The translations under genes and the position numbers were made by a program. DNA of 64,000 nt from the IMG/VR virus record IMGVR_UViG_3300005529_000005, positions 4,499 through 68,498 of that record, one strand, 5' to 3'. Positions 1 to 64,000 of this stretch are shown here, in pieces. The stretch comes from a virus. Under the pieces are notes generated by a model, which saw only the letters and a list, made by a program, of their open reading frames with translations, searched no databases and was not told where the DNA came from. Numbering within the stretch: the stretch's first letter is position 1; the number at the start of each line of letters is the position of its first letter.

Positions 1-2
1 TC

Positions 3-407
3 GGCAAGCGGTGGTACGTCAACGTGCTGGCGCTGGACGGGACGCCGATCGTCACCCGGGGGCTCGTCGGGTCGGACACGGGCAAGCAGCTCTCCGCGCT
101 CTCCTGGGCGGGCGGGACGGCGACGGCGACGACGGCCGCCCCGCACGGCTACAAGGTCGGGCGCCCCGTCATGCTGACGGTCTCCGGGGCGACCCCGTCG
201 GGCTACAACGGTCTCGTCCAGTGCCTCCCGACGGGACCCTCCACGCTGACCTTCCCGCTGGCCTCCGATCCCGGGACGGCGACGGTCTTCGGCTCGGTCA
301 GCTACGACGTGAACCTCGTGGGCGGGCTCGGCGACGAGGCCGGCAACCCCTTCACGTCGACCCTCGTCTACCGGGCGCCGGCGAAACAGTTCGAGGTCTC
401 CCCGTGA
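3..407 (+). CDS. Baseplate-associated tail protein (5'-truncated) with small beta-rich insertion domain
   Basis: Frame is open from the window edge (GKRWYVNVLALDG...); lies upstream of the hub; ends FTSTLVYRAPAKQFEVSP; internal TATTAAPHGYKVG segment. Confidence 0.6.
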   Translation, partial: GKRWYVNVLALDGTPIVTRGLVGSDTGKQLSALSWAGGTATATTAAPHGYKVGRPVMLTVSGATPSGYNGLVQCLPTGPSTLTFPLASDPGTATVFGSVSYDVNLVGGLGDEAGNPFTSTLVYRAPAKQFEVSP

Positions 408-940
408 GCGACCCCCGCCTGACCTGCCACTTCCTCGACGACGCGGCGCACTCGGCCGCCGAGGACGCGCGGATGGCGCTCGCCAGGACGCGCGAGAAGG
501 ACCCGGCGTGGATGGCGGCGAACAACGCCAGGTACGGGTGGGCGACGATCGGCGACGTCGTCAAGCCGTGCGCGATGTGGCTGGTCCCCTGGTACTTCGA
601 CCCGAGAGACCCGACGCACGCGTCCCGGCGCGCCGCCGCGCTGGCCGCGATCGCGGACGGGACCTTCGGCACGGGAGAGCGGAACTACTACCTCTCGCGC
701 CATTACTGGACGACGTGGTCGGACAAGCGCGCGCCGATCAACGTCGTGTGCCCGAACGGGCGCGAGTGGTGCGTCGACGCGAAGTCCTCGAACGGCGACG
801 GCTGGACGGTGACCGGCGAGCCGCCGCGAATCACCTGCTCGCCCTCGATCCTCGTCCCCGGCTACCACGGCTTCCTGCGCGACGGCGTCTTCACGCCCGA
901 CCTCGACGGGAACCGCGGCGGCGGAATCGGGGTGCCGTGA
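404..940 (+). CDS. Hypothetical protein with C-terminal DUF6527-like domain
   Basis: GTG overlaps the upstream TGA (GTGA); C-terminal WTVTGEPPRITCSPSILVPGYHGFLRDG resembles DUF6527. Confidence 0.55.
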   Translation: MSDPRLTCHFLDDAAHSAAEDARMALARTREKDPAWMAANNARYGWATIGDVVKPCAMWLVPWYFDPRDPTHASRRAAALAAIADGTFGTGERNYYLSRHYWTTWSDKRAPINVVCPNGREWCVDAKSSNGDGWTVTGEPPRITCSPSILVPGYHGFLRDGVFTPDLDGNRGGGIGVP

Positions 941-944
941 AGTG

Positions 945-1481
945 CTACAGCAGGCGCCCAAGCGACCGAGCGAACTCGACCGCGTCCCGCGCGCCCTTCT
1001 TCAGGTTGCACGGCTCGCACGTCAGTTGGACGTTTCGCGCGACGTGCTTTCCTCCGCGCGTGATCGCCTGGACGTGGTCGACGTGGAAGCCGCGCTTCAG
1101 CGATCGGGGGCAGTAGGCGCACCGACCCTTCTGCTGCCTGAAGATGCGGGCTACGTCCTCTCGCGAGACGGCGCCGGGCGCGCCTCGCTTCGCGGCGCGT
1201 CGATTCCGGGCGGAGGTCCGGGAGGACTGCGTCGCCTTCTCGGCGTTCTTCTCGCGCCAGCGCGCCGTCGCCTTCGCAGCCGCGCCGGGATGATCCTCCC
1301 GCCACCTTCGGGTGTACGCCCTCCGGCGGTCGCGGTTGCGCTTCGCCCACGCGCTGGTCTTCGCCCGCCCGCGCCGCCGTTGTTCTTCGGTGAGAACCCG
1401 AACGGTCTTCTTGGGAGGATTGCGCTTGCGGTACGCCCGCATGTAGGCGTTCCAGCGTTCCTTCTGTTCGGGGGTTCGCAT
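945..1481 (-). CDS. HNH endonuclease
   Basis: CAYC...FHVDHVQAITRGGKHVARNVQLTCEPCNLKKG, a zinc-binding HNH signature, after a basic helical N-terminus. Confidence 0.9.
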   Translation of the reverse strand: MRTPEQKERWNAYMRAYRKRNPPKKTVRVLTEEQRRRGRAKTSAWAKRNRDRRRAYTRRWREDHPGAAAKATARWREKNAEKATQSSRTSARNRRAAKRGAPGAVSREDVARIFRQQKGRCAYCPRSLKRGFHVDHVQAITRGGKHVARNVQLTCEPCNLKKGARDAVEFARSLGRLL

Positions 1482-2517
1482 GCGGTATTATAGGATCGTA
1501 ATCAGCGATCCATCCAGCGGCCAGGTCTACACGCCGCCCGGCTTCTCCGGGCTCCTCGGCGGCGCGAGCTACACGTCCTTCGTCAACGGTCAGTCGCTCC
1601 CCGGCGCGTGGAACGTCGAGCTCGACGTCCCGGTGATCGGTCAGGCGACCCCGCAGGGTCAGGCGCTCTGCCGCGTGTGGGGGATCAGCCGTCAGGAGAT
1701 CGGTCAGGCGAACAACCTCAACGGCAAGAACATCCAAATCTTCGCCGGGATGCAGAAGGGCCTCCCGCTCGCGAACCCCGCCCAGGCCGGGCTGATCGTA
1801 CAGGGGACGATCTTCCAGGCGTTCGGCAACTGGATCGGGGTCGACCAGAACATCGACCTCGTGATCGTCCCGGGCTTCGGCACCGCCGCCCAGCCCGGCG
1901 GCCTCGGCACCCTCGCGAAGCCGAAGAACCTCGTGCTGAACTGGAAGGCCGGGACGCCGCTCGGCGCCGCGCTCCAGACGTGCCTCTCGACCGCCTTCCC
2001 GAACCAGAAGGTCACGGTGAACGTGAGCGCGCAGCTCGTGCGGCCGTACGACGAGGTCGGCTTCTTCCCGACGCTCGAGCAGCTGGCGCAGTTCTGCCGG
2101 GAGGCGAGCCTCGACATCGTGAAGACGGCGACCTACGCGGGCGTCTCGATCGTGGCGGCGCCGAACAACGTGATCTCGGTCCTCGACAACGCGCAGGCCG
2201 CCGCCGCGCCGGCGGCCGCGACGCAGATTAACTTCCAGGATCTCATCGGCCAGCCGACGTGGATTCAGGCGCCGAGCATCCAGCTGAAGACCGTGATGCG
2301 CGCGGACCTCTCCGTCGGCGGGTCGATCAAGATGCCGGCGGCGGTCGTGACGAACACGGCGGCCGCGGCCTCCTCGCTCCTCAACCAGCAGGCCACCTTC
2401 CAGGGGACGTTCCTCACGGTCAGCATGAGGCACGTCGGAAACTTCCGTAACCCGTCGGCGGACGCCTGGGTCACCGTGATCGACGCGGCGCCGAACCAGG
2501 TCGGGAGCAACACCTGA
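1480..2517 (+). CDS. Baseplate hub protein
   Basis: 345 aa directly upstream of the spike; IQIFAGMQKGLPLANP and IGQPTWI segments typical of myophage hubs. Confidence 0.7.
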   Translation: MRYYRIVISDPSSGQVYTPPGFSGLLGGASYTSFVNGQSLPGAWNVELDVPVIGQATPQGQALCRVWGISRQEIGQANNLNGKNIQIFAGMQKGLPLANPAQAGLIVQGTIFQAFGNWIGVDQNIDLVIVPGFGTAAQPGGLGTLAKPKNLVLNWKAGTPLGAALQTCLSTAFPNQKVTVNVSAQLVRPYDEVGFFPTLEQLAQFCREASLDIVKTATYAGVSIVAAPNNVISVLDNAQAAAAPAAATQINFQDLIGQPTWIQAPSIQLKTVMRADLSVGGSIKMPAAVVTNTAAAASSLLNQQATFQGTFLTVSMRHVGNFRNPSADAWVTVIDAAPNQVGSNT

Positions 2518-3239
2518 TGGCCGACAACGCCCAGAAGACCCCGATCGCGCGCTCGCTGGAGGCCTTCGGTCACCGGAAGGTCCTCGGCGTCCTCGCTCAG
2601 GTCGGGAAGGCGCTCCCGGCCTCCGTCGTCTCGCGCGTCGGTCAGATCGTCACGGTGAAGTTCGAGATCACTACCACCCCGAACTCCCCCTACACGCTCC
2701 CGCCCATCACCGTGCCGCTGGTCGGCTCCCAGTACGTGCGCCTCCCGATCCAGCCGGGCGAGCTCGGCATGGTGATGACGGCGGACGCCTACCTCGGCGG
2801 GATGACGGGTCTCGGCGGCGGGACGGCGGACCTCTCGCGCCACGCGAACCTCTCCTGCCTCGTGTGGACGCCGCTCGCGAACAAGAACTGGACGCCGGCG
2901 ATCGACGACGACTCGCTGGAGCTGATCGGCCCGAACGGCGTGATCCTCCACAACAACGCGAAGACCGCTATCCTGAAGGTGACGACGGCGGAGTGCTCGT
3001 GGACGCCTCCCCCGGGCATCCCGATCCAGCTCAACGGCAACGTGGTGCTGAACGGGAACCTCCAGATCAACGGCTCCATCCAGAACTTGACCGGCGGCAC
3101 CTACGCGGGCGACCTGAAGACCTCGGGCAACGTGATCGCGGGCGTCGGCACCGGGGACCAGGTCGGGCTGAAGACGCATACGCACGGCGGGGTCTCGACC
3201 GGCAGCGGGACGTCGGGCGCGCCGACGCCGGGGAGTTGA
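2517..3239 (+). CDS. Baseplate central spike (gpV/Gp138-like)
   Basis: N-terminal OB-like region, beta-helical middle, C-terminal LKTHTHGGV HxH metal-binding apex motif. Confidence 0.85.
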   Translation: MADNAQKTPIARSLEAFGHRKVLGVLAQVGKALPASVVSRVGQIVTVKFEITTTPNSPYTLPPITVPLVGSQYVRLPIQPGELGMVMTADAYLGGMTGLGGGTADLSRHANLSCLVWTPLANKNWTPAIDDDSLELIGPNGVILHNNAKTAILKVTTAECSWTPPPGIPIQLNGNVVLNGNLQINGSIQNLTGGTYAGDLKTSGNVIAGVGTGDQVGLKTHTHGGVSTGSGTSGAPTPGS

Positions 3240-3241
3240 GC

Positions 3242-3625
3242 ATGAGGACCTACGGACGAATCTTCGCCTTCAACCCGGACGGCTCGAAGCGGAACCCTCA
3301 GCCGGCCGGCTACCCGTACTGGGTGGAGGTCACGACCGACGCGAACGGCTTCGACGACGACGTGTGGCTGACCACGCTCTGCCAGAACTTCCTCCTCAAC
3401 CTGGGCGAGTCCCCGTTCTACGCTCAGTGCGGGCTCCCCGCTCAGCCGACCATCGTCCAGCAGGTGCAGCCGGACTTCTACGTATCGAGGATCCAGCAGC
3501 AGTTCGCGCCCTACTTCGCCAACCTCGTGATCGCCAAGCAGGCCAGCAACCCGCCGACCTACAAGGTGAACGTGACGAAGCACAACGGGTCCAAGGTCTC
3601 GCTGTCGGTGCAGATACCGCAGTGA
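3242..3625 (+). CDS. Baseplate wedge/sheath-initiator-like protein
   Basis: 127 aa between spike and baseplate J; LLNLGESPFYAQCGLP segment; call rests mainly on synteny. Confidence 0.55.
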   Translation: MRTYGRIFAFNPDGSKRNPQPAGYPYWVEVTTDANGFDDDVWLTTLCQNFLLNLGESPFYAQCGLPAQPTIVQQVQPDFYVSRIQQQFAPYFANLVIAKQASNPPTYKVNVTKHNGSKVSLSVQIPQ

Positions 3626-3655
3626 CGTGGTAGCATCGGCTGAGGAGGGGCTCGC

Positions 3656-5104
3656 ATGGCCGCCGACATTCCCGTCATCATGACCGCGGCCGGCGCTCAG
3701 CCGACCCCGCCGGCTACGCTTCTCGCCGACCTGATCCAGATCGTCCTCGCGACGAACTCGGGCTACACGGCGAACCTCCCGGGCTCGCTCGTGGAGGACG
3801 TTAGCTCGACCGAGGTCGCGGGCCTCGCGGTGGCGGACTCCGCGCGCGTCGAGACCATCAACTCGATCAGCCCGAACGGGGCGAACCTCTTCATCCTCTC
3901 GCAGCTCGGCCAGGTCTACATCGGCCCCGGCGCCGCGCCCGCGCCGCCGTCGAACACGTCGGTCGAGGTCACCTTCACGGCGCTCGACCCGAACACGTCG
4001 GCCCCGCTCTCGGGCTACGTCGTCACGATGGGCTTCGTGGTCTCCGACGGGACCTACCAGTACATCGCGCAGGACAACGGGGTGACCAACTCCAGCGGTC
4101 AGGTCACCGTCTTCTGCGTCTCGCCGACGACCGGCTCCTGGGCGGTCCCGACGAACTCCGTCACCACCATCGTGACCTCCGTCCCCTCGACCGTGTCGCT
4201 GAGCTGCGCGAACCCGACGCCGGGGACCTCCGGGGCGGCCGCGGAGACGGCGGAGCAGTACCTCGCCCGCGTCATGCAGGCGGGGCAGGCCGTCTCGACC
4301 GGGTCGACGACGCTCCTGAAGACGCTTCTTGGCCAGGTCTCCGGGGTGCAGCAACGCCTGATCTCGACGCGCCAGCAGACCGGGTCGTGGGAGATCATCG
4401 TCGGCGGCGGTGACCCGTACCAGGTCGCGGGCGCGATCTTCGAGTCCGGGCTCGACGTGTCGACCCTGGTCGGGTCGACGCTCCTCGTGACGAGCATCAC
4501 CCAGGCGAACCCGGGGGTCGTCACGACCAACCTCAACCACGGCTACACGACCGGGCAGACCGCCCAGATGAACGGCATCGTCGGCATGACGCCGCTGAAC
4601 GGCGTCAACGTGACGGTGACGGTCCTGACCGAGAAGACCTTCAGCATCGCGGTCAACACGTCGGGGATGCCCGCCTACGTCTCCGGCGGGATCGTGACGC
4701 CCAACCTCCGGAACCAGTCGATCAACATCTACGACGCGCCGGACGTGATCGTCGTGGTCTTCGTCCAGCCGCCGCAGCAGACCCTCACGATCGCGGCGAC
4801 GTACTCGACCACGGCCGCCAACTTCGCCTCCCAGGCGGCGGTAGCGCAGCTCGCCGCGCCGGCCATGGCCGCCTACGTCAACTCGATCACGGTCGGCGCC
4901 GCGCTGAGCCTCCTGATCCTCGAGGCCACGTTCCTCGCCGCCGTCTCCTCCGTCCTGCCGTCCTCGCAAATCTCCGCGCTCAACTTCGCGGTGTCGATCA
5001 ACGGCGTCCCGACCACGCCGTCCCTCGGCTCGTCGCTGATCCTCGGGGACCCGGAGAGCTACTTCTTCGCGACGACGGCCGGCATGGCCGTGTCGCAGGC
5101 CTGA
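3656..5104 (+). CDS. Baseplate J-like wedge protein with inserted beta-rich domain
   Basis: 482 aa; TPGTSGAAAETAEQYLARV resembles the J-family G..E+D..YR.R motif; internal ITQANPGVVTTNLNHGYTTG domain. Confidence 0.8.
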   Translation: MAADIPVIMTAAGAQPTPPATLLADLIQIVLATNSGYTANLPGSLVEDVSSTEVAGLAVADSARVETINSISPNGANLFILSQLGQVYIGPGAAPAPPSNTSVEVTFTALDPNTSAPLSGYVVTMGFVVSDGTYQYIAQDNGVTNSSGQVTVFCVSPTTGSWAVPTNSVTTIVTSVPSTVSLSCANPTPGTSGAAAETAEQYLARVMQAGQAVSTGSTTLLKTLLGQVSGVQQRLISTRQQTGSWEIIVGGGDPYQVAGAIFESGLDVSTLVGSTLLVTSITQANPGVVTTNLNHGYTTGQTAQMNGIVGMTPLNGVNVTVTVLTEKTFSIAVNTSGMPAYVSGGIVTPNLRNQSINIYDAPDVIVVVFVQPPQQTLTIAATYSTTAANFASQAAVAQLAAPAMAAYVNSITVGAALSLLILEATFLAAVSSVLPSSQISALNFAVSINGVPTTPSLGSSLILGDPESYFFATTAGMAVSQA

Positions 5105-5108
5105 CGCG

Positions 5109-6188
5109 ATGGCGCCCGCACCCGTCACGCTCCGCAGGGCCGCCGCGACCGTGATTCCGGTCGCCGGGCGCGCCGTCGTGGCGATGTGGGGTCCGCTGGT
5201 CGGCGGCTTCATCCAGAACCCCTACCTCGCGGCCGACCAGGGGATCGCGGAGGTCGAGACCCTATACGTCGACCTGAGCGGCAACCCGGCGGCGCTCCGC
5301 GAGACCGCGACGACGTTCGCGGTCCAGCCCGGCGAGACCTTCATCCTCGTCGGCAACCAGACGACGAGCGTCAGCGTCAATGCGGTGACGCAGGGCCACA
5401 AGTTCGCCGGGGTCGCGATCCAGCCGGCCACGCCGTTCCCGCCGAAGCCTCTTCCCGGGACGTTCCCGCCGAGCGGCCCGACGACGCTGATCGCCACGAT
5501 CCCGTCCTATCTCTACCAGGAGTACAACGACGACTCGGACCTCGAGGCCTTCGTGGGGGCCTACAACGTGCTGGCGCAGGTCTACGCGGCCTGGTTCGCG
5601 AACGTCCAGCTTCCCGTCTACACGAGCCCGACGATCACCGGCGCGCTCCTCGACTGGGTGGCGCAGGGCATCTACGGGATGGTGCGGCCGTCACTGGCGT
5701 CCGGGCTCGCCCACGTCGTCGGCCCGCTGAACACCTACGCCTTCAACACGCTGACGCTGAACCGCCGCAAGACCATCGGCCCGACGAACGTCACGGTGAC
5801 CTCGGACGACGTCTTCAAGCGGATCATGACGTGGAACTTCTACAAGGGGGACGGGAACGTCTTCAGCATCCGGTGGCTGAAGCGGCGGGTCATGCGCTTC
5901 CTCACCGGCGCGAACGGGTCGGCCCCGAACATCGACAACACGCTAGCGATCAGCGTCTCCGTCGGCGCGGGGATCATCTCGATCAAGATCAACGCCGGAA
6001 CGCGCACGGTCGTGGGCGGGTCTCTGCTCAACCGATTCGGCTTCAACAGCCGCGTCCCGCTGAACACGCTGACGACGCGCTTCGTGCCGAATTTGAATCA
6101 GTTTCCGCTGCAGAACGTGCTAAAGGAGGCCATCCAGGCGGGCGTCCTCCAGCTGCCGTTCCAGTACCAGTTCGTGGTCACCACCTGA
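5109..6188 (+). CDS. Baseplate wedge protein (DUF2612/gpI-like) with extra N-terminal domain
   Basis: Follows J; GALLDWVAQGIYG and DDVFKRIMTWNFYKGDG segments; first ~105 aa are paralogous to 8248..8559. Confidence 0.65.
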   Translation: MAPAPVTLRRAAATVIPVAGRAVVAMWGPLVGGFIQNPYLAADQGIAEVETLYVDLSGNPAALRETATTFAVQPGETFILVGNQTTSVSVNAVTQGHKFAGVAIQPATPFPPKPLPGTFPPSGPTTLIATIPSYLYQEYNDDSDLEAFVGAYNVLAQVYAAWFANVQLPVYTSPTITGALLDWVAQGIYGMVRPSLASGLAHVVGPLNTYAFNTLTLNRRKTIGPTNVTVTSDDVFKRIMTWNFYKGDGNVFSIRWLKRRVMRFLTGANGSAPNIDNTLAISVSVGAGIISIKINAGTRTVVGGSLLNRFGFNSRVPLNTLTTRFVPNLNQFPLQNVLKEAIQAGVLQLPFQYQFVVTT

Positions 6189-6201
6189 GGGGAGGCTGGG
6201 T

Positions 6202-6846
6202 TTGAGCAACGTCTTCGTCTTTGCGAACAATGCGTCGAGCGCGCTCGCCGCCCCGATCACGAACGTCGCGACCTCGGTCACCCTCTCCGCCGGCACGGGG
6301 GCGCTCTTCCCGAACCCGAGCGTCGGACCGCCACAGCAGCAGTTCGGGCTCACCTTCAACGACGCCGCGACCGGCCTCCTGACGGAGATTTGCTACTGCA
6401 CGGCGCGGTCGGGCGACACGCTCACGATCGTCCGAGCGCAGGAGGGGACGGTCGCGCTCTCGTGGCTCGCCGGCGACCTCGCCGCGAACCTCGTCACCGC
6501 CGGCATGATGGCGGCGATGCAGCAGAGCGCGGCGCTCAACCCGACGCGCCAGGTCACGACCTCGGGCGCCTTCACGATGACGACCTCGGACGCGGGCGGG
6601 GCCGTCGGCTTGAACCGGGTCTCCGGCGTGTCGGCGAGCTCGACGACGCTCCCGACCGGGGCGACCGCCGGGCAGCTCTACGCGATCGAGGATCTCGCCA
6701 GGAACTTCCAGGCGGCGCCGGTGACGGTCAGCTACCCGGCCGGTCAGACGGGACCCAACGGCGCGACCGAGCAGGTCCTCAACGTCAACGGCCAATGCGC
6801 TTACTTCCGCTACTACGGGAGCAACCAGTGGAGCTACAAGGCATGA
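6202..6846 (+). CDS. Tail fiber proximal/adapter protein
   Basis: FANNASSALAAPIT...EICYCTARSGDTLTIVRAQEGT is a common tail-fiber N-terminal module. Confidence 0.6.
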   Translation: MSNVFVFANNASSALAAPITNVATSVTLSAGTGALFPNPSVGPPQQQFGLTFNDAATGLLTEICYCTARSGDTLTIVRAQEGTVALSWLAGDLAANLVTAGMMAAMQQSAALNPTRQVTTSGAFTMTTSDAGGAVGLNRVSGVSASSTTLPTGATAGQLYAIEDLARNFQAAPVTVSYPAGQTGPNGATEQVLNVNGQCAYFRYYGSNQWSYKA

Positions 6847-8243
6847 CGATCTTCCGCCGCGCCCTCGCGGGCCTCTTCGCGCTCTTCCTCGCCTGCGCTC
6901 CCGTCGCGGCGCAGTTCGCCGACCAGGCGACGTGGGTCGGCAACGGCGCGGGCTCCGCCAACGCGCAGACGATCACCGTCCAGAACGCGACGAACCTCGC
7001 CGACCTCCTCGGCGTGAAGCTCGTCTACGTCCCGGCGGCGACGAACACCGGGCCGGCGACGATCAACATCAGCGGCAGCACCGGCTCCCCGTTCGGCGCG
7101 CAGAGCGTCCGCAAGCTGACGAACTCCGGGCTCCAGGCGCTCACCGGCTTCGAGCTGGTGAGCGGCCAGCCCGTCATGGTCATGTGGGACGGGACGTTCA
7201 TCGACATCCTGTCGGCGGGAACGCCCGTCGTCACGATCGCGCCTCCTCAGGGCTACCTGACGCCGTGCCAGGTCTCGTCGGGCTCGCCGGTCTCGGGCTG
7301 CACGGCCGGCCAAATCTACCAGACCGGGGACGTGGTCGCCGCGACGGCGCTCTACTACGAGCCGGCGGTCGGCAACCAGATTCCGATCTACAACGGGTCG
7401 GTCTTCGTCGAGCAGCCGTTCTCCGAGCTCACCCTCACGATCCCGTCGAGCCGTCTCGCGAACACGATCTACGACGTCTTCGTCACGACGACCTCCGCGG
7501 GCGCCTACAGCTCGACCGGCTCGCCGACCCTCTGCTTCGGCCCGGCGTGGACGACGTCGACCGCGGGCTCCGGCGCGCGCGGAACGGGCGCGGGTACCGC
7601 CCAGGTCGGTCAGACGAACGGCATCTGGACGAACACCGTCTCGATCAGCTGCGTCAACGGCGCCTCGACCTACACGGTCCCGGCGAACGGCGGGACCTAC
7701 GTGGCCTCGACCTGGATGGACGGGACGGCGGGTCAATGCACGTCGCACCTGACCTACGGCCGGAGCCGGAAGCGGTGCTACTGGAACGCCTGGAACCAGC
7801 AGCCGATCTACCTGAAGGCGGGGGACACGACGGCGGGGACCTTCGTCGACTCGTCGACGACCTACCAGCCGATCAACAACAACACCGCCAACAGCCTGAG
7901 CATACTGATCGGTCTGCCTGGTCAAGCGGTGAACCTCGAGCAGTATCTCTCGGCGCTATACAACTCGCTGCCGGTCAACTCGAACGCCTTCTTCTATCCC
8001 GGCATCGGCTACAACAGCACGTCGGCCGCGAGCGGCTACGCGGCGCCGGTCGACTACGTGATCCAGTCGTGCGCGGGGTGCTCGAACAACCTGCACTTCT
8101 CGATGACGGCGAAGTACGTCACCGTCCCGGCGATCGGCGTCCAGACGATCACGTCTCTCGACCAGATCGGCTCGGGCTCGGGCAGCATGACGGTCACCGG
8201 CGGCGAGGCCGGCAACCTCCTGACCGCGGCCTGGGGGGGCTGA
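6843..8243 (+). CDS. Tail fiber-like protein with predicted Sec signal peptide
   Basis: ATG overlaps upstream TGA; MTIFRRALAGLFALFLACAPVAA-Q leader; AATNTGPATINISG...MWDGT fiber domain; T/S/G-rich. Confidence 0.7.
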   Translation: MTIFRRALAGLFALFLACAPVAAQFADQATWVGNGAGSANAQTITVQNATNLADLLGVKLVYVPAATNTGPATINISGSTGSPFGAQSVRKLTNSGLQALTGFELVSGQPVMVMWDGTFIDILSAGTPVVTIAPPQGYLTPCQVSSGSPVSGCTAGQIYQTGDVVAATALYYEPAVGNQIPIYNGSVFVEQPFSELTLTIPSSRLANTIYDVFVTTTSAGAYSSTGSPTLCFGPAWTTSTAGSGARGTGAGTAQVGQTNGIWTNTVSISCVNGASTYTVPANGGTYVASTWMDGTAGQCTSHLTYGRSRKRCYWNAWNQQPIYLKAGDTTAGTFVDSSTTYQPINNNTANSLSILIGLPGQAVNLEQYLSALYNSLPVNSNAFFYPGIGYNSTSAASGYAAPVDYVIQSCAGCSNNLHFSMTAKYVTVPAIGVQTITSLDQIGSGSGSMTVTGGEAGNLLTAAWGG

Positions 8244-8247
8244 CCTG

Positions 8248-8559
8248 ATGGGCGTCACCCCGGTCCCGACCCTCACCAGCCAGGTGACCACCGGCGGCAC
8301 CGCCGTGGCCGTCGTCAGCGCGAACCCGAACGGCGGGATCATCCAGAACCCGATCGACGCGGCCGACCAGGCGATCGGCGGCGGCAACATCGAGCCGCTC
8401 TACGTCGACCCGACCGGCGCGCCGGCGACGACGACCGGGAACGGGACGACCTTCCGGATCGAGCCCGGCCAAATCTGGAACGTCATCGCCGGTCAGACGA
8501 CGTCGACGTCGATGAACGCTCCGACGAGCGGCCACAAGATCGCGGGGGTCCAATGGTGA
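8248..8559 (+). CDS. Small tail-associated beta protein
   Basis: 103 aa; clearly similar to the N-terminus of 5109..6188 (GGxIQNPxxAADQ...LYVD...GHKxAGV). Confidence 0.65.
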   Translation: MGVTPVPTLTSQVTTGGTAVAVVSANPNGGIIQNPIDAADQAIGGGNIEPLYVDPTGAPATTTGNGTTFRIEPGQIWNVIAGQTTSTSMNAPTSGHKIAGVQW

Positions 8560-10853
8560 AGCGTCTCCTCGCGGCGGCGCTCGCCGCGCTCCTCCTCGCC
8601 GGCGCCGCCCTCGCTCAGCCGTCCGGCGGAGGGCCGGGCCCAGGCCCGGTCCCGTCGCCGTGGCAGGTGAACGGCGCGAAGGTCTACCTCCCGAGCCAGC
8701 AGTGCGTGGTGATGCCGCAGTCCGTCACGGGCGGCTGCGAGGGCAACAACACGATCAACGCGGCCGGCATCTACGTGAACGGCTCGCCGGTCCTGACCGT
8801 CGCGACCGGCGCGTCGATCACGATCAACACGTCGACCATCGTCGGCGGCGTGTCGGGTCGCGTGCTGTACGACAACTCCGCGACGGTCGGCGAGTATACC
8901 CAGGCGCAGCTCACCGCGCAGATCAACCTGGCGACGGCCTCGCTCTCCGGCGCGCTCCCCGCCTGGCCGAACAACACGACGACCTTCTTCCGGGGCGACG
9001 GCAGCTACCAGACCTTGAACTGCGCCGCGCTCACGAACGCGAGCGCCTTCTGCTCGGGCACGAGCGCGGCGAGCCTGACCGGGACGCTGAACGCGGCGCA
9101 GATGCCGGCGCTCACCGGCGACGTGACGAGCTCGGTCGGGACGGTCGCGACGACGATCTCCGCGAACGCCGTCACCTACGCGAAGTTCCAGCAGGTCGCG
9201 GCCTCCTCCCTCGTCGGCAACCCGACGGTGAGCCTCGCCAACGCCCAGGGGATCACGCTCGGCGCCACGCTCTCGTTCTCGAGCTCGACGCTCCAGACGG
9301 GCGCGATCTCCGGAGACGTGACCTCCTCCGCGAACTCCTTCGCGACGACGGTGGCGAAGATCAACGGCGTCACGCTCGGGTCGACGACGGCGACGGCGGG
9401 CAACGTGCTGATCGGCTCCGGGACGCAGTGGGTGACGCAGCCCTTCTCCGGCGCGGTCTCGCTGACCTCCGGGGGCGTGACGGCGCTCACGTCCTCCGCC
9501 TTCGCCAACCCGGCGAGCCCTGGCGTCAACCTGACGGGGACGAACGGCGTCGCGACGACCGCGCTCCGCTCGGACGTGGTCCTCGTCCTCGACCAGTCCA
9601 TCGCCCCGAACTGGACCGGACAACACCAGTGGACCGTGGCGCGAACCGTGGCGTCGGCGTCGGGCGCGAACCTCGACGACGTCGTCGTCCAGGCGGCTAC
9701 CTCCACGCTGACCGGCACGACGACCGTGACCAAGTTCAACAAGGTCACGGTCTACCGGCCGATCTTCACCGACGCCTCCGCCGGGACGGTGACGGACGCG
9801 GCGAGCCTCTACGTCGACAACTCCCCGAGCTGCACCGGCTCCCTGACCTGCACGAACCAGTGGGCGATCCGCGTCGGCGCCGGGAACGTCTCCTTCCCCG
9901 GCTCGGCGAACGTCCTCGGCACGATCACGTCCGGGACGTGGAACGGCTCCGTCGTCGACATGGCGCACGGCGGCTCGGGCGCGAACCTGACCGCGGTGAA
10001 CGGCGGCCTGATCTACTCCAACGCCTCGACCATGGCGGTGCTGGCGGCCCCGGGGAGCGCAAGCCTGTGCCTGGTCTCCTCCTCCGCCACGGCGTTCGGC
10101 TGGGCCTCGTGCTCCGGCGGCGCGGCGGTCGCGTCGGTGTCGAACAGCGACGGCACGCTGACCATCAGCCCGACGACGGGCGCGGTGGTGGCCTCGATCG
10201 CGCTCGGCCACGCGAACACCTGGACGGCCGCGATCACCGACACGGTCGCTCCTCCGCAGATCATCCTCGGCGTGAACACGACGACCGGGGGCGCGATCAA
10301 GTTCTTCGGCGCGACGTCGGGCAACGTGACGCTCCAGCCGGCGGCCGCGGCGGGTACGAACACGACGCTGACGCTCCAGGGCGTCACCGACACCATAGCG
10401 GTGCTCGGGACGAACCAGACGTACAGCGCGACGCAGACCTTCTCCGGGACGCTGAACGTCTCCGGGACGTTCCAGTCCGGCGGCAACACGATGACGTTCC
10501 CGGGCTCCGCCGGAACCTTGGCGGCGCTCAACATCGCCGACCAGACCGTGACCGGCGGCGCGAACGTCACGACGCTCGCCCTCTCGACGGGCAACGTCAC
10601 GATCGACGCCGGCTCGCGGCCGATCCAGTCGATCACGAACGGAGGCGCCTTCACGATCACGGCGCCGGCGAACGACGGCTCCTGCATCCTGATCATCACG
10701 AACAACGCGAGCGCCGGCGCGGTGACCTTCTCCGGCTTCACGGCCGGCTCGGCGACGGGCGCGACCCTCGACACCGTGAACACGCACAAGTTCTCGGTCT
10801 TCATCTGGCGCGCGGGCGGTACGTCGGGCTATTCTATATACGCGCATCAGTAG
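8553..10853 (+). CDS. Long beta-structured tail fiber/adhesin-like protein with predicted signal peptide
   Basis: MVKRLLAAALAALLLAGAALA-Q leader; 766 aa T/S/A/G-rich with LTGDVTSS/ISGDVTSS fiber repeats. Confidence 0.7.
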   Translation: MVKRLLAAALAALLLAGAALAQPSGGGPGPGPVPSPWQVNGAKVYLPSQQCVVMPQSVTGGCEGNNTINAAGIYVNGSPVLTVATGASITINTSTIVGGVSGRVLYDNSATVGEYTQAQLTAQINLATASLSGALPAWPNNTTTFFRGDGSYQTLNCAALTNASAFCSGTSAASLTGTLNAAQMPALTGDVTSSVGTVATTISANAVTYAKFQQVAASSLVGNPTVSLANAQGITLGATLSFSSSTLQTGAISGDVTSSANSFATTVAKINGVTLGSTTATAGNVLIGSGTQWVTQPFSGAVSLTSGGVTALTSSAFANPASPGVNLTGTNGVATTALRSDVVLVLDQSIAPNWTGQHQWTVARTVASASGANLDDVVVQAATSTLTGTTTVTKFNKVTVYRPIFTDASAGTVTDAASLYVDNSPSCTGSLTCTNQWAIRVGAGNVSFPGSANVLGTITSGTWNGSVVDMAHGGSGANLTAVNGGLIYSNASTMAVLAAPGSASLCLVSSSATAFGWASCSGGAAVASVSNSDGTLTISPTTGAVVASIALGHANTWTAAITDTVAPPQIILGVNTTTGGAIKFFGATSGNVTLQPAAAAGTNTTLTLQGVTDTIAVLGTNQTYSATQTFSGTLNVSGTFQSGGNTMTFPGSAGTLAALNIADQTVTGGANVTTLALSTGNVTIDAGSRPIQSITNGGAFTITAPANDGSCILIITNNASAGAVTFSGFTAGSATGATLDTVNTHKFSVFIWRAGGTSGYSIYAHQ

Positions 10854-10883
10854 AGTGCGCTCCTCCCGACCCGGAGACCTCCC

Positions 10884-11729
10884 ATGAGAGAGAAGATCAG
10901 CGGGGCCGCGATGTGGCTCTGCAGCCTCACGCTCGCCGGCGTGCTCGCGCTGGGGATGTTCGCGCCGCGCTCGCACGCGGCTAATCCGCCGATCGACGCG
11001 GAGACCTTGCGACTGTTCGCCGGTCAGCAGCGTTGCGCGCAGATCGGCCCGCTCCCGTGCGTAGCGCCGCTCCCGCCGCCGGCCGGACCGCAGACCGTGA
11101 CGTTCAACGAGAACGTCGACACGACCTCCTGCGGCACGAGCTGTAGCTTCACCAGCGAGGCGATCAGCGCGACTTGCCCTAATCGGGTGGTTGTCGGGGC
11201 GCTCTCAGGCGTGAACACGGGTAGCACGAGCAATCAGTCCGTCTCGGGGACTATTGCCGGCGTGACGCTGACGCAGGCCGTCGCGCAGACCAACAACAAC
11301 GGTACGAACGGCTACTGGTCCGCTGTCGTCTACGCGGCCGTGCCGAGCGGAACGACGGCGACTTTCGCGCTCACCTTATCCGTCTCTACGATCCGCGTCG
11401 GGCTAGGCGTCTATACGCTCTGCAATCTCAACTCCACGACGGCGAAGAACACGGTAGGGGCGAACAACTCTGGTACTACGGTGACGCTGAATGTGAACAC
11501 CGCGGTCGGAGACGTGGCAGTCGGGTCAGGACACAATGACGCTGGAAGCACCTCGACTTGGTCCGGCGCTACGAAGGACTTCGACGACAACGTCGGAGCT
11601 ACCGGCTCCATCACGACGGGGGCGCACTTCGCCGAGACGGCAGCGCAGACCCCGCGGGCGGTGAGCACGACGTGGGGGTCATGCTCTGGCGGCAACTTCT
11701 GCTCTGGCGCGCTCGCGACGTGGCACTGA
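10884..11729 (+). CDS. Secreted beta-sandwich protein (possible tail tip/lectin-like domain)
   Basis: Hydrophobic leader ending RSHA-A; Pro linker; T/S/G-rich beta domain with Cys pairs. Confidence 0.55.
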   Translation: MREKISGAAMWLCSLTLAGVLALGMFAPRSHAANPPIDAETLRLFAGQQRCAQIGPLPCVAPLPPPAGPQTVTFNENVDTTSCGTSCSFTSEAISATCPNRVVVGALSGVNTGSTSNQSVSGTIAGVTLTQAVAQTNNNGTNGYWSAVVYAAVPSGTTATFALTLSVSTIRVGLGVYTLCNLNSTTAKNTVGANNSGTTVTLNVNTAVGDVAVGSGHNDAGSTSTWSGATKDFDDNVGATGSITTGAHFAETAAQTPRAVSTTWGSCSGGNFCSGALATWH

Positions 11730-11731
11730 CC

Positions 11732-12862
11732 ATGCGCGCCCTCATCGCTCTTTGCGCGTGGCTCCTCGCCGCAGGCGTCGCGCTCGCGCAGCAGACCATC
11801 CCGGCGCTCTCCCCGGTCGGCTCCCAGAACACGAGCGTCGTCACCTATCAGGCCGGCGCCAACTGGGTGCCGTCCGCCTACGCGATCACCGGCTTCTGCT
11901 CGACGTGCTCCAACGGCTCAGGCGGAACGACCGCTACGAAGTCGTGGCAGTTTCAGGCGCTCGTCGGAACGACGTGGCAGACGCTCGACACCCAGACGAA
12001 CGTCTCGTTCACCAGCAACCAGAAGCTCACCTTCCCGCTCACGGGCGCGCCGGCGGGATCGCAGTGGCGTCTCGTCATCACGAGCAACAACGACCCGCTG
12101 ATCAACGTGGTCGAGCTCGACGTGATCGGCTCCCCCTCGGTAGCCGTCCCTCCTCCGCGACCGCCCGTGACCTTCTCCTACGGATGGACGAGCCCGGGCT
12201 CGCTTCCGACCAACGACGCGATCCAGGGGTCGTGCGGGTCGCTCGCGTGCTGGACGTTCCAGGTGGCGACCTGGGCGCAGATGCAGTCGTCGCTCCTCGC
12301 GGGAGGATCGTACGACCTGTGGGTCGGGGACTCGATCACGGCGCTGTGCGACGTGAACCAGGCCTCTCCCTTCGGCGTGAACATGGCCATCCCGGGCAAC
12401 ACGGTGAACGGCCTGATCAACGAGCTCGCTCAGATCAACAGCGGGTTCGGCGGTCAGACGGCGGGAACGTCGCTGCCCGTGGTCCACGCCCTCATCATCA
12501 ACATCGGCGTGAACGATATCGGAACGCTCGGCAGCGACGCCGCGACGATCGAGGGGAAGCTCCAGGCCCTCTTCAACTCGTGGAGCGGACCGCTGATCTG
12601 GACGGGAATCTGGCCTACGCCGTCGAACACCGGATGGAAGACCGAGATCGACCAGGTCAACGCCTGGGCCTCGTCGTTCCTGGCGACCCGCGCGCACACG
12701 CACGACGTCACCGCTCAGATGAACGCCGCGCTGTCGTCGGGCGGGTTCATGATCCCGAGCTACGAGCTGGTGGTCGGCGGCACCGCCGGCATCCACTACA
12801 ACGGCTCCGGATGCACGGCCGCCATGGCGGTGACCGCCGCGTCCCTTCAGCAGCCGTTCTGA
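11732..12862 (+). CDS. Secreted SGNH/GDSL esterase with N-terminal discoidin (F5/8C)-like domain
   Basis: Leader MRALIALCAWLLAAGVALA-Q; KSWQFQA...WQTLDTQ...WRLVITSNN..VVELDV module; SGNH blocks VGDSIT, AIPG, NIGVND, GIHYN. Confidence 0.75.
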   Translation: MRALIALCAWLLAAGVALAQQTIPALSPVGSQNTSVVTYQAGANWVPSAYAITGFCSTCSNGSGGTTATKSWQFQALVGTTWQTLDTQTNVSFTSNQKLTFPLTGAPAGSQWRLVITSNNDPLINVVELDVIGSPSVAVPPPRPPVTFSYGWTSPGSLPTNDAIQGSCGSLACWTFQVATWAQMQSSLLAGGSYDLWVGDSITALCDVNQASPFGVNMAIPGNTVNGLINELAQINSGFGGQTAGTSLPVVHALIINIGVNDIGTLGSDAATIEGKLQALFNSWSGPLIWTGIWPTPSNTGWKTEIDQVNAWASSFLATRAHTHDVTAQMNAALSSGGFMIPSYELVVGGTAGIHYNGSGCTAAMAVTAASLQQPF

Positions 12863-12906
12863 GCGCCCTCTTGTAGCGCACAGCCTCCCCGTGCGATGAT
12901 CCCCTC

Positions 12907-12934
12907 CTCCCTCCCCCTTTTGCGGGGGAGGGAG
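12907..12934. promoter_or_regulatory. Perfect 11-bp stem-loop in intergenic region
   Basis: CTCCCTCCCCC-TTTTGC-GGGGGAGGGAG upstream of 12956; function unknown. Confidence 0.4.
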
Positions 12935-12955
12935 ATCGCAACAGGGAGCCTTTCC

Positions 12956-13372
12956 ATGAAGTCCGTCCTCGTCGCGGCCGCGCTCGCGGTCGCCCTCGTC
13001 ACACCCGCCCTCGCCGTCGACTTCTCCGCGCCCGTCACGAAGGAGGACGGCGAGCCCTACATGGAGTGCCTGAAGCCGGACCCGGCGAACGCGAACAACT
13101 GCCTCGCGCCGACGGTACCGATGACGCTCGGCCACATGGTGGCGAACGCGCTGAACGTCCCGGCGCCCGGCCTGAAGAACGACGTCATCGTCGCTCGAGG
13201 CCTCCTCGCGATGAAGATCCGGGAGGCGAGGAGCGTGGACCTCACCGCGCAGGAGCGCGACCTGATCAAGGCGTGCCTGTTCGAGTCGGTCGAGCGCCTG
13301 AGCTACCGCCCGGTCGCGGTCGTCCAGGCGCTCCGCGCGATCGACCCCGCCTCGCTCGAATCGGCCAAGTGA
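12956..13372 (+). CDS. Secreted hypothetical protein
   Basis: ACAGGGAG RBS; leader MKSVLVAAALAVALVTPALA; Cys pair ECLKPDPANANNC. Confidence 0.65.
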   Translation: MKSVLVAAALAVALVTPALAVDFSAPVTKEDGEPYMECLKPDPANANNCLAPTVPMTLGHMVANALNVPAPGLKNDVIVARGLLAMKIREARSVDLTAQERDLIKACLFESVERLSYRPVAVVQALRAIDPASLESAK

Positions 13373-13384
13373 GGAGGCGCGCCC

Positions 13385-14167
13385 ATGTCGTCCCTCCGCT
13401 CCCTCGTCGACGCGCACGGCGTCATCGCCGAGGGTCAGGGCTCGCCGGGTAACCCCGACGCGGCCGTCCTCGCCGCGCAGCTCGCGCTCTCCCAGGCCGG
13501 CTACCGCGTCGAGCAGGACGGCGTCTTCGGCGCCGGGACGCTCTCCGCCGTCGAGCGGCTCCAGCGTCAGCACGCGCTGACGGTCGACGGGAAGATCGGG
13601 GACGCGACCGCCGACCTCCTCGACCAGCCGCACGGTGCGCTCGTCGCGGTCGCTCTGCCGATCACGGTCGACGTCCCGGTCGGCGCGGCGACGGTCACCT
13701 TCCCGCACGACGACACGGCGTCGCTGCTGGCCTTCTACGGCAGGCCGTGGGCGGACTCCTCCCTCCTCGTCCCGGTCACGCTGCCGTTCCGGCTGACGTA
13801 CGAGGGCAAGCCGTTCGGCGAGAAGGTGAGCTTCCACCGGAAGGCGGCGGACCGCCTGGCGGCGGCCTTCGCGGCGGTGTGGGACAAGTACGGCCACGAC
13901 CTGGCCGCGCTCGACGCGACGGGCGTCACGCGCTTCTCGGGGACCTACAACTATCGTCCGATCCGCGGCTCCTCGCGGCTCTCCTGCCACGCCTTCGGCG
14001 CCGCCATCGACCTGGACGCGGAGGTTCTCCCTCTCGGCAAGCCGAACCCGGAGCACGGCGGGATGCCGCTCGACGTCGCCGCGTGCTTCAAGGCTCAGGG
14101 GTTCTTCTGGGGCAACGACTACCTCGGCCGGAAGGACCCGATGCACTTCCAGTCCGCGCACGAGTGA
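13385..14167 (+). CDS. Endolysin 1: peptidoglycan-binding domain plus M15-family Zn peptidase
   Basis: QLAL...DGVFGAGTLSAVERLQ...LTVDGKIG PG-binding motif; SCHAFGAAIDLD and DPMHFQ M15 motifs. Confidence 0.9.
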   Translation: MSSLRSLVDAHGVIAEGQGSPGNPDAAVLAAQLALSQAGYRVEQDGVFGAGTLSAVERLQRQHALTVDGKIGDATADLLDQPHGALVAVALPITVDVPVGAATVTFPHDDTASLLAFYGRPWADSSLLVPVTLPFRLTYEGKPFGEKVSFHRKAADRLAAAFAAVWDKYGHDLAALDATGVTRFSGTYNYRPIRGSSRLSCHAFGAAIDLDAEVLPLGKPNPEHGGMPLDVAACFKAQGFFWGNDYLGRKDPMHFQSAHE

Positions 14168-14174
14168 CCTCGTC

Positions 14175-15068
14175 ATGATGCACCTTTTCCCCTCGCTCGC
14201 GCCCGACTACGCCGCCTGGATCGACCACGCCCAGGTCCGCCCCGAGGTCGAGGGCGAGCTGGACGAGGTCTGCAGGAAGGCGCTGATCCCGGGCCTCCCG
14301 AAGCTGAAGGCGGGCTGCGACGAGCTCGGCGTTCCCCTCGTGTGGGCGGCGGCGAGCTTCTACCGGGAGGCCGGCTACGACTTCCGCGACTCGCCCGCGC
14401 AGGGCGACCGGTGGGACGCGCGCTCGATCCACGTCCCGGCCGGCCTCGGGCCGTACCGGAGCTTCACCGACGCTCAGGTCGCCGCCTACAGGATCGACGG
14501 CATCGAGAAGTACGCCGGTCAGTGGACCCTCGAGCTTGCGCTCTTCCTGTGGGAGCTTTTCAACGGCTTCGGCTACCGCGACCGCTGGCGCATCCGCTCC
14601 CCCTACGACGTCGCCGGGACGACGATCCAGCAGAAGGGGAAGTACATCGCGGACGGGCAGTTCTCCTACGGCGTGATGGACCAGCAGCTCGGGTGCCTCG
14701 CGATGTACCTCGGGATGGTCGCGCTCGACGCCTCGCTGGCGCTCCCGCGTCAGGCCGGGGTCGCGACGGTCGCCGCGCCGGCGCCGCAGCCTTCGCCGTC
14801 GCCGATCCACGTCGTGCGCGATGTCGCGTGGACGCAGGCCGCGCTCGACAAGGTGATGACCGACGACGCGGCCTTCCTCGCGCTGGTCAAGCGGTCGGGG
14901 ATCGACGTGCTGCGGGTCGACGGCGACCTCGGCAAGAAGACGCGCACGGCGGTTCGCGCCTTCGAGCAGTATCGCGGGCTCGAGGTCGACGCGGGACTGC
15001 CCGGGTCTCAGGTCGTCGGCGAACTCGACAAGATCCTCGGCGACGGATGGACGCCGCCGAGCGCGTGA
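14175..15068 (+). CDS. Endolysin 2: lysozyme-family protein (COG5526-like) with C-terminal PG-binding domain
   Basis: ELFNGFGYR...SPY..AGT..QKGKYIADG...DQQLG; C-terminal VDGDLGKKTRTAVRAFE. Confidence 0.8.
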   Translation: MMHLFPSLAPDYAAWIDHAQVRPEVEGELDEVCRKALIPGLPKLKAGCDELGVPLVWAAASFYREAGYDFRDSPAQGDRWDARSIHVPAGLGPYRSFTDAQVAAYRIDGIEKYAGQWTLELALFLWELFNGFGYRDRWRIRSPYDVAGTTIQQKGKYIADGQFSYGVMDQQLGCLAMYLGMVALDASLALPRQAGVATVAAPAPQPSPSPIHVVRDVAWTQAALDKVMTDDAAFLALVKRSGIDVLRVDGDLGKKTRTAVRAFEQYRGLEVDAGLPGSQVVGELDKILGDGWTPPSA

Positions 15069-15100
15069 GCCGGAAGGCTCGAAACAGGGGAGAGGGAAGC

Positions 15101-15664
15101 ATGAGGGCTCTTCGGAAGGTCGCCATCGTCGCGGGGCTCGCGCTCGTCGCGGCGGCCAGCGTCGCGATCGCGCAGACGGCGGGGACCGGCGCGGCCGCGC
15201 CCGGACCCGCGCCGGCGGCGGTGGTCGACACCGGCACCTACGCCGGCCAGGCGCTCACCTGGGTCGTCACGACGTTCGGCGGGACGGTCGGCGCCGCGCT
15301 GACGGCGCTCCTCCTGCGCTACCTGAAGAACGCGGGCATCCAGGGCGCGGATCTCCTGCGCAGCCGCCTCCAGGAGATCATCGTCAACGGGCTGAACATG
15401 GCCGCCGCCGACGCCGCGAAGCGGCTGGAGGGGCGCGGGAAGGTCGAGATAAAGAACGAGGCGGTCGGCCAGGCGGTGCGCTACGCTCAGGTCCACGGCG
15501 CCGACATCCTGAAGCAGCTCGGCCAGGACCCGATGGCGCAGACGACCGTCGACGCGATCAAGGCGCGGATCGAGACGGTGATCGTCGACCCCGCCACGCC
15601 GACGAACCCCTCGCTCGCCGCCGCGCCCGCGCCGAAGCCTGACCAGCAGGCGTCGAAGGGTTGA
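15101..15664 (+). CDS. Holin-like membrane protein
   Basis: Follows the endolysins; hydrophobic leader plus one TM segment, then charged helices (LQEIIVNGLN...AVRYAQ) resembling LLH-type holins. Confidence 0.5.
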   Translation: MRALRKVAIVAGLALVAAASVAIAQTAGTGAAAPGPAPAAVVDTGTYAGQALTWVVTTFGGTVGAALTALLLRYLKNAGIQGADLLRSRLQEIIVNGLNMAAADAAKRLEGRGKVEIKNEAVGQAVRYAQVHGADILKQLGQDPMAQTTVDAIKARIETVIVDPATPTNPSLAAAPAPKPDQQASKG

Positions 15665-16371
15665 CCACGATGCCGCTGACGCACCGCGCCCTCGCGCTCC
15701 TGGTGGCGGCCCTCTACGGAGAGGCGGGCGCGCCGCCGGTGACGTGGCTCTACCGCGCCCCGGACGACGCGCCCGTCATGTTCGCCGTCGTCAGGATCGG
15801 TCGCTATCTGATCGTGGTGACGCGCGGCTCCCGGACCTTCATGGACTGGGTCCACGACGCGATCGCGCTGGCGCGCTCGCCGCTCGACCACCCGGAGTTC
15901 GGGCTCGTGCACGTCGGCTTCTACGACGGGATCACGGTCGCCTGGGAGATCCTGGCGCCGATGATCGGTCCGGACGACGTCGTGATCTTCCTGGGCCACT
16001 CCCTCGGCTCCCCGCACGCGGAGTTCCTGGCGGCGCACATGCTGACCCAGATGAAGCGCGTACCGTTCGTCGGGCGGTGGGCGCCGCCGAAGCCGGGCTT
16101 CCAGAAGTTCGCCGACATCCTCGCGCCGGCGCCCGGCTTCGCGTACGACAACTACGACGTGATCGGCTTCGACCCCGTCGTCGAGCTCGCCTGGACGACG
16201 CGGGACTTCCCCTACGTGCACACGAGCCCGCTGACCCAGGTGACCCGGGCGCCCTCCCAGAACATCCTCCTCGACCTCGGTCCGCAGTTCGCGTGGCACC
16301 ACTTCGAGAACTACCTCGCGGCCACGCCCGAGACCCCGGTCGTTTTTCTCGGGAGTGTTGCCGGCGGGTGA
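15661..16371 (+). CDS. Lipase class 3 (alpha/beta hydrolase)
   Basis: VVTRGS..FMDWVHD, LVHVGFYDG and the GHSLG nucleophile elbow. Confidence 0.85.
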   Translation: MTTMPLTHRALALLVAALYGEAGAPPVTWLYRAPDDAPVMFAVVRIGRYLIVVTRGSRTFMDWVHDAIALARSPLDHPEFGLVHVGFYDGITVAWEILAPMIGPDDVVIFLGHSLGSPHAEFLAAHMLTQMKRVPFVGRWAPPKPGFQKFADILAPAPGFAYDNYDVIGFDPVVELAWTTRDFPYVHTSPLTQVTRAPSQNILLDLGPQFAWHHFENYLAATPETPVVFLGSVAGG

Positions 16372-16454
16372 CGGTCCAGCGCGCTCCCCGGTGATAGCCT
16401 CCGGTTGCCCCGGCCTTGGTCGGGGGGAATCAACCCAACACGAGGAGAACGCTT

Positions 16455-17180
16455 ATGATCAGGAAGACCCTCACGGTCGCGATCGCGGCCACCCTCTTCG
16501 CCGGCGCCGCCGGCGCCGCCGACCTTCCGCTGAAGTCCCCGGGCCTCGCGAACGTGCTCGCCCCGTACACGGGCTCCGGCCTCTACGTCGGCTTCAACGC
16601 CGGCGGTGGCGGCGGGAGCGCGAGCGCGGCGAACGCGAACGTCGTCTCGCTCCAGGGCTTGGTCGGCGTGACCATCGGCTACGCATGGTCGCTCCCCAGC
16701 GCCCAGTCCTTCGTCGCGGTCGAGGCCGACTTCGACCTGATGAACCTCAACACCGGCGCGAACGCCGGCGTGACGCTCAACGGCCCGGCCGACTTCGAGC
16801 AGCGCATCATCTTCGGCTTCCCGCTCCAGACGGCCGCGCAGTTCTTGCCCTTCCTCGGCAACCTTCTCAGCAACACCACGCTGCCGCCGTTCGCCGCGCT
16901 CCCGGCCGGGGTGACCGCCGGCAACTCGCACATGTACATCTTCGGCGGGATCGACGAGAAGGACGTTTCCGTCAACTTCGGGCTGGCGTCGAACAAGGCC
17001 TGGCTGATCGCGCCCACGTTCGGCTTCGGCAACCGCGTCCAGCTCTCGAACGGCTTCGCGATGGACTCCTCGATCGAGGCGCAGTTCGACTCGAAGGGTC
17101 AGTGCGTCGGCGCTACGGTCGGCCTGATGTGCGGCAACATCGGAACGAACTACGTCGCGAAGATCAAGTTCCTGTACTGA
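16455..17180 (+). CDS. Outer-membrane beta-barrel protein, Omp25/RopB-like
   Basis: GAGGAG RBS; signal peptide then ADLPLKSP; YTGSGLYVGFNAGGG strand; C-terminal aromatic residue (KFLY). Confidence 0.8.
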   Translation: MIRKTLTVAIAATLFAGAAGAADLPLKSPGLANVLAPYTGSGLYVGFNAGGGGGSASAANANVVSLQGLVGVTIGYAWSLPSAQSFVAVEADFDLMNLNTGANAGVTLNGPADFEQRIIFGFPLQTAAQFLPFLGNLLSNTTLPPFAALPAGVTAGNSHMYIFGGIDEKDVSVNFGLASNKAWLIAPTFGFGNRVQLSNGFAMDSSIEAQFDSKGQCVGATVGLMCGNIGTNYVAKIKFLY

Positions 17181-17225
17181 TCAGCACTGACAGCGTCCCG
17201 CAGGACGTGTAATTTACCTCCCTGA

Positions 17226-17265
17226 GGCCGCCGGCGATTCGCGCGCCGGCGGCCCTTTCCTTTTC
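17226..17265 (+). terminator. Rho-independent terminator
   Basis: GGCCGCCGGCG-(7 nt)-CGCCGGCGGCC followed by CTTTCCTTTTC, downstream of the OMP gene. Confidence 0.7.
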
Positions 17266-17280
17266 TGGGGAGAGGGGAGG

Positions 17281-17523
17281 ATGGATTGGACGTGGCTCTG
17301 GGATCAGGCGAAGCAGGCGAGCCCGTTCGTCGCGGTGTTCTGCCTCGGCGCGTGGGCCGTCGACCGAAGCGTCTTGTGGCGCCGTCACGTCCAGGACATC
17401 AAGACGATCGAGAGCATGGCCCGGAGCACGACCCGTGCTATGCTCGCCCAGGCGAAGAGCACGGCTCGGCTCAGCTCGAGCGTTCAGCGGCTCCTCGACA
17501 ATGTCCGCAATGGGCAGCGATGA
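17281..17523 (+). CDS. Small membrane protein (possible holin/antiholin)
   Basis: GGGGAGG RBS; one N-terminal TM segment then a coiled coil. Confidence 0.6.
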   Translation: MDWTWLWDQAKQASPFVAVFCLGAWAVDRSVLWRRHVQDIKTIESMARSTTRAMLAQAKSTARLSSSVQRLLDNVRNGQR

Positions 17524-17735
17524 AGCGCGTCATGCAGGGAATCGGCGACCTCCTCCGCCTCGCGTTCTCCCCGCCGGCGCACCCGATCGCCGCCGAGGTT
17601 GAGCAGGCCGCGCAGCAGGCTGAGAGGCAGAGCGCCAAGCTCGACGAGTTCGCTACGATGATCGAGGGCATGAGGTCCCAGGGATCGTCCGCGCGGCCGA
17701 AGAAGAAGCAGCAGTCCAAGACGAGGCGGGGATGA
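17520..17735 (+). CDS. Hypothetical protein
   Basis: ATGA overlaps at both ends; basic C-terminus. Confidence 0.55.
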   Translation: MKRVMQGIGDLLRLAFSPPAHPIAAEVEQAAQQAERQSAKLDEFATMIEGMRSQGSSARPKKKQQSKTRRG

Positions 17736-18190
17736 TGCACGGGGAGTGGCCGCTGCCGGGGTCGGTGATCGAGGCCGGCAACGGGATGATCTTCATCCTG
17801 GAGGGCTGCATGCTGATCTCGGCGGCGCTCTACTTCGCCTCCCAGGTCAGGCTGGTAGCGCGCTCCGCCTACGACGTGAAGTCGACGCGCCTCCAGATCG
17901 CGGCGCGCGTCTACGCTAGGACCAAGGCCTCGTGGGCGGCGACGATCATCTTCTTCGGGCTCTTCCTCCGCACCGGCGACGTGTGGTGGGTTCGGCACCT
18001 GCAGAACCACGGAGGGGATCCTGGCTGGTTCGGCCCGCTCGCGCAGCCGATCATCATCGCGTCCAGCGTCCCGATCATCTGGGGCGCGATCTGCTGGATG
18101 CGCGCCGTCCTCCCGCTCCGGTTCTCACCGTGGGCGTGGGTCGCGGTCACGGCGGCGGCGATACTGTTCGGGGTGTGGATGGCGGTCTGA
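17732..18190 (+). CDS. Polytopic membrane protein
   Basis: About four hydrophobic segments; coupled to the upstream stop. Confidence 0.65.
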   Translation: MMHGEWPLPGSVIEAGNGMIFILEGCMLISAALYFASQVRLVARSAYDVKSTRLQIAARVYARTKASWAATIIFFGLFLRTGDVWWVRHLQNHGGDPGWFGPLAQPIIIASSVPIIWGAICWMRAVLPLRFSPWAWVAVTAAAILFGVWMAV

Positions 18191-18209
18191 GGAGCGCCGA
18201 GGGGGAGCC

Positions 18210-18641
18210 GTGGCGGGACGCAAGAACAGCGTTTCACTGAAGGAGCACTTCGACGCGCTGCGCCGGGCGGACCTCGCCCGCGCCAAGGCCGAGCGCCGGG
18301 CGGATCGGCGCGTGCGCAAGGCTGATCAGGTAGCCATCAAGCTCGACCGAAGATGGACGCGCGAGCGGCTGAAGACCCACAACAACCTGCTGACCAAGTG
18401 GCAGGACGCTACCGCTACCCTCGTCGGGACGCTCGCGCGCAAGGACGCGCTGGACGCTCTCCACGCGGAGTTCGAGGCCTACAAAGAGATCACCGCCAAG
18501 GCGCTCACGCTGGCCGAGGGGAACGCCACCGGAAAGAGGAGCGGCTTCGACGCGGTGAGGACCGGCATATCGTTCGCCGCCGGCCTCGTCGTGGCGCTGA
18601 TCACGGCGTACCTGTTCTTCAAGAGCGGGCACTCACCGTAG
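18210..18641 (+). CDS. Coiled-coil protein with C-terminal membrane anchor
   Basis: GGGGAG RBS with GTG; ends ISFAAGLVVALITAYLFF. Confidence 0.6.
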   Translation: MAGRKNSVSLKEHFDALRRADLARAKAERRADRRVRKADQVAIKLDRRWTRERLKTHNNLLTKWQDATATLVGTLARKDALDALHAEFEAYKEITAKALTLAEGNATGKRSGFDAVRTGISFAAGLVVALITAYLFFKSGHSP

Positions 18642-18712
18642 GCCGGCCGGAACCTTTAGACCCTGGCGCCAGTTGAGGTCACGCCGCAACCCTGCGGGCG
18701 GAGACCTGCCCC

Positions 18713-18910
18713 GTGCTTGGCACCATCCTGATCGTGATCCTGGTCCTCTTCCTCCTCGGAGGCCTGGGCGGCGTCGGCGGTCCCATCGGCCCGATCGGGC
18801 CGACGAACCGGTGGCAGTACGGCTACGGTTACGGCCACGGCGGCGTCAGCCTGATCGGCGTTCTCCTCGTCGTGCTGGTCGTGTTCCTGCTGCTCGGCCA
18901 TAGGTTCTGA
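18713..18910 (+). CDS. DUF3309-like small membrane protein
   Basis: LGTILIVILVLFLLGG...WQYGYG.GHGGVSLIGVLLVVLVVFLLLG. Confidence 0.75.
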   Translation: MLGTILIVILVLFLLGGLGGVGGPIGPIGPTNRWQYGYGYGHGGVSLIGVLLVVLVVFLLLGHRF

Positions 18911-18911
18911 C

Positions 18912-19028
18912 GTGCCCGCCACCATCACCCCGTACCTGATCGGCGTGTGGTTCTGCGTCGGCTTCTTCACCGGCTGCGGGTGGGCGCTCGCCCTCTGGCT
19001 GGTCGGGCGGCTGCTCGCGAGGTTCTAG
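18912..19028 (+). CDS. 38-aa hydrophobic peptide
   Basis: GTG right after the DUF3309 stop; YLIGVWFCVGFFTGCGWALALWLVGRLL; below the ORF-track cutoff. Confidence 0.45.
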   Translation: MPATITPYLIGVWFCVGFFTGCGWALALWLVGRLLARF

Positions 19029-19711
19029 CCTCGCTCCCCCTCGGGAGGCTCGACCGGCTCAGCCGGCTCAGCCGGACGCGCGACCAGAGAGGCGAGCTCG
19101 GCCTCCATGTCGTCGCCCGCCGCTCCGTTCGCTCCATCCCGCCTGAGGAACGCCGGCGCTCGGCGCCCGTAGGCGTCCGCCCCAGGCTCGCGCCGCGGCG
19201 CCGCCGCGCGCTCTATCTGGACCTGACCGTTCCACACCGCGATCGCGTGGCGCGCGCGCGTGACCTCCTCGTGCAGCTTGGAGCGGTCGCGGTTGATCGC
19301 CTCGACGTACTCCGCGAGCCCGTCGGAGGCGGCGAGCAGCGCCGTGTTATTGTCCGCCATCCGCGTGAAGACGCTGACGCCCTCCTGGAGGAGCGCGCCG
19401 TGCTCGCGCAGCAGCTTATCGACCTCGCCCGGGAGCGCGGGGCGCGGCGGACGCGGACGGTCGGCGGCGGCTCGCTGCTCGAGCTGGTAGCGGTAGTGGT
19501 CGTCGGCGCTCGCCTCGATCTCGGCGGAGAGCGTGCGGCCGCCGAACCAGAGGGATCCTCCGCAGATCAGGAAGCCGACGATGGCGAGGAGGAAGAGCGG
19601 CGCGGCGCCGCCCGGCGCGAACCAGGCGACGAAGGTGAAGGCTCCGCCGACGGCGGCGCCGAGGATCGTGCCGACGACGGCGGCGGTGATCTTGAGTCCG
19701 TACGAGGTCAT
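19025..19711 (-). CDS. Membrane protein (2 TM) with coiled-coil cytoplasmic domain
   Basis: GGGAG RBS; two N-terminal TM helices. Confidence 0.65.
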   Translation of the reverse strand: MTSYGLKITAAVVGTILGAAVGGAFTFVAWFAPGGAAPLFLLAIVGFLICGGSLWFGGRTLSAEIEASADDHYRYQLEQRAAADRPRPPRPALPGEVDKLLREHGALLQEGVSVFTRMADNNTALLAASDGLAEYVEAINRDRSKLHEEVTRARHAIAVWNGQVQIERAAAPRREPGADAYGRRAPAFLRRDGANGAAGDDMEAELASLVARPAEPAEPVEPPEGERG

Positions 19712-19845
19712 TGTCGGGTTCTCCCGTTCAGCGTTGATGACGACTCGAACGCAACAAGCTACTTGCGCGCCGGCCGGATGCGGCCGATAAATACCGCGTC
19801 GGCGACCCGTCCACCATCTTCAGGTCGCGGACGTTCTCCCACCCT

Positions 19846-20289
19846 TCAACTGCCGCGGCGGCGTCCCCCGCCGCGGCTCCGTTTCTTCGGCGCTGATCCG
19901 TAGAGCCTCTCGCCCTTCGGACCGATCGTCACCGTCATGCGCCCGGCGGCGACCTCACCCTCGGCGAAGTCGGTGAACATCTGCGTCAGCATTTCCGTCT
20001 GGTAGGCCTCGACGACGGCGGGGTTCCGTCTGAAGAGCCTCTTCAGCGCGTCAAGACAGTGGGCCTCCGGCGCGCTCACCGCGAAGAGCGCGGCCGCGGC
20101 CTCGATCGACCCGTCGCCGGCGCGCAGCACGAGAGCGTCTATCAGGAGGACGTTCTCCGTCCCCGGGGCGAACGGCTCACAGAGGGCGACGCATCTCTCG
20201 ACCAACTCGTCGGTAGACATCAGCCGCAGCCGCATGACGCAGGCCTTCAACTCGTCGCGGAGCGCGTCCAGGGATCGCTGGTCGCTCAC
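19846..20289 (-). CDS. Hypothetical protein
   Basis: GTG overlaps the DUF5131 stop; non-shadow composition. Confidence 0.55.
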   Translation of the reverse strand: MSDQRSLDALRDELKACVMRLRLMSTDELVERCVALCEPFAPGTENVLLIDALVLRAGDGSIEAAAALFAVSAPEAHCLDALKRLFRRNPAVVEAYQTEMLTQMFTDFAEGEVAAGRMTVTIGPKGERLYGSAPKKRSRGGGRRRGS

Positions 20290-21188
20290 CGGAGCGCCTC
20301 CGGGAACTGCTGAACGCGCAGGTCCTCCGGCCACTCGGCAGGGTCGGCACCGGCGCGGTCCTTCAACCGCGTCGCCAAGTACGGGAACGGCATCGAGCCG
20401 ACCTGCTTCTGGAAGTAGGCGACGCCGGCGGCGGCGCACTGGTCGCGCAACGAGCGCGCCCACGCGAGGTCGTAGACGCGCGGCTCGTGGTCCTTGCCCT
20501 GCTTGCTCTCGCCACCGCTGATGACCCAATCGACGCACTCGAAGGACATGAGATCGTAGGCGGACCATTTATGCCCGTCTGGGTCGGCCAGCCAGGGCTC
20601 ACCGTTGGGGGCGCCTCTTGTCGTGGTCAGATGCCAAAGCCCCCCGGCGCGGGGCACCGGCAGCATGATGGGGCCTAACTGCGGCTCGATCGACAGCCCG
20701 AGCCACGGGATGCGGAGCTTCGCCTTGAGCGCGAGGGCGCGCGGCACGTCACGGTCGGCCTCCTCCTGGTTCACGACGGTGATGATCAGGCCGGCGTGCT
20801 TCGGCCAGGTGCCGTGCCAGATCTGCGCGAGCCGCTTCTCGATCACGCTGACCCGCTTCGTCACGATCTGGAGGCGGAGGCGTTCGGCGGCGTGGATGCA
20901 ATTCCACGCGTGGTCGAACCACTCCAGCGGGACCTCGACGTCGAACAGGTCCGACATCGATTGAACGAAAGCGCGCGTACCGGGCTGCTTGTCGTTGAGG
21001 CGACCGATCAGCCGTTCCGCGCTGGCGATCTTCCGGCGGGGCACGCCGACGCCCCAGTGCGCTCCGCCGGTCCGCTGATCCCATTTTTCAGCGTAGCAGT
21101 GATCACACCCGGGACCGACCTTCGTACAACCCCACCAGAAGTTGACGGTCGCGTCCGTCCAGCCGATCGCGGTCTTCGCGCCCATCAC
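20286..21188 (-). CDS. DUF5131 (phage Gp37/Gp68) family protein
   Basis: TAIGWTDATVNFWWGCTKVGPGCDHCYAE (CxxxxxxCxxC), FVQSMSDLF, LSIEPQLG, WVISGGES. Confidence 0.92.
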   Translation of the reverse strand: MMGAKTAIGWTDATVNFWWGCTKVGPGCDHCYAEKWDQRTGGAHWGVGVPRRKIASAERLIGRLNDKQPGTRAFVQSMSDLFDVEVPLEWFDHAWNCIHAAERLRLQIVTKRVSVIEKRLAQIWHGTWPKHAGLIITVVNQEEADRDVPRALALKAKLRIPWLGLSIEPQLGPIMLPVPRAGGLWHLTTTRGAPNGEPWLADPDGHKWSAYDLMSFECVDWVISGGESKQGKDHEPRVYDLAWARSLRDQCAAAGVAYFQKQVGSMPFPYLATRLKDRAGADPAEWPEDLRVQQFPEALR

Positions 21189-21509
21189 CGCCTCCCCTTC
21201 CGCTTCGCCTTCTTCGCCGGCCTCTTGGCCGGGACTGCCTCGACGGCCTTCCTGACCTCGGTGGCCGGCGCGCGTGGCGGCGCCGTCTTCGCGAAGCTGG
21301 CCTCGCGCATCGCGCGCAGGCCGTCATACTTCGAGCTCGGTTGCTCCTTCGACATCACGGGTCTCCCTGTTGGCGTCCGCCGCTTCGCGCAGCAGGATCG
21401 CGAGGTAGAGGGCATAGTCGGGGTGCCGCGCGAAGACGCGGCGGTCATCGGTCAGGACGCCGGCGGCGGCGGCGTGGAGCCGCTCCCTGAGCGGTTCGCG
21501 GTGGGTCAT
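21185..21509 (-). other. Two small hypothetical ORFs (21185..21355 basic; 21324..21509)
   Basis: Tandem overlapping ORFs in the leftward operon. Confidence 0.45.
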
Positions 21510-21979
21510 CGGTCCTTCCTCCGGTTGAACGGCCGGGCGCCTGACGGCGGCCAGCGGCTCGCGCTCCGGAGGGGGCGCTTGGGCCAAGTCCTCGCCACCC
21601 CCGGCGCGGGCCGGGGGCGATTACGGGGTGGCCTGGTTAATCTGGGGTTAACGGGAGGGCGTCCGGCTGAGAACTCGCCGTAGAGCCGCTCCGCGAGCCC
21701 GAAGGGGTCTATAGCGAGGCGGGAGAAGAACCGCTCCTCCCCGACCCGGTGGAGGGCCTGAGGACCGTCCAGGTGGCAGCTCGAGCAGAGGGGAACCGCC
21801 CACCGGTCGTCGGGCTTCTCCTGCATCCCGGTCTCCCGCTTTCCCCGGTCAGGGCACGCCGCGCGAAGGTGGGCCGCCTGGACGCGCGGGGGCGCCCCGC
21901 AGGAGCAGCACCGCCGCCCCCGGAGGAAGTCGAGGAAGTCCGGGTCCTCGACGCGCGGCTGGCGCTGGCGGAGCGTCAC
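21506..21979 (-). CDS. DUF968-like Zn-binding HNH-fold protein
   Basis: FLDFLRGRRCCSCG...AAHLR...KPDDRWAVPLCSSCH. Confidence 0.75.
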   Translation of the reverse strand: MTLRQRQPRVEDPDFLDFLRGRRCCSCGAPPRVQAAHLRAACPDRGKRETGMQEKPDDRWAVPLCSSCHLDGPQALHRVGEERFFSRLAIDPFGLAERLYGEFSAGRPPVNPRLTRPPRNRPRPAPGVARTWPKRPLRSASRWPPSGARPFNRRKDR

Positions 21980-22087
21980 GCTTTCTCACCAACATTGGGC
22001 TCTGCGGAGGGCGGGGAGAGCACCGATCTCCATCGACTTGGGCGCGAGGCCGTTTGCAAGCCGCCGTTATGGGATGCCTTCACTCTC

Positions 22088-25012
22088 CTAGGATCGCTCG
22101 GCATCGCCGCCCTCCGCAGAACCCAACTTCTCACCATGAATGCGATCCGGCCAGCACGCTCGGATCAGTCGCTCTGTCGGGTCAACACTCCATGACGTGC
22201 CGCAAAGCTGCGGGTCGCGGTCTCTGTTCACGTCGCGACCCATCGAGTCGTCGAAGCCATGTTCGACGATCTTGAGAAGCCCATGTCGAATTAAATCCCG
22301 CAGTTCGCGCCGAAAGTAGGCGCCGTCGAGACGATCAGACGCGCAATCGCGGAACCGAGAGACCGGGCCGCGGATGTCGCAAAATCGTATATGCTCGTCG
22401 ATCTCCAGTAGTATCGGCAGCGACGACGAGCGAAACCGGATGCGCTGTGCCATCATCGTTGCTTCGGCGGTCGCTCGCACGCTTCTTCCCATCGCTTGCG
22501 CCATTCCTCTTTCGGGAACGAGCGCGCGTAGAGGAAGCCAATTATTTCGCCCAAGCTGAACCCGCCGCGGCACCCTCGGCCGGCGAGGTCGACCATCGCG
22601 GACTGCGGAGCGTAGACGTGGCAGTAGACCTCGTAAGCCCGCAGGGCGACCGACGCGGGAATGACGGGGCGCAGATGCGGTCGCACGAAGTCCTGCGTTT
22701 GTACGGGATGAAACTCGGTCATCATCAGTCCTCCTCCGGCGGGATCAGCCAGCCGATGTCCTCGTTCTCGACGCCGCACGCGCGGTCGATCTCCGCCTGG
22801 ACCGCGCGGTCAGCGAAGCTCTCGTCATCGGCGGCCTCCGCCTCGGGCGGCGGGAGCGGAGTCGAAACGACTCCGTTGAGGACCTCCCACGTCCACTCGC
22901 AGACGCGGCTCCACGCGACGCCGACCGCGCGGTCCCACTTCCCGGGATAGTCCGGGCCGTCGTGGCGGGCGCCGACGTGGAAGGAGACCTGGCCGGTCGG
23001 CAGGTCGAAGTAGACGACGTGGTGGTGCGGGTCGTCGGGGCGGCTGCGCTTCATCACCTCGTCGATCCCCCAACCCCACCGGAAGGGCGGAGGGTTCATC
23101 CCGGCGAGGATCCTGGTCGCGTTCTCCACGCTCCAGTCCTTCCGCTCGTAGGACGCCGATATGTGTCCCGGGCCGCGCCGGTACTTCTTCGCGCGCTCGG
23201 AGGTCTTGCACGCGCGGAAGAGGTTCACCGCGATCAGGCCCATCGGCCCGACCGCCTCCAGCTTGGCGTAGAGGGCCTTCGTCGCGTCGCCGCTCGACCC
23301 CTTGTAGACGGCGACGATCTCGTCAAGCGTCATCTGCGTTGCTCCACGTCACCGTCTCCCGCGCGAGGGCGTAGGTTCCGACGCGCGCCTCACCCGCGAC
23401 CGGGGCGATCAGCGCCGCGGCGACGATCTCCTCCGGCCGGAAGTTCTCCTGACGGAGGACGGCGTCGTAGTCGAGGTATCGCAGCGCGCCGGCCGCGACT
23501 GCAAAGGCGCTCATTCTCCCCTCCCGTAGTAGGCGGTCAACGGTTGCTTCCCTTCGATGTCGTGCTCCCAGGCGGCGAAGGCCTCGTCGGCGTCCGAGCT
23601 CGGGATGAACTCCGCGATCGCGTCGGCGCCGAGCGAGTCCCCGTCCCACATGAGGTCGTAGATGCGCTGACGCATCGCGGCCCGGAGACGGTCCGCGCGA
23701 TTCTCGGCGAACAGCCTGAGCGCCGCGACCGAGTCCTTCGGTCCACCGCTCTCCTCCATCCGGCTCGCCAGCACGAGTAGGAGCTGGATCAGGCTCCGGT
23801 TGCCCCTCACGTTCGGCCCCCGGTCAGGATCACGGCGGAGTCGGTCTCGACGTGCCTCGGGACCTTCTTCCACCGCTCGGCGATGGCCGGGAATTTCCCG
23901 GTGATCGTGGCTACGACCGCGTCGGCCGCGAGGTCGTGGGCCATCATCTGGTACATGTCCCGCTCCGCCTCGGTCTCCTCGATGCGCGACGCGCGCGCGA
24001 GCGCCATCCTGACGGCGGGCCAATGGGCGACGGCGGCGGCCGCGAGCCCTTGCTGGAGGCCGACCTCGACGAAGCCGAGTCGAGCCTTCTGCCGTTGGGC
24101 GGCGTTGACCTGATGCTGAAGGCTCCGGAGCGCGGTGTGCGCGGTCTCCGGGAGCATCGCGCGGAGGTCGGCGGCGACGGCCTTCAGGACCAGATAATCG
24201 CGGTGCTCTGGCGTTCCCGGGTTCGCGCGCGCGCCGGCGAGGCGAAGCGCCTCGACCAGGCGCTCGACCACAAGGATCTTCTCAGCGTCCATGACGTCGT
24301 CGCTCATGCGCTCCTCCAGGCCTTGGCCTTCATCCCGCTCTCGTTCGCTCGCCGCTCTCCGGTCGGGACGATCCGGGGCGGGTCAGCCTTCGCCAGCTCG
24401 GTCACGCGCGGGCGGACGGAGAGGACGCTCCGGCCGACGGCGGCGGCGGCCTCGTCAGCGGTCAGGCCGCGCGCGCCGGCGGCGGCGATCGCGGCGTAGA
24501 CCCTCTCGCGCAGGATGGCGGCATCGCCGGTGACCCGGCGCGCGGCGTCGCGCGACGTCGTGGGCTCCTTCCAGCCGGGCTCTCCCGGGTAGCGGCCGCG
24601 GCCGTCGACGAACGCTTCGGCAAGGCGGCTCACGGCGCGCTCCTCAGTCGCCAGAACGCGGGCGTGTAGTAGGCGTACATCGACGAGCCGTCAGGGAGCC
24701 AAACCGCGCCCCCGCACCACTTTCCCGCGACGATCTTTCCGTCGGCGGCGATCCACTCGATGGGCTTGTCCTTCGGCGGCATGGCCTGCACCGTGGCGGT
24801 GAAGTCGGTCATCCTTGCTTCTCCTCGATGACGGGTCCGACGTTGATCCGGACGACGACCGCCGACCCGCGGCGGCGGAGCGCCTCGGAGAGGTCCCCGT
24901 AGATGATCGCGGCCTCGTACGGCGTCGAGAACTCGAGGACGATCTTGACGGTCGGGCGCCGGCGCCCGAGCTCGATCTCGGCGGTCTTCCCCCTGACGGC
25001 GAAGTCGGTCAC
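22088..25012 (-). other. Run of small hypothetical early genes (approx. 22088..22456, 22453..22725, 22725..23333, 23323..23514, 23511..23810, 23807..24307, 24304..24633 wHTH-like, 24630..24812, 24809..25012)
   Basis: Head-to-tail ORFs with 1-4 nt stop/start overlaps, typical of phage early arms. Confidence 0.6.
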
Positions 25013-25593
25013 GCTGACATTCCTCCTTCACGCTCCAGGGTCCCGCGCTCCACGCCGATCGCGTGCTCCAGCCAGCCGAGCACGTCCTTCTTGCTGGCCT
25101 CGAACGTCGCCTTGTCCCGCATGGCGTCCATCGCCTGGGATTTCGCCCGCCGCACGATCACCCTGACCTTGCGGTCGCCGGCGCGGTGGAGGCTGATCCG
25201 CGCGTACTCGTCCTCGGTCCGGATGAACGTCCCGAGCCGCTGAGCGTCGCGGCGCGCGTGGACGCCCTCGAACTCAAAGTCCTTCTCGTCGAACCACCCG
25301 GTCTCGATCAGGATCCACTTCCGCATGTGCTCGCTGGTCGGCCAGCGCGCGGCCATCGTCTCGGGGAGGTTGTCGAAGGCGTCGCTGAGCTGCGCGAAGT
25401 AGCCGTTGTGGCTCTTTCGGGAGCGGGCCTCCGCGATGACGAGCGTGTACTCCTCACCCGCGTGGAACTGGCGCTTCGCGACGTTGTCGTAGCGCGGGTT
25501 CGGGTCCATGACGTGACGGCGGGAGACTACGCCGTCCTCGTCGACGATCTGGACCTCTCGCCAGGTGAAGTTGACGGGGAGCGTGCGGCTCAC
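25009..25593 (-). CDS. NinB/DUF1367-like recombination accessory protein
   Basis: ARSRKSHNGYFAQLSDAF...WILIETGWFD...SQAMDAM; located near ERF and exonuclease. Confidence 0.5.
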   Translation of the reverse strand: MSRTLPVNFTWREVQIVDEDGVVSRRHVMDPNPRYDNVAKRQFHAGEEYTLVIAEARSRKSHNGYFAQLSDAFDNLPETMAARWPTSEHMRKWILIETGWFDEKDFEFEGVHARRDAQRLGTFIRTEDEYARISLHRAGDRKVRVIVRRAKSQAMDAMRDKATFEASKKDVLGWLEHAIGVERGTLEREGGMSA

Positions 25594-25778
25594 GACGCAA
25601 TCTCCTTCGCCAACTGTGTGATCGAGACGCGCTCGACCGGCGTCCCGCGCACGTATCCCCCGTACCATTTAGCGGGCTTAAATTGCCAATCTCCGTCACC
25701 GTCAAGCTTGAACGGGTGGAAGCCTCTCGCCTCTAACGCGCGGACGAGCTTCTCCTCCATGTCTCGCCAGTCGCTCAT
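25590..25778 (-). CDS. Hypothetical protein
   Basis: Coupled small ORF. Confidence 0.45.
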   Translation of the reverse strand: MSDWRDMEEKLVRALEARGFHPFKLDGDGDWQFKPAKWYGGYVRGTPVERVSITQLAKEIAS

Positions 25779-26248
25779 AGCGGCTCCCACTCGATCAGCA
25801 GGCCTCGAAACTCCTTCGGCAGGAGCTTGGGCTTTCCGGACCTCAGTCTCAGGCCGTGCTCCTCGCGCCAGAACTCCCGCATCTCGTCCCAGGAGCGGAA
25901 GCCGTCACGGCGGGCGAAGGCGTTCAGCGTCTCCTCGGAGACGAATAGGTCTCCGCCCTCGATCGAGACGCGCTCCGCCCGGCCGAACGTGATCGTGATC
26001 CTCCTGACGCGCGTGCAGCGCGCCCGCCCGATCAGCCGCGCGTGCTTGGTCCTGAGCCCGAAGTAGAGCTGTATCTCCTCCCCGGGACGGGCGTGGCGCT
26101 TCTTGCCCTCCGCGCGGATCGTCTGAAGTTTTGGCTCGACCGCGGGGTCTACGTAGGCCTCGGCGTGGATCACGGCCGCGCCTGAGCGTAGGCCGAGCCC
26201 GACCTCGATCGCCGGGATGAACCGGCGCTTGTACGAATAGGCGACCAT
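25775..26248 (-). CDS. ASCH domain protein
   Basis: AYSYKRRF...KLQTIRA...HARPGEEIQLYFGLRTK...FARRDGF. Confidence 0.8.
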   Translation of the reverse strand: MVAYSYKRRFIPAIEVGLGLRSGAAVIHAEAYVDPAVEPKLQTIRAEGKKRHARPGEEIQLYFGLRTKHARLIGRARCTRVRRITITFGRAERVSIEGGDLFVSEETLNAFARRDGFRSWDEMREFWREEHGLRLRSGKPKLLPKEFRGLLIEWEPL

Positions 26249-26430
26249 CAGCGGGCGCTCCTCTTCTTCATGTCGCGAAGCTTCTCCGCGCAGCGATCGC
26301 ACTTGATCGAAACGCGCGTCGGGCGCCGCTTCGCGGTCACCCATTGATCGTGACCGCAATCAAGCTGCAGGCACCAACGCAGAGCGTTCATGGGTGATTG
26401 CTTCACCGCGAGGATTCGTGAAGGCTTCAC
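26248..26430 (-). CDS. Small Zn-ribbon protein
   Basis: LDCGH...KCDRC. Confidence 0.45.
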   Translation of the reverse strand: MKPSRILAVKQSPMNALRWCLQLDCGHDQWVTAKRRPTRVSIKCDRCAEKLRDMKKRSAR

Positions 26431-27101
26431 CGGCCCCTCCTCGCCTCGATCCGCTTGACCAGCTCGCGAAGCTCCCAGTCGAACTTCTCGACCTCGTTCT
26501 CGATCTGACGGCACGTCGACTCGTCCCGCTCGATCCGCCAGGACGGAGGGTTCGGGAAGCCCGGCCAGTAGACCATCAGGTCGCACCACCGGCGCCCCGA
26601 GAAGCAAAGCTCCCCGTGGCACTGCCAGCGGTGCTCGGACGGGAAGCGGCCGTTGTCGACGAGCTCGACGAGGAGGTCAGGCTGCATCGTCTTGATCTGG
26701 ACCATCCCGTCCTTCCCGACGAGCGAGTCGGGGGAGCACCCGACGACGATGTCGCCGCCGAACTTCCTCATCGTGCGCCGGACGAAGCCCACGCGCTCCA
26801 GCTCGACGCCGCGCGTGAAGGCGTAGTGCTCCAGCGCCTCCGGCTCGAGCGCGACGCCGCGCGCCATCGCGTCGTTGGAGAACGTCTCCATCGGCTGACG
26901 GGTGATCTTCTCGGCGGCGAGGCGGTAGAGGAGCTTCGACCGCATCCTCCGCTCCTCGCTCCCCGCCATGACGGCGGAGAGCACGGAGGCGGTGACGAGC
27001 CCGAGGCGGAGGGCGTACCAGTCCTCGCCGCGCTGCTCGCAGTCGAAGGTCTCTATGACCTCAGGGGGCGGCTTCCGGGCCGCGGTGGTCGCGCGCTTCA
27101 T
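26427..27101 (-). CDS. YqaJ/lambda-exonuclease family protein
   Basis: QRGEDWYALRLGLVTAS, GCSPDSLV, VQIKT (E-x-K replaced by Q-x-K), QCHGEL...WCD. Confidence 0.9.
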   Translation of the reverse strand: MKRATTAARKPPPEVIETFDCEQRGEDWYALRLGLVTASVLSAVMAGSEERRMRSKLLYRLAAEKITRQPMETFSNDAMARGVALEPEALEHYAFTRGVELERVGFVRRTMRKFGGDIVVGCSPDSLVGKDGMVQIKTMQPDLLVELVDNGRFPSEHRWQCHGELCFSGRRWCDLMVYWPGFPNPPSWRIERDESTCRQIENEVEKFDWELRELVKRIEARRGR

Positions 27102-27301
27102 CTTCCCTCCGGGTGTTCAAATCTGATCAGATTTCGTGGGTCGATCAGGCCTACGAAGGCCCTATGCTGAGACTGGAACGCTACCGCGCGCTGGCCGCGC
27201 ACCACCTGCGCGCGGCGCAGGAGTTGCCTGATCCAGGGGACCGCAGGCTCCACCTGTCCATGGCGATCTCCTGGGCCTCGCTGGCGACGAGGGAGCGGGA
27301 C

Positions 27302-27508
27302 TCACCGCTGCTCTCCGACGCGCGGGCGGTCCCGAGCGCGGACGCAGTCGAGCGTGATGTCGTCGATTGAGTACCCGGCCCGATCCGCGAACATGGCGAA
27401 CTGAGCCCGGTCCTGGATCGCGTCGCGGCATACCTGCATGGTGTCGTAGCTCGGCCCGAGCACGTCGAAGACGCGCCCGAGGTAGAGGAGCGTGATCCAG
27501 GTCTTCAC
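27302..27508 (-). CDS. Hypothetical protein
   Basis: GTG coupled to the ERF stop. Confidence 0.45.
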   Translation of the reverse strand: MKTWITLLYLGRVFDVLGPSYDTMQVCRDAIQDRAQFAMFADRAGYSIDDITLDCVRARDRPRVGEQR

Positions 27509-28464
27509 TGCTGACCTCCCTTGGCCTTCTCCTCCGCGAGCTTCTTCGCGTTCGCCTCGTAGCCGCGCAGCGCGTCGATCGCCGCATCGAACCGCGCGAC
27601 CGGCAGGTCGTCGAGCTTCTCCATCTCCGGGTGACCCTTCGGCCGCGTCTTGTTCAGGTGGGAGATCAGCCGCTCGACCTTGCAGCCGACCGCCTCCGCG
27701 AAGTCCCGGATGCGCGCGGCCTGGTCGACGTCGATGGGCTCGCCCATGACGACCGGGCGCCCGGAGCCCTTCCCGTCGTCATCCTCCTGCCGCGTGACGA
27801 TGTTCAGGACGGCGCAGGCCGTGTGGCGCTTCGCGTAGCTGACGGCGGACGCCCACGCCTGGGCGTTGTTCTTCGACCCGGTGGTGTCGGCCGGGAGGTC
27901 GAAGTAGCAGGAGTCGTCGGTGTAGCCGTAGCCAGAGAGGAGCGCGGTGACGCGCACGCGGCCGTCAGCGGCGGTCCCGATCCGGTGGCGGATGTGGAGG
28001 CCGTGCTCCGCGAGGATCGGGTTGACGATCGGCATGATCGTCTCCCACTTCGCGTAGGGCGTGTTCTGCGTCACGGCGCCGTCGCGCTTGCCGGTGGCCG
28101 TCTTCTCCTGGACGATGATCTTGCCGTCCCGGGTGATGACCGGGAGCGCGGGGATCACGCGCCCGAGCGCGTCGTCGAAGGCCGTCTTCGCGTTGCGGTC
28201 GAGGAGGCGCTCCTGAAGGGCGAGGAGGCGCTCCAGCTTCTCGGGGTCGACGGTCGGGTTCGTCGCGAGCCGCTCGATCACCGCCATGATCTGGAGCGGG
28301 TCAGCGATCGGGACGACGCGCGCCGGCTCCTCGCGCGCGCGCGCCGGGGTCTTCGGCTTCGGGTCTACCTTCGCCGGGAGCGACGGCTTTCCCTGCTCCT
28401 CGGGGGGCGTGAACAGGAGCGCCTCCGCGTCCTGCTCCTTCGCCTTGGTCTTCGCCTTCGTCAT
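27505..28464 (-). CDS. ERF-family single-strand annealing protein
   Basis: YAKWETIMPIVNPILAEHGL...GSKNNAQAWASAVSYAKRHTACAVLNI. Confidence 0.9.
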   Translation of the reverse strand: MTKAKTKAKEQDAEALLFTPPEEQGKPSLPAKVDPKPKTPARAREEPARVVPIADPLQIMAVIERLATNPTVDPEKLERLLALQERLLDRNAKTAFDDALGRVIPALPVITRDGKIIVQEKTATGKRDGAVTQNTPYAKWETIMPIVNPILAEHGLHIRHRIGTAADGRVRVTALLSGYGYTDDSCYFDLPADTTGSKNNAQAWASAVSYAKRHTACAVLNIVTRQEDDDGKGSGRPVVMGEPIDVDQAARIRDFAEAVGCKVERLISHLNKTRPKGHPEMEKLDDLPVARFDAAIDALRGYEANAKKLAEEKAKGGQQ

Positions 28465-29298
28465 GGGTCTCTCCTCTCGTTGAGCTTCAGGTTCTCGCAG
28501 GCCCCGGCGTCGGCCGGGAAGATCCTGCCGTCCCTCCCGCGCGTGTAGACGCACACGCGGGAGCCGTTTCGCACGACGTGGACTCGCTCGGACCTCGACG
28601 GGCCGCCGAGGAGCGTGAACGCCACGGCGATCTCCAGGAGGACGATCAGGAGAAAGGCGCGCATGTCCGCTCCTTCCTGACCAGTCGCCACCGGGTCCTA
28701 CGAGCGCCGAACGGCCACCACCAGCGGAGCCGCTCGCGGAGCCACGCCGACTCGCCAGCGTCAACGAGGGCGAGCTCGCGCCCCCGGTGGTCGAGGACGC
28801 GGACGGGGTTCTCCTGAGGGGTGATGATCGCCATGCCCGCCCCCATCGGCAGCGGGAGGGTGACGGTGGACGCGCCGCCGCTCTGAACGAGGCGATAGGG
28901 TCCGTCGCTCTTCATTGCTTGCGCGCCTCCAGCATCGCGTCCGCCATCTCGTAGGCAAGGCTGGCGGCCACCTTCGCGATCGAGGTCCCCGGCGCCGCGT
29001 AGGTGCCGCGGTCAGCCAGCGAACGAAGGTGCGTCACGGCTACCGGGAGAGCCTCGGCGGCGAAGTAGTCGCGGAGCGTCGCCTCCGACGCCCATCCTCC
29101 TGCCCCCGCGACTCCCTTCGGAATGTCGGGAGCGCGGTACGGGCAGAACGACATCTGACAGTCCGTCTCGGCCTCGGAGTGGCACACGGGACAATTCCCA
29201 GGTGGCCGCGCGGCGCCGGCCACCCTGAGCGGGCAGTTGTCAGCGTCTCGGCAGTGCGCCGCGTCGAAGCATCCGTTGACGCATTTGATGGGTGCCAT
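28461..29298 (-). other. Three small ORFs (28461..28664; 28646..28915; 28912..29298 with Cys-rich N-terminus and TLRDYFAA...AYEMADAML phage motif)
   Basis: Coupled ORFs; the TLRDYFAA motif is a widespread phage protein module. Confidence 0.55.
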
Positions 29299-30230
29299 CA
29301 CAGCACCCGCGACTTCGGCCGGCGCCCGATGCTCGCGCCCGCCATCGGCGTCTTCCAGTCGGTCGCCTTCGCGTAGGCGTTGACGGCCTTCTGGATCGCG
29401 TCGAGGCTCAGGAGCGGCCAGAGCTTGGCCTTGTCGAGGAGGTCCCGGTCGGTGATCTCCGCGTAGGTCTCCGTCGCCACCGTGCTCGTGATGCCGCCCT
29501 CGTGCCGGGTCCGCATGATGTCGGCGGGCCGGGCGAGCGTCGCGATGTGGGTCTCGACCGCCTTCCCCGCCGTGACCGTCGCCTCGACCTTCGCGGCGTC
29601 GGCCTGGCGCTCGGCGGTGTCCGCGACCTCCGCCTTCGCCTGCTGCTGCTCCGGCTTGCGCGCGCGCTCGGCGGCGAGGCGCGCCGCCTCGGCTTCCTCT
29701 TCCGCCTTGCGGCGCGCGGCCTCCGCCTCCTCGGCCACGCGCCGCGCCTCCGCCGCGGCGCGATCGCGGGCGGCCTGCTCCTCCGCAAGCTTGCGCGTGT
29801 CGTAGTCGGTAAGCTTGGCGTTCAGCACGTCGGCGGCGCCCGGCTTGGCCTTCCTGTCCCGCCGGAGGCACTGGTCGATCAGGCCGAAGAAGAAGCTGTC
29901 CACGGCGCGCCCGCCGTCGAGGTAGGGCGTCTTCTCCTTCCCGTGGAATCCCTCCAGCGTCTTCGAGGCGTCCCGGAAGCGGCGGATCAGCCCGACGACC
30001 TGGGTCTTCATCGCGTCGTCCGCGATGTCGCGGAGCGCGCCCGTCTCCGGGTCACGCATCAGCGTCGTAGCCTCCGCGAGGAGCGCCCTCACCTTCTCGG
30101 GCCATTGCGCGTACTCCTCCTCGAGGAACGCGGTGACGACGCCGGCGAACTCGCCGCCCTCCGTGGAGATCAGCCGGCCGAGCGGCGGGTTGTTGCCGCC
30201 GATGGCCTCGCGCGGGTTCTGGTCGGTCAT
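29298..30230 (-). CDS. Coiled-coil phage protein (possibly Gam/Gp157-like DNA-end-binding)
   Basis: IGGNNPP N-terminus, long Ala/Glu/Arg coil, AIQKAVNAYAKA...GASIG C-terminus; upstream of ERF/exonuclease. Confidence 0.5.
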   Translation of the reverse strand: MTDQNPREAIGGNNPPLGRLISTEGGEFAGVVTAFLEEEYAQWPEKVRALLAEATTLMRDPETGALRDIADDAMKTQVVGLIRRFRDASKTLEGFHGKEKTPYLDGGRAVDSFFFGLIDQCLRRDRKAKPGAADVLNAKLTDYDTRKLAEEQAARDRAAAEARRVAEEAEAARRKAEEEAEAARLAAERARKPEQQQAKAEVADTAERQADAAKVEATVTAGKAVETHIATLARPADIMRTRHEGGITSTVATETYAEITDRDLLDKAKLWPLLSLDAIQKAVNAYAKATDWKTPMAGASIGRRPKSRVL

Positions 30231-30241
30231 GACGTGGCTCC

Positions 30242-30682
30242 TCAGAAAGGGGTTTCTTCGTCAGGGGCGGCGGCCGACGGCACGTCGAGTCCCTGAGCCT
30301 TGACCAGCTCCTCCGTCGTCATCGCGGCCGGGAACGGCGGCGCCGGCGGCGGCTCGGCCGCGGGCTCCTCGTACGCTTCGAGGACGAGCGAGTCGAAGGT
30401 CACCATCGCTCCGCTCTTGGTCTTCACCCAGACCTTGTCCTCGTAGGCGGCGACGACCTCTCCGAAGTCATCATAGTCGTGGACGTTCCTGACCACGTCG
30501 CCGGGCTCCCACTGACGGCGGTGGACGCCGACGATCTCGGAGAACTCGACGATCGGGGAGGCGTGAGCGCCCACGATCTCGAACGACATGTAGGTGTCTT
30601 CTGGCCTGGCGGTCCGCTTCGCGACCGCGTGAAGGATGACGACGTCACCCTTCCGGATTTGATAGTTCTGGGGAAGGCTCAC
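30242..30682 (-). CDS. Hypothetical protein (two SH3-like repeats)
   Basis: IRKGDVVIL and WEPGDVVRN modules; first gene of the leftward arm. Confidence 0.6.
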   Translation of the reverse strand: MSLPQNYQIRKGDVVILHAVAKRTARPEDTYMSFEIVGAHASPIVEFSEIVGVHRRQWEPGDVVRNVHDYDDFGEVVAAYEDKVWVKTKSGAMVTFDSLVLEAYEEPAAEPPPAPPFPAAMTTEELVKAQGLDVPSAAAPDEETPF

Positions 30683-30840
30683 CGCTCCGATCTCCTCTGT
30701 TGCTCAGGACGACCGGCGGGGCCGGACCGCGGGCGCGGTCCGATCATCCGCCGCCCCTGATTCGGTTGCGACGCCCGCCCAGGGTAGAGAAATTCCTCCC
30801 CGCTTGTAAGAGGGGTGGGGACAATGTTATCAGCGGTGAC
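30683..30840. promoter_or_regulatory. Divergent early control region
   Basis: Strand switch point; GGACCGC-GGGC-GCGGTCC inverted repeat (30724-30741); TTGTAA-N18-TATCAG possible sigma70 promoter just before the ATG at 30841, with no SD. Confidence 0.5.
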
Positions 30841-31101
30841 ATGATCGAGAACGTGATGCGTGCAAATCTCCGGAGCATCGTCGCGGCGTACCGCGCGGCG
30901 ACGGGCTCGACGCTCGCCCAGGTGAGCAAGCGGTTCTACGGAAACGCCGGATTCCTCGGCTCCTTCTTCTCCGGCAAGGGGAGCGTCTCGCTCCAGAAGC
31001 TCGACGCGATGCTCGCCGCCATCACGTCGGAATGGCCTCCCGGGGCCGAGTGGCCCTACTGCCGCGCCGTCATCATAAAACCTCCGCGCCGTCGGCGGTG
31101 A
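30841..31101 (+). CDS. Cro-like HTH regulator
   Basis: TLAQVSKRFYGNAGFL...SVSLQKLD and WPPGAEWP, typical of alphaproteobacterial phage Cro-like proteins; first rightward gene. Confidence 0.7.
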   Translation: MIENVMRANLRSIVAAYRAATGSTLAQVSKRFYGNAGFLGSFFSGKGSVSLQKLDAMLAAITSEWPPGAEWPYCRAVIIKPPRRRR

Positions 31102-31171
31102 TTTCTCTCCCCAACCTTTCGCGACGCGACTCTTGTGCACCGATTCTCGAATCGTCTATGCGTCTCTCGCT

Positions 31172-31378
31172 ATGGCGATTCGCGTCTCAGGCATCGACGA
31201 TCTCCCGCTGGACCCCGCTACCGCGGCGTGGCTCTGCGCGATGTCGCTCGCCACCGGGGACACGGTCGGTCACCTGATCGCCTCGATGCTTCGCGACATT
31301 CGCGAGGACGACGAGGCGTCCCACCGCTTTGAACCCGTCGTCATCATCGGAGGCCGTTATGGCGAAGAAAGACAGTGA
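31172..31378 (+). CDS. Hypothetical protein
   Basis: LDPATAAWL...ASMLRDIREDDEASH. Confidence 0.55.
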   Translation: MAIRVSGIDDLPLDPATAAWLCAMSLATGDTVGHLIASMLRDIREDDEASHRFEPVVIIGGRYGEERQ

Positions 31379-31760
31379 AGCCGTGAAGCCGTCGGAGGTC
31401 TCTCAGCAGACCCCGAAGGGCAAGCTGAAGACGCTGATGTCGGCGGCGCGCAGCGCGTACAAGGACGCGCGCGCGATCGCCGGCGGGTACGGCGAGAAGG
31501 TCGCGCAGCTGGTCGAGCACGAGCACCTTCACAAGAAGGCGTGGGCCTCGGTCGTCGCGGAGGACCGGATGACCCCGGAGAAGCTCGCCGAGTTCTACGA
31601 CACGCAAGCGTACTACCGCGACGTGCTCGGCCTGAACGAGCGCGCGGAGTCGGCGCCCAAGCTCCGCCTGGAGCCCGACAAGGAGGACGCGGAGGACGAC
31701 GGCGAGGAGAAGAAGACCGGCACGGTCTCGCCGTTCCCCGCCCCGGCGACGCGGCAGTAG
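31359..31760 (+). CDS. Helical DNA-binding protein, possibly GapR/DUF2312-like
   Basis: GGAGG RBS; helical core ending YYRDVLGL and an acidic tail. Confidence 0.45.
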   Translation: MAKKDSEAVKPSEVSQQTPKGKLKTLMSAARSAYKDARAIAGGYGEKVAQLVEHEHLHKKAWASVVAEDRMTPEKLAEFYDTQAYYRDVLGLNERAESAPKLRLEPDKEDAEDDGEEKKTGTVSPFPAPATRQ

Positions 31761-31763
31761 GTC

Positions 31764-32294
31764 GTGATCATCCTCGGCATCGATCCCGGTCTCAGCGGCG
31801 GCCTCGCGCTCGTGCGCGTGGACGTCGCCGGCGGGATCGACCTGTTGGCGGCGGTCGACGTCCCCACCACCGGGGAGAAGGCGAAGCGGCGGGTGGACGT
31901 GCCGCGCGTCCTCGAGTTCGTCCGGTCCCCGGGGCGGACGCCCGACCACGGCTTCATCGAGCGGGCTCAGGCGATGCCAGACCAGGGATCCTCGTCGGGG
32001 TTCGTCTACGGCCGCGCGGTCGGCGCGCTGGAGGCGTGCGTCGAGGGCCTGATGGTCCCGCACACGGTGATCGAGACGACGGCGTGGAAGAAGGCGCACG
32101 GGTTGATCAAGCGCGAGAAGGAGGACAGCCGCCAGCGCGCGATCAAGCTCTTCCCGCGCTTCCGCGGCTTCGAGCGCAAGCGCGACCACAACCGCGCGGA
32201 GGCGGCGCTGATCGCCTGGTTCGGCGCGATGCTCCTCCGCAGCGGCGCGGTCAAACGCGCGAGCGAGGCGGAGCGGGAAGCGACCTTGGTATGA
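31764..32294 (+). CDS. RuvC-like Holliday junction resolvase
   Basis: ILGIDPGLSGGLA, FIERAQAMP, WKKAHGL, DHNRAEAALIA. Confidence 0.9.
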   Translation: MIILGIDPGLSGGLALVRVDVAGGIDLLAAVDVPTTGEKAKRRVDVPRVLEFVRSPGRTPDHGFIERAQAMPDQGSSSGFVYGRAVGALEACVEGLMVPHTVIETTAWKKAHGLIKREKEDSRQRAIKLFPRFRGFERKRDHNRAEAALIAWFGAMLLRSGAVKRASEAEREATLV

Positions 32295-32425
32295 CGCGCG
32301 AGGTCTCCCAACGCGAAACGTGCGCGCGAGGGCTGGCGGTCGGCCTCGTCGTCGGGTTCTTCGTAGGCCCGGTCTACTTCAAGTGGGTGTATCCCTTCCT
32401 CTATCACCTATTCCTCCCGCAATGA
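32291..32425 (+). CDS. Small membrane peptide
   Basis: 44 aa, one TM segment; ATGA overlaps at both ends. Confidence 0.45.
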   Translation: MTREVSQRETCARGLAVGLVVGFFVGPVYFKWVYPFLYHLFLPQ

Positions 32426-33771
32426 CCGGCGGCGGTCTCCGCTCGATCCGCCCCCTGAAGGCGGAGTCGCTGCGCGGCGTTCAGCCCGCCGAGGTCGGTC
32501 GCGTGCGGCCGAAGTTCGAGTGGGTCGACCCGACGACGCTGTTCGTCGAGGAGGACTACCAGCGTGAGATCGCGGAAAGCGGCACCGCGCTGATTCGGAA
32601 GATCGTCGGCGGGTTCAGCTGGGCCCGGTTCAAGACGCCCATCTGCGTCCGCCTCCCGGACTCGGGGAACATCCTCGTCTGCATCGACGGTCAGCACACG
32701 GCGACGGCGGCCGCGACGCACCCGGACATCGACAAGATCCCGGTGATGGTGGTCTCGGCGGACGACGCCAAGGCGCGCGCCTCCTCCTTCGTCGGCCACA
32801 ACCGGGAACGGCTCGCGCTGACGGCGCCGATGATCTACCGCGCCGAGCTCGCCGCCGGGGAGCCTCTCGCGCTCACCGTCGCGCGAGCGTGCAAGGCCGC
32901 CGGCGCGACGGTGTTGCCGACGTCTATCAGCCTCAACCGGGCGACGGAGGTCGGCGCCACGATCGCGGTCGGCGCGCTCAAGGCCATCGTGAAGACCGAC
33001 GGGGAGGACGGGCTCGTGCGCGTTCTCCGCGTGCTCGTCGCGGCGAAGCGCGGCCCGATGAAGGCCGGAGAGATCACGGCGGCCGGCCTGGTCCTGAGGT
33101 CCTTCAATCCCGACTCCGGGATGGACGACGCGCTCTCCGCCGTGATCTCGAGCAAGACGGCGGAGAGTTGGGCGGCGATCGCGGCGACGGCCGTCGCGGA
33201 GAGCGGCGTGACCTCCACCGACGCGACGGCCTCGGCGTGGCTGCGGGCGCTGAACGTGCGCGCGCCTGTGAAGGAGAAGTCGCGCTTTGACAAGCCAGAA
33301 GCCGAATCCGTCAAGCGGGAACCGGAACCTGTAAAGCCCCCGCCCCGACCGGCGCCAAGCGTCCCGCCCCGAGCGGCGTCCCCTGCCAAGCCCGCTGCCC
33401 CTTCTCCCGTCAGCGCAAGCGCGCCGGCGAGACCGCCGCCCCAGGTCAAGCAGGCTCCTCAGGACGCGGTCGGCGAGACGATCGTTCGCAACGGCGTCAC
33501 GCTCTGGCCAGGCGGACGCCTGGTCCACCGCGGCGCGGAGGTCAGGCTCGGGCCCGAGGAGGCGAACTTCGTGACGATGCTGCTGCGCGTGATGCCCGCC
33601 ATCCTCGGCGGCGACCGGATCGCGGCGAAGGTCTACCCGGGCCGCTCGGCGGGTCAGGATCTTCTTCGCGGGCTTCTGCCCGACCTTCAGGCGACGCTCG
33701 CCCGCGCGCGCCTGACCATAAAGGTCGTGACCAAGATCGGCTACACGCTCTTCGACCTCGGGCCCACGTAG
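32422..33771 (+). CDS. ParB-like (DUF6551-like) domain protein with Pro-rich linker and C-terminal winged helix
   Basis: LFVEEDYQR...FSWARF...VCIDGQHTATAA ParB core; C-terminal DLLRGLLPDLQATL...IKVVTKIGYTL resembles an OmpR-type wHTH. Confidence 0.75.
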   Translation: MTGGGLRSIRPLKAESLRGVQPAEVGRVRPKFEWVDPTTLFVEEDYQREIAESGTALIRKIVGGFSWARFKTPICVRLPDSGNILVCIDGQHTATAAATHPDIDKIPVMVVSADDAKARASSFVGHNRERLALTAPMIYRAELAAGEPLALTVARACKAAGATVLPTSISLNRATEVGATIAVGALKAIVKTDGEDGLVRVLRVLVAAKRGPMKAGEITAAGLVLRSFNPDSGMDDALSAVISSKTAESWAAIAATAVAESGVTSTDATASAWLRALNVRAPVKEKSRFDKPEAESVKREPEPVKPPPRPAPSVPPRAASPAKPAAPSPVSASAPARPPPQVKQAPQDAVGETIVRNGVTLWPGGRLVHRGAEVRLGPEEANFVTMLLRVMPAILGGDRIAAKVYPGRSAGQDLLRGLLPDLQATLARARLTIKVVTKIGYTLFDLGPT

Positions 33772-33860
33772 CGGGGATTGCGGGGACCGCTCGGTCGGCG
33801 GAGTGGACGCGCGCGACCGTCCACGGTAGCCGTCGGCGAGAACAGGGAATCGATTCGCCG

Positions 33861-34511
33861 ATGCAGAAGGTCGCTCCGAAGCGGAACGTCCGCCAGCGGA
33901 TGAACGGCCGCGCGCTCCTTCGCGCGCTCCCCGACCGCTGCGCCGCGCTCGCGATCGTGGACCCGCAGTATCGCGCCGTCCTCGACCGTCAGGCCTACGG
34001 GAACGAGGGCGCGCGGCAGAAGGGGCGCGCGGCCCTCCCCCAGATGACCGACGCCGACGTCGCCGGGATGGTCGAGGAGGTCGAGCGCGTCCTGAGGCCG
34101 AGCGGTCACCTCGCGCTCTGGATCGACAAGTTCACCCTCGCGACCTGCCACTACCGGGCGTGGCTCGCGCGCACGGAGAGCCTCGCGGTCGTCGACCTGA
34201 TCACCTGGAACAAGCTGCGGATCGGGATGGGGCGACGCGCGCGCTGCGTCGCGGAGTTCGTGGTGATCGTCCAGAAGGACCCGATCCGCGCGAAGGGCGT
34301 CTGGGGCGACCGCGCGATCCCCGACTGCTGGCCGGAGTATCAGGACCGCTCCGTCCACCCGCACGCGAAGCCGCGCCAGCTCACGGAGCGCCTCGTGCGC
34401 GCCGTCACGCGGCGCGGGGACCTCGTCGTCGACCCCTGCGCCGGCGGCTACGGGGTCCTGGACGTCTGCCGCGACACCGGCCGAGACTTCGTGGGGTGCG
34501 ACCTCCTATGA
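33861..34511 (+). CDS. Amino-DNA methyltransferase, beta class (N4-C/N6-A), atypical motifs
   Basis: IVDPQY (motif IV), HPHAKPRQLTERLV, VVDPCAGGYG (motif I), FVGCDL. Confidence 0.8.
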   Translation: MQKVAPKRNVRQRMNGRALLRALPDRCAALAIVDPQYRAVLDRQAYGNEGARQKGRAALPQMTDADVAGMVEEVERVLRPSGHLALWIDKFTLATCHYRAWLARTESLAVVDLITWNKLRIGMGRRARCVAEFVVIVQKDPIRAKGVWGDRAIPDCWPEYQDRSVHPHAKPRQLTERLVRAVTRRGDLVVDPCAGGYGVLDVCRDTGRDFVGCDLL

Positions 34512-34717
34512 CCCGCTCTGTACTGATCGACGAAATGAAGGAAGGCTACCGGGACGGGCTCGACCCCGATTCGCCCGAGCCGTCGGCGAACCGCTCCGCG
34601 AGCTACCGTCACGGCTTCCAGGTCGGCCGCAACGACCGCGCGGGCGTCCCCGGGAAGGGCGCCGCGCGCAACCTCGTCGACGCGACCCGCGCGCTCCAGG
34701 AGGACGAGAAGCAATGA
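34508..34717 (+). CDS. Hypothetical protein
   Basis: EGYRDG...NRSASYRHGF..GRND; coupled ORF. Confidence 0.55.
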   Translation: MTRSVLIDEMKEGYRDGLDPDSPEPSANRSASYRHGFQVGRNDRAGVPGKGAARNLVDATRALQEDEKQ

Positions 34718-35541
34718 GCGATCCGCGCCCGATGCCGCTCGACACGTCCGCCTACCTCTCCGACACGGGGCACCTCTCGACGATCGAGCACGGCGCCTAT
34801 CTCCTGATCCTCATGGCGCTGTGGCGCTCACGGGACGGCTCCCTCGACGGCAGCGACCAGTATCTCGCGCGCGTGACGCGGATGACGATCGGGCGCTGGA
34901 AGCGAGTCGCGACCACGATTCGCGCGCTCCTCCTGACGAAGGACGGACGGGTCAGCCAGAAGCGTGTCAACCGCGATCGCGACCGCTTAGCCCCCGGTTC
35001 GGAATCCAACTCCGATCAAAAAAGGAGTCCGGGTGAGAATCCGAACCGCGAGGCTAAGCCGTTGAAAAATAATAGGGCGCCTCCCAAACAGGCGCCGCCG
35101 GGCGGAGTCGGCTCTTTCTCTCTTGAAGGGGAGAAGGATTCGAATCCCTCAGTTGATCGAAGAAAGACAAAGGGCCGAATCCTCCCGCCGGACTGGCGGC
35201 CGCGAGACCAGGAGCGGCTCTACGGGCGGACCGTCCTTCACCTGACCGACGGCCAGGTCGACGCGGCGGCCGAGAAGATGCGGCGGTGGGCGGTCTCGAA
35301 CCAGCACCGCGCGGTAGCCCGAAAATCAGACTGGGACATGACCTTCCGCAACTGGCTAGACTCGGAGTCGGAGCGTAGGTCGGCCCACCCCAACGCCCCG
35401 CCGCCGGGCAAGTCCGGCGGGGGAGGCTTCGCCGCAGTTTTCGAGGAGATGCGAGAGACGAACCTCGCGAGACAGGAGGACCACCATGACGACCGCGATG
35501 ACGCTGAGCCCGCCCGCCTCATCCCCGCCCGCCGCGCCTGA
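34714..35541 (+). CDS. Replication initiator, DUF1376/YdaU family
   Basis: MPLDTSAYLSDTGHLSTIEHGAYLLILMALW; C-terminal KSDWDMTFRNW. Confidence 0.85.
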   Translation: MSDPRPMPLDTSAYLSDTGHLSTIEHGAYLLILMALWRSRDGSLDGSDQYLARVTRMTIGRWKRVATTIRALLLTKDGRVSQKRVNRDRDRLAPGSESNSDQKRSPGENPNREAKPLKNNRAPPKQAPPGGVGSFSLEGEKDSNPSVDRRKTKGRILPPDWRPRDQERLYGRTVLHLTDGQVDAAAEKMRRWAVSNQHRAVARKSDWDMTFRNWLDSESERRSAHPNAPPPGKSGGGGFAAVFEEMRETNLARQEDHHDDRDDAEPARLIPARRA

Positions 35542-36364
35542 GGCCGTCGCGCGCGCGCTGACCGCGCTCACGGGGGAGCGCGATCGCGCCGGCGTCCCGA
35601 TCGCCAAGCGCGCGCTGACGGAGCCGGAGAAGGCGCTCCTGAAGCTCCGGCTGAACGACCTGCGGCCGTTCGTCGACCCCGCGAGCATCGACCGCAAGGC
35701 GCAGGAGATCACCGCGATGCTGATGGGCTTCGGCGGCCAGTCGCTCACGGCGGAACAGGCGCGGCTGACGGCGGCGCAGTACGCGCGGACGTGCGCGGAC
35801 CTCCCGCTGTGGGCGGTCTCTCGCGCGTGCCACCGGTTCGCGGCCGGGCAGGTGAAGCCGGAGGAGATCGACGAGGAGAGGATCAGCCTGACGTTCCGGC
35901 CGACGACGGCGCAGCTCTACCAGGTCGCGGCCGCGATCGCGAAGCCCGTCCTTGAGGAGCGGTTCCGGATCAGCGCGGTGCTGCGCGCGACGGTGCTCCT
36001 GCCGAGGAGGGAGCCGACCGAGGAGGAGAAGGCGGCGGTCGCGGAGAAGATACGGGACCTCACCGCGAGGCTCGGCGCGGGGAACGCGGAGAGGGACGCG
36101 GAGCGCACGGGGCGCCTGATGGTCGCGGCGCGGGAGAGCCGCCAGCAGAACGCGCGCCTGATCGAGCGGGAGTACCGCGCGGCGGGGCTCGAGCCTCCCC
36201 CGTGGGTAGGCGACATGCCGCCGGCGTCGCTCTCGTTGATGCTGAGCGTGGGCTACCGGATCGAGGAGGACGCGCGCGGGAAGAAGATGCTGGTCAGACC
36301 CGCGCCGCCCCCGCCGGCCGAGCGCAGGAAGCGCGCCGAGCTCGACGACGAGATTCCGTTCTGA
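35486..36364 (+). CDS. Replication protein (helicase-loader-like)
   Basis: Follows the initiator; ADLPLWAVSRAC...FRPTTAQL; ends DDEIPF. Confidence 0.6.
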   Translation: MTTAMTLSPPASSPPAAPEAVARALTALTGERDRAGVPIAKRALTEPEKALLKLRLNDLRPFVDPASIDRKAQEITAMLMGFGGQSLTAEQARLTAAQYARTCADLPLWAVSRACHRFAAGQVKPEEIDEERISLTFRPTTAQLYQVAAAIAKPVLEERFRISAVLRATVLLPRREPTEEEKAAVAEKIRDLTARLGAGNAERDAERTGRLMVAARESRQQNARLIEREYRAAGLEPPPWVGDMPPASLSLMLSVGYRIEEDARGKKMLVRPAPPPPAERRKRAELDDEIPF

Positions 36365-36396
36365 CCACCGAAAGTTTTGCAACAGGGAGAAGACCT

Positions 36397-37158
36397 ATGA
36401 GAGTAGCCGACCACGTCCTGAAGGTTTTGAGCGCCAGCGCCTTCGACGGCGACAAGCTCGTCCTGCCGCCCCGCCAGCTGGACCGCGACGTCTATCTAGA
36501 GGTCGCCAAGGTGATCGAGGCCGCCGGCGGCAAGTGGAATCGGAAGGCGAAGGCCCACGTCTTCGACGGCTCCGCCGAGGACGCGATCGAGCCGGTCATG
36601 CTGACGGGAGAGGTCACCAGGGTTCAGCAGGAGTTCGGGTTCTTCGAGAGCACGGCCGCCGTGGTCGCGCGGATCATGGCGCTCGCCCACCGGATCGAGC
36701 CGGGCATGCGCATCCTGGAGCCGTCGGCCGGCCGCGGCGCGATCGCGGTCCCGTTGATGAAGGCGGGGGCGGAGGTCCACACGTGGGAGATCCTGCCGAA
36801 GAACGCGGAGACGCTGCGCGCGGCGGGCCTGAGGCACGTCCACGTCGGAGACTTCCTCGCGAGCGACCCAGTCCCCGGGTTCTACCACCAGGTCTTGATG
36901 AACCCGCCGTTCGGCCGGCGCGCCGACGTCGACCACGTCCTCCACGCGGCGCGCAGTCTCAGGAGCGGCGGGACGCTGGTGTCCGTCATGTCGGCCGGCG
37001 TGACGTTTCGCCAGGACCGGAAGACGCTGTCCTTCCACGATCAGGTCAGGCGCATGTCGCTCGGCGTCCACGTCGAGCCGCTGCCGCCGCTGTCCTTCCG
37101 GGAGTCCGGGACCGACGTGAACGCCGTCCTGATCGCCTTCACGCTGGTGGCGCAGTGA
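36397..37158 (+). CDS. Class I SAM-dependent methyltransferase (gamma-type N6-adenine MTase-like)
   Basis: FFEST, ILEPSAGRGAI (motif I), MNPPF (motif IV), FRESGTDV. Confidence 0.85.
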   Translation: MRVADHVLKVLSASAFDGDKLVLPPRQLDRDVYLEVAKVIEAAGGKWNRKAKAHVFDGSAEDAIEPVMLTGEVTRVQQEFGFFESTAAVVARIMALAHRIEPGMRILEPSAGRGAIAVPLMKAGAEVHTWEILPKNAETLRAAGLRHVHVGDFLASDPVPGFYHQVLMNPPFGRRADVDHVLHAARSLRSGGTLVSVMSAGVTFRQDRKTLSFHDQVRRMSLGVHVEPLPPLSFRESGTDVNAVLIAFTLVAQ

Positions 37159-39416
37159 TCGGCGCGGCGACGATCCAGACGGAGGTCCGCCACGCGCACC
37201 TCTTCTGCGGGATCGGCGGCGGCGCCGTCGGCTTCAACCGGGGGAGCGCGCGCGTCGGGAACACGGAGGCGCGCTTCGTGTGCGTCGGCGGGATCGACTC
37301 GGACCCGGCGGCGTGCCGGGACTTCGAGCGCAAGGCGCGCGCGCCGGCGACGTGCCGGGACCTCTTCTCGCTCGACCAGTACCGGGACTTCCACGGGCGC
37401 GACCCGGCGCCCGGGTGGGAGGAGGCGGGACCCGACGCGCTCCACCGCGCGTTCAGGCTGCGGCCGCACATCGTGTTCCTGAGCGCGCCGTGCAAGGGCT
37501 TCTCCGGCCTGCTGTCCGAGACCTCCTCCAAGACCGCGCGCTATCAGGCCTTGAACGGCCTGACGCTGCGCGGCGTGTGGCTCCTGCTGGAGGCCTACAA
37601 GGACGACCCGGTCGAGCTGCTCGTCTTCGAGAACGTCCCGAGGATCGCGACGCGCGGGCGCTGGCTGCTCGACCAGATCGTCGCGCTGCTGCGCGCCTAC
37701 GGCTACGCGGTCGCGGAGACGACGCACGACTGCGGGGAGCTGGGCGAGCTCGGCCAGAGCCGGAAGCGGTTCCTGCTCGTCGCGCGCCACCAGGAGAAGG
37801 TCCCGCCGTTCCTCTATGAGCCTCCGAAGCATCGGCTGCTCGGCGTGGGCGACGTGCTCGAGCGTCTCCCGATGCCGCTGACGGGTGAGGGCGGAGCGAT
37901 GCACCGGATGCCCGCGCTCCAGTGGAAGACGTGGGTCCGTCTGGCCTTCGTGCGCGCCGGCGCCGACTGGCGCTCGCTGAACGACCTCGCGGTCGAGGGC
38001 GGGTTCCTGAAGGACTTCGGGATCGTCCCGGCCGGCCCGTGGCGAAGTGACGTGCTCGGCGTCATGAACTGGACCGACACGGCGGGGACAGTCACGTCCC
38101 GCTCGGGCCCGACGAACGGCCGCTTCGCGGTCGCGGACCCGCGCGCGGGGGAGCTGGCTAGCAAGGACCGTCAGGCCTACGGCGTGGGCGCGTGGGAAGA
38201 CCCGGCCGCGACGGTGACCTCCGCGCGCTCGCCCGGTCAGGGGCGCTTCTCCGTGGCGGACCCGCGCTTCGCGCAGGAGCGGCGCAAGGCCGCCTTCGGC
38301 GTGAGGGGATGGGAGGAGCCCGCCGGCGTCGTCCAGGGCGAGAGCCTGCCGAGCAACGGCTCCTTCGCCGTCGCTGATCCCCGGCCGCCTGAGCCCATCC
38401 GTGGGGGAAAATATCGGGTGACCAGGATGGACGAGCCCGCCGGGACGGTGATCGCGTCCTCGACCACCGGGAACGGCGCCTTCGCGGTCTCCGACCCCCG
38501 GGTGGACGGCCACCCCCGGAGCGTCCAGCTCGGCGTGCGGGAGTGGAGCGAGCCGTCCGGGGTCGTCACGGGTCAGATGGCGGCCGGTCAGGGTCCGAAC
38601 TCCGTCGCGGACCCGCGACTCGGCGGGAAGCGGTTCAACACGACCTACAGGATCGTGCGATGGGACGAGACCGCGCCGGCGGTCGCCGGCCCGGGCGGAC
38701 CAGGCGGGGGGCTGGCGGTCGCCGACCCGCGCGCGACGCACGGTCCCAACGCTCACCACAACAAGATGCGGGTCGAGCCGTGGACGGACCCGTGTCACGC
38801 CGTCACCGGGACCGACCGCGTCGGGAGCGGCGCGCTGTGCGTCGCCGACCCGCGCTGGAGGGACGGCCGCGACGCCTACCTCTCCGCCGGGCACTACGGC
38901 GTGGTCCCCTGGACGCGGCCGTCGCGCGCCGTCTTCGGCCACGGTCAGCACGACAACGGCTTCAACTCCGTCGCTGACCCGCGACCGGATGGGAAAAACT
39001 CGTCCACCGACGAGTCGTGCGGGATCAACGGCTTGGGAGCCGAGTGGACGAGTCCGCGGGAAGAACCCGAGAAGTCGTCCATCCTCCTGCCCGCCCCCGA
39101 CGAGCGCCTCGTGTGCGTCATCTTCGCCCGCGACGGGACGTGGCACCGGCCCTTCACCACGCTGGAGCTGGCGGCTCTGCAGGGCCTCGTCGACCCGGAG
39201 GAGCAGTTCGAGCTCGACGGCCTCTCCGACGCGGCGTGGCGGGAGCGAATCGGCAACTGCGTCCCGCCGCCCTCGGCGACGGCGATCGCGAGCGTGATGG
39301 GAGAGACGCTCCTCCTCGCGTGGGCGGGGGAGACGTTCAAGCTGAGCGCCGCGCCGATCTGGGTCAGGGACGTCGCGGTCGGGCTCTCCGTGCGGCCGCA
39401 GGAGATCGACCAATGA
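37155..39416 (+). CDS. C5-cytosine DNA methyltransferase with eight internal ~29-aa repeats
   Basis: HLFCGIGGGAVG (I), SAPCKGFS (IV), FENVPRI (VI), QSRKRFLL (VIII), RIGNCVPP (X); VADPR repeats in the TRD. Confidence 0.9.
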   Translation: MIGAATIQTEVRHAHLFCGIGGGAVGFNRGSARVGNTEARFVCVGGIDSDPAACRDFERKARAPATCRDLFSLDQYRDFHGRDPAPGWEEAGPDALHRAFRLRPHIVFLSAPCKGFSGLLSETSSKTARYQALNGLTLRGVWLLLEAYKDDPVELLVFENVPRIATRGRWLLDQIVALLRAYGYAVAETTHDCGELGELGQSRKRFLLVARHQEKVPPFLYEPPKHRLLGVGDVLERLPMPLTGEGGAMHRMPALQWKTWVRLAFVRAGADWRSLNDLAVEGGFLKDFGIVPAGPWRSDVLGVMNWTDTAGTVTSRSGPTNGRFAVADPRAGELASKDRQAYGVGAWEDPAATVTSARSPGQGRFSVADPRFAQERRKAAFGVRGWEEPAGVVQGESLPSNGSFAVADPRPPEPIRGGKYRVTRMDEPAGTVIASSTTGNGAFAVSDPRVDGHPRSVQLGVREWSEPSGVVTGQMAAGQGPNSVADPRLGGKRFNTTYRIVRWDETAPAVAGPGGPGGGLAVADPRATHGPNAHHNKMRVEPWTDPCHAVTGTDRVGSGALCVADPRWRDGRDAYLSAGHYGVVPWTRPSRAVFGHGQHDNGFNSVADPRPDGKNSSTDESCGINGLGAEWTSPREEPEKSSILLPAPDERLVCVIFARDGTWHRPFTTLELAALQGLVDPEEQFELDGLSDAAWRERIGNCVPPPSATAIASVMGETLLLAWAGETFKLSAAPIWVRDVAVGLSVRPQEIDQ

Positions 39417-39619
39417 GCAGACGCTATGCCGTGGTTTTTCCCGACGGCTCGATGTCCGTGATGGCTGAGCCCAAGACCGGTCACGAAGCCGCCTCCTATC
39501 GCGGAATGGCGAAGGAGGAGCGTGACGGCTGGAATGAACGGGAGCGTAAATCGAAGTCGAAGAGCTTCGCCAAGCTGGCGACGGTTGAGGTCTCCGACGT
39601 GAAGGAGCTAAGACGATGA
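39413..39619 (+). CDS. Hypothetical protein
   Basis: Coupled small ORF. Confidence 0.5.
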   Translation: MSRRYAVVFPDGSMSVMAEPKTGHEAASYRGMAKEERDGWNERERKSKSKSFAKLATVEVSDVKELRR

Positions 39620-40431
39620 CTCGCGAGACCGCCCCGAGGTTCTCGGGGATCGGCGGCCACCACAGCCACAAGGCGGGGACCGTCGAGTGGATCACCCCGC
39701 CGGACGTCATAGCGGCGCTCGGGCCCTTCGACCTCGACCCGTGCTCCTCGCTAGCCCAGCCGTGGCCGACCGCGGCGCGCGCCTTCACCCGGACCGACAA
39801 CGGCCTGACGCGCGCGTGGGAGGGGCGGGTCTGGCTGAACCCTCCCTACGCGAACGGCGTGATCGAGAAGTGGCTCGCGCGCATGGCGGAGCACGACCGA
39901 GGGACGGCGCTGATCTTCGCGCGGACGGAGACCGACGCCTTCTTCAGGTTCGTGTGGGAGCGCGCGACGGCGCTCCTCTTCATGCGCGGCCGGATCAACT
40001 TCCACTTCGGGGAGCCGTGGCTCGACCAGAAAACCGGTGTCCACTATCAGGTCGGCGATCGCGCCCCCGGGAACGCCGGCGCGCCGACCGTGCTGTGCGC
40101 CTACGGGGTCGACGACGCGGACGTGCTGGCGGCCTGCCGGATCGACGGCCGCTTCGTCCCGCTCCGCCTCCCGCGCTCAGTGGTCGTGTCGATTTTCTCG
40201 ACCTCAAACGAGGAGGCAAAAAGTGTCGTCACCTGGCGGGAGGCCCTCGCCGGCTTCTTCGCCGAGCGCGAGGGGCCGGTCGTCCTCGAGGACCTCTACC
40301 GCGCCTTCGCGACGCACCCGAAGGCGGCGACGAACCGGAACGTCCAGGCGAAGCTGCGCCAGCAGCTCCAGGAGGGACCCTACCGCCGGGTCGGTCCTGG
40401 TCTTTGGGAGGCGGCTGAACAGGGAGCGTGA
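39616..40431 (+). CDS. Phage Dam-like N6-adenine methyltransferase
   Basis: EWITPP...FDLDPC...DNGLTRAWEGRVWLNPPY...ARTET. Confidence 0.9.
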   Translation: MTRETAPRFSGIGGHHSHKAGTVEWITPPDVIAALGPFDLDPCSSLAQPWPTAARAFTRTDNGLTRAWEGRVWLNPPYANGVIEKWLARMAEHDRGTALIFARTETDAFFRFVWERATALLFMRGRINFHFGEPWLDQKTGVHYQVGDRAPGNAGAPTVLCAYGVDDADVLAACRIDGRFVPLRLPRSVVVSIFSTSNEEAKSVVTWREALAGFFAEREGPVVLEDLYRAFATHPKAATNRNVQAKLRQQLQEGPYRRVGPGLWEAAEQGA

Positions 40432-40831
40432 CCATGGCATGCGACGCAGCGATCCGGCACGTCAGGCGGGTGCTGGACGAGAGGTTCCTGAGCATGAACG
40501 CCAGCGACGTCTACGCCGAGGTCAGGTGGTGGACCCCGGACACGATCGTCGAGGCGCTCGACTCGCTCGTCGCCGCGCGGGCCGCGATCAAGGTCGAGGA
40601 CCGCTACCACGTCCTGGGACCGCTCCGGTGAGCGCGGCGCGGGGCGACGAGGTCGTCTACCTCTCCCTGACGGGGGAGACGTGGGACGCCGTGGTCGCGG
40701 CGGTCGGTCCCGAGGACCGCGTCACCCTCCTCGTCGGGAGCTTCGAGCTCGAACTGAGCCGCGTTCCCCTTGACGACACCCGCACTCTTCCTGGATCGTG
40801 GTCCCCGCTCGGACAGGGAGAGGGCGATTGA
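40428..40831 (+). other. Two small hypothetical ORFs (40428..40631; 40628..40831)
   Basis: GTGA-type coupled overlaps. Confidence 0.45.
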
Positions 40832-41430
40832 CCAAGAGACCCAAGCCGGCCGCGGCCGTCGACTTCGACGGGAGGGACGTACCCGCGATGCGGCCCGTCA
40901 TGACGCCGCTGACGAAGATCGTCCCGTACCCGCTCAACCCGCGCACGCACCCGCCCGCTCAGGTCGCGCTCCTCGCCGGCATGATGACGAAGCACGGCGT
41001 CGACCAGCCGATCGTCATGCGCGAGGAGGACGGGTTCATCCTGAAGGGTCACGGGCGGCGCCTCGCGGCGATCGCGGCCGCGATGGACGCCTTCCCGGTG
41101 ATCTGGCGCGCCGGCCTCTCGGAGGAAGAGGCGCGCGCGATGCGCATCGAGGACAACCAGGTCGCGCTGCTCGCCGGTTGGGACCGAGAGTTGATCCACC
41201 AGGAGGTCGTCAGCCTGAAGACGGCGGGCTACGACGTGTCGACGCTCGGCTTCGGCGACGCGCAGCTGGTCCAGTTCACCACGACGCCGGGACCGCCCGC
41301 TCAGTTCCCCGCCTTCGGGGAGAACATCCCCACCGACTTCTGCTGCCCGAAGTGCGGCTACAAGTGGTCGGGGAAGCCGACGCCCGAGTCGGACGGCGAC
41401 CGCGCGGCTCCCAAGCGGAAGAAGGCGTGA
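40828..41430 (+). CDS. ParB/Srx N-terminal domain protein with C-terminal Zn ribbon
   Basis: PYPLNPRTH...VDQPIV...ILKGHGRRLAA...MRIEDNQ; CPKCGYKW. Confidence 0.85.
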   Translation: MTKRPKPAAAVDFDGRDVPAMRPVMTPLTKIVPYPLNPRTHPPAQVALLAGMMTKHGVDQPIVMREEDGFILKGHGRRLAAIAAAMDAFPVIWRAGLSEEEARAMRIEDNQVALLAGWDRELIHQEVVSLKTAGYDVSTLGFGDAQLVQFTTTPGPPAQFPAFGENIPTDFCCPKCGYKWSGKPTPESDGDRAAPKRKKA

Positions 41431-41431
41431 T

Positions 41432-43099
41432 GTGGCTCTCCTCCTGCGGATCAAGGATCCCCAGTTCTTCCGCAAGCGGAGCACCGGGCAACCGGTGCGC
41501 ACCATCGACCTCGACGCGGAGCCGTGTCCGACGATCATGGCGAACGGGATCAGGAGCGTCACCGTCGGGCGCTACGAGCTGGTCGACGACGGGAGGCCCC
41601 CGGTGATCGACGCGACGAAGCCTCCCTACCGCGTCCCGTCCATGGCGGAGATCGCGGCGGTCGAGCCGAACGGGCTGAAGGTGATCTCCACGTTCGCGGG
41701 ATGCGGCGGCTCCTCGCTCGGCTACCGGATGGCGGGCTTCAAGGTCCTATGGGCGTCGGAGTTCGTCGAGCGCGCGCGGCTCGACTACGAGGCGAACGCC
41801 GCTCAGGGGACGGTCGTCGACGGCCGCGACATCCGCCAGGTCGACCCCCTGGAGGTCCTGAGGACGGTCGGCCTTCAGCCGGGCGAGCTCGACGTGCTCG
41901 ATGGCTCCCCGCCGTGCGCGTCCTTCTCGACCTCCGGCAAGCGCGACAAGAAGTGGGGAACGGTCAGCAAGTACAGCGACCGGGAGCAGCGCACCGACGA
42001 CCTCTTCTTCGAGTTCGTTCGGTTCGCGAAGGCGATGCGGCCTCGCGTGTTCGTGGCGGAGAACGTCTCCGGGCTCGTGAAGGGCGTCGCGAAGGGCTAC
42101 TTCCTGGAGATCCTGGCCGCGATGAAGAAGGTCGGCTACCGCGTGGAGGCGCGCCTCCTCGACGCTCAGTGGCTCGGCGTCCCGCAGCAGCGGCAGCGGA
42201 TCATCTTCGTCGGCGTGCGCAGGGACCTCGGCCTCGAGCCCGCCTACCCGTCGCCGCTGCCCTACCGATATAGCGTACGCGACGCTCTGCCCTGGATCAG
42301 CCGCGCGATCCACGACACGTCGGGAGACCGAAGCGTCGGGGAAATCACGAACCGGCCGGCGCCGACGATCACGGTGGGCGGCCTGCAGCCCAACGCCTGC
42401 CACTTCAAGGTCGTCGAGGCGACGGTCTTCCAGAGCGACAAGTACACCCACCTGAAGGACGTGACCGACACGCCCGCGCTGACGATCCGGGCGACGCCCG
42501 GCGAGGGGAAGAAGAAGCCCTTCGTGGTCGAGCGCGTCGTCCAGGGTCCGGAGGTCGACCAGCGCAACGAGGGTCGCGACCTGAGCGACGGCCCCGCGCC
42601 GACGGTCGTCGCCGGCGACGCTGAGAAGCGCACGCCGCGCCAGTTCGTGGTCGAGCAGTTCGTCGTGGAGCCCGAGACCGACATCAGCGGCCAGGCGATC
42701 GGCAAGGAGTACGACCGCCTGAACCCGGGGCAGGAGTCGGACAAGTACTTCAACCTGAAGCGCGCGCCGATCAGCGAGCCGTGCCAGACGGTGACCGCCT
42801 CGGGCGGGATGAACTCCGGGATCGCGAGCGTGACGCACCCGACGGAGAAGCGGAAGTTCTCGATCGCCGAGCTGCGCCGCGTATGCGGCTTCCCGGACGA
42901 CTTCGCGCTCGGCGGGACCTACGCGCAGCAGTGGGAGCGGATGGGGCGCGCGGTCCCGCCGGTGATGATGGCCGCGATCGCGCGCAGCGTCGCCGGCGTG
43001 CTGAAGGAGGCGAAGAATGTGCGGCCTGCTCGGAGCGTTCGATCTCCCCCGGTTCGACGTCGCCGCGCGGCTCGACCTGATAGCGCATCGCGGGCCTGA
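41432..43099 (+). CDS. C5-cytosine DNA methyltransferase homolog with Arg in motif X; predicted carboxymethyltransferase
   Basis: STFAGCGGSSLG (I), DGSPPCASFS (IV), AENVSGL (VI), QQRQRIIFVG (VIII), ERMGRAVPP (X; GNAV replaced by GRAV). Confidence 0.88.
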   Translation: MALLLRIKDPQFFRKRSTGQPVRTIDLDAEPCPTIMANGIRSVTVGRYELVDDGRPPVIDATKPPYRVPSMAEIAAVEPNGLKVISTFAGCGGSSLGYRMAGFKVLWASEFVERARLDYEANAAQGTVVDGRDIRQVDPLEVLRTVGLQPGELDVLDGSPPCASFSTSGKRDKKWGTVSKYSDREQRTDDLFFEFVRFAKAMRPRVFVAENVSGLVKGVAKGYFLEILAAMKKVGYRVEARLLDAQWLGVPQQRQRIIFVGVRRDLGLEPAYPSPLPYRYSVRDALPWISRAIHDTSGDRSVGEITNRPAPTITVGGLQPNACHFKVVEATVFQSDKYTHLKDVTDTPALTIRATPGEGKKKPFVVERVVQGPEVDQRNEGRDLSDGPAPTVVAGDAEKRTPRQFVVEQFVVEPETDISGQAIGKEYDRLNPGQESDKYFNLKRAPISEPCQTVTASGGMNSGIASVTHPTEKRKFSIAELRRVCGFPDDFALGGTYAQQWERMGRAVPPVMMAAIARSVAGVLKEAKNVRPARSVRSPPVRRRRAARPDSASRA

Positions 43100-44390
43100 C
43101 GGCTCCGGGGTCGCGTCGTCCGGGCCTGCGGTCCACGGCCACGTCCGCCTCGCCCTCCTCGACCTGAGCGAGGCCGGCGCGCAGCCGTTCAGGCGAGGCG
43201 AGGGCCTCCTCTCCTTCAACGGTGAGATTTGGAACTGGCGCGCCGTCCGGGAGGAGCTGGAGCGCGCGGACGAGGTCTTCCGCACGTCGTGCGACACGGA
43301 GGTCCTCGCGGCCGCGCTCGACCGTTGGGGCGTCGGGGAGACGCTCCCGCGCCTCGAGGGCATGTTCGCCTTCGCGTGGTCGAAGGGGCGGACGCACGTC
43401 CTCGCGCGCGACCGCTTCGGGAAGATCCCGCTCCACGTCTCCCGCTTCGCGCGGTCCTTCGTCTGGTCGAGCGAGATGAAGGGGCTCGGGCCCGAGCACC
43501 CGTCGGCGCCGCTCCCGCCCGGGACGATCCTCGATCTGACCACCGGGGAACTGGAGACCTGGTACGCGCTCCCGCGGCGCCACGCGGTCGAGTCCCCCGC
43601 GGCGATCGCGGCTGACCTCCGCGCCGGCGTGGCGGCCCGGATCGTCTCCGACGCGCCGCTGTGCTGCCTGATCTCCGGCGGGCTCGACTCGTCGCTGATC
43701 CTGACGGAGGCGCGCCGGCTGAAGCCAGACGTCGTCGCCTTCACCGCCCGCCACGACGACCGCTCCGCCGACCTGAGGGCCGCGCGGCGCCTCTGCGCCG
43801 AGCTCGACGTGAGCCTGGTCGAGGTCCCCGTGGGCGCGCCGACGGCGGACACGCTCGCGGCGGCCGTCCGCGCGATCGAACTGCCGAGCAAGGCCCAGGT
43901 GGAGATCGCGGCGCTGTGCGTGCCGCTCGCTCGCGCGATCGCCGCGGAGGGCTTCAAGGCCTGCCTCTCCGGGGAGGCGGCGGACGAACTCTTCGGCGGC
44001 TACGGCTCGATGTGCATCAAGGGGGCGCGCGCGGACGACGAGGCGTGGCGCGCGATCCGCGTCGCTCAGATCGAGAAGATGGCGCGCGGAAACTTCGTGC
44101 GGTGCAACAAGGCGTTCATGGCGGCGGGCGTCGAGTGCCGCCTCCCGTTCATGGAGCGACGGCTCGTGGAGCGCGTGATCAACCTGAGGAAGGTCGACTG
44201 CCCGCCCGGGAAGAAGGCGCTGAAGGAGGCCGCGCGCGGTCTCGTCCCGCGGTGGGTGATCTCCCGCACCAAGCAGACGTTCCAGGGAGGCGCGGGGATG
44301 GACGAGGCGGCGGCGCGGGCGGTGGCGAACCCGAAGGTCTTCTACGGGGCAGAGTTCCGGTCAGCCTTCGGCGCGGCCGTCGCGGCGTAG
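43017..44390 (+). CDS. Asparagine synthetase B-like glutamine amidotransferase/amide ligase
   Basis: AGGAGG RBS; MCG Ntn nucleophile, HRGPDG, GHVRLALLD, NGEIWN, RDRFGKIPL, SGGLDSS PP-loop, SGEAADELFGGY, ECRLPF. Confidence 0.93.
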   Translation: MCGLLGAFDLPRFDVAARLDLIAHRGPDGSGVASSGPAVHGHVRLALLDLSEAGAQPFRRGEGLLSFNGEIWNWRAVREELERADEVFRTSCDTEVLAAALDRWGVGETLPRLEGMFAFAWSKGRTHVLARDRFGKIPLHVSRFARSFVWSSEMKGLGPEHPSAPLPPGTILDLTTGELETWYALPRRHAVESPAAIAADLRAGVAARIVSDAPLCCLISGGLDSSLILTEARRLKPDVVAFTARHDDRSADLRAARRLCAELDVSLVEVPVGAPTADTLAAAVRAIELPSKAQVEIAALCVPLARAIAAEGFKACLSGEAADELFGGYGSMCIKGARADDEAWRAIRVAQIEKMARGNFVRCNKAFMAAGVECRLPFMERRLVERVINLRKVDCPPGKKALKEAARGLVPRWVISRTKQTFQGGAGMDEAAARAVANPKVFYGAEFRSAFGAAVAA

Positions 44391-44815
44391 AACGCGGTCC
44401 AGAAGCGCCGCGCCTCGTCGACGTGGGGGACGTTCCACCAGCGGTTCAGGCCGGACGGGTGAGGCGCCACGGTGACCTCGCCGCAGTCCCGGGAGAGCCG
44501 GGTCCACTCGAAATAGCCGACGGGTGAGACGCGGAAGGCGCGCGCGACGTTCCAACCGAGCAGTACGACGTGGTCGCGCGCGGCGACGACCTCCGCCATC
44601 GCGTCGGCCCGCGCGCGGGCCTCCTCGACGGGGAAGGCGTCTCCGGCGCCCGCCTTCCCGGGGAACGTGGCGAAGACGTTCGCCCGGTCGAAGGCGGTCA
44701 GGAAGGCGCGGAGGTCGAGGCCGCAGAGGGCGGCGAGCCGCCCCCCGCAGCGTCCGGCCAGCGGCGTAGGGTTGCCGCTCGGGCCGGGCGCTTGACCTAT
44801 GATCAGCGGCTTCAC
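44342..44815 (-). CDS. Uracil-DNA glycosylase superfamily protein
   Basis: LIIGQAPG (motif A), VVLLG..VARAF, PHPSGLNRWWN (motif B). Confidence 0.8.
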   Translation of the reverse strand: MKPLIIGQAPGPSGNPTPLAGRCGGRLAALCGLDLRAFLTAFDRANVFATFPGKAGAGDAFPVEEARARADAMAEVVAARDHVVLLGWNVARAFRVSPVGYFEWTRLSRDCGEVTVAPHPSGLNRWWNVPHVDEARRFWTAFYAATAAPKADRNSAP

Positions 44816-45096
44816 GACTGAAGCCAGAAGGCGAGGGCGGGAGAAGGCAACTCCCCGACGAGGACGATCTCGTCCGAGGTCCACTCCTCGCCGTCGGCGT
44901 CGACGTAAAGCTCCTTCCCGGCGCGATCCTTGGTCCGCTGGCTATCCCAACAGACCTCCGTCTCCCCGACGAAGTCGCAGTCGAGCGACCCGTCGGGGAG
45001 CCGGGAGAAGGACTCCTCGCGCACGAGGGCGTTCGCCTCTACCACGTCGGCGGTCGCGACGATGATCACGCCTGTCGGGCTGAAGGCCTTTGCCAT
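44812..45096 (-). CDS. Acidic hypothetical protein
   Basis: Coupled ORF MAKAFSPTG... Confidence 0.55.
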   Translation of the reverse strand: MAKAFSPTGVIIVATADVVEANALVREESFSRLPDGSLDCDFVGETEVCWDSQRTKDRAGKELYVDADGEEWTSDEIVLVGELPSPALAFWLQS

Positions 45097-45101
45097 GGCG
45101 G

Positions 45102-46070
45102 TCAGCCCTTCGGGGCGGGGAGCGTGACGACGAACTTTCCGTCCTTCCGCTCGCACTTGGCGCCGACGCGCTCGCAGACGCGCCGAAGCGTGACGGCGCA
45201 GGCCTTCCAGCCGCCGATCTTCTTGCAGAGGTCCGCCTCGGTCATGCCCTCGGGTCCCGCCGCGACGGCGGTGTCGAGGAGCTTCGCCAGTTTCGACCCC
45301 TCCCGGAGGCCGTCCGGGCGGGCGGAGACGGGCGTCCGCGCGTTCGCCTTGGCGGCGGGCGCGGCGGCCTTCTTCGCGCGCGGCGTCGCCGGCGCCTTCC
45401 GGGCGGTCTTCGCGGGGGTCTTCGTCGAGGTCTTCTTGGTCGCGGTCTTAGCCATCTCAGTCTCCTCAGGTTGCGCCGCCGTGGCGGGCGCGGGTTTAGC
45501 CGGGGCGGACGCCGTCGGCGGGTCGTAGACGAACTTGCCCGGGCCGACCTGAGTGATCAGGGGGAGCCCGGACTTCTCCCAGGCGGCGTCGGCCGCCTGG
45601 CAACGATCGGCGTGGAGGTCGCCCGCCCGGTGACCGGACGGCCGCTTACACCACGCTCCCGCCCGTACGCCGCACGCGGGACACGCGACGGCGAGCACGG
45701 GATGCTTGTGGGCGGTGAAGTCGGGGACTTCTCCGCCGCTCGCCGGCGCGGGCGCCGACGGTGACTCGGTGATCGGCGGGAGGTCGGGCCCGAGGAGGGC
45801 CGCGTCCACCGCCCGGCCTTGCGCGGCCGCGAGGATTTGGTCGAGCCGCGCGCGCGGGACGCGCGGCGGGAGGGTCTTCGGCTCAGGCTTCACGTGCTCC
45901 TTCTCCTTCCACTTCGTCGGCTCCTGGAAGCGGCCGCGGCGGAGCCGCTCCAGGTTCGCCTCGATCTCCTCCAGCCGTTCGGGCGTCATCCCGATCCAGC
46001 GGTTCAGGACGTCGGGGACGCCGCCGTCCCGCACCTGCTGAGCCCGCGCGGTGATCTCCTCCGGGGTCAT
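45102..46070 (-). CDS. Multidomain protein: Zn finger plus Lys/Ala-rich histone-H1-like wHTH (possible internal start at 45455)
   Basis: CPACGVRAGAWC...H Zn finger; MAKTATKKTSTKTPAK... preceded by an in-frame GAGGAG RBS. Confidence 0.6.
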   Translation of the reverse strand: MTPEEITARAQQVRDGGVPDVLNRWIGMTPERLEEIEANLERLRRGRFQEPTKWKEKEHVKPEPKTLPPRVPRARLDQILAAAQGRAVDAALLGPDLPPITESPSAPAPASGGEVPDFTAHKHPVLAVACPACGVRAGAWCKRPSGHRAGDLHADRCQAADAAWEKSGLPLITQVGPGKFVYDPPTASAPAKPAPATAAQPEETEMAKTATKKTSTKTPAKTARKAPATPRAKKAAAPAAKANARTPVSARPDGLREGSKLAKLLDTAVAAGPEGMTEADLCKKIGGWKACAVTLRRVCERVGAKCERKDGKFVVTLPAPKG

Positions 46071-46357
46071 TTGGGCAGGTCCTTCAGGCGGGTCCGCGCG
46101 CCCGCGTGGGAGACCCACCGGGCCTCGCCGTCGTCGAGGTCCACGTCGTAGCCGCGCTCCGTGGTGGTCTCGTAGGACCTCACGATAGTGCCGGGCTTCC
46201 CGTCGAGGAGAACGCGCGCGCCAGCGGCGGGGTCAGCATCAACTCGTTGGATCGGCGGCTCCCAAAGCCCGCATTTACAAGCGTTCCCGTTCCAAGAATC
46301 GATACCGCCCTTCCGCCAACCGCATCTTTGGCAATGGGGATGAACCGGCTCGGTCAT
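46067..46357 (-). CDS. Small Cys-rich/SH3-like protein
   Basis: CQRCGW...CKC. Confidence 0.5.
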   Translation of the reverse strand: MTEPVHPHCQRCGWRKGGIDSWNGNACKCGLWEPPIQRVDADPAAGARVLLDGKPGTIVRSYETTTERGYDVDLDDGEARWVSHAGARTRLKDLPK

Positions 46358-46362
46358 CGCGG

Positions 46363-46848
46363 TCACCCGACGCGCCGCCGGCCGGCCATATCGACGTCCT
46401 GGAGAACCTCGTCGATCGGCGTGACCTTGTCGCCGATGGCGGCCTGAAGGATCATGCACGCCTGATCGATGATGTCGGCGCCGCCGTGAGGAGGCTTCGC
46501 CGCCATGATCAGCGGGTGAAGGAGCGCGTGCTGAGCCGCGTCCGCCTCCAGCTTGCCGTAGCGGTTGCGCGGAGCCTGAAGCGCCTTCACGACGCGGCGC
46601 ACGACGCCCGCGATCACGCCGAGCGCCTCCGCGCTCTGGCCGAGCGCGCGCTCGACGCCGCGCACGTAGCCGATGGCGCGGTCGAGTCCCTCCTGCTGTA
46701 TCTCCGGCTCGGGGACCTGCCAGTCGAAGCCCGGCGAGCTCGGGAACGTGATCAGCCAGATTCCGCGCCCGTAGGTCAGCCGCGCGCGGACCTCCTTCCC
46801 GTTCATGGCGACCCAGTGGGCGCCGTCTACCTTCTCGATCTTCCACAT
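46363..46848 (-). CDS. Hypothetical protein
   Basis: GGGGAG RBS; MWKIEKVDG... Confidence 0.6.
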   Translation of the reverse strand: MWKIEKVDGAHWVAMNGKEVRARLTYGRGIWLITFPSSPGFDWQVPEPEIQQEGLDRAIGYVRGVERALGQSAEALGVIAGVVRRVVKALQAPRNRYGKLEADAAQHALLHPLIMAAKPPHGGADIIDQACMILQAAIGDKVTPIDEVLQDVDMAGRRRVG

Positions 46849-46886
46849 CTTCGGTTCTCCCTTTGGCGCTCGAAGCGGCACCCCGT

Positions 46887-46912
46887 GGGGCCGGGCGGTG
46901 AGGCCCGGCCCC
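46887..46912. promoter_or_regulatory. Perfect 10-bp hairpin after the DUF932 gene
   Basis: GGGGCCGGGC-GGTGAG-GCCCGGCCCC; no U-tract. Confidence 0.4.
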
Positions 46913-46930
46913 CTAGGCCGCCGCCCGGAA

Positions 46931-48157
46931 TCAGGCGACCTTGTCGAGGATGTGCTTCGCCTCAAGCTCCTGCTGGAGGCGGTCGTCCGTGTTCAGGACG
47001 CCGCGCGCGTGCGCGGTGATGGCCTGAGCCATGTCCCACGCGGAGCGCGGCGGACGGCCCTCCTCCTTCTCACCCTGCTCGAGGATGGCCTTCGCCTTCG
47101 TCAGCGAGAAGTTGCGGGCCTTCAGGAAGGCGATCGCGCCCTCCTCGTCGTCCGCGACCTTCGCCGCCTTGGCGAGCTTCACGCCGGCGACGAGCTTGTC
47201 GGTCGCGCCGTTCGCGTAGGCGGTCAGCGCGGGGACCGCCTGACGGAGCCAGCGGTCGGGCGCCGCCCGGTTGTGGATGATGCGGACCTCCTCGAAGTTC
47301 TCCACGCCCCAGAGGTTCCGGTTCATGCAGACGCCGCGGAGGAAGAACGCCGCGATCTTCGCGCTGCGCGTCCCGACCTCGCTGTTCTGGCAGAAGAAGC
47401 CCCTGAACATGAGGTCCGGATTCCCGTTCGCCAGCTTGCCGACCTCGATCGGGTTGCGGTCGTCGACCAGGAACATGAACACGTCCCGGTCGGAGGCGTA
47501 GAGCGTGGTGGAGTCGGAGGTCACCGGAGCCTCCGGGTCGTAGAGGCGCGTCGACCAGTCGAGCACGCCCGGGATCTTCCAGCGCATCTCGCCGCGCCCG
47601 GTCCCGGCGACGGCCTGAACCGCCTTCACGATCTCGTAGTCCGGGATGCGGCCGTAGTCGGGGCCGGTCGCCGCGTACAGCTGGTCGGCGCCGCCGTAGA
47701 GCTTGATCTCCTCGACCTCGCGGGCGAAGCGGAGCCGGTAGGCGAGGGCGTCCGAGACGATCTGACTCGGAAGCTCCCGGTAGTGAGCGGCGGGCGCCTT
47801 CGCGAGCGCGCACATCTGACCGAACGCCCAGTGGGTCGGGGCGATCTCGCGCGCCTCGACGCGGTCGCCGTGGTCGATCTTCACGCCGACGGTGAGGCGG
47901 TGAAGGTCGGCCGCCGTCTTCGGCTCCGGAGAGATCAGGTCGAAGGCGTCCGTCTTCGTTCGGGTCTGGAAGCTCCCGTCCCAGAACTTCTTCTTGAAGT
48001 CGTGCAAGTCGGTCAGCGACGTGAACCGCTGGTCCGCCGGGCGCGCCATCCACTGCATCGAGACCTCGCCGTTGTGACCGCCGGTGAACGGGTTCACCTC
48101 GTAAGGTGCCCGGGCCGTGGTCGCGCTGGTCTCGTTCTGCTTCGTGATGTCCAACAT
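46931..48157 (-). CDS. DUF932-family protein
   Basis: WMARPADQRFTSL, PTHWAFGQMC, GPDYGRIPD, LYASDRDVFMFL, NSEVG...FFLRGVCMNRNLWG. Confidence 0.85.
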   Translation of the reverse strand: MLDITKQNETSATTARAPYEVNPFTGGHNGEVSMQWMARPADQRFTSLTDLHDFKKKFWDGSFQTRTKTDAFDLISPEPKTAADLHRLTVGVKIDHGDRVEAREIAPTHWAFGQMCALAKAPAAHYRELPSQIVSDALAYRLRFAREVEEIKLYGGADQLYAATGPDYGRIPDYEIVKAVQAVAGTGRGEMRWKIPGVLDWSTRLYDPEAPVTSDSTTLYASDRDVFMFLVDDRNPIEVGKLANGNPDLMFRGFFCQNSEVGTRSAKIAAFFLRGVCMNRNLWGVENFEEVRIIHNRAAPDRWLRQAVPALTAYANGATDKLVAGVKLAKAAKVADDEEGAIAFLKARNFSLTKAKAILEQGEKEEGRPPRSAWDMAQAITAHARGVLNTDDRLQQELEAKHILDKVA

Positions 48158-48248
48158 GGTAGTCCCTTGTTTGAGGGCTCACTGGCCTCGTCAGCACCGG
48201 AGGAAACCGGCGGACCGTCGGGGCGCCGGAGCGCCCCTAGGTTTCGGC

Positions 48249-48766
48249 CTAGTCGCGGATCATCGTGAGGAGGCGGGACGGCGTCATCTTCTCGTCCCGC
48301 GCCTGAGCGTCGGCGGCGAACCAGCCATCGGCGCGGAGGCGCCGGTAGATCGCGCGCGCTTCCTCCGCGCTGATCCCGCGCTCGATGATCGATCGGGTGG
48401 CGCCGATCAGGGCGAGAACGGTCGCGGTCTCACCGTGGCACTCGAACGACGCCCAGCAGACGCAGGGCGCGGGAGCCATCCTGAGCCAGTGGGTAATCAT
48501 GACGCGCTCCTATTGTCGTAGAGCGGGACGCGCGTCGCGTCGTAGGGGTCCGAGGGTGAGCCCGGCCACACGCGGCCGTTGTAGGAGACGTAGCCGAAGG
48601 TCGACCCGCTCGCGCGAACGAGTAGCGCGGGAGGGACCTCGGAGGCCCCGAGGCCCGAGGCGTCGCGCGCCTTGACGAACATCTCGGAGGCCTGCCTCAG
48701 CGAGGTAACCTCATATCGGCGTCGCGCGATCTGGATGAAGAGGGACTCGGTCAGCGTAGTTTGCAT
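48249..48766 (-). other. Two small hypothetical ORFs (48249..48500; 48497..48766)
   Basis: CAGGAG RBS before 48766; coupled. Confidence 0.55.
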
Positions 48767-48820
48767 CTTCAGGTTCTCCTGTCGGCGGCGGGGAGGAATT
48801 TCCCGTCCGGCGCACCGCTA

Positions 48821-48850
48821 TTGAAGGGTGCGGGGAGCCAGATGTACAGT
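48821..48850 (+). promoter_or_regulatory. Putative sigma70 promoter for the CmoA-like gene
   Basis: TTGAAG-N18-TACAGT in the divergent intergenic region, upstream of AGGAGG/GTG at 48876. Confidence 0.4.
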
Positions 48851-48875
48851 GCGGTTTGACCCCCAGGAGGATCAG

Positions 48876-49541
48876 GTGGCTAGGAAGAAGCTCGACGTAC
48901 CCCGTGAGTGGAGCTGGTCGGCGGCGGTCGCCAAGCACTTCGATTCGCACGTTCGGGAGAGCCTCCCGTGGTACGACCTCGCCACCGGCGCCGTCGCCCA
49001 CATCGCGCGCGCCTACGTCCCCCGGGAGGGCGTAGTGATCGACGTCGGCGCCTCCACGGGCAACGTCGGGCGCGCGCTCGCGCCGGTCCTGAAGGCGAGG
49101 TCAGCGACGCTCCGCGCGATCGACTCGTCGGTGGAGATGCGCGACGTCTATCGCGGTCCGGGCGTGCTCGAGGTCGTGGACGCGGAGGAGTTCGACTTCG
49201 CCGGCGCCGCTCCCGACCTGATCGTGTGCTTCCTCGCGCTGATGTTCGTCCCGGTCTCGACGCGGAGGCTCCTGGTCGAGCGCATGAAGGAGGCGCTGCG
49301 CCCGGGCGGCGCGATCATCGTCTTCGACAAGATGGTGCCGAGGCCGGGCTACGTCGGGACCGTCGCCTACCGGCTGACGCTCGCCGCGAAGATGGACGCC
49401 GGCGCCTCCCCCGCCGAGGTCGTGGCGAAGGAGTTGTCGATCGCCGGCGTCCAGCGTCCCATGTCAGAGGGCGAGCTCGGCGGCTTCGTCGAGGTCTTCC
49501 GCTTCGGGGACTTCGCGGGGTTCGTGCACGAGCGCGACTGA
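48876..49541 (+). CDS. CmoA-like SAM-dependent enzyme (carboxy-SAM synthase homolog)
   Basis: WSWSAAVAKHFDSHVRESLPWY, VIDVGASTG, AIDSSVEM, FLALMFV, LRPGGAIIVFDK follow the CmoA pattern ([22 protein letters not shown]...LNPGGALVLSEK, recalled from memory). Confidence 0.8.
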   Translation: MARKKLDVPREWSWSAAVAKHFDSHVRESLPWYDLATGAVAHIARAYVPREGVVIDVGASTGNVGRALAPVLKARSATLRAIDSSVEMRDVYRGPGVLEVVDAEEFDFAGAAPDLIVCFLALMFVPVSTRRLLVERMKEALRPGGAIIVFDKMVPRPGYVGTVAYRLTLAAKMDAGASPAEVVAKELSIAGVQRPMSEGELGGFVEVFRFGDFAGFVHERD

Positions 49542-49759
49542 GCTGGTCAGCCAGGTCTCGCGCGGCGCGGCGGGGGCGATCTCGGCGCGGCCGGCCGGCG
49601 TGATGACCGTCCGCCGCGGCCGAGGCCCGGGCTTGTCGCCACGGATCATCCCGGCCTTGATCAGCGACTCTACCGCCCGCGCGCGTGGGCCCGCGACGGA
49701 GAGTGGGACGCCCTCCGGGCGCCCCACGTGCTCGAGCAGAACGGCCCTCTGCCTCGGCG

Positions 49760-50047
49760 TCACGCGGCCCGCCGCTTGGCCTGACGCTTCCCCTCGGTCC
49801 TCCCGACGACGGTCCCGGTCGGGGCGCCGTCGAAGAAGAACGAGACGGGGACCTGGAGCACGCCCGCGATCTGCTGAAGGCGGCTCGCCCCGACGCGGTT
49901 CGCGCCCTTCTCGTACTTCTGGACCTGTTGGAAGGTCAGCCCGAGACGCTCGCCGAGCGTCGTCTGGCTCATGCTGAGCATCATCCTCTTCATGCGGATG
50001 CGTTTGCCGACCCACGTGTCGACCGGCTGCGGTGACCGCTTCGCCAT
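49760..50047 (-). CDS. XRE-family HTH regulator (alphaproteobacterial chromosomal type)
   Basis: PVDTWVGKRIRMKR...SQTTLGERLGLTFQQVQKYEKGANRVGASRL. Confidence 0.9.
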   Translation of the reverse strand: MAKRSPQPVDTWVGKRIRMKRMMLSMSQTTLGERLGLTFQQVQKYEKGANRVGASRLQQIAGVLQVPVSFFFDGAPTGTVVGRTEGKRQAKRRAA

Positions 50048-50500
50048 CGTTCTCTCCTACGTTGTTCGGGGAGTATTCCCCGAGTGAAACCTATTTCCGG
50101 TAGAAGACGGGTGTCCACTGGCCGTGCGGTATTTTTTTCTCTATCCTCCGAGTCGTCTGGTTCGCCCGGCAGCGGTCTCGACATCAACATCATCGCAGCG
50201 CCTCGGCGCATTGCACTCAGGAGCACCATCGCCGGGCCTTCTGGGCCGCAGGGAGCGGCGCATCGCTCCGACCCTCTTCCGGGTCGTCGCGGCAAACCGA
50301 GGATGGAGACCTGTAGTCCTCGGGGACCTGAGGTCGGGACGCTCGTGCGCGCGAGCGGAGCGCGGCGACCCGGAAGGGGATCACGAACACCACGCCCGCG
50401 ACAAAGGGCAAGGTCGGCGGCGAGGCGCGCGCTGGAAGAACCGGGCGCGCCTCGCCGGCCAAAATGTTCCACGTGAAACATTCCTACCGGAACACCGTAG

Positions 50501-50971
50501 ATGCTCCTGACCGAGGCCGAACACGGTCTGCCGCGAGCCGGGCGCGTCAGGGCGTGGCTGGCGCAATTCCTCGGCGATCCCTGCGGATGCTGCGGGAGCA
50601 AGATGCACGCCGACGACGGTTGGAACTCCCCGCGCGCGCCGAGCCGTGATCACCGGATTCCGGTGGCGCGCGGAGGCTTGGACGTCCTGCAGAACATCAT
50701 CATCCTGTGCCGACGCTGCAACGGCGAGAAGGGGATGCTCGACCTGGAGGAGTTCGCGGCGGTGCGCGCGGGCGTGGCCTGTGACCTCTCGGAGCGAATG
50801 AACACCGAACGCAGCATCATGACCAACTCGAGGAACCCGAAGGCTCTACGTGAGCGTCTCCTCGCTGAGCAGCGCGCCACCTATCTCCTGCGGCCTCCGA
50901 AACGGCGGCGTCACCGGTTCGGACGTCGCCCCTACCAAAACACAGTTGCGCCCTCCGCCGAGCTCGGATAG
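50501..50971 (+). CDS. HNH endonuclease
   Basis: CGCC...SRDHRIPVARGG...NIIILCRRCNGEKG. Confidence 0.85.
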   Translation: MLLTEAEHGLPRAGRVRAWLAQFLGDPCGCCGSKMHADDGWNSPRAPSRDHRIPVARGGLDVLQNIIILCRRCNGEKGMLDLEEFAAVRAGVACDLSERMNTERSIMTNSRNPKALRERLLAEQRATYLLRPPKRRRHRFGRRPYQNTVAPSAELG

Positions 50972-51089
50972 AAGGCGCGCAAATCGCGATCGAGTAGACG
51001 GCCGCCGGGTGCGTTGCTTATCCCCGGCGGCCGTCGTGCGTTCGGCGGGCGTGGGACCGACAAAACGGAAGACGCCCCCCGGCGCCGCG

Positions 51090-51260
51090 GGCACCGGGAG
51101 GCGCTTTCGATACGGCGCGCTGGCCGCTGCGCTACGAGGCCGAAGCCCGGCGGGATTCGAACCCGCGACCTCCGTTGTGCGGCCGCGCTACCAGGCTGCG
51201 CTACCCCCGGGCCTGAGCCCGGTGGGTCGGATTCGAACCGACGACCTGCCGCTGGTCGTC
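51090..51260 (-). pseudogene. Tandem degenerate tRNA-like elements
   Basis: Two GGTTCGAATCC T-arms with perfect 5-bp stems and two TAGCGCAG D-arm starts on the minus strand; no intact anticodon arm or acceptor stem. Confidence 0.6.
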
Positions 51261-51272
51261 CCTATAGCCGAC

Positions 51273-51611
51273 CTACGCCTCGCCAGGCCAGACGCCGCTC
51301 GTCCGGAAGATCCTGAGCTTCACGAGCGTGCGCTGCGCGCGCCTGAGCCGGTCGCGCGTGATCTCGTCCAGGACCTCGATCCCGTGGCGCGCCCGCAGGA
51401 AGAGCCGCGCCCGCGTCGCGATGTCGAGCCAGCTCCTCCGCTGGTAGGCGTACCACCGCGCCGGCGTCATCGCGTTGACCCACCGGTCGTACTCCGCCTC
51501 GACGCGGCGCAGCTCCGCCTCCTGCTCGGCGTCGCTGAGCTTCATCCAGCGGTCCCACTCCGCGTCGTCCCACCCGTCGTCGTCGACCATTTGCTCGCTC
51601 CTCCTGATCAC
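51273..51611 (-). CDS. Hypothetical protein
   Basis: Acidic/Trp-rich N-terminus; GGAGG RBS. Confidence 0.55.
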   Translation of the reverse strand: MIRRSEQMVDDDGWDDAEWDRWMKLSDAEQEAELRRVEAEYDRWVNAMTPARWYAYQRRSWLDIATRARLFLRARHGIEVLDEITRDRLRRAQRTLVKLRIFRTSGVWPGEA

Positions 51612-51740
51612 AGGGCCTCGGGAGCGTCGATCACGGCCACCCGCGCGGCCGGAACCCCTCCCTCACCCTCTAATCGGAAAGCGACGGGAGAACCGGAAAA
51701 GCGGAAGCGCCAGAATCGAAGATTTTTATGCAAATCCTAT

Positions 51741-51986
51741 TCAGGAGAGCCCGAGGCCCCGCTCGACCGCGAGGCGCGTCACCCGTCGCGAGAGCCGGAG
51801 GTAGCGCCTCCGCGCCCCCGGGTCGTCCGGGCGCCGCCTGAGCGCCGCGCGCGCCCGCCGCTTGACCGCCTTCCACGCGCGCGGGACCTCGCGCCAGTGG
51901 ACGGAGCAAATCCACACGTTGTCGGGAGGCTCGACCGCCCTCCTCGTGGTCCTCCCGCAGTGGGGAACGCAGCACGCGAACCGCAT
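51741..51986 (-). CDS. Small Cys/His Zn-finger protein
   Basis: CCVPHCGRT...WICSVHW. Confidence 0.55.
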   Translation of the reverse strand: MRFACCVPHCGRTTRRAVEPPDNVWICSVHWREVPRAWKAVKRRARAALRRRPDDPGARRRYLRLSRRVTRLAVERGLGLS

Positions 51987-52068
51987 CGGACGCCTCTCCC
52001 CGGAAACTCGGCGAAACCTCAAAAATATTCGCCCGCCCCCAATATCCCCGGTAGGATACCCGAAAGCC

Positions 52069-52635
52069 ATGCCCGACCAGACCGACAACCCCCCCGAAGG
52101 ATCAGCGGACCGCCCCGCCAAGGCGCGCAACCGCGGCGGCCGGCCGCCCGGCGCGAAGAACAAGTCGACGCTGGAGCGGGAGCGGCGCGAGCAGCTGGAG
52201 CGGGAGCGGCTGGCGCTCCTCGACGGCGCGAAGGCTGACCAGGCGGAGCAGGCCCTCGTGGCGGCCCAGGCGCGCGGGGTGAAGCTGGCGAAGGACGTGA
52301 TCCAGGACTTCATGCGGCTCTTCGCGGGCATGGCGGCGACGTACCAGCCGCTCCCGCCCGGTCAGGAGATTCCGCCCGGGAAGATCGTGGACGAGGGGAA
52401 GTTCGAGAAGTACGCCGCGCTCGCGGTCGACGCGGCGGCGCGGCTCGCGCCCTTCGAGAGCCCGCGCTACTCGGCGGTGCTGGTCGGCTCCTCCGTGGTC
52501 AACCGGGTGGAGGTCACGGGCGGGATGCCGGACGACTTCGCGGCGCCCGCGGGCGTGCCGACGCACGCGCTGCCGCCAGGGACGATCATCGAGGCGGAGG
52601 AGGACTACGTGCCTCCGGCGGCGGCGACGGGCTGA
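52069..52635 (+). CDS. Terminase small subunit
   Basis: RGGRPPGAKNK motif, AARLAPFESPR; upstream of terL. Confidence 0.75.
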   Translation: MPDQTDNPPEGSADRPAKARNRGGRPPGAKNKSTLERERREQLERERLALLDGAKADQAEQALVAAQARGVKLAKDVIQDFMRLFAGMAATYQPLPPGQEIPPGKIVDEGKFEKYAALAVDAAARLAPFESPRYSAVLVGSSVVNRVEVTGGMPDDFAAPAGVPTHALPPGTIIEAEEDYVPPAAATG

Positions 52636-52648
52636 GGGAGGGTTCAGG

Positions 52649-53002
52649 ATGGCCGGGAACGATTGGCCGCCGGTGTCGAGCGCGTGGGCTCACCCCGAGG
52701 GCACGCGCAAGTACGGGTCGACAGGCCAGCTCTGGGAGGTCCGGAACGGTCAGTGGTGGCGCGTCGACGACGGGCGGCTGAGGGCCGTGGACCCGCCGAA
52801 GGACCGGGTCGGCGCCGTGGTCGAGTACGTCCACCGCGACACGACGAGCGGGGAGTTCTGGCTCGACTTCCGCGTGGACGGTCAGCCCTACGCCTCCGTC
52901 GGCCCCTTCGCGACGGAGGCCGAGCGTCAGCGCGCGCACGAAGACATGATGGGGATGATGCGCTCCCTCGGGGCCAAGGACGTTCCGGTGCTCCCGCAGT
53001 GA
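52649..53002 (+). CDS. Hypothetical protein between terS and terL
   Basis: ATG 13 nt after terS stop; its TGA overlaps the terL GTG. Confidence 0.55.
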   Translation: MAGNDWPPVSSAWAHPEGTRKYGSTGQLWEVRNGQWWRVDDGRLRAVDPPKDRVGAVVEYVHRDTTSGEFWLDFRVDGQPYASVGPFATEAERQRAHEDMMGMMRSLGAKDVPVLPQ

Positions 53003-54345
53003 ACGCGCCCGCGCTCCTCCAGCCGAACTTCCAGACGGCCCAGGTCCAGCTCCCCGTCTTCCACCGGGCGCAGGCCAAGCTGCGCCACGTGATGAAGCAC
53101 AACCGCCTGGTCGTGGCGCGGTGCGGGCGGCGGTGGGGGAAGAACGTCTTCGGCGAATCGGTCGCGTCCGACGACGCCACCCACGGCCGCCTGATCGGCT
53201 GGTTCGCGCCCGAGAACAAGCGTCTCCGCGCGTCGTACGACGTTGTCAGGAACCTCCTCGACCCGATCCGGAAGAGGTCCTCCAAGACGGACGGCTTCAT
53301 CGAGACCATCACGGGCGGGAGCGTCGAGTTCTGGTCGCTCGAGGACCCCGACGCGGGCCGCTCGCGCAAGTACCACCGCATCATCGTCGACGAGGGCGCC
53401 TTCACGAAGCCCGGGACGATCGACTGGTGGACGAAGGCGGCGCGCCCGACGCTGGTCGACTATCGCGGCCGCGCCTTGGTCATGTCGAACACGAAGGGGA
53501 TCGACCCGGAGAACTACCTCTACGCGATCTGCAACGACCCGAAGTACGGCTTCGTCCAGTTTCACGCGCCGAGCCGATCGAACCCGACGCTGCCGCCCGA
53601 CGAGGTCGAGGGCTTCGAGCGCGACTACGAGCCGCTGGTCTACCAGCAGGAGTTCCTGGCGGAGTTCGTCGACTGGTCGGGCGCGGCCTTCTTCTCGCTG
53701 AACAAGATGCTCGTCCACGGTCAGCCCGTTGAGCTGCCCGCCCGTTGCGAGGCGGTCTTCGCCGTGATCGACTCGGCCACGAAGACGGGCAAGAAGAACG
53801 ACGGGACGGGCGTCGTCTGGTACGCGCTGATCCGCAACCACCTTTCCCCGGTGACGGCCGACGGCAGGATCCTCCCGCGCTACTCGCTCGTCGTGCTGGA
53901 CTGGGACCTGACCCAGATCGAGGGCGCGCTCCTCGAGACCTGGCTCCCGGGCGTGATCGACATCGGGCGCGACTACGCGATGAAGTGCCGCGCCGCGCGC
54001 GGGTTCGTCGGGGCCTTCATCGAGGACAAATCCTCGGGCATGATCCTGCTGCAGCAGGCGGCGCGGCGCGGCCTGGCGGCGCACCCGATCGAGTCGAAGC
54101 TGACCGACCTCGGGAAGGACGAGCGCGCGATCTCCGTCTCCGGCTACGTCTACCGCGAGCTCGTCAAGCTCGCGCGGCCCGCCTTCGAGAAGGTCACGAA
54201 CTACAAGGGCACGCCGCGCAACCACCTGCGCGGCCAGGTCGTCGGCTTCCGCGTCGGCGACAAGGACGCCACGCGCGAGGATGACCTCCTCGACTGCTTC
54301 TGCTACGGTGTCGCGATCGCGCTCGGCAACGCGGAGGGGTTCTGA
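52999..54345 (+). CDS. Terminase large subunit
   Basis: CGRRWGK Walker A, IIVDEGAF Walker B, VIDSA...NDGTG RNase-H nuclease, EDKSSG, DDLLD. Confidence 0.95.
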   Translation: MNAPALLQPNFQTAQVQLPVFHRAQAKLRHVMKHNRLVVARCGRRWGKNVFGESVASDDATHGRLIGWFAPENKRLRASYDVVRNLLDPIRKRSSKTDGFIETITGGSVEFWSLEDPDAGRSRKYHRIIVDEGAFTKPGTIDWWTKAARPTLVDYRGRALVMSNTKGIDPENYLYAICNDPKYGFVQFHAPSRSNPTLPPDEVEGFERDYEPLVYQQEFLAEFVDWSGAAFFSLNKMLVHGQPVELPARCEAVFAVIDSATKTGKKNDGTGVVWYALIRNHLSPVTADGRILPRYSLVVLDWDLTQIEGALLETWLPGVIDIGRDYAMKCRAARGFVGAFIEDKSSGMILLQQAARRGLAAHPIESKLTDLGKDERAISVSGYVYRELVKLARPAFEKVTNYKGTPRNHLRGQVVGFRVGDKDATREDDLLDCFCYGVAIALGNAEGF

Positions 54346-54975
54346 TGCGAATCGGCAACGGTGGGTACGGCTGGCAAGCCGTCGGCTCTCCCGCGATCCT
54401 CCTCGACGGGGAGCCGGTCAGCGTCGTCGACCTGGTCTACGCGGACGACGAGGCGGGAGAGGTCGGGCTGATCGACCACACGAAGTCGGTCGACAACGGC
54501 CACGGCTTCCGCGTCTTCCCGCCCGGGAGCGTCAGGAACGGAGCGCCGCCCTTCGAGGTCAAGCGCGGCAAGGTCGAGTTTCGCTTCAACAGGGAGAAGA
54601 CCGATGGATGACAAGCCCAACGGGAACGGCGTCATGGAGACGACCGTCCCGACCGACGGACCCGGCCCTGTCTCGCCGGAGATCGCCGCCCTCGCGGCGC
54701 AGCTCGGCCAGATCACCGGGCCGATCAAGACGGTCGTCGACGCGGTGGTGCGCGGCGTCCTGATCCAGCACAACGGCGTCGCGCCCCACGTCCTCCTGAA
54801 CGCGATCGCGTGGCAGACCGGCAACGTCCTCGCGACGACGCTGCAGGGCGACATGAAGAGCCTCTTCCAGATCAGGCGGGGGATGCAGGAGGCGTTCGCC
54901 GACGGCGTGAAGAAGGCGCCCATGGTCGACCCTCAGGCGCAGAGGGCGACGGCGGCGATCCAACGGCCACGGTGA
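54345..54975 (+). other. Two hypothetical ORFs (54345..54611; 54604..54975)
   Basis: Coupled ORFs between terL and portal. Confidence 0.55.
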
Positions 54976-54991
54976 GGAGCGCGGGGGAGAG

Positions 54992-56680
54992 ATGGGAGCG
55001 GTCGTCGTCCAGGGGAGCCAGCTCGGGAACGCGCTGAGCGAGTTGCTCTGCGCTCCGGACATCGTGCCGGGCGACCAACCCTCCTACGAGCTTTGCAAGA
55101 TCCTGTGGCTCTACCACCCCCTCGGCGCGAAGATGGTCGAGGGGCCGATCACCATGGCCCAGTCTCAGCCGCGGGAGATCAGCATCGCCGACGGCCCGGA
55201 GGACCTCTGCCGCGAGGCCTTCGTCGACCAGTGGGAGAAGGACCGGGCGGACGAGGTCATCTACAACGTGGCCTCCGTGGCGCGCGCCTACGGGATCGGC
55301 TCGCTCGCGCTGCAGTGCGAGGAGGTCCCCGCCGACCAGGCCATCGACCCGGCGAAGCTCCCCGACCTCAGCCTCTCGTTCCCGGTCTTCGACCCGCTGA
55401 ACACGGCGGGCTCGCTCGTGCTCAACCAGGACCCCAACAGCATCGACTTCATGAAGGTCCAGGGGATCGCGGTCGCGGGGCGCCCGTACCACCGCTCGCG
55501 GACCGTGACGATCATGAACGAGCGGCCGGTCTACATCGCCTACACGTCGTCGGCGTTCGGCTTCGTGGGCCGCTCCGTCTTCCAGCGGTCGCTCTTCCCG
55601 CTCAAGTCCTTCATCCAGACGATGCAGACCGACGACCTGGTCTCGAAGAAGGCGGGCGTCTTCATCGCCAAGCTCTCGACCGCCGGCGCGATCATCGACG
55701 GCATCATGCAGTCGATGGCGGTGGTGAAGCGGCTCTTCGTCCAGCAGTCGACGAACGGGAACGTGATCTCGATCGGGAAGGACGAGGAGATCGAGACGCT
55801 CAACATGCAGAACATCGACAAGGCGATGACGACCGCGCGCCAGAACATCCTGGAGAACGTCGCGACGGGGTCGGGCATGCCCGCGATCATCCTGAAACAG
55901 GAGACGTTCGCCGAGGGCTTCGGGGAGGGGACCGAGGACGCCAAGATGGTGGCGGGCTTCGTCTCCGCCTACCGCCGGCAGGTCAACCCGCTCTACGCTT
56001 TCATGGACCCGATCGTTCAGCGGCGGGCGTGGAACAAGGACTTCTACGCGCGGGTGCAGAACCTCTTCAGCCAGTACCGGGGGGTGGACTACGAGGTCGC
56101 CTTCCGCCGGTGGTCGAACTCCTTCAAGGCGCTGTGGCCGAACTACATCACGGAGCCGGACAGCGAGAAGGTCAAGACCGACAAGGTGAAGCTGGAGGCG
56201 ATCATCTCCATCGTGGAGGTCTTCGCGCCGCTCCTAGACCCGGAGAACAAAGCGAAGCTGGTCGAGGCGGCCTACGCGAACATCAACTCGAACGAGTTCA
56301 TGTTCCAGGAGCCCTTCGAGATCGACGTCGACGACCTGAGGGAGTACGTCCCGCCGCAGCCGATGATGGGCCAGGGCGGGGAGGAGGGCGGAGAGCCCGC
56401 CCCGGAGACGCTGAAGGCGGACAGCGACGGCGCGGCCGTGAGGCGCCTGATGCGGCGCTTCTCGGACGGGGACCTCGAGAACCTGATCAGCGTGGTCGCG
56501 GAGAACCCCGAGTGGCTCGCGAAGGTGCGGGGCGACGCGAAGCTGCAACTCGTTGACGGGACAAAGAAGAACGCCGCAACAGGCGCAACAAACGGCGCAA
56601 CAAAACCGTCCCGGGCCGCCTACTTCCGTGACTATCGTCGGCGCACGAGCGCGTCCCCTCGGGCGGCGGGGCGCGGGTGA
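54992..56680 (+). CDS. Portal protein (DUF1073 family)
   Basis: YELCKILWLYHPLGAKMVE, GFVGRSVFQR, NVATGSGMPAIIL; lies between terL and head morphogenesis. Confidence 0.88.
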   Translation: MGAVVVQGSQLGNALSELLCAPDIVPGDQPSYELCKILWLYHPLGAKMVEGPITMAQSQPREISIADGPEDLCREAFVDQWEKDRADEVIYNVASVARAYGIGSLALQCEEVPADQAIDPAKLPDLSLSFPVFDPLNTAGSLVLNQDPNSIDFMKVQGIAVAGRPYHRSRTVTIMNERPVYIAYTSSAFGFVGRSVFQRSLFPLKSFIQTMQTDDLVSKKAGVFIAKLSTAGAIIDGIMQSMAVVKRLFVQQSTNGNVISIGKDEEIETLNMQNIDKAMTTARQNILENVATGSGMPAIILKQETFAEGFGEGTEDAKMVAGFVSAYRRQVNPLYAFMDPIVQRRAWNKDFYARVQNLFSQYRGVDYEVAFRRWSNSFKALWPNYITEPDSEKVKTDKVKLEAIISIVEVFAPLLDPENKAKLVEAAYANINSNEFMFQEPFEIDVDDLREYVPPQPMMGQGGEEGGEPAPETLKADSDGAAVRRLMRRFSDGDLENLISVVAENPEWLAKVRGDAKLQLVDGTKKNAATGATNGATKPSRAAYFRDYRRRTSASPRAAGRG

Positions 56681-56859
56681 CCAAGGTCGTCCAGTTCCGA
56701 GACTTCCACCGGCCTGAGGAGACGGCGCCCCGCGACCGCGAGGCCGAGCGGGCGCAAAGCGCCATCGTCATCATCCTGCCGGTGGTGCGGATCGAGCACT
56801 ACGACCAGTTCCTCGACGACGATCCCCCGCCGAAGAGGAAGAAGCGGAGGCCGTTCTGA
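56677..56859 (+). CDS. Hypothetical protein
   Basis: AKVVQF/IIILPVVRIE motif; coupled on both sides. Confidence 0.55.
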   Translation: MTKVVQFRDFHRPEETAPRDREAERAQSAIVIILPVVRIEHYDQFLDDDPPPKRKKRRPF

Positions 56860-57914
56860 TGGCGACCGGCTCCTTCCAGGAGGTCCTGACCGCCGCGATC
56901 GAGGACATGCTCGAGCACGGCTTCGACTCGGTCGAGCGCGTCCAGCGGTGGACCCGGGAGCTGCGCGTCGCCGCGGAGCGGTCGCTCGTCTCCCCTCAGT
57001 CGGTCGAGGACGAGCTGCGGCGCGGCCTGGCGGCGACCTACCGCAAGATGGTCGACCGGGGTCAGCTGGTCCGCTTCAACCCGGGGGTGGAGCGGTTCAC
57101 CCTGGAGCGCATCCGCCCGGCGCTCCGCTCCGAGCTCGACCGGCGCATCATGGCGTCCGCCGACCTGATCAGGCTCAACCGGGAGGAGGCCGTCGAGAAG
57201 ACGCTCCGCCGGTTCGCCGGCTGGTCCACGTCGATCCCGAAGGGCGGGACCGACGCGGAGACGCGCGCGAAGGTCAGGGCCGAGCAGAAGAAGGCGATGG
57301 GCTCGCTCCCCTTCCAGGAGCGGCGCGTCCTGGTCGACCAGGGGCACAAGCTGGTCTCCTCGCTCAATGAGATCGTGGCGACCGACGGCGGGGCGATCGC
57401 GGGGCGGTGGCGGAGCTTCTGGCGCCAGCCCGGCTACGACTACCGGGAGGACCACAAGGCGCGCGACGACAAGGTCTTCCTGATCAAGGGATCCTGGGCC
57501 CACCGCGCGGGCCTCGTGAAGCCCGGGGACGCCGGCTACACCGACGACGTGACCAAGCCCGCGCAGGAGCCGTTCTGCCGCTGCCAGTACGTCTACCTCT
57601 ACAATCTGCGCGACCTCCCGGACGACATGCTGACCGCGAAGGGGCGCTCCGCGCTGACGGCCGCGCGCGGGATCGAGGAGGTCCGCTCGGCGCGGTTCGC
57701 CCGCGGCGACGCGGTGAGGGCAGACGCGGAGAAGGTCTCGAAGGCGTCGGTCCGCTACGTCGGCCCGTTCTCCCCGCGCCCGCAGGGGCGGCGATGCGAT
57801 GGCTGCACGATGTTCGCCGGCGCCCTCTCGTGCACGGCGGTGGCGGGTCAGATCGACCCCGGCGGCTACTGCGAGATTCACGAGCCGTCGCTCGAGCCCG
57901 CGCTGACGCCGTGA
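56859..57914 (+). CDS. Head morphogenesis protein (MuF/SPP1 gp7-like) with C-terminal HiPIP-like domain
   Basis: ERRVLVDQGHKL, YREDHKARD, PAQEPFCRC; C-terminal CDGC...C...C. Confidence 0.85.
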   Translation: MATGSFQEVLTAAIEDMLEHGFDSVERVQRWTRELRVAAERSLVSPQSVEDELRRGLAATYRKMVDRGQLVRFNPGVERFTLERIRPALRSELDRRIMASADLIRLNREEAVEKTLRRFAGWSTSIPKGGTDAETRAKVRAEQKKAMGSLPFQERRVLVDQGHKLVSSLNEIVATDGGAIAGRWRSFWRQPGYDYREDHKARDDKVFLIKGSWAHRAGLVKPGDAGYTDDVTKPAQEPFCRCQYVYLYNLRDLPDDMLTAKGRSALTAARGIEEVRSARFARGDAVRADAEKVSKASVRYVGPFSPRPQGRRCDGCTMFAGALSCTAVAGQIDPGGYCEIHEPSLEPALTP

Positions 57915-58268
57915 GCGGGGCGTACTCCTGGCTCCTCCGCGAGATCGCGGCGGACCTCGGCGTCCGACCCGGGATCAGGCGCGCGGCGGAGGCTCTCCTC
58001 GCGGAGTGCGAGAGGGGCCGAGATCACGAATTGTTACTCGCACGTCGTAGCGATTCCCGAGCGCGACCCCCTCGCGCCACCCCCGACGCGCAGCCAATTT
58101 CCCGTGTCCAGTTTTTCAGATCGGACGATCCGACACCTTGAATCGTAGGCGATCCGCGTCACGCGCGGTCGCGAATCGCGAAATCGGGAAAGTCGATTTG
58201 GTAAAGTCCTCCCCACGCGCGGGCGAACCCGTCCGGGCGGGCTGTTTGAAAACAGGGAGAAGGAATCG

Positions 58269-58589
58269 ATGACGATCCATCTTGAGAGCGCGCGGCCGAT
58301 GGCGTGGTGCGGCAGCTTCCACGTTCAGTGGTGCGAGCCGAACGATGTATGGCCGCGCGGCGGGTGGTCCCTCTATCAAATCTCGGGCGACGACATCGCG
58401 TCGCGCGTCGTCTACGAGAAGGGGAAGGGACGGACCCACATCGTGAAGGAGCGGCACCCGTGGTGCGGCTACCTGGGAATGGTCGAGACGCTCGAAGAGC
58501 TGCGCGTCGGGATCGAAGCGGTGACGCGGATCGAGTGGAAGCTCAGCGAGAACGGCGCGACCCGGGTCCGGGTGGCGTCCCGCGCGTGA
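58269..58589 (+). CDS. Hypothetical protein (moron-like)
   Basis: Lower-GC upstream spacer with CAGGGAG RBS; followed by a terminator. Confidence 0.55.
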   Translation: MTIHLESARPMAWCGSFHVQWCEPNDVWPRGGWSLYQISGDDIASRVVYEKGKGRTHIVKERHPWCGYLGMVETLEELRVGIEAVTRIEWKLSENGATRVRVASRA

Positions 58590-58594
58590 ACGAC

Positions 58595-58626
58595 GGCCGC
58601 GCTCCTCCGGGGGCGCGGCCCTTTTT
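58595..58626 (+). terminator. Rho-independent terminator
   Basis: GGCCGCGCTCC-TCCG-GGGGCGCGGCC then CTTTTT. Confidence 0.7.
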
Positions 58627-58673
58627 GCGTGCTCGCGCCGATTCGCGTATGTTGCCCGGCGGAGGGTCCCGCC

Positions 58674-58973
58674 GTGAAAGAGCTTCGCCTCACCGACCGC
58701 GAGCTTCAGCTCATCGCGCCCGCGCTTCGGGACCGCCTGAGCAAGGCCGGCTTCGTCGCCCAGGACAGCGAGGGCAACCAGCCGGCCGGCTTCGCCTTCC
58801 CCATCACCCTGAACCTAGTCGGCGACGTCGAGCTTCGCCGCGACGAGGACGAAGGCGTGTGGATATTCCGGCAGGTCGAGCACGGCGACGTGGCGGAACG
58901 AACCGAGTTCGCGGAGCGCGCCCACGTCGAGGCCGCCAGCCGCACGGCCGCCGACATCATCGCGAAGGGCTGA
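58674..58973 (+). CDS. Hypothetical protein
   Basis: GGAGG RBS with GTG. Confidence 0.55.
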   Translation: MKELRLTDRELQLIAPALRDRLSKAGFVAQDSEGNQPAGFAFPITLNLVGDVELRRDEDEGVWIFRQVEHGDVAERTEFAERAHVEAASRTAADIIAKG

Positions 58974-58978
58974 CCCTC

Positions 58979-59956
58979 ATGCCGCTCACCGGGAAGGGCG
59001 AGAAGATCCTCGAGCACCTGGAGGCGGAGTACGGGGCCGAGAAGGGGAAGAGCGTGCTCTACGCCGGCAAGAACGCGGGGACCTTCAGCGGGATCGACGC
59101 GCTCGCGGACGCGGTGGCGGCGATGTGCGACCGCTTCGACGACGCGTGCGCCAGGCGCGACGCCGAGGACGTGAAGAGGTTCCACCGCTACGGCGGGACG
59201 CAGAGCGAGGACCCGAGCAAGGAGAACTACTACAACGCGAGCGCGGTCCAGCAGGCGATCGAGGCGTCGAACCGCGCGGGCCGGCGGATCGGGAAGGGCG
59301 AGGCGAAGCTGATCCACTCTCTCATGCAAGGGTGGCGCGGGCGCGCCGACGCGGTGACGAGCCCGGACTACGCGCTCCTCATGCAGGAGCGGGACCGCGC
59401 CGTGAAGGCCTACGGCAGCGCGCACAGCGCGTGGAAGGAGGGGAAGCTCTCCGCGAAGGAGTTCCTGGCGGCGCGCAACGTCTTCGACCAGGAGACCATC
59501 GACTTCGACCGGGCCTACGCGAAGCAGGCCGGGTGGCTCCCGACGGGGTGGCTGACGCGCTCAGACGCTACTGATTTTCCCACCGACTTCACCTGGAAAG
59601 GCAAGCACTACTACGCCACCGGGAAGAAGGGGACCAATCGCGCCAGCGGAGAAAAATCAGCAGAATATGAATCCGTTGATAAAGAGGGTCACCTCACCGG
59701 AGACCGCGTATGGAGAACGGCATCGGGAGAGACGCGCGGCGACGACCACCGGGTGATCGGCGGCGTCCACGTCGACGCGAACTCCCCCGCCTACGAGGCC
59801 GCGCTCTCGGCCTTCAAGACGGCCTCCGCGAAATTCCGTGAGGCTCAGCGCGCGTATCGCGCTAAGGAGATCAGCGACGCCGCCTTCTTGGCGGCGAAGG
59901 CCGAGTACTCGGCGGCCGAGCGAGAGATGGACCGGGCGACGCCCGCGGGACACTGA
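58979..59956 (+). CDS. Modular head-region protein with duplicated helical domain
   Basis: MPLTGKGEKIL...KGKSVLYA..N N-terminal module, then several short domains separated by RxD motifs. Confidence 0.7.
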   Translation: MPLTGKGEKILEHLEAEYGAEKGKSVLYAGKNAGTFSGIDALADAVAAMCDRFDDACARRDAEDVKRFHRYGGTQSEDPSKENYYNASAVQQAIEASNRAGRRIGKGEAKLIHSLMQGWRGRADAVTSPDYALLMQERDRAVKAYGSAHSAWKEGKLSAKEFLAARNVFDQETIDFDRAYAKQAGWLPTGWLTRSDATDFPTDFTWKGKHYYATGKKGTNRASGEKSAEYESVDKEGHLTGDRVWRTASGETRGDDHRVIGGVHVDANSPAYEAALSAFKTASAKFREAQRAYRAKEISDAAFLAAKAEYSAAEREMDRATPAGH

Positions 59957-61899
59957 TGAAGAAGGCCGCAGGCATCCTCTTCCTGTCTATGCTCGGCAAC
60001 GCGCTCTTCCTGAAGCGCGCGACGAATGCCGACCACGGTCACCCGGGAGAGTGGGACTTCCCCGGAGGTCACCTCGAGGACGGCGAGAGCCCGGAGGACG
60101 CGGCCGTCCGCGAGACCCGCGAGGAGATCGGCTTCCTGCCCGAGGGCACGCGCGTTTTCCACACCAGGACAAAGGGCTCCGCGTCGGTCTCGGTCGGCGT
60201 GGCGGGCAACGGCGCGCCGGCGATTCTCCCTGTTTCGTCCGGCGCGCCGCAGCTCCCTCCGTCCAACCCGGAGGACCCCTACGCGGCCGACTACACGACC
60301 TTCGTCCAGCGCGTGACTAACGAGTTCGTGCCCGAGCTCAACGAGGAGCACGAGGGTTGGGCGTGGGCGCCGGTGCTCGCGCCGCCCGAGCCGCTCCACC
60401 CGGGGACCAGGATCTCGCTCGACCGAATCGGCATGGACGAGACGGCGGTGGCGCGCGCGATCGCGGACGGCCGCCTCTCCTCCCCGCAGCGGTACGAGAA
60501 CGTCACGCTCTTCGCGATCCGAATCACCGGGACGGGCGTCGCCTACCGGAACGCGCTCGACGAGTACGTCTACCGCGGCCCGGAGAACTACCTGAACGAC
60601 GACTTCCTCGCGCGCTGCAACGGCCTCCCGGTCGTCTACCTGAAGCGTAACGGCACGAAGAAGGACGGCTTTCACCCGGCCGGCGCGCTGCTCAATTCCG
60701 ACGAGTTCGCCGAGAGAGTTGTCGGCACGATCGTTTTGCCGTACATTGCAGGCAACGAGGTCTGGGGCGTCGCGCGGATTTACGACGATCCCGCCGCCTC
60801 CGACATGGAGGAGAAGCAGCTCTCGACGTCCCCGGCGGTCTTCTTCCGGGACGTCAGCGTCAACGCCAAGGTCCAGCTTGAGGACGGGTCGACGCTGCTG
60901 ATCGAGGGTAAGCCGAGCTTGCTCGACCACGTGTGTGTGTGCGAGCAAGGTGTCTGGGACAAAGGCGGGCCGCCCACGGGGGTGCGCTCCGAATCACGAG
61001 GGGACTCAGCGATGACGCCCGAGGAAGAGGCCAAGGCCAAGAAGGACGCCGAAGCTGCGGCGGAGAAGGAAAAGGCCGACGCCGCGCGGCGGGACGCTGA
61101 GGAGAAGGAGAAGGCCGAGAAAGAGAAGGCCGACGCGGCGCGCCGCGACTCCGAGACCTCCAACAAGGACCTGAAGGCGATCGCGGACGCGGTCGGCGGC
61201 CTGGCCAAGCGCATGGACGCCTGGGACGAGGCGGCGAAGGAGAAGCAGGCGAAGAAGGACGCGAAGCGCGCGCGCCGCGACGCCGAGCAGAAGACCCCCG
61301 AGCAGCTCGCGGCCGACAAGGCCAAGAAGGACGCCGAGGAGAAGGAGGCCAAGGAGGAGAAGGAGAAGGCCGACGCCGCCAAGGCGGACGCCGCCCTCAA
61401 GGCTGACCTCGACGGCACGAAGAAGCGGCTCGAGGAGATCACGGCCATGATCCCGAAGGCGGTCGGCGACGCGGTCCACTTCACCATGATCGAGTGTCAG
61501 GCCCGCGCCGACGAGGTCTTCCGCGAGTTCGGCGAGCGCGCGCCGATCCCCCAGAACGGCGAGACGCCGATGATCTACGAGCGCCGCTGCGTCCGCGCGC
61601 TGCGCAAGCACAGCCCGACCTGGGCCAAGGTGACCGACGACGCCTTCGGCACGGCGTTCGCCGACGACGCCTCCTTCGGCGTGGTGCGAGACCAGGTCTA
61701 CGAGCAGGCGATCAAGACCGCGCGCGACCCGTCGACCGTCCCGGTCGGCCAGCTGCGCGAGGTCGTGAAGCGCGGCGACGGCGGCCACACCGTCCGCGAG
61801 TTCCACGGGAGCCCGCGCGCGTGGATGGACCAGTTCGCCGGCGCGACGAAGCTGAAGGCCGAGGGCGACTGGAAAGGTCTCCCGGGGCGCCCGCACTGA
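59956..61899 (+). CDS. NUDIX hydrolase / DUF2213 (putative prohead protease) / scaffold fusion
   Basis: Intact Nudix box GGHLEDGESPEDAAVRETREEIG; IRITGTG, LSTSPAV, LDHVCVC..GVWD; K/E/A/D-rich scaffold tail. Confidence 0.88.
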   Translation: MKKAAGILFLSMLGNALFLKRATNADHGHPGEWDFPGGHLEDGESPEDAAVRETREEIGFLPEGTRVFHTRTKGSASVSVGVAGNGAPAILPVSSGAPQLPPSNPEDPYAADYTTFVQRVTNEFVPELNEEHEGWAWAPVLAPPEPLHPGTRISLDRIGMDETAVARAIADGRLSSPQRYENVTLFAIRITGTGVAYRNALDEYVYRGPENYLNDDFLARCNGLPVVYLKRNGTKKDGFHPAGALLNSDEFAERVVGTIVLPYIAGNEVWGVARIYDDPAASDMEEKQLSTSPAVFFRDVSVNAKVQLEDGSTLLIEGKPSLLDHVCVCEQGVWDKGGPPTGVRSESRGDSAMTPEEEAKAKKDAEAAAEKEKADAARRDAEEKEKAEKEKADAARRDSETSNKDLKAIADAVGGLAKRMDAWDEAAKEKQAKKDAKRARRDAEQKTPEQLAADKAKKDAEEKEAKEEKEKADAAKADAALKADLDGTKKRLEEITAMIPKAVGDAVHFTMIECQARADEVFREFGERAPIPQNGETPMIYERRCVRALRKHSPTWAKVTDDAFGTAFADDASFGVVRDQVYEQAIKTARDPSTVPVGQLREVVKRGDGGHTVREFHGSPRAWMDQFAGATKLKAEGDWKGLPGRPH

Positions 61900-61961
61900 C
61901 CTGACCCGACCCGCCTGAACAGGGACCAGACCGCGAACCGCCTCCGAGGAGCAGCGCCAAG

Positions 61962-62840
61962 ATGTCGACCCAGATCACGATCAACCCGTACCAGACGAGC
62001 GTCGGCAACGCGGGCCTCTTCACCGCGAAGTCGGACGGCCTGCGCCAGGGCACCGCGTACCCTGACCCGTCGACCCGCCACCGTCTGCGCGGCGGCCTGC
62101 TCGCGACGACGGAGACCCTCCCGATGTGGGGCGGCGTCGGCGTCTTCGCGAACGTCCCGGGCGGCTCGGGCAACCCGAGCTACACGCTCGGCCCGATCGT
62201 CGGCCGCGCGCTGAGCCTGAACGACGCCGCGAAGCCCCTCGCCGGCTTCTCGGTCTTCGACCAGGCCTACAACATGATCACGTCGCCGCAGTCCCCGGTG
62301 CCGCTGATCGGCCCGAGCGGCCAGGTCAACTGGTATCCGCTCGGCTCGCTCGCCCGCATCGCGGTGGCGTGCGACCCGATCCTGGTCGACCTCCGGGGCG
62401 GCCCGATCGGAGCCCAGGTCTCGTGGGACTTCACGAACCAGCTGCTCATCCCCTTCGAGGGCACGCTGACGGTCTCCTCGGGCACCTACAACAACACGAC
62501 CGGCGTGATCACGCTGGTCATGTCGGCCCCGGTCACGTTCGGCCCGGGCGACTCGGTCACGCTCGCCTCGCTCACCGGCACCGGCGCCTTCGCCTCGCTC
62601 GACGGCACGTGGACCGCGCTCACCGCGTCGGGCACGGGCGTCACGCTCCAGGGTCCGGTCGGCGTCGGCGCCTCGACGATCACGGGCGGCAGCGCCACGG
62701 TCGGCGGCGCGGCCAGCCAGGCGCTCCCGTGCAAGGTGCTCGACGTGCAGGCCACGAACTGCGAGACGGTGAGCTACGCCGCGGCGACGGGCTTCGCGAC
62801 CTGGAACTTCAACGGCGCGTGCGCCGTCATCCAAATCTGA
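61962..62840 (+). CDS. Capsid decoration/cement protein with inserted beta domain
   Basis: Between scaffold and MCP; TLPMWGGVGV, LARIAVACDP. Confidence 0.7.
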   Translation: MSTQITINPYQTSVGNAGLFTAKSDGLRQGTAYPDPSTRHRLRGGLLATTETLPMWGGVGVFANVPGGSGNPSYTLGPIVGRALSLNDAAKPLAGFSVFDQAYNMITSPQSPVPLIGPSGQVNWYPLGSLARIAVACDPILVDLRGGPIGAQVSWDFTNQLLIPFEGTLTVSSGTYNNTTGVITLVMSAPVTFGPGDSVTLASLTGTGAFASLDGTWTALTASGTGVTLQGPVGVGASTITGGSATVGGAASQALPCKVLDVQATNCETVSYAAATGFATWNFNGACAVIQI

Positions 62841-62895
62841 CGGTCAACGGGGAAACGGGAAGGCGCGCTGCGCCGGGGTTTTTTAGGGAGCCACC

Positions 62896-63921
62896 ATGAC
62901 GATCCAGGCCCACGCCTACGTGACGGTCAACCCGTCCTTCATCGAGCCCGAGTACCTGATCCAGTACAATCAGGTGTCGGGGTTCGTGGACACGCTCGCC
63001 GACGAGCAGCTGCGCGTCCGCCTCGCCGAGGACGACCTGCTGGTCTACATGAAGCAGATGAACGTCCGCACGAAGATGGCGGCGGGAGCGGGCGCCTCCT
63101 ACAACGAGCTCCCGGGCGTCGACATCATGACGTCGATGCTCTCGACCCCGACCTACCTCTTCCAGGTCGGCGCGGAGTGGAACCACCACGACGTGGCGGC
63201 GGGCTCACGGTGGGGCTTCGCGGTCCCGGAGGCCTACCGCCTCGGCGGCCGTCAGGCGCACTTCCAGCTCGCCCGCGACGCGAACCTCTTCGGGATGAAC
63301 CCGCAGCTCGGCGAGGGTCTTCTCAACGCCTCTGGAGCGACGCTGGTCAACCTGCCGCCCGACTCGAACGGCAACGACACCGTGGTCACCTACGACAACG
63401 GCCAGATGGCGTTCTTCCTCGCGCAGCAAATCCTGAACGTCAAGACGCGGACCTACCAGCTCGGCCGCGGCAAGAAGTTCACGATCCTCGGCCCGCAGCG
63501 GACGCTCGGCCTCTTCGAGTACAACGTCGTCCAGCTGGTCCAATTCCAGCGGCAGGGCGCCGGCACGACCTCCACGGCGGGGACGCTGAAGGAGATCCTG
63601 ATGGCGAACGGCGACTCGCTCACCTGGTCGTACGACGACACGCTGATCGGCGCCGGCGCGGGCGGCAACGACGCGGTGATCATCGCGATGCCGGAGGTCG
63701 AGGCTCCCCCGGGCAACCCGGCGGTGAACACGAACGAGTTCGCGAAGATCAAGCCCGGCGCGAACGTCTGCCTCACCCAGTACTGCGACATGGCCGCGCC
63801 GCGGGAGATCACGTCGCCGCTGCCGCGCGGCGCGACGGACTTCCTGCAGGAGTGGCGTCTGACCTCCGGGTGGGCGCCGCGCTCCCAGGCGCTCACGATC
63901 GTGTCGATGCAGTATCAGTGA
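62896..63921 (+). CDS. Major capsid protein (DUF2184-like)
   Basis: 341 aa after the decoration gene; VNPSFIEPE, LFGMNPQLGEGLLNA, RLTSGWAPR. Confidence 0.85.
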   Translation: MTIQAHAYVTVNPSFIEPEYLIQYNQVSGFVDTLADEQLRVRLAEDDLLVYMKQMNVRTKMAAGAGASYNELPGVDIMTSMLSTPTYLFQVGAEWNHHDVAAGSRWGFAVPEAYRLGGRQAHFQLARDANLFGMNPQLGEGLLNASGATLVNLPPDSNGNDTVVTYDNGQMAFFLAQQILNVKTRTYQLGRGKKFTILGPQRTLGLFEYNVVQLVQFQRQGAGTTSTAGTLKEILMANGDSLTWSYDDTLIGAGAGGNDAVIIAMPEVEAPPGNPAVNTNEFAKIKPGANVCLTQYCDMAAPREITSPLPRGATDFLQEWRLTSGWAPRSQALTIVSMQYQ

Positions 63922-63959
63922 TCCATCTTTCCGCCGTCAGGCGGGGGGTGTAGAAGGAG

Positions 63960-63996
63960 GGGGAGGACGCGGCCGCAGCCAGTCCTCCCCTTCGTC
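63960..63996 (+). terminator. Possible terminator after MCP
   Basis: GGGGAGGAC-(13 nt)-GTCCTCCCC then TTCGTC; weak U-tract. Confidence 0.35.
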
Positions 63997-64000
63997 GTTT

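What the first reader, a model, noticed from the sequence alone, without database searches (positions are those of the whole stretch)
6843..13372. Five consecutive tail-locus proteins carry Sec signal peptides and paired cysteines
Seen: leaders MTIFRRALAGLFALFLACAPVAA-Q (6843), MVKRLLAAALAALLLAGAALA-Q (8553), ...LAGVLALGMFAPRSHA-A (10884), MRALIALCAWLLAAGVALA-Q (11732), MKSVLVAAALAVALVTPALA-V (12956). The mature parts have close Cys pairs (CQVSSGSPVSGC, SCAGC, CVVMPQSVTGGC, CAALTNASAFC, CTGSLTC, SCGTSC, CSGGNFC, FCSTC, CGSLAC), and three begin with Gln. Established: tail fibers normally fold in the cytoplasm, while disulfides form in the periplasm. Inference: these receptor-binding appendages are exported, oxidatively folded and join the virion at or after lysis, or act as secreted envelope-remodelling factors. 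Either would be an unusual assembly route.
Basis: partly seen in the sequence, partly recalled or inferred. Interest (0 to 1): 0.82.

Follow-up and report, generated by a model that had tools for sequence, protein, structure and literature searches.

The report
Phage tail fibres carrying export signals
A complete 74-kb contractile-tailed phage genome puts a textbook secretion signal and paired cysteines on everything beyond a short baseplate-bound fibre stub, so its host-recognition proteins most likely fold in the periplasm, apart from the cytoplasm-built particle, a route I could not find described for tailed phages.

Summary
Five late genes (A 6843-8243, C 8553-10853, D 10884-11729, E 11732-12862, F 12956-13372) start with n-h-c leaders that obey the -3/-1 rule. 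A leaderless 103-aa gene (B) sits between A and C.

The leaders are not a high-GC artefact. In 57 homologs of A, at 37-62% identity and 50-68% GC, the leader is present, -1 is always Ala and +1 always Gln. Cysteine columns appear and vanish strictly in pairs. In C's mosaic fibre family, leader-bearing members have 3.4 times more Cys and an even count in 57 of 64.

A folds as a fibre bead, an RBP shoulder and a TNF-like head. The same module occurs without a leader, and with few Cys, in podophage tailspikes and fused in Pam5 gp18. The upstream 214-aa protein is a baseplate anchor plus a gp9/TSP4-type XD1 domain.

Export and oxidative folding are well supported (about 0.85). Whether these proteins then dock on virions at lysis (about 0.5) or act as free proteins (about 0.3) is unresolved. 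Only A and C are fibre-like. E is an esterase-like protein; D and F are unknown.

This scan has noted the same pattern in several other phage genomes.

The parts
5109..6188 (+). Baseplate wedge protein (359 aa, 0 Cys, no leader). Residues 32-102 form an extra N-terminal domain that is paralogous to B.
   Evidence: phrog_8212, E 5e-66. Syntenic genes carry Pfam Phage_Wedge1. blastp against B gives 52% identity, E 2e-19.
6202..6846 (+). Fibre stub (214 aa, no leader): an N-terminal baseplate anchor followed by a C-terminal XD1-type beta-sandwich (residues 104-214). The protein ends right after XD1.
   Evidence: Tail-fibre PHROGs match the N-terminus. Residues 6-134 match PDB 8jov_1 'putative tail fiber protein', E 4e-9. 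In the AF2 model the C-domain has pLDDT about 85 and matches CBA120 TSP4 XD1 (7rej 75-177, Z 11.7, rmsd 3.3, 101 aligned) and KP1 baseplate 9f4a_Le (Z 11.0).
6843..8243 (+). A (466 aa): leader 1-23 (nt 6843-6911), fibre bead 26-130, RBP shoulder about 132-320, TNF/C1q-like head 320-466. The mature protein has 8 Cys.
   Evidence: AF2 pLDDT 91.4. Residues 26-130 match Pa193 tail fibre gp47, residues 241-339 (Z 8.8, 32% identity). The shoulder resembles Mtd, TssK and the phage 1358 RBP. The head resembles the PLTL and BC2L-C lectins and Bdellovibrio fibre tips. 57 homologs carry the leader and an AxA|QF site.
8248..8559 (+). B (103 aa, no leader, 0 Cys): a free copy of the wedge N-terminal domain, translationally coupled to C.
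   Evidence: blastp. A homolog sits in the same position in L005.
8553..10853 (+). C (766 aa): leader 1-21, a Pro-rich mature N-terminus, and a mosaic fibre with DUF5907 repeats and a phage-fibre-type C-terminal domain. It has 9 Cys (four close pairs and one single).
   Evidence: Pfam DUF5907, E 1e-5. Homologs carry Peptidase_S74, Collar and Pectate_lyase_3. Its ESM Atlas neighbours are virus-only fibre clusters. Close homologs keep the leader and the AQPGPGP...W..NG start.
10884..11729 (+). D (281 aa): leader 1-32; the mature protein has 8 Cys. Fold family unknown.
   Evidence: The one close homolog, P0242, has a leader and the same 8 Cys. The distant relatives P0243 and P0244 lack a leader and have 1-2 Cys. 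Its ESM clusters are almost all viral.
11732..12862 (+). E (376 aa): leader 1-19, a carbohydrate-binding-like N-domain (about 40-135) and an SGNH/GDSL esterase-like C-domain. The mature protein has 6 Cys.
   Evidence: Lipase_GDSL_2, E 1e-5, below the gathering score; phrog_17517 tail protein. GDS and GxND blocks are visible in the sequence. The six nearest full-length homologs carry leaders and 4-8 Cys.
12956..13372 (+). F (138 aa): leader 1-20, 3 Cys. A conserved small exported protein just upstream of the endolysin.
   Evidence: The homolog in L002 (10762-11202) has a leader, E 2e-14. Its ESM clusters are virus-only.
13385..15068 (+). Two soluble endolysin-type proteins without leaders: PG_binding_1 plus Peptidase_M15_4, and a second PG_binding_1 protein.
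   Evidence: Pfam and PHROGs.
17226..17254 (+). The only strong terminator-like hairpin on the + strand downstream of the tail genes. It marks the end of the presumed late transcription unit.

Best explanation
The phage builds its baseplate and a short trimeric fibre stub (anchor plus XD1 domain) in the cytoplasm. Every distal host-recognition module, A, C and probably D, E and F, is made with a cleavable Sec signal peptide.

These modules are exported unfolded and cut by signal peptidase I at AxA. For A this leaves an invariant N-terminal Gln. They are then oxidised by the host Dsb system and trimerise in the periplasm.

The two endolysins have no leader, so lysis should depend on a large-hole holin. 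When the holin opens the inner membrane, finished particles and periplasmic fibres meet inside the still-intact outer membrane. The fibres then dock on the stub and baseplate, as T4 long fibres dock last on gp9.

Shown here by sequence statistics and models: the leaders, their conservation, the disulfide signature, the fibre/RBP folds, and the adaptor-type fold of the stub. Inferred only: export itself, cleavage, and the docking step. Confidence is about 0.85 for export and oxidative folding and about 0.5 for docking on the virion.
For: Leaders:
- In 57 of 57 A homologs there is Ala at -1 and Gln at +1, and in 50 of 57 Ala at -3.
- Leader length is 18-36 aa and net charge +1 to +4.
- The leader sequence itself is only 19% identical, against 44% for the first 10 mature residues.
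- The leader is kept in low-GC relatives such as L002.

Disulfide signature:
- Cys columns 142/153 occur together 53 times, singly 0 times, and are both absent twice.
- Columns 213/284 occur together 41 times and singly 0 times. They are mutually exclusive with 231/270.
- In the C family, leader-bearing members have a median 1.18 Cys per 100 aa against 0.34 (p 1e-12). The count is even in 57 of 64 (p 8e-11), against 24 of 45.

A is a true RBP. Its RBD is found without a leader in podophage tailspikes, in Pam5 gp18 (fused to a stub-like N-half, no Cys visible in the translation), in Rivra (1 Cys) and in a Hyphomicrobiales prophage (0 Cys).

Leader-bearing podophage versions keep the same N-terminal domain that opens the leaderless tailspikes, presumably their particle-binding domain (E 1e-12).

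The stub C-domain has the XD1 fold of the T4 gp9/gp10 and CBA120 TSP4 adaptors. XD1 followed by leader-bearing A is conserved behind three different anchor types and two to three wedge types, always with overlapping stop and start codons.

No integrase was found, and no terminator lies inside the block.
Against: There is no experimental evidence of export, cleavage or virion content for any member.

The one complex prediction (stub 100-214 x3 with A 24-135 x3) gave no verdict.

B, which is coupled to C, has no leader and would sit in a different compartment from C.

The CBA120 authors regard XD1 as a spacer, not a docking domain (PMC8825819), and the stub lacks XD2 and XD3.

XD1-type folds also bind glycans (StcE, CpaA), so the stub alone could be the virion's fibre.

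C and F have odd Cys counts.

Docking after lysis would have to compete with dilution.
Confidence: 0.5

Rival explanations
1. The proteins are exported but never join the virion. They work as free periplasmic or released proteins. Possible roles are lectins and esterases that strip or modify the host's own surface polysaccharide during infection, receptor destruction that protects progeny from debris, or halo-type enzymes released at lysis. The virion's own fibre would be the 214-aa stub.
For: E is a CBM plus SGNH-esterase-type protein. XD1-type folds bind glycans in StcE and CpaA (PMC8825819), so the stub could be a complete short fibre. Bacterial precedents exist for exported tailspike- or fibre-like trimers: WceF (PMC7949094) and the Bdellovibrio MAT fibres (PMC10769870). 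The docking prediction gave no support (no verdict).
Against: A keeps a fibre-shaft bead homologous to Pa193 gp47 and is always translationally coupled to the XD1 stub. Leader-bearing podophage relatives keep the N-terminal domain that opens the leaderless tailspikes. The genome has no other leaderless RBP candidate. About 6.5 kb, or 9% of the genome, would be spent on non-structural fibre look-alikes in every member of the lineage.
Confidence: 0.3
2. The hydrophobic N-termini are not removed. They act as signal anchors that hold the fibres on the periplasmic face of the inner membrane, or as structural helices within the fibre. Alternatively, a frameshift fuses the stub to A so that the leader becomes internal.
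For: AF2 draws residues 4-16 as a helix. The A frame is open upstream of the ATG in the high-GC members.
Against: Ala at -1 (57 of 57) and small residues at -3 (56 of 57) with a free -2 position fit a signal peptidase I site. The helix has pLDDT about 60 and does not pack on the fold. In L002 an in-frame stop lies 21 nt upstream of the start, and no slippery site is conserved. The Cys pairing implies an oxidising compartment in any case.
Confidence: 0.08
3. The genes are moron or lysogenic-conversion cargo: envelope proteins expressed from a prophage for the host's benefit, like lambda lom and bor.
For: A true moron-like gene, the Omp25-like barrel at 16455-17180, lies downstream and is followed by the only strong terminator.
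Against: The complete genome has no tyrosine or serine integrase. Codons overlap with the baseplate genes, and no promoter-like or terminator-like site lies inside the block. The folds are those of virion RBPs. The trait is conserved across a phage lineage and was not found in cellular genomes: one leaderless prophage hit in the genome-contig scan (185,579 species), which finds close relatives only.
Confidence: 0.05

Closest known systems
Branched RBP complexes built on gp10/gp9-type adaptors: CBA120 TSP4-N with TSP1-3 (PDB 7rej, PMC8825819), G7C gp66/gp63.1, and T4 gp9 with the long tail fibre
   Same: A baseplate-anchored trimer carries an XD1-type sandwich. The stub C-domain matches it at Z 11.7. 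Separately encoded RBPs, including an SGNH esterase in G7C (own knowledge), are added non-covalently and late in assembly.
   Different: The stub ends after XD1 and has no XD2 or XD3 docking jellyrolls. All the partner proteins here carry Sec leaders and paired Cys, which none of the known partners do.
Pseudomonas phage Pa193/E217 tail fibre gp47 and its simple baseplate (PDB 9b45, PMC11456595)
   Same: Same baseplate type: relatives carry Pfam E217_GP41, Pam3_gp18, Sheath_initiator and Phage_Wedge1. The first mature domain of A matches gp47 bead III (Z 8.8, 32% identity).
   Different: gp47 is one continuous cytoplasmic polypeptide. Here the fibre is split into a stub and a leader-bearing distal part.
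Pseudanabaena phage Pam5 gp18 'tail spike' and P22-like podophage tailspikes of group 2 (for example P0058)
   Same: They are homologous to A residues 133-466 (31% identity, E 3e-33). The N-half of Pam5 gp18 carries the stub's C-terminal motif.
   Different: They are single leaderless proteins with few or no Cys, and their N-terminal domain is fused on rather than separately encoded.
Bdellovibrio bacteriovorus MAT fibres (PMC10769870) and Pantoea WceF (PMC7949094)
   Same: Both have a signal peptide followed by a trimeric phage-type fibre or spike. The MAT tips include TNF-like domains with disulphides and S74 domains. The head of A resembles the Bd2734 and Bd2439 tips (Z about 5).
   Different: These are chromosomal bacterial genes that work on the cell's own surface or biofilm. 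WceF uses Tat. Neither is part of a virus genome or coupled to baseplate genes.

Membership tests
Sec (SPase I) signal peptide | Positively charged n-region and an uncharged hydrophobic h-region at the extreme N-terminus | tested here: met
   This holds for all five proteins. In 57 A homologs the net charge is +1 to +4 and the median uncharged run is 17 residues.
Sec (SPase I) signal peptide | Small residues at -3 and -1, with a variable -2 | tested here: met
   The sites are VAA|Q, ALA|Q, SHA|A, ALA|Q and ALA|V. In the A family -1 is Ala in 57 of 57, -3 is Ala, Ser, Val or Thr in 56 of 57, and 15 residue types occur at -2.
Sec (SPase I) signal peptide | Actual export and cleavage | not testable with these tools
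   SignalP was not available and no proteomics exist. The disulfide signature is indirect support.
Twin-arginine (Tat) signal peptide | A conserved S/T-R-R-x-F-L-K motif | tested here: not met
   A has FRRAL, but many homologs have KK or a single K or R. C has KR.
Phage receptor-binding protein / tail fibre (A) | Fibre shaft and RBP shoulder-head folds shared with solved virion proteins | tested here: met
   Pa193 gp47 bead (Z 8.8), the Mtd, TssK and phage 1358 shoulder (Z 4.4-6.4), and TNF-like heads (Z 8.3). Sequence homology to the Pam5 tail spike is E 3e-33.
Phage receptor-binding protein / tail fibre (A) | Presence in the virion | not testable with these tools
   No cultured relative with a leader was found among 50,697 phage records.
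gp9/gp10/TSP4-type adaptor (stub) | An N-terminal baseplate anchor followed by an XD1 beta-sandwich | tested here: met
   8jov_1, E 4e-9. 7rej XD1, Z 11.7.
gp9/gp10/TSP4-type adaptor (stub) | XD2 and XD3 jellyroll domains that bind partner trimers | tested here: not met
   The protein ends at residue 214, directly after XD1.
gp9/gp10/TSP4-type adaptor (stub) | Binds a separately encoded RBP | tested here: inconclusive
   Complex prediction gave no verdict. The identity correlation between stub C-domain and A N-domain is 0.49, against 0.33 for the A C-part, over 21 non-independent pairs.
Bdellovibrio MAT fibre family | Chromosomal bacterial genes sharing one conserved domain of about 130 aa after the signal peptide | tested here: not met
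   These genes lie in a complete phage genome. The post-leader domains differ between A, C, D and E.
SGNH/GDSL hydrolase (E) | A Pfam match over the gathering score, with catalytic blocks I, III and V | tested here: inconclusive
   PF13472 scores 26.3 bits against a cut-off of 32.9. VGDSITA and GVNDIG are present, but a block V D-x-x-H is not clear.
Moron / lysogenic-conversion gene | Own promoter and terminator, on a temperate phage | tested here: not met
   No promoter-like or terminator-like site lies inside the block, and codons overlap. No integrase was found.

The most novel reading that the evidence does not exclude
A lineage of contractile-tailed phages, and by convergence several podophage lineages, finishes its virions across two compartments. 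The receptor-binding fibres are Sec-exported and disulfide-bonded in the periplasm. They snap onto a cytoplasm-built stub only when the holin opens the inner membrane.
Probability: 0.45. Interest if true: 0.88.

Novelty: new variant of a known kind. Interest (0 to 1): 0.78.

Why it matters
Tailed-phage particles are taught as wholly cytoplasmic assemblies. A conserved class of RBPs that needs Sec and Dsb would add a new assembly step and new host dependencies.

It would also explain why such RBPs misfold when expressed in the cytoplasm. It would change how metagenomic phage proteins with signal peptides are annotated, since they are now often dismissed as non-structural.

It would matter for engineering the host range of soil and rhizosphere phages as well. 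The split layout here, a leaderless stub plus leader-bearing distal parts, offers a clean genetic handle for testing the idea.

Tried and rejected
- Complex prediction of stub 100-214 x3 with A 24-135 x3 gave no verdict. It is not evidence either way.
- phmmer of A, of C and of the A N-domain against the PDB found nothing useful.
- tblastn of A, C, a leader-bearing podophage homolog and an S74 fibre against 50,697 phage records found only leaderless relatives: Pam5, Rivra, PAE2, P4282 and Paso. No cultured phage is therefore available for a proteomics look-up.
- The genome-contig scan gave one distant leaderless prophage hit. The viral-contig scan with F found nothing.
- A frameshift fusion of the stub and A is unlikely.
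- Tat export is rejected because the RR motif is not conserved.
- A phage-encoded DsbA was not found.
- An independent-pairs test of leader against Cys count on the RBD tree was underpowered, with 3-4 transitions. The mirror-identity test is only suggestive.
- Five literature searches found no description of Sec-exported tailed-phage fibres. The library lacks most subscription journals.
Full report
**Context.** The window is bases 4499-68498 of a 74,093-bp IMG/VR virus record with direct terminal repeats, scored 100% complete. GC content is about 0.69. A GC3-guided gene map shows one long + strand block:
- hub, g1480
- gpV-type spike with an Apex motif, g2517
- J-like protein, g3656
- wedge, g5109
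- a 214-aa fibre 'stub', 6202-6846
- A, 6843-8243
- B, 8248-8559
- C, 8553-10853
- D, 10884-11729
- E, 11732-12862
- F, 12956-13372
- two leaderless endolysin-type proteins, 13385-15068
- a leader-plus-TM protein, a class-3 lipase-like protein and an Omp25-like barrel

Syntenic relatives carry Pfam E217_gp31_N (sheath), Phage_Tube_PhiTE, Pam3_gp18, E217_GP41, Sheath_initiator and Phage_Wedge1. This is therefore a myophage with a simple E217/Pa193-type baseplate.

No promoter-like site was found in 1-19000. No + strand terminator-like site lies between 1402 and 17226 except a weak-looking hairpin beyond this block. The only strong hairpin follows the barrel gene.

No tyrosine or serine integrase and no DsbA is encoded anywhere in the genome.

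**The observation.** All five leaders and all the quoted Cys motifs are present as written. The predicted cleavage sites are VAA|QF (A), ALA|QP (C), SHA|AN (D), ALA|QQ (E) and ALA|VD (F).

Start codons are fixed by gene packing. The stub stop and the A start overlap as ATGA, B and C overlap, and D and E are 2 nt apart.

Two corrections are needed. The run is interrupted by B, which has no leader and no Cys. Mature Cys counts are 8, 9, 8, 6 and 3, so not all are even.

A whole-genome scan with a crude n-h-c and -3/-1 filter finds convincing leaders only between window 6843 and 17180.

**Is the leader real or a high-GC artefact?** A has at least 375 homologs. The 57 homologs that share its whole architecture (37-62% identity, from contigs of differing GC content) all carry a leader:
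- Ala at -1 in 57 of 57
- Ala, Ser, Val or Thr at -3 in 56 of 57
- 15 different residues at -2
- Gln at +1 in 57 of 57
- leader length 18-36 aa and net charge +1 to +4
- only 19% pairwise identity in the leader, against 44% in the first ten mature residues

That is the signature of a cleaved signal peptide. It does not look like a structural helix or a mis-called start. AF2 gives the leader a detached helix with pLDDT about 60, in front of a model with mean pLDDT 91.

Close homologs of C, D, E and F also keep leaders.

**Disulfide signature.** In the A family, Cys columns come and go strictly together:
- 142/153: both present 53 times, one alone 0 times, neither 2 times
- 213/284: both 41 times, one alone 0 times, neither 14 times
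- 290/313: both 7 times, one alone 0 times
- the 213/284 pair is mutually exclusive with a 231/270 pair

Among 120 mosaic fibre proteins related to C, the 64 with a leader have a median of 1.18 Cys per 100 aa, against 0.34 in the 56 without (Mann-Whitney p 1e-12). The Cys count is even in 57 of 64 with a leader (binomial p 8e-11), against 24 of 45 non-zero cases without one.

The same contrast holds case by case. Rivra, Paso and the Hyphomicrobiales prophage homolog have 0-1 Cys, and no Cys is visible in the Pam5 gp18 translation. None of them has a leader. D and its close homolog share 8 Cys and a leader, whereas D's distant leaderless relatives have 1-2 Cys.

These proteins evidently fold where disulfides form.

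**What the proteins are.** The AF2 model of A has three parts:
- Residues 26-130 superpose on bead III of the Pa193 tail fibre gp47 (9b45_2 residues 241-339, Z 8.8, rmsd 3.2, 94 aligned, 32% identity; PMC11456595).
- Residues 132-320 resemble the shoulder of Mtd, TssK and the lactococcal phage 1358 RBP.
- Residues 320-466 form a TNF/C1q-like jelly roll, as in the PLTL and BC2L-C lectins, cyanophage fibre tips and Bdellovibrio fibre tips (Z 8.3 down to about 5).

By sequence, A residues 133-466 are homologous to the C-terminal half of the Pam5 gp18 tail spike (E 3e-33). They are also homologous to tailspikes of about 470 aa that sit in the classical podophage position, have no leader, and open with MANRF..PYAGGSLxFYxSGTSTP.

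A third group carries a leader followed by that same N-terminal domain, which is presumably the particle-binding domain (blastp E 1e-12). On a tree of the shared RBD, the leader state changes at least three times.

C is a mosaic fibre. It has DUF5907, and its relatives carry Peptidase_S74, Collar and Pectate_lyase_3. E has a tail-protein PHROG / CBM-like N-domain and an SGNH-like C-domain with GDS and GxND blocks, but scores below Pfam's cut-off. D and F fall in almost purely viral clusters of unknown function.

**The stub.** Its N-terminus matches tail-fibre PHROGs and a solved virion fibre (8jov_1, E 4e-9).

Its C-terminal 110 residues fold with pLDDT about 85 as the XD1 sandwich of CBA120 TSP4. 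The matches are 7rej residues 75-177 (Z 11.7) and the KP1 baseplate chain 9f4a_Le (Z 11.0). T4 gp9 and gp10 have the same fold (PMC8825819). Those proteins are adaptors onto which separately made fibres or spikes are hung.

Across seven lineages the N-terminal anchor of the stub comes in three unrelated types, matching different wedge proteins. The XD1 domain and the overlapping start of leader-bearing A are constant.

Pam5 gp18 contains the stub's terminal motif (AEFRSDGISKWTV), then a linker, then the A-type shoulder. The two genes here therefore correspond to one fibre that is continuous elsewhere.

**Mechanism.** The best reading is as follows:
- The distal RBPs are exported by Sec.
- They are cleaved and oxidised, and they trimerise in the periplasm.
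- They meet the cytoplasm-built particles when the holin opens the inner membrane.
- They dock on the stub and baseplate.

Soluble, leaderless endolysins imply a large-hole holin. That such holes are large enough to pass virions is from my own knowledge of lambda lysis.

Several points argue for docking:
- A retains a fibre-shaft bead.
- Podophage relatives with leaders retain the N-terminal domain of the leaderless tailspikes.
- The XD1/A coupling is conserved.
- The genome has no other leaderless RBP.

Several points argue against it, or leave it unresolved:
- No proteomics exist for any member.
- The complex prediction gave no verdict.
- XD1 is regarded as a spacer in CBA120 and is a glycan binder in StcE and CpaA, so the stub could be a complete short fibre.
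- B is cytoplasmic although it is coupled to the exported C.

The main rival is that A to F are free exported lectins or esterases acting on the host envelope or released at lysis. Retention of the leader, a frameshift fusion and moron status are each unlikely.

**Comparison and novelty.** The closest known systems are:
- branched RBP complexes on gp10/gp9-type adaptors
- the continuous Pa193/E217 fibre
- the Pam5 tail spike
- among exported look-alikes, the bacterial MAT fibres of Bdellovibrio (PMC10769870) and Tat-exported WceF (PMC7949094)

None of these is a virus-encoded, Sec-exported fibre set. Five full-text searches found no such description, although the library is incomplete.

This scan's own earlier notes report the same leader-plus-paired-Cys pattern in other phage genomes. 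One of them, e1-5345735, is another split myophage fibre. Those are unchecked AI notes and I do not count them as support. They do show that the trait recurs.

This case adds the following:
- cleavage-site and Cys-covariation statistics
- the three architectural flavours of one RBD
- identification of the stub as an anchor plus XD1 adaptor
- the free copy of a wedge domain (B)

**Verdict.** The feature is real, conserved and unusual. Export and oxidative folding are well supported. The final destination of the proteins needs an experiment.

Noticed in passing
window 8248-8559 and 5109-6188: B is a free-standing copy of residues 32-102 of the wedge protein (52% identity, E 2e-19). B and that wedge N-domain occur together with C-type fibres (window, L005). 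Both are absent in L006, L009 and L002. B may be a second fibre socket or a placeholder.
   Followed up: partly
window 15155-15664: A 169-aa protein with a leader-like N-terminus (…SVAIA|Q) and a second hydrophobic segment, with no Pfam hit. It is a holin or spanin candidate just after the endolysins.
   Followed up: no
window 15661-16371: A class-3 lipase-like protein (PF01764, E 9e-6) lies between the lysis genes and the Omp25-like barrel. It may help disrupt the outer membrane.
   Followed up: no
window 16455-17180 and 17226-17254: An Omp25/RopB-like beta-barrel with a leader is followed by the only strong terminator of the late block. It looks like a moron and points to a Hyphomicrobiales (Rhizobiales) host.
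   Followed up: no
window 945-1481 (- strand): An HNH-type endonuclease-like gene lies on the opposite strand inside the tail operon.
   Followed up: no
whole genome G000: No tyrosine or serine integrase and no DsbA homolog is found in the complete 74-kb genome. A small HTH_3 protein (49760-50047, - strand) is present.
   Followed up: partly
L004 (Pam5) 4906-5711: In the cultured cyanophage Pam5, the two small genes directly after the leaderless tail spike (gp19 and gp20) both start with signal-peptide-like leaders and contain several Cys.
   Followed up: no
L022 8443-13315 and L019 7996-10020: Podophage-like contigs have a leader placed directly in front of a tailspike-type N-terminal domain. 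In L022 it is followed by a 987-aa protein with a leader and 14 Cys.
   Followed up: partly

What the first reader, a model, noticed from the sequence alone, without database searches (positions are those of the whole stretch)
40828..49541. Predicted cytosine hypermodification pathway: carboxymethylation then amidation
Seen: an operon of ParB/Zn-ribbon (40828), C5-MTase homolog (41432) and asparagine-synthetase-like enzyme (43017, overlapping the MTase by 83 nt with its own AGGAGG), a convergent UDG-fold gene, and 4.5 kb downstream a CmoA-like gene. Established: CmoA makes carboxy-SAM from SAM and prephenate; C5-MTases with a basic residue at the motif X Asn can transfer carboxymethyl; AsnB enzymes activate a carboxylate with ATP and form an amide. 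From memory, not checked here, a CmoA/MTase/amide-ligase triad producing 5-carboxymethylcytosine has been reported in a cyanophage. Inference: this phage makes 5-carboxymethyl-dC and converts it to 5-carbamoylmethyl-dC or another amide, as anti-restriction armour, in a host lineage where I know of no description.
Basis: partly seen in the sequence, partly recalled or inferred. Interest (0 to 1): 0.93.

Follow-up and report, generated by a model that had tools for sequence, protein, structure and literature searches.

The report
Phage cytosine carboxymethylation-amidation gene cassette
This soil phage carries the gene set, first described in 2025, that puts a carboxymethyl group on DNA cytosines, here with a glutamine-using enzyme predicted (not yet measured) to cap it as a simple amide; it is a new member of a known kind.

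Summary
They lie in a 74-kb uncultivated soil phage with about 70% GC.

- **Methyltransferase:** it is a CmoX-type enzyme. Its best solved relative is SpCmoX (8YF3, E 2e-65). It has the SPPC motif and ERMGRAVPP, with Arg where ordinary cytosine methylases have Asn.
- **AsnB homolog:** it keeps every glutaminase residue and the PP-loop. It has lost residues tied to aspartate activation. It is 41% identical to A0A7T0Q3R0, which I identified as Streptomyces phage TurkishDelight gp124.
- **Distal gene:** it belongs to the CmoA family. Glu sits at the Arg199 position, as in the validated SpCmoA, and an Arg sits eight residues later.

Yang et al. (Nat Commun 2025, PMC12783734) already described CmoA/CmoX/CmoY, the ParB association and this glutamine-amidase ligase cluster. 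They predicted ammonia as its substrate but could not test it. The pathway reading is therefore supported but not new. This scan has also met the cassette on other DNA.

New here:
- In about 110 related loci, Arg-type enzymes have CmoA nearby (93/96) and Asn-type enzymes never do (0/17).
- A roughly 150-aa UDG-fold gene recurs beside or inside these ParB-methyltransferase modules.

No chemistry is shown. The host is unknown, probably Pseudomonadota.

The parts
40798..41430 (+). ParB/Srx-like N-terminal domain protein ending in a conserved CPxCGYxWSG cysteine knuckle. It is the first gene of the operon.
   Evidence: PHROG 620 E 3e-35. Pfam ParB_N scores 19.5 bits, below the cutoff. A ParB homolog sits directly upstream of the MTase in 89 of 96 Arg-type and 14 of 17 Asn-type clusters. 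The C-terminal knuckle is conserved.
41432..43099 (+). CmoX-type DNA cytosine-C5 carboxymethyltransferase homolog, 555 aa, with a long target-recognition region.
   Evidence: Best PDB hit is 8YF3 SpCmoX at E 1.9e-65; the next hit is 3e-22. Motif IV reads GSPPCASFS and motif X reads ERMGRAVPP. It is 50% identical to TurkishDelight gp123. Nearest relatives are L071 (75%) and L058.
42947..42949 (+). Codon of the motif-X Arg, equivalent to SpCmoX R350 and M.HhaI N304.
   Evidence: The alignment to 8YF3 and M.HaeIII places GR opposite GN. Among 90%-dereplicated clusters, 96 are Arg-type and 17 are Asn-type.
43017..44390 (+). AsnB-family glutamine-dependent amide ligase, 457 aa, belonging to the A0A7T0Q3R0 cluster.
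   Evidence: Pfam GATase_6/7 plus Asn_synthase. Below both NCBIfam AsnB cutoffs. PHROG 16728 E 3e-133. 41% identical to TurkishDelight gp124 over its full length. Active-site comparison with E. coli AsnB.
44342..44815 (-). Mini UDG-fold protein, 157 aa as called (the ORF extends to 44884), convergent with the ligase gene and overlapping its 3' end.
   Evidence: Pfam UDG scores 24.3 bits, exactly at the cutoff. PHROG 12275 E 7e-28. 243 homologs found. AF2 model pLDDT 92.7. Foldseek matches UdgX, family-4 UDG, MUG and TDG at TM 0.56-0.67. It lies within 850 bp of a CmoX-clade MTase in 20 of 47 UDG-seeded loci.
48828..49541 (+). CmoA-family carboxy-SAM synthase homolog. The true start may be internal, at about 48876.
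   Evidence: The top NCBIfam hits are the two CmoA models, but far below cutoff (46 vs 193 bits). PHROG 4752 E 5e-49. The family profile hits E. coli CmoA 4GEK at 2.7e-44 and H. influenzae YecO at 1e-42, against 7e-19 for the next class. 47-71% identical homologs sit inside the cassette in related loci.

Best explanation
This is a post-replicative DNA cytosine hypermodification system of the CmoA/CmoX/ligase kind.

**Proposed steps**
1. The CmoA homolog converts SAM and host prephenate into carboxy-SAM.
2. The CmoX homolog flips out target cytosines. It attacks C6 with the SPPC cysteine and transfers the carboxymethyl group to C5. Its motif-X arginine holds the cofactor's carboxylate. The product is 5-carboxymethylcytosine.
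3. The AsnB-family enzyme adenylates that DNA-borne carboxylate at its PP-loop site. It amidates it with ammonia released from glutamine by its intact N-terminal Cys-nucleophile domain. The product is 5-carbamoylmethylcytosine.

The likely purpose is protection of phage DNA from restriction and other DNA-targeting defences.

**Accessory proteins**
- The ParB-like protein is a conserved DNA-binding accessory of the methyltransferase. Its role is unknown.
- The small UDG-fold protein is probably a uracil-type glycosylase. It would remove deamination products that C5-transferase chemistry generates, as Vsr does for Dcm.

**What is shown and what is inferred**
- Shown here: homology, motifs and gene linkage.
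- Inferred by analogy with phage S-B43: carboxy-SAM synthesis, carboxymethyl transfer and action on DNA.
- Inferred from domain content only: ammonia as the amine.
- Inferred from context only: the ParB and UDG roles.
For: **CmoX**
- Best solved relative is SpCmoX 8YF3 at E 1.9e-65, against 3e-22 for ordinary C5-MTases. SPPC is present and GR replaces GN in motif X.
- In S-B43 this Arg contacts the Cx-SAM carboxylate, and the wild-type enzyme accepts only Cx-SAM (PMC12783734).
- Among 90%-dereplicated relatives, 93 of 96 Arg-type clusters have CmoA in the locus and 0 of 17 Asn-type clusters do. The residue after the catalytic Cys is A or S in all Arg-type enzymes, against Q, V or T in Asn-type enzymes.

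**CmoA**
- The family profile hits E. coli and H. influenzae CmoA at about 1e-43, well ahead of other methyltransferases.
- The gene lies inside the cassette in most relatives.
- Glu at the Arg199 column is shared with the biochemically validated SpCmoA. It co-varies with Arg at column 207.

**Ligase**
- C1, R30, R49, N74, E76, D98, the SGGLDS loop, E348, K429 and K449 are conserved in 42 of 42 family members. The TTIR segment is AQVE in all of them.
- Scores fall below both AsnB equivalog cutoffs.
- The enzyme is always next to an Arg-type CmoX.
- It is 41% identical to A0A7T0Q3R0 (TurkishDelight gp124), the cluster for which Yang et al. predicted glutamine-derived ammonia.

**Same cassette elsewhere**
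- TurkishDelight gp122-125 has the same four-gene order.

**UDG**
- A confident UDG-fold model with motif A (GQAPG), a conserved Asn and Phe, and motif B (HPSG).
- It is embedded between CmoX and the ligase or CmoA in several loci.
Against: - No chemistry is available for this phage or for any member of the glutamine-amidase ligase cluster. Yang et al. could not obtain soluble enzyme.
- The single-sequence CmoA score is far below the NCBIfam cutoff, 46 vs 193 bits.
- The only residue known to contact the carboxylate in E. coli CmoA, Arg199 (PMC4482062), is Glu here.
- CmoA lies 4.4 kb from its partners, across a block of opposite-strand genes.
- The Arg/CmoA association rests on few independent evolutionary switches: 4 on the best tree, and only 1 forced by well-supported branches.
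- The nearest CmoX relatives (L071, L058) have no ligase in the stretches held, so the ligase is a movable add-on.
- The target sequence is unknown.
- The UDG role is inferred from neighbourhood alone. More than half of its homologs sit in other contexts (27 of 47 UDG-seeded viral loci).
Confidence: 0.62

Rival explanations
1. The first two steps are as in the best explanation, giving 5-carboxymethylcytosine. The AsnB-family ligase then attaches an amine other than ammonia, such as an amino acid, a polyamine or hydroxylamine. In this reading the glutaminase domain is vestigial or supplies a different nitrogen donor.
For: SpCmoY, the only characterised ligase of these systems, attaches glycine. 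AsnB-family enzymes are chemically versatile: the second-best PDB hit is a hydroxyamidotransferase, 7YLZ. Yang et al. note several ligase clusters with unidentified amine substrates.
Against: All glutamine-binding and catalytic residues of the Ntn domain are conserved in 42 of 42 family members (40 of 42 for N74), which argues for a working glutaminase. SpCmoY lacks this domain altogether. No gene for making an alternative donor was found in the cassette.
Confidence: 0.15
2. The AsnB-family enzyme acts on the cofactor and not on DNA. It amidates carboxy-SAM to carbamoylmethyl-SAM, and the methyltransferase homolog then transfers that group.
For: The final base would be the same. Nothing in the sequence data identifies DNA as the ligase substrate. 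The ligase is shorter than AsnB and has altered acyl-substrate residues.
Against: The CmoX motif-X Arg is conserved in every ligase-associated enzyme, and in SpCmoX it binds the carboxylate of Cx-SAM. An amide cofactor would not need it. SpCmoY works on 5cxmC already in DNA. Many Arg-type cassettes have no ligase, so 5cxmC is a viable end product.
Confidence: 0.05
3. The genes are unrelated auxiliary genes. In this reading the methyltransferase is an ordinary 5-methylcytosine enzyme, the asparagine synthetase boosts host asparagine supply, and the CmoA-like enzyme acts on host tRNA or on a small molecule.
For: The AsnB homolog scores close to the TIGR01536 cutoff, 253 vs 267 bits. The phage carries at least three other ordinary DNA methyltransferases nearby. 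CmoA is 4.4 kb away.
Against: The ParB, CmoX, AsnB and CmoA genes are tightly linked in dozens of distinct viral contigs and in several gene orders. No CmoB homolog came up among the window ORFs I scanned against NCBIfam and Pfam (no dedicated search was run). SpCmoX cannot use SAM. Asn-type relatives never carry CmoA or the ligase.
Confidence: 0.04

Closest known systems
CmoA-CmoX-CmoY system of Synechococcus phage S-B43 (Yang et al., Nat Commun 2025, PMC12783734; SpCmoX structure 8YF3)
   Same: It also pairs a Cx-SAM synthase homolog, a C5-MTase homolog with SPPC and the motif-X Arg, and an adenylating amide ligase of the asparagine-synthetase family. The window's CmoX is 46-47% identical to SpCmoX across the conserved blocks.
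   Different: SpCmoY is a 271-aa PP-loop domain without a glutaminase domain, and it attaches glycine. The window's ligase is 457 aa with a complete glutaminase domain. The window's CmoX has about 180 extra residues, mostly in the target-recognition region, so the GC specificity of SpCmoX cannot be assumed. A ParB gene and a UDG-fold gene are present here. CmoA lies 4.4 kb away and is not adjacent.
Glutamine-amidase ligase cluster of Yang et al., represented by A0A7T0Q3R0 = Streptomyces phage TurkishDelight gp124, within the gp122-125 cassette
   Same: The gene set and order are the same: ParB, CmoX, GATase-AsnB ligase, CmoA. Identities are 50% for CmoX, 41% for the ligase and 27% for CmoA. 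The predicted substrate, glutamine-derived ammonia, is the same.
   Different: That phage is a cultured actinophage. The window's genome is an uncultivated soil phage that encodes an outer-membrane beta-barrel, so its host is probably Gram-negative. TurkishDelight has no UDG-fold gene in the stretch examined. Its CmoA uses A199/R200 where the window has E199/R207. Neither product has been measured.
Escherichia coli asparagine synthetase B (1CT9)
   Same: The two-domain architecture, the Cys1 Ntn glutaminase residues, the SGGLDS PP-loop, E348, K429 and K449 are all shared.
   Different: The window's enzyme is 97 residues shorter and scores below both NCBIfam AsnB cutoffs. The TTIR segment is AQVE and D384 is Asn in all 42 family members. 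From memory, that segment holds Thr322 and Arg325, which are needed for beta-aspartyl-AMP formation. The genomic context is DNA modification, not amino-acid metabolism.
Escherichia coli CmoA / H. influenzae YecO (4GEK, 1IM8) with CmoB
   Same: The family profile matches at about 1e-43 over nearly the full length. Many SAM-site and other invariant residues are shared.
   Different: Arg199, the sole carboxylate contact in E. coli CmoA (PMC4482062), is Glu. An Arg appears at column 207 instead. No CmoB partner is present; the carboxymethyl acceptor is DNA, via CmoX.
Engineered M.MpeI N374K carboxymethyltransferase
   Same: A basic residue replaces the motif-X Asn and enables use of Cx-SAM (as summarised in PMC12783734).
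   Different: That enzyme is a laboratory mutant (Lys) of a CpG methylase that still uses SAM. The natural Arg-type enzymes also change the residue after the catalytic Cys from Gln to Ala or Ser.
Dcm-Vsr pairing in E. coli (established knowledge), as an analogy for the UDG-fold gene
   Same: A repair enzyme for deamination products is genetically coupled to a cytosine-C5 transferase.
   Different: Vsr is a PD-(D/E)XK-type endonuclease. The protein here has a UDG fold, so it is presumably a glycosylase. The coupling here is inferred from gene neighbourhood only.

Membership tests
CmoX (DNA cytosine C5-carboxymethyltransferase, Yang et al. 2025) | Homology to SpCmoX and the C5-MTase fold | tested here: met
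   8YF3 is the best PDB hit at E 1.9e-65, 43 orders of magnitude ahead of M.HaeIII. Pfam DNA_methylase E 1e-51.
CmoX (DNA cytosine C5-carboxymethyltransferase, Yang et al. 2025) | SPPC motif containing the catalytic Cys | tested here: met
   GSPPCASFS at residues 158-166.
CmoX (DNA cytosine C5-carboxymethyltransferase, Yang et al. 2025) | Arg at the position of SpCmoX R350 / M.HhaI N304 | tested here: met
   ERMGRAVPP aligns with SpCmoX ERVGRMVPP and with M.HaeIII MIGNAVPV.
CmoX (DNA cytosine C5-carboxymethyltransferase, Yang et al. 2025) | A phage-encoded CmoA in the same genome | tested here: met
   A CmoA-family gene lies at 48828-49541.
CmoX (DNA cytosine C5-carboxymethyltransferase, Yang et al. 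2025) | Cx-SAM-dependent formation of 5-carboxymethylcytosine in DNA | not testable with these tools
   This needs LC-MS of DNA nucleosides.
CmoA (carboxy-SAM synthase; TIGR00740 / NF011995) | Score above the curated equivalog cutoff | tested here: not met
   46.1 bits against a cutoff of 193.3, and 45.4 against 285. These are still the two best NCBIfam hits.
CmoA (carboxy-SAM synthase; TIGR00740 / NF011995) | Family-level similarity to solved CmoA proteins that exceeds similarity to other class I methyltransferases | tested here: met
   Profile A1 scores 2.7e-44 against 4GEK and 9.6e-43 against 1IM8. The next class scores 6.6e-19.
CmoA (carboxy-SAM synthase; TIGR00740 / NF011995) | Arg199, the residue contacting the Cx-SAM carboxylate in E. 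coli CmoA (PMC4482062) | tested here: not met
   The window has Glu at this column, and so does the validated SpCmoA. A basic residue sits at column 207 (Arg in the window, Lys in SpCmoA). The E199/R207 and R199/V207 states co-vary across 104 sequences.
CmoA (carboxy-SAM synthase; TIGR00740 / NF011995) | Conversion of SAM and prephenate to carboxy-SAM | not testable with these tools
   This needs an enzyme assay.
SpCmoY-type glycine ligase cluster | PP-loop synthetase domain only, with no glutaminase domain | tested here: not met
   The window protein has GATase_6/7 at residues 27-157 and begins with Cys2. There is no BLAST match to SpCmoY.
Glutamine-amidase ligase cluster (A0A7T0Q3R0) of Yang et al. 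| A glutamine-hydrolysing domain fused to the AMP-forming synthetase domain, with similarity to the cluster representative at or above the network threshold (about 30% identity) | tested here: met
   41% identity over 1-452, E 2e-95, to TurkishDelight gp124. That protein is UniRef100_A0A7T0Q3R0.
Glutamine-amidase ligase cluster (A0A7T0Q3R0) of Yang et al. | Genomic association with CmoX and CmoA | tested here: met
   The gene is adjacent to and overlaps CmoX in the window. 44 of 45 homolog loci carry an Arg-type CmoX, and the exception is cut at the contig end.
Asparagine synthetase B (TIGR01536 / NF006949) | Score above the curated equivalog cutoff | tested here: not met
   253.2 bits against a cutoff of 267.1, and 222.5 against 499.
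Asparagine synthetase B (TIGR01536 / NF006949) | Conservation of acyl-substrate (aspartate) site residues | tested here: inconclusive
   E348, R387, K429 and K449 are kept. TTIR is replaced by AQVE, D384 by N and K376 by Q. The functional roles of these residues are recalled from the literature and were not checked here.
UDG superfamily (PF03167) | UDG fold with motif A (GxxPG) and motif B (HPS) | tested here: met
   Pfam scores 24.3 bits, exactly at the cutoff. GQAPG and PHPSG are conserved in 39 homologs. The model has pLDDT 92.7 and TM 0.56-0.67 to UdgX, family-4 UDG and MUG.
UDG superfamily (PF03167) | Glycosylase activity and substrate | not testable with these tools
   This needs oligonucleotide assays.

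The most novel reading that the evidence does not exclude
The virion DNA of this phage carries 5-carbamoylmethylcytosine, a base I found no report of in DNA. In addition, the roughly 150-aa UDG-fold protein is a dedicated partner of ParB-linked cytosine-C5 transferases, of both methyl and carboxymethyl type. It would excise the uracil-type deamination products these enzymes create, making it a glycosylase counterpart of Vsr carried by phages.
Probability: 0.25. Interest if true: 0.6.

Novelty: new member of a known kind. Interest (0 to 1): 0.4.

Why it matters
The carboxymethylcytosine pathway was shown experimentally in one cyanophage in late 2025. The branch that uses a glutamine-dependent ligase is large but chemically untested, because the one enzyme tried was insoluble.

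This phage and the 40-odd relatives collected here supply alternative orthologs for that experiment. A positive result would add a new natural DNA base, the cytosine analogue of the tRNA base ncm5U.

The side observations give testable rules for annotating and engineering these enzymes:
- Arg-type enzymes go with CmoA and Asn-type enzymes do not.
- The Gln after the catalytic Cys is lost in Arg-type enzymes.
- The carboxylate-binding Arg appears to have moved within phage CmoA.
- A UDG-fold gene recurs in these modules.

The cassette itself is an expected member of a published family.

Tried and rejected
- **Nucleotide search:** a megablast of the 8.8-kb region against phage records found nothing. 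The genome's own record is probably withheld, and no close cultured relative exists.
- **Bacterial genome scan with the ligase:** it found only two short MAG contigs (Methylobacteriaceae 64%, a gammaproteobacterium 54%) and distant cellular AsnB paralogs. The cassette is essentially viral, and this gave no firm host.
- **Sequencing-run search:** it showed only the source soil metagenome, so there is no expression or modification data.
- **Promoter and terminator scan, 39000-50500:** it found nothing. The separate promoter suggested for CmoA in another first-stage note is unsupported by this crude scan.
- **Original CmoA structure paper:** it is not held. The Arg199 role was taken from PMC4482062 instead.
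- **Phylogenetically independent test of Arg against CmoA:** it was underpowered, with 4 contrasts of which only 1 is robust. The Fisher p-value of 1.8e-17 should not be read as that many independent events.
- **Arg207 in the CmoA active site:** I did not model whether it reaches the carboxylate, because model coordinates are not exposed.
- **Protein complexes:** none was predicted, because no binding claim is made.
- **Target motif of CmoX:** it could not be inferred.

Full report
**Observation**

The window is 64 kb of a single 74,093-bp contig. GC is about 70% throughout. The contig encodes a terminase, portal, major head protein and baseplate, so it is a tailed-phage genome. The only sequencing run that holds it fully is a soil metagenome.

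- A ParB-like gene lies at 40798-41430.
- A C5-methyltransferase homolog at 41432-43099 starts one base after the ParB stop.
- An AsnB-like gene lies at 43017-44390. It overlaps the methyltransferase frame by 83 nt and has AGGAGG 7 nt before its ATG.
- A convergent UDG-fold gene has an ORF at 44342-44884 and a called product of 157 aa.
- A CmoA-like gene lies at 48828-49541, 4.4 kb further on, beyond a block of minus-strand genes.

The 'Zn-ribbon' of ParB is a single C-terminal CPxC knuckle. It is conserved as CPxCGYxWSG in about 40 homologs.

**The methyltransferase is a CmoX**

Its best solved relative is SpCmoX of Synechococcus phage S-B43 (8YF3, E 1.9e-65). Ordinary C5-methylases score 3e-22 or worse. 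It has GSPPCASFS and ERMGRAVPP. The Arg stands where M.HaeIII and M.HhaI have Asn and where SpCmoX has R350.

Yang et al. (PMC12783734) showed three things about SpCmoX:
- R350 contacts the carboxylate of carboxy-SAM.
- SpCmoX accepts only carboxy-SAM.
- The R350N mutant is dead.

They used SPPC plus this Arg to define 5,615 candidate CmoX proteins. The window's enzyme meets both criteria. The second C5-methylase in the window (36534-39416) keeps the canonical RIGNCVPP.

**The distal gene is a CmoA-family enzyme with a shifted arginine**

As a single sequence it is far below the NCBIfam CmoA cutoffs (46 vs 193 bits), although these are its best hits. A profile of 25 cassette-linked homologs hits E. 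coli CmoA (4GEK) at 2.7e-44 and H. influenzae YecO at 1e-42. The next methyltransferase class scores 7e-19.

In E. coli CmoA, Arg199 is the only residue that contacts the cofactor carboxylate (PMC4482062). In the window that column is Glu. The same is true of SpCmoA, which is biochemically validated and ten times faster than the E. coli enzyme.

Across 104 sequences the states co-vary:
- E199 with R207: 64 sequences, including the window.
- R199 with V207: 21 sequences.
- A199 with R or K at 200: about 8 sequences.

I read this as relocation of the basic residue. It is an inference that I could not check in three dimensions.

**The ligase is a glutamine-dependent AsnB-family enzyme but probably not an asparagine synthetase**

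I aligned it with E. coli AsnB and 41 family members. The glutaminase residues C1, R30, R49, N74, E76 and D98 are conserved throughout, as are the SGGLDS loop, E348, K429 and K449. The TTIR segment is AQVE and D384 is Asn in all 42 members. From memory, TTIR holds Thr322 and Arg325, which are needed for beta-aspartyl-AMP formation.

The protein is below both AsnB equivalog cutoffs. It is 41% identical over its full length to Streptomyces phage TurkishDelight gp124. An exact look-up shows that gp124 is UniRef100_A0A7T0Q3R0. That is the representative of the second-largest ligase cluster in Yang et al. They predicted glutamine-derived ammonia as its substrate but could not obtain soluble enzyme. 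TurkishDelight gp122-125 has the same ParB, CmoX, ligase, CmoA order.

**Linkage**

A scan of IMG/VR with the ligase returned 45 loci.
- 44 carry an adjacent CmoX with SPPC and GR. The exception is cut at the contig end.
- 44 carry CmoA.
- 41 carry ParB.

I then collected loci seeded by the UDG protein and by the methyltransferase and dereplicated at 90%. Of 96 Arg-type clusters, 93 have CmoA in the locus. Of 17 Asn-type clusters of the same clade, none does, and none has a ligase. In the methyltransferase-seeded set alone the counts are 58/60 against 0/13.

The residue after the catalytic Cys is Ala or Ser in every Arg-type enzyme. It is Gln, Val or Thr in the Asn-type enzymes.

There is a caveat. 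On a tree of 114 representatives the Asn/Arg state changes only about four times, and only one change is forced by well-supported branches. CmoA follows each change, but a sign test cannot be significant with so few contrasts.

The nearest relatives of the window's CmoX (L071 at 75%, and L058) have no ligase. About half of the Arg-type loci show none. The ligase is therefore an optional module.

**The UDG-fold gene and ParB**

The 157-aa protein belongs to a family of about 150-aa proteins with conserved G[QE]AP[GS], an Asn, GDAF and PHPSGxxxWWN. Its model is confident (pLDDT 92.7). It matches UdgX, family-4 UDGs, MUG and TDG at TM 0.56-0.67.

In 20 of 47 UDG-seeded viral loci, a CmoX-clade methyltransferase lies within 850 bp. 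The gene is either convergent, as in the window, or sits inside the operon. Examples are CmoX-UDG-ligase-CmoA in L077 and L101, and CmoX-UDG-CmoA in L085 and L091.

The UDG gene accompanies Asn-type as well as Arg-type enzymes. Its role is therefore tied to C5-transferase chemistry in general and not to the carboxymethyl group. My best guess is removal of uracil-type deamination products, as Vsr does for Dcm. More than half of its homologs sit elsewhere (27 of 47 viral loci). One of them lies next to TAGT and RGP-family genes. Yang et al. do not mention a glycosylase. ParB association was reported by them, with its function unknown.

**Mechanism, status and novelty**

The most likely mechanism has three steps:
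1. CmoA makes carboxy-SAM.
2. CmoX makes 5-carboxymethylcytosine.
3. The ligase adenylates the carboxylate and amidates it with glutamine-derived ammonia, giving 5-carbamoylmethylcytosine.

I found no report of this base in DNA in the held literature.

None of the chemistry is shown here. The target motif and the host are unknown. The phage encodes an outer-membrane beta-barrel of Pseudomonadota type, and the closest bacterial-bin hit is a Methylobacteriaceae contig.

The family, its ParB link and the predicted ammonia-using ligase cluster are already in print. This scan has met the cassette on other genomes: PaBG, a cyanophage with the glutamine version, and others. This is therefore a new member of a known kind. 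Its added value is modest: fresh orthologs for the untested branch and a few new comparative observations.

Noticed in passing
window 48828-49541; loci L003-L188: In phage CmoA homologs the carboxylate-binding Arg199 of E. coli CmoA co-varies with column 207. The states are E199+R207 (64 sequences, including the window), R199+V207 (21) and A199+R/K200 (about 8). The validated, fast SpCmoA has E199/K200/K207. This may reflect relocation of the basic residue and weaker product retention.
   Followed up: partly
window 41900-41930 (GSPPCASFS); loci L003-L188: The canonical Gln after the catalytic Cys (PCQ) is Ala or Ser in all 96 Arg-type clusters. It is Gln, Val or Thr in the 17 Asn-type clusters of the same clade. 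This is a second sequence signature of carboxymethyltransferases, one I did not see mentioned in the sections of the 2025 paper that I read.
   Followed up: partly
window 44342-44815 (-); L058, L061-L071, L077, L081-L085, L091, L092, L096, L097, L101: A roughly 150-aa UDG-fold gene recurs within 850 bp of ParB-linked C5-transferases, of both methyl (Asn) and carboxymethyl (Arg) type. It is sometimes inside the operon. Another first-stage note (e1-4175848) saw the same ParB, C5-MTase and convergent UDG arrangement in a different genome.
   Followed up: partly
L060:6209-8441: A homolog of the mini-UDG sits directly after genes with Pfam TAGT (PF20691) and RGP (PF03214) hits and before a DnaB helicase. 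No C5-methyltransferase is nearby. The family may therefore also accompany other base-modification systems.
   Followed up: no
window 40798-41430: The ParB-like protein ends in a conserved H/C-x-CPxCGYxWSG knuckle found in about 40 cassette-linked homologs. It has only one CxxC pair, so a metal site, if any, would need a partner or dimerisation.
   Followed up: partly
window 33861-34511, 36534-39416, 39616-40431: Three further DNA methyltransferase genes lie just upstream of the cassette: an N6_N4 type, a 960-aa C5 enzyme with canonical motif X (RIGNCVPP), and a Dam-like enzyme. Together with the cassette they form a 10-kb DNA-modification island.
   Followed up: partly
window 41432-43099: The CmoX homolog has a roughly 60-aa N-terminal extension shared with some relatives (L062, L013). 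Its long variable region holds four P-x-x-T-[IV] segments, which might mean more than one target-recognition unit. The target sequence is unknown.
   Followed up: no
L058, L071 versus window 43017-44390: The closest CmoX relatives have ParB-CmoX converging directly on the UDG gene, with no ligase between them. In the window's lineage the ligase gene therefore looks like an insertion between CmoX and the UDG gene, or a loss in the relatives.
   Followed up: partly
window 16416-17180: A phage-encoded outer-membrane beta-barrel protein (OMP_b-brl) has its nearest clusters in Pseudomonadota. This suggests a Gram-negative host despite the 70% GC.
   Followed up: partly
window 20286-21188, 26427-27101, 27505-28764: DUF5131, a YqaJ-like exonuclease and an ERF-family annealing protein lie on the minus strand. 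This is an ordinary recombination module.
   Followed up: no

Follow-up and report, generated by a model that had tools for sequence, protein, structure and literature searches.

A phage CmoX-type cytosine-C5 transferase encoded with an AsnB-like ligase and a CmoA homologue, a gene set predicted to yield 5-carbamoylmethylcytosine

The second cytosine-C5 methyltransferase (C5-MTase) gene in the 64,000-nucleotide stretch of phage DNA analyzed here (the window) most likely encodes, judging from its sequence, a CmoX-type enzyme (P0001) that would place carboxymethyl groups onto DNA cytosines from carboxy-SAM (Cx-SAM). The window carries the whole published module, comprising a ParB-like gene, CmoX, a glutamine-amidotransferase/AsnB-like ligase and a CmoA homologue, and we consider it probable that these genes form a single pathway in which carboxymethylation by CmoX, supported by phage CmoA, is followed by AsnB-like amidation to give 5-carbamoylmethylcytosine. 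The idea of a cofactor switch in a DNA cytosine methyltransferase is no longer new, as the same switch was established on another phage in December 2025 (PMC12783734); the locus described here adds a complete genome to the amidotransferase branch of the CmoX pathway. The features discussed below are as follows (window coordinates).

40798..41430, plus strand: ParB_N-like protein whose gene is conserved upstream of the transferase gene (weak Pfam ParB_N match, E 0.001)
41432..43099, plus strand: putative CmoX-type DNA cytosine-C5 carboxymethyltransferase, P0001, 555 aa (PF00145 and 8YF3 matches)
41903..41929, plus strand: motif IV of the transferase, GSPPCASFS, with Cys162 as the catalytic nucleophile and Ala163 in the place of Gln
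42941..42958, plus strand: motif X of the transferase, M-G-R506-A-V-P (structural role of the homologous Arg described in PMC12783734)
43017..44390, plus strand: AsnB-like, putatively glutamine-dependent amidoligase, P0003, 457 aa (Pfam Asn_synthase, E 6.5e-40, and GATase_6/7)
48828..49541, plus strand: CmoA-like putative carboxy-SAM synthase, P0004, 237 aa (NCBIfam and 4GEK matches)

The sequence-only reading of the window had placed an Arg in ERMGRAVPP at about residue 506 of the second C5-MTase, and the coordinates bear this out: nucleotides 42941–42958 (ATG GGG CGC GCG GTC CCG) read M-G-R-A-V-P in the frame of the 41432–43099 ORF on the plus strand, with the CGC codon at 42947–42949 encoding Arg506 within WERMGRAVPP. 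As the same reading had stated, the other C5-MTase keeps the canonical Asn, its ORF at 36534–39416 reading WRERIGNCVPPP (RIGNCVPP), and the remaining motifs of P0001 are intact. P0001 matches PF00145 end to end (Pfam, E 1.3e-51, profile positions 1–322 of 324), and motifs I (FAGCGGSSLG, residues 88–97), IV (GSPPC, residues 158–162), VI (ENV, residues 210–212) and VIII (QQRQR, residues 252–256) are each present and invariant in an alignment of 78 sequences (A3). The Arg506 column of A3 is at least 90% conserved, the exceptions being six Asn-type sequences that were deliberately included, and Arg506 is therefore not a chance variant; GR(A/S)VP is present in 113 of the 120 closest database homologues of P0001. 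Outside these motifs, P0001 has an N-terminal extension of ∼60–80 residues and an enlarged variable region (∼268–434).

The best PDB sequence match of P0001 is 8YF3 (E 1.9e-65), the structure of SpCmoX from Synechococcus phage S-B43, followed by M.HaeIII (E 3.4e-22), and 8YF3 is also its best fold match (Foldseek, E 8.7e-26, TM 0.82 by target length). The two proteins are 41% identical (alignment A2). GRAVPP of P0001 aligns with GRMVPP of 8YF3 (ERVGRMVPP) and GNAVP of M.HaeIII, and the alignments, including A2, make SpCmoX Arg350, M.HhaI Asn304 and M.MpeI Asn374 the equivalents of Arg506. In the 1.9 Å crystal structure of SpCmoX, Arg350 occupies the place of M.HhaI Asn304 and directly contacts the carboxymethyl group of Cx-SAM; the wild-type enzyme uses Cx-SAM only and refuses SAM, and the R350N variant uses neither cofactor (PMC12783734). 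The chemistry of SpCmoA and SpCmoX and their action on DNA have been demonstrated for S-B43 (Yang et al., Nat Commun 2025, PMC12783734). The Arg350 contact in this homologue supports the earlier proposal of a pairing between the motif X Arg and the Cx-SAM carboxylate as the mark of a DNA carboxymethyltransferase, so that a reading of sequence alone had reached the same conclusion as crystallography and enzyme assays on S-B43; its statement that the N374K change in M.MpeI leads to carboxy-SAM use is confirmed in the discussion of the same paper (PMC12783734). By analogy, P0001, as an orthologue, very probably acts like SpCmoX.

The two systems share the C5-MTase fold, the SPPC motif and the Arg at the Asn position of motif X, the loss of the PCQ Gln of motif IV (PCS in S-B43, PCA in the window protein), a phage CmoA as Cx-SAM supplier and a ligase of the asparagine-synthetase family. 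They differ in the size of the transferase (372 aa for SpCmoX against 555 aa for P0001, which has the N-terminal extension and a variable region ∼100 residues longer) and in gene order, which is CmoA-CmoY-CmoX in S-B43 and ParB-CmoX-ligase with a distal CmoA in the window; ParB is not adjacent in S-B43, unlike in the window. The target motif of SpCmoX is GC.

The CmoA homologue lies 4.4 kb downstream of the CmoX and ligase genes and outside their operon, with a leftward operon of ∼4.4 kb in between, and its true start may be a few codons downstream of the one listed. Its top NCBIfam matches are the CmoA equivalogs TIGR00740 and NF011995, with scores of 46 and 45 bits that fall far short of the respective cut-offs (193 and 285), and its best PDB match is E. 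coli CmoA (4GEK, E 1.7e-11). A profile built from 32 phage CmoA homologues aligns over the full length of both 4GEK (E 1.7e-49) and H. influenzae YecO (E 2.6e-47). At the position of E. coli CmoA Arg199, a residue with a role in binding the Cx-SAM carboxylate, the phage family has Glu (Glu202, in K-E-L-S), with a conserved Arg eight residues further on (G-V-Q-R-P). As the experimentally active SpCmoA, to which P0004 is 23% identical, also aligns K-E at this position, the mismatch need not count against CmoA activity. The bacterial CmoA/CmoB pathway to cmo5U34 in tRNA has a donor-making enzyme of the same family (E. coli CmoA, 4GEK), but the window contains no CmoB, and its acceptor would be C5 of a DNA cytosine, reached through an enzyme of the C5-MTase fold.

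A survey of whether GR(A/S)V methyltransferases co-occur with CmoA and AsnB, as the sequence-only reading had suggested, was positive. CmoA is found nearby in 82 of the 85 Arg-type relatives examined, often with AsnB-like ligases, compared with none of six Asn-type relatives. Across 80 related IMG/VR loci and the window, 77 of 80 Arg-type loci have CmoA, mostly directly downstream, as do all five cultured Arg-type phages (S-B43, S-CRM01, TurkishDelight, PaBG and Mcat8). Neither CmoA nor a ligase was found near the six Asn-type relatives (P0076, P0020, P0072, P0101, L041 and CL131); the ParB partner is present in these wherever upstream DNA was available. The linkage between Arg and CmoA has a Fisher p of ∼1e-7, uncorrected for relatedness, with the Asn types forming essentially one clade. 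Since Arg/Asn status changes about three times on the family tree, both this linkage and the covariation with the motif IV Gln described below rest on few independent events.

Among syntenic relatives, the module is found in three states: Asn without CmoA (phages L083–L088, which have neither CmoA nor ligase), Arg with CmoA, and the full combination of Arg, CmoA and ligase, as in the window. The closest relative (L102) has a CmoX 66% identical to P0001, with the Arg and a distal CmoA and no ligase, and in about half of the related loci the Arg-type enzyme is accompanied by CmoA alone. This three-state syntenic series was not found in the main text of PMC12783734. These naturally occurring Asn-type and Arg-type enzymes, which share a genomic setting, constitute ready-made controls.

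The ligase gene, which has an AGGAGG ribosome-binding site of its own, shares 83 nt with the 3′ end of the CmoX gene. The best PDB match of P0003 is E. coli AsnB (1CT9, E 1.3e-39), and both proteins consist of an N-terminal Cys glutaminase domain and a PP-loop ATP pyrophosphatase domain; the residues aligned with 1CT9 comprise Cys2, Arg44, N68-G69-E70, Asp93, SGGLDSS (220–226) and the SGE motif. Although fold and chemistry are the same, we did not classify P0003 as an asparagine synthetase: at 457 aa it is ∼100 residues shorter at the C-terminus than AsnB (∼550 aa) and falls below the AsnB equivalog cut-offs (253 bits against 267 for TIGR01536, 222 against 499 for NF006949), and whereas the substrate of AsnB is aspartate, that of P0003, encoded within a DNA-modification operon, is presumed to be a DNA base. 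Assignment as CmoY (∼270 aa, PP-loop only, no glutaminase) was also rejected on account of the full N-terminal glutaminase domain; CmoY of S-B43 is a 271-aa glycine ligase, whereas P0003 is of the glutamine-amidotransferase type and resembles SpCmoY around the PP-loop only (E 6e-4). P0003 belongs to the glutamine-hydrolysing ligase cluster described by Yang et al. (PMC12783734), who predicted the use of glutamine-derived ammonia and 5-carbamoylmethylcytosine as the product and were unable to obtain soluble enzyme. We predict from its sequence that P0003 amidates 5-carboxymethylcytosine in DNA. An 861-aa open frame in L067 was considered as a CmoX–ligase fusion and rejected, because it is an in-frame read-through in which the Met-Cys start of the ligase persists, and a glutaminase with an N-terminal nucleophile requires a free N-terminal Cys.

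Against this assignment it could be held that CmoX makes 5-carboxymethylcytosine and that the AsnB-like enzyme is not a maker of primary amides on DNA, acting instead with another amine, on another substrate (a nucleotide, protein or metabolite), or as a glutaminase with another purpose. At least two other ligase types are indeed found in related CmoX loci, and SpCmoY attaches glycine, acting on 5cxmC already in DNA (PMC12783734); in addition, the absence of a ligase from the closest relative would make it a dispensable add-on. Conversely, the overlap of the ligase and CmoX genes places them translationally close, all 28 full-length ligase homologues found directly after CmoX genes have the Met-Cys start and an intact PP-loop, the glutamine-site residues are conserved, and the ligase is found in none of the Asn-type loci. 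We therefore regard this alternative as unlikely, and from the sequence of the ligase we lean, with some reserve, toward the amide as the end product.

In P0001, the Arg is accompanied by a change at a second position of the cofactor pocket, Ala163 (PCA) replacing the near-universal PCQ Gln that corresponds to M.HhaI Gln82. The Gln is gone from all Arg-type proteins in two sets, the 120 closest homologues and the related viral loci, and from 57 of 58 Arg-type cluster representatives. Its loss is not obligatory, because one Arg-type relative (P0267), whose gene is followed by an AsnB-like gene, retains PCQ; relatives with other pocket pairs, such as PCE/GD, also exist, on short contigs. In M.HhaI, Gln82 and Asn304 line the pocket for the transferable group and are the two residues that have been shrunk to fit larger groups, and Q82A lowers methylation ∼16-fold (PMC3526304). 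The engineered enzymes M.MpeI N374K, which accepts Cx-SAM, and M.HhaI Q82A/Y254S/N304A (PMC3526304) are thus altered at the same two pocket positions as P0001, and in M.MpeI a basic residue at the Asn position leads to Cx-SAM use, as is proposed for P0001; however, the changes in P0001 are natural, and it has Arg where the engineered M.MpeI has Lys. The natural CmoX family also appears to be Cx-SAM-exclusive; SpCmoX R350N, inactive with both cofactors, does not revert to a methyltransferase.

Only two to three of the Arg/Asn contrasts among 106 representatives are independent (three changes on the tree, sign test p 0.5), and in the tree of the more closely related sequences one branch separates the Asn types from the rest. 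Covariation of the Gln with the Asn was consequently rejected as a phylogenetically independent signal, being inseparable from shared ancestry, and the case for motif IV therefore depends on what has been published on the engineering of M.HhaI. The locus suggests a cofactor switch in which the motif IV Gln is lost in addition to the Asn to Arg change. The Gln loss, which was not found in the main text of PMC12783734, bears on the engineering of carboxymethyltransferases for sequencing and DNA labelling. The description of the motif X Arg as a one-residue diagnostic is too strong, because the motif IV Gln is lost too and because at least one phage CmoA (Staphylococcus phage SPbeta-like) adjoins a C5-MTase without this Arg. 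The fuller proposal, that the phage DNA bears 5-carbamoylmethylcytosine and that the switch is a two-position remodelling (PCQ to PCA together with GN to GR) with its stages kept in syntenic relatives, is in our judgment evenly poised.

The pocket changes, together with the CmoA linkage, also bear on whether P0001 could be an ordinary SAM-dependent 5-methylcytosine methyltransferase in which the Asn to Arg change is tolerated or neutral, the CmoA-like gene then encoding an unrelated methyltransferase, for small molecules or for tRNA. P0001 does have the fold and the full set of catalytic motifs of a C5-MTase, and the CmoA homologue is both under the curated thresholds and not adjacent. Nevertheless, we consider this very improbable: wild-type SpCmoX is inactive with SAM, at least 90% of the clade keeps the Arg, CmoA accompanies Arg-type relatives and not Asn-type ones (82/85 versus 0/6), the PCQ Gln that is important for methyl transfer is lost, and the phage CmoA profile matches E. 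coli CmoA with an E value of 1.7e-49.

In the CmoX-type pathway that we propose, the phage CmoA homologue would make Cx-SAM from SAM and host prephenate. P0001, its cofactor pocket remodelled where the transferable group is faced (motif X Asn to Arg506, motif IV Gln to Ala163), would bind Cx-SAM and, by the usual Cys162 covalent mechanism, carboxymethylate cytosines of the double-stranded phage DNA at C5. P0003 would then adenylate the new carboxylate and amidate it with ammonia freed from glutamine by the Cys2 glutaminase domain. The end base would be 5-carbamoylmethylcytosine, a hypermodified base expected to block host restriction enzymes, and we infer an anti-restriction role for the module; 5-carbamoylmethylcytosine as a DNA base was not reported in the literature searched. 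The order of the last two steps is not fixed by anything in the sequence, and the AsnB-like enzyme might instead amidate free Cx-SAM to carbamoylmethyl-SAM, from which the transferase would move the carbamoylmethyl group to DNA. Such a reversed order is highly unlikely, however, as a carboxylate is a better partner than an uncharged amide for an Arg that faces the transferable group, the substrate of SpCmoY is 5cxmC within DNA, and Cx-SAM itself must be the cofactor of those Arg-type enzymes that occur with CmoA and no ligase, as they do in the closest relative and about half of the related loci.

It is scarcely credible that the P0001 gene is an inactive remnant, or disabled by its long variable insert, since, although residues 300–410 are modeled with low confidence (pLDDT 30–50, in a structure with a confident core) and the 3′ end of the gene runs 83 nt into the next one, the frame is open with a high third-position GC (0.93), all motifs are intact, comparable inserts and basic C-terminal tails occur in many homologues, and the genome is that of a complete phage with terminal repeats.

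The closest cultured relative is Streptomyces phage TurkishDelight, whose host is an actinobacterium and whose CmoX is 49.7% identical to P0001 (tblastn, 84% of the query); a megablast search of 40798–44390 against 50,697 phage records gave zero near-identity matches. Genes 122–125 of TurkishDelight (MW291017) match the window in their set of four genes and in their order, namely ParB, CmoX (PCA, GRAVPP), an amidotransferase-type ligase (gp124, 41% identical to P0003) and CmoA, and are annotated as ParB-like, methyltransferase, glutamine amidotransferase domain and methyltransferase, respectively. In TurkishDelight CmoA is adjacent, compared with 4.4 kb away in the window, and the transferase has 423 aa. 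Experimental characterization of these modification genes was not found in the literature searched; since TurkishDelight is in culture and carries all four genes, the amide product could be sought in it directly.

Finally, a ParB homologue lies directly upstream of the transferase in 74 of 81 related loci (window included), and an association of ParBc with CmoX has likewise been reported by Yang et al. (PMC12783734). Because the Asn-type relatives carry ParB too, the ParB-like gene is not specific to carboxymethylation. A UDG-like gene (44342–44884, minus strand) was also considered as part of the module and rejected, since a convergent copy is found in an Asn-type relative and also in the relative that lacks the ligase.

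Translation of the P0001 ORF bore out what had been read from the sequence alone, namely that the CGC codon at 42947–42949 encodes an arginine (residue 506) within motif X, in the context WERMGRAVPP. The window has a G+C content of ~69% and represents bases 4499–68498 of an IMG/VR virus record, which is complete at 74,093 bp and bounded by direct terminal repeats; Pfam DNA_methylase covers P0001 end to end (E = 1.3e-51). Motifs I, IV, VI and VIII, said to be intact, were all located, and the other C5-MTase of the phage (ORF 36534–39416) does keep RIGNCVPP.

CmoX-type gene of the window and its motifs
41432–43099, plus strand: CmoX ORF, 555 residues (P0001), third-position GC 0.93
42941–42958, plus strand: motif X codons, ATG GGG CGC GCG GTC CCG (M-G-R-A-V-P)
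Residues 88–97: motif I, FAGCGGSSLG
Residues 158–162: motif IV, GSPPC
Residues 210–212: motif VI, ENV
Residues 252–256: motif VIII, QQRQR

Among solved structures, the top match to P0001 by sequence is 8YF3 (E = 1.9e-65), the structure of SpCmoX from Synechococcus phage S-B43 (Yang et al., Nat Commun 2025, PMC12783734), with M.HaeIII next (E = 3.4e-22); the HMMER alignments set ERMGRAVPP of P0001 against ERVGRMVPP in 8YF3 and MIGNAVP in M.HaeIII. An AlphaFold model of P0001 from 78 homologues (mean pLDDT 74.8, core >90) also has 8YF3 as its best Foldseek match (E = 8.7e-26, TM 0.82 by target length), and the window's CmoX and SpCmoX are 41% identical. The SpCmoX arginine mirrors the engineered N374K substitution of M.MpeI (PMC12783734), matching the precedent named in the sequence-only reading. 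The further proposal, that the arginine marks a carboxymethyltransferase by binding the Cx-SAM carboxylate, is supported by 8YF3 and the SpCmoX findings (PMC12783734), and was therefore correct and already published. The observation is thereby confirmed and its interpretation supported, with P0001 as a further CmoX of an already known system. Yang et al. collected 5,615 candidate CmoX sequences from IMG/VR v4, UniProtKB and MGnify by selecting for SPPC and the motif X Arg, and many of these adjoin CmoA, ligases and ParBc proteins (PMC12783734); because the source record is an IMG/VR genome, the window's CmoX may be among them.

The motif X Arg is not an isolated change: its conservation is at least 90% across the 78-sequence alignment, where the exceptions are six Asn-type sequences included deliberately, and GR(A/S)VP occurs in 113 of the 120 closest database homologues (GNSVP in 7). 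In the variable region P0001 is ~100 residues longer than SpCmoX and poorly modelled, with pLDDT values of 30–50 across an insert at residues 300–410. A [D/E/N]-x-P-[A/C]-x-T-[I/V] module occurs five times (residues 31, 311, 348, 388 and 450); one of these P-x-x-T-[IV] modules lies in the N-terminal extension, the variable region holds three extra ones, and copy number grows with protein length among the homologues.

By gene content, the CmoX module is present in full in the window.

Neighbouring genes of the module
40798–41430: ParB_N-like gene (Pfam ParB_N), ending one base ahead of CmoX
43017–44390: AsnB-like ligase gene, overlapping the CmoX gene by 83 nt, with its own AGGAGG ribosome-binding site
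48828–49541: class I methyltransferase gene, CmoA-like, beyond a ~4.4-kb leftward operon

The overlap region corresponds to the basic C-terminal tail of CmoX. The ligase comprises glutamine-amidotransferase and asparagine-synthase domains and aligns to E. coli AsnB (1CT9, E = 1.3e-39) with conservation of Cys2, Arg44, N68-G69-E70, Asp93, the SGGLDSS PP-loop and the SGE motif. The leftward operon between ligase and CmoA has genes for a UDG-like protein, a zinc-finger protein and a DUF932 protein among its members. Two CmoA equivalogs are the top NCBIfam matches of the 48828–49541 protein, at scores far under their cut-offs; its best PDB match is E. coli CmoA, to which a profile of 32 phage homologues aligns over the full length (E = 1.7e-49), and the phage genome holds no second CmoA-like gene. 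In the profile alignment, Glu202 (K-E-L-S) lies opposite Arg199 of E. coli CmoA, with a conserved Arg 8 residues on (G-V-Q-R-P); since the experimentally active SpCmoA also aligns K-E at this position, Glu202 is probably a family-wide feature rather than a defect of the window's CmoA.

In S-B43, the gene order is CmoA–CmoY–CmoX, Cx-SAM is supplied by the phage CmoA, and CmoY, an asparagine-synthetase-like ligase, joins glycine to 5-carboxymethylcytosine (5cxmC) in DNA (PMC12783734). The window's CmoA is 23% identical to SpCmoA. The likeness of its ligase to the 271-residue SpCmoY is confined to the surroundings of the PP-loop (E = 6e-4), and the window ligase is therefore not CmoY; it falls instead in the cluster of Yang et al. 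with a glutamine-hydrolysing domain, for which glutamine-derived ammonia was suggested as the amine and soluble enzyme was unobtainable (PMC12783734). The nearest cultured phage, Streptomyces phage TurkishDelight, carries ParB, an Arg-type transferase, an amidotransferase and CmoA in the same order (genes 122–125), and the two ligases are 41% identical.

In the proposed pathway, CmoA would make Cx-SAM out of SAM and prephenate from the host. CmoX would then flip out the cytosine, Cys162 would attack C6, and the C5 carbanion would take the carboxymethyl group, the carboxylate being held by Arg506 in space provided by Ala163. Homology to the assayed enzymes makes these first two steps very probable. 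The ligase would adenylate the 5cxmC carboxylate and its Cys2 glutaminase domain would supply ammonia to form the amide; we infer, with moderate confidence, that this last step yields 5-carbamoylmethylcytosine as the end product (nucleoside [M+H]+ 285.12), a base for which no report in DNA was found in the literature searched.

The co-occurrence survey proposed in the sequence-only reading was carried out on 80 IMG/VR loci encoding P0001 relatives, whose ORFs were searched with profiles from the window's four proteins. Counting the window, there are 80 Arg-type loci, and 77 of them have CmoA, in most cases as the next gene downstream; of the three that lack it, at least one is cut by a contig end, and the rest reach only a few kb past the transferase. 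A full-length ligase with a Met-Cys start is present in 28 loci and a short ligase lacking the glutaminase domain in 9, with none in range in the remainder. CmoA also adjoins the Arg-type gene in the cultured phages S-B43, S-CRM01, TurkishDelight, PaBG and Mcat8. Four GNSVP contexts were inspected, and all have the ParB partner and none has CmoA or ligase; several share the window's convergent downstream genes. Locus L041 (GNAVPP) similarly has ParB, with neither CmoA nor ligase found, and no CmoA was found for Aphanizomenon phage CL131 (PCQ/GN). Pooled, CmoA accompanies 82 of 85 Arg-type versus 0 of 6 Asn-type enzymes (Fisher p ~1e-7, relatedness ignored). In trees, a single branch separates the Asn types from the other sequences, and Arg/Asn status shifts only ~3 times among 106 cluster representatives; the Arg–CmoA linkage is real, yet has few evolutionary events behind it. 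The closest relative of the window phage is syntenic and has an Arg-type CmoX (66% identical) and a distal CmoA, but no ligase. Together with the window, the syntenic relatives (L102, the contig with protein P0005, and loci L083–L088) display three states at one position: an Asn-type MTase lacking both CmoA and ligase; an Arg-type enzyme plus distal CmoA; and, in the window, an Arg-type enzyme plus ligase and distal CmoA.

A second pocket position also differs. The residue after the catalytic Cys is Ala or Ser in all Arg-type proteins aligned (PCA in the window, PCS in SpCmoX), whereas Asn-type relatives in the same alignment retain the canonical PCQ. Across the 120 closest homologues and the viral loci, Arg-type proteins have A, S or L here and never Gln, and Asn-type proteins have Gln except in L041 (Val). 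Among 150 cluster representatives (50% identity), 57 of 58 Arg-type proteins lack Gln and 37 of 47 Asn-type proteins keep it; the sole PCQ/Arg exception nevertheless has an AsnB-like gene after it. At the same position, Lys occurs in PaBG and in an Erwinia jumbo phage. In M.HhaI, the transferable group is adjoined by Gln82 of motif IV as well as Asn304 of motif X, their substitution widens the pocket for bigger groups, and Q82A lowers methylation ~16-fold (Lukinavicius et al., PMC3526304). Both pocket positions thus set natural CmoX enzymes apart from methyltransferases; text searches for PCQ and Gln in the body of the Yang et al. article gave no hits (PMC12783734). An independent-contrast test of Gln/Asn covariation had no statistical power, so it is from structure and engineering data that we infer loss of the motif IV Gln to be part of the cofactor switch.

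Other pocket combinations were observed among the relatives. A third type, PCS with G-M-S-V-P-P (Met for Asn/Arg), occurs in Bacillus phage BMBtp14 (L096), Flavobacterium phage FpV9 (L097) and a Bacteroides LoVEphage (L098), with no CmoA within 6 kb in any of the three. Acidic or other pairs, namely PCE combined with G-D-A-V-P-P and PCD combined with G-(L/M/Q)-S-V-P-P, are carried by cluster representatives 45–55% identical to the window's CmoX (P0208, P0219, P0228, P0251 (L099, L100) and P0215, P0225, P0252), which have ParB upstream and no visible partner gene on their short contigs; these pairs may be further cofactor variants.

The arginine had been called a one-residue diagnostic. Within the P0001 clade it is an excellent positive marker, but it is not required for CmoA linkage generally: in Staphylococcus phage SPbeta-like (L103:4989–6688), cmoA immediately precedes a C5-MTase that retains PCQ but lacks a motif X of the Arg or Asn type (C-terminus ...V-V-G-G-V-I-N-Q...). 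Gordonia phage Evaa (L104:1–3952) has a ParB-like gene, a methyltransferase with a ParB N-terminal domain and a CmoA-like gene beside terminase; this ParB-fused protein falls outside the C5 family and may be a different carboxymethylating enzyme.

Around 33861–40431, 10 kb of the phage genome encode four or five transferases that modify DNA, those named being an N6_N4 MTase, the repeat-bearing C5-MTase, a Dam-family MTase and CmoX.

Further transferase genes
33861–34511: N6_N4 MTase
39616–40431: Dam-family MTase

The C5-MTase at 36534–39416 has PCK in motif IV, GNCVPP in motif X and, in its variable region, about nine tandem repeats ending S/A-V-A-D-P-R; its ORF appears to open with ~200 codons of Arg-rich, non-coding sequence, and translation therefore probably starts close to residue 215. 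Finally, gp49 of the jumbo Erwinia phage pEa_SNUABM_17 (L095:4642–6771) is a 709-residue Arg-type CmoX (WERLGRVCVP) with an intein-like insert exactly at the motif IV catalytic Cys (GSPP, C-F-T-E... to ...V-V-H-N, then C-K-G-F-S); a CmoA homologue is encoded ~20 kb off in the same genome, and both queries hit the same 26 Erwinia phage records.
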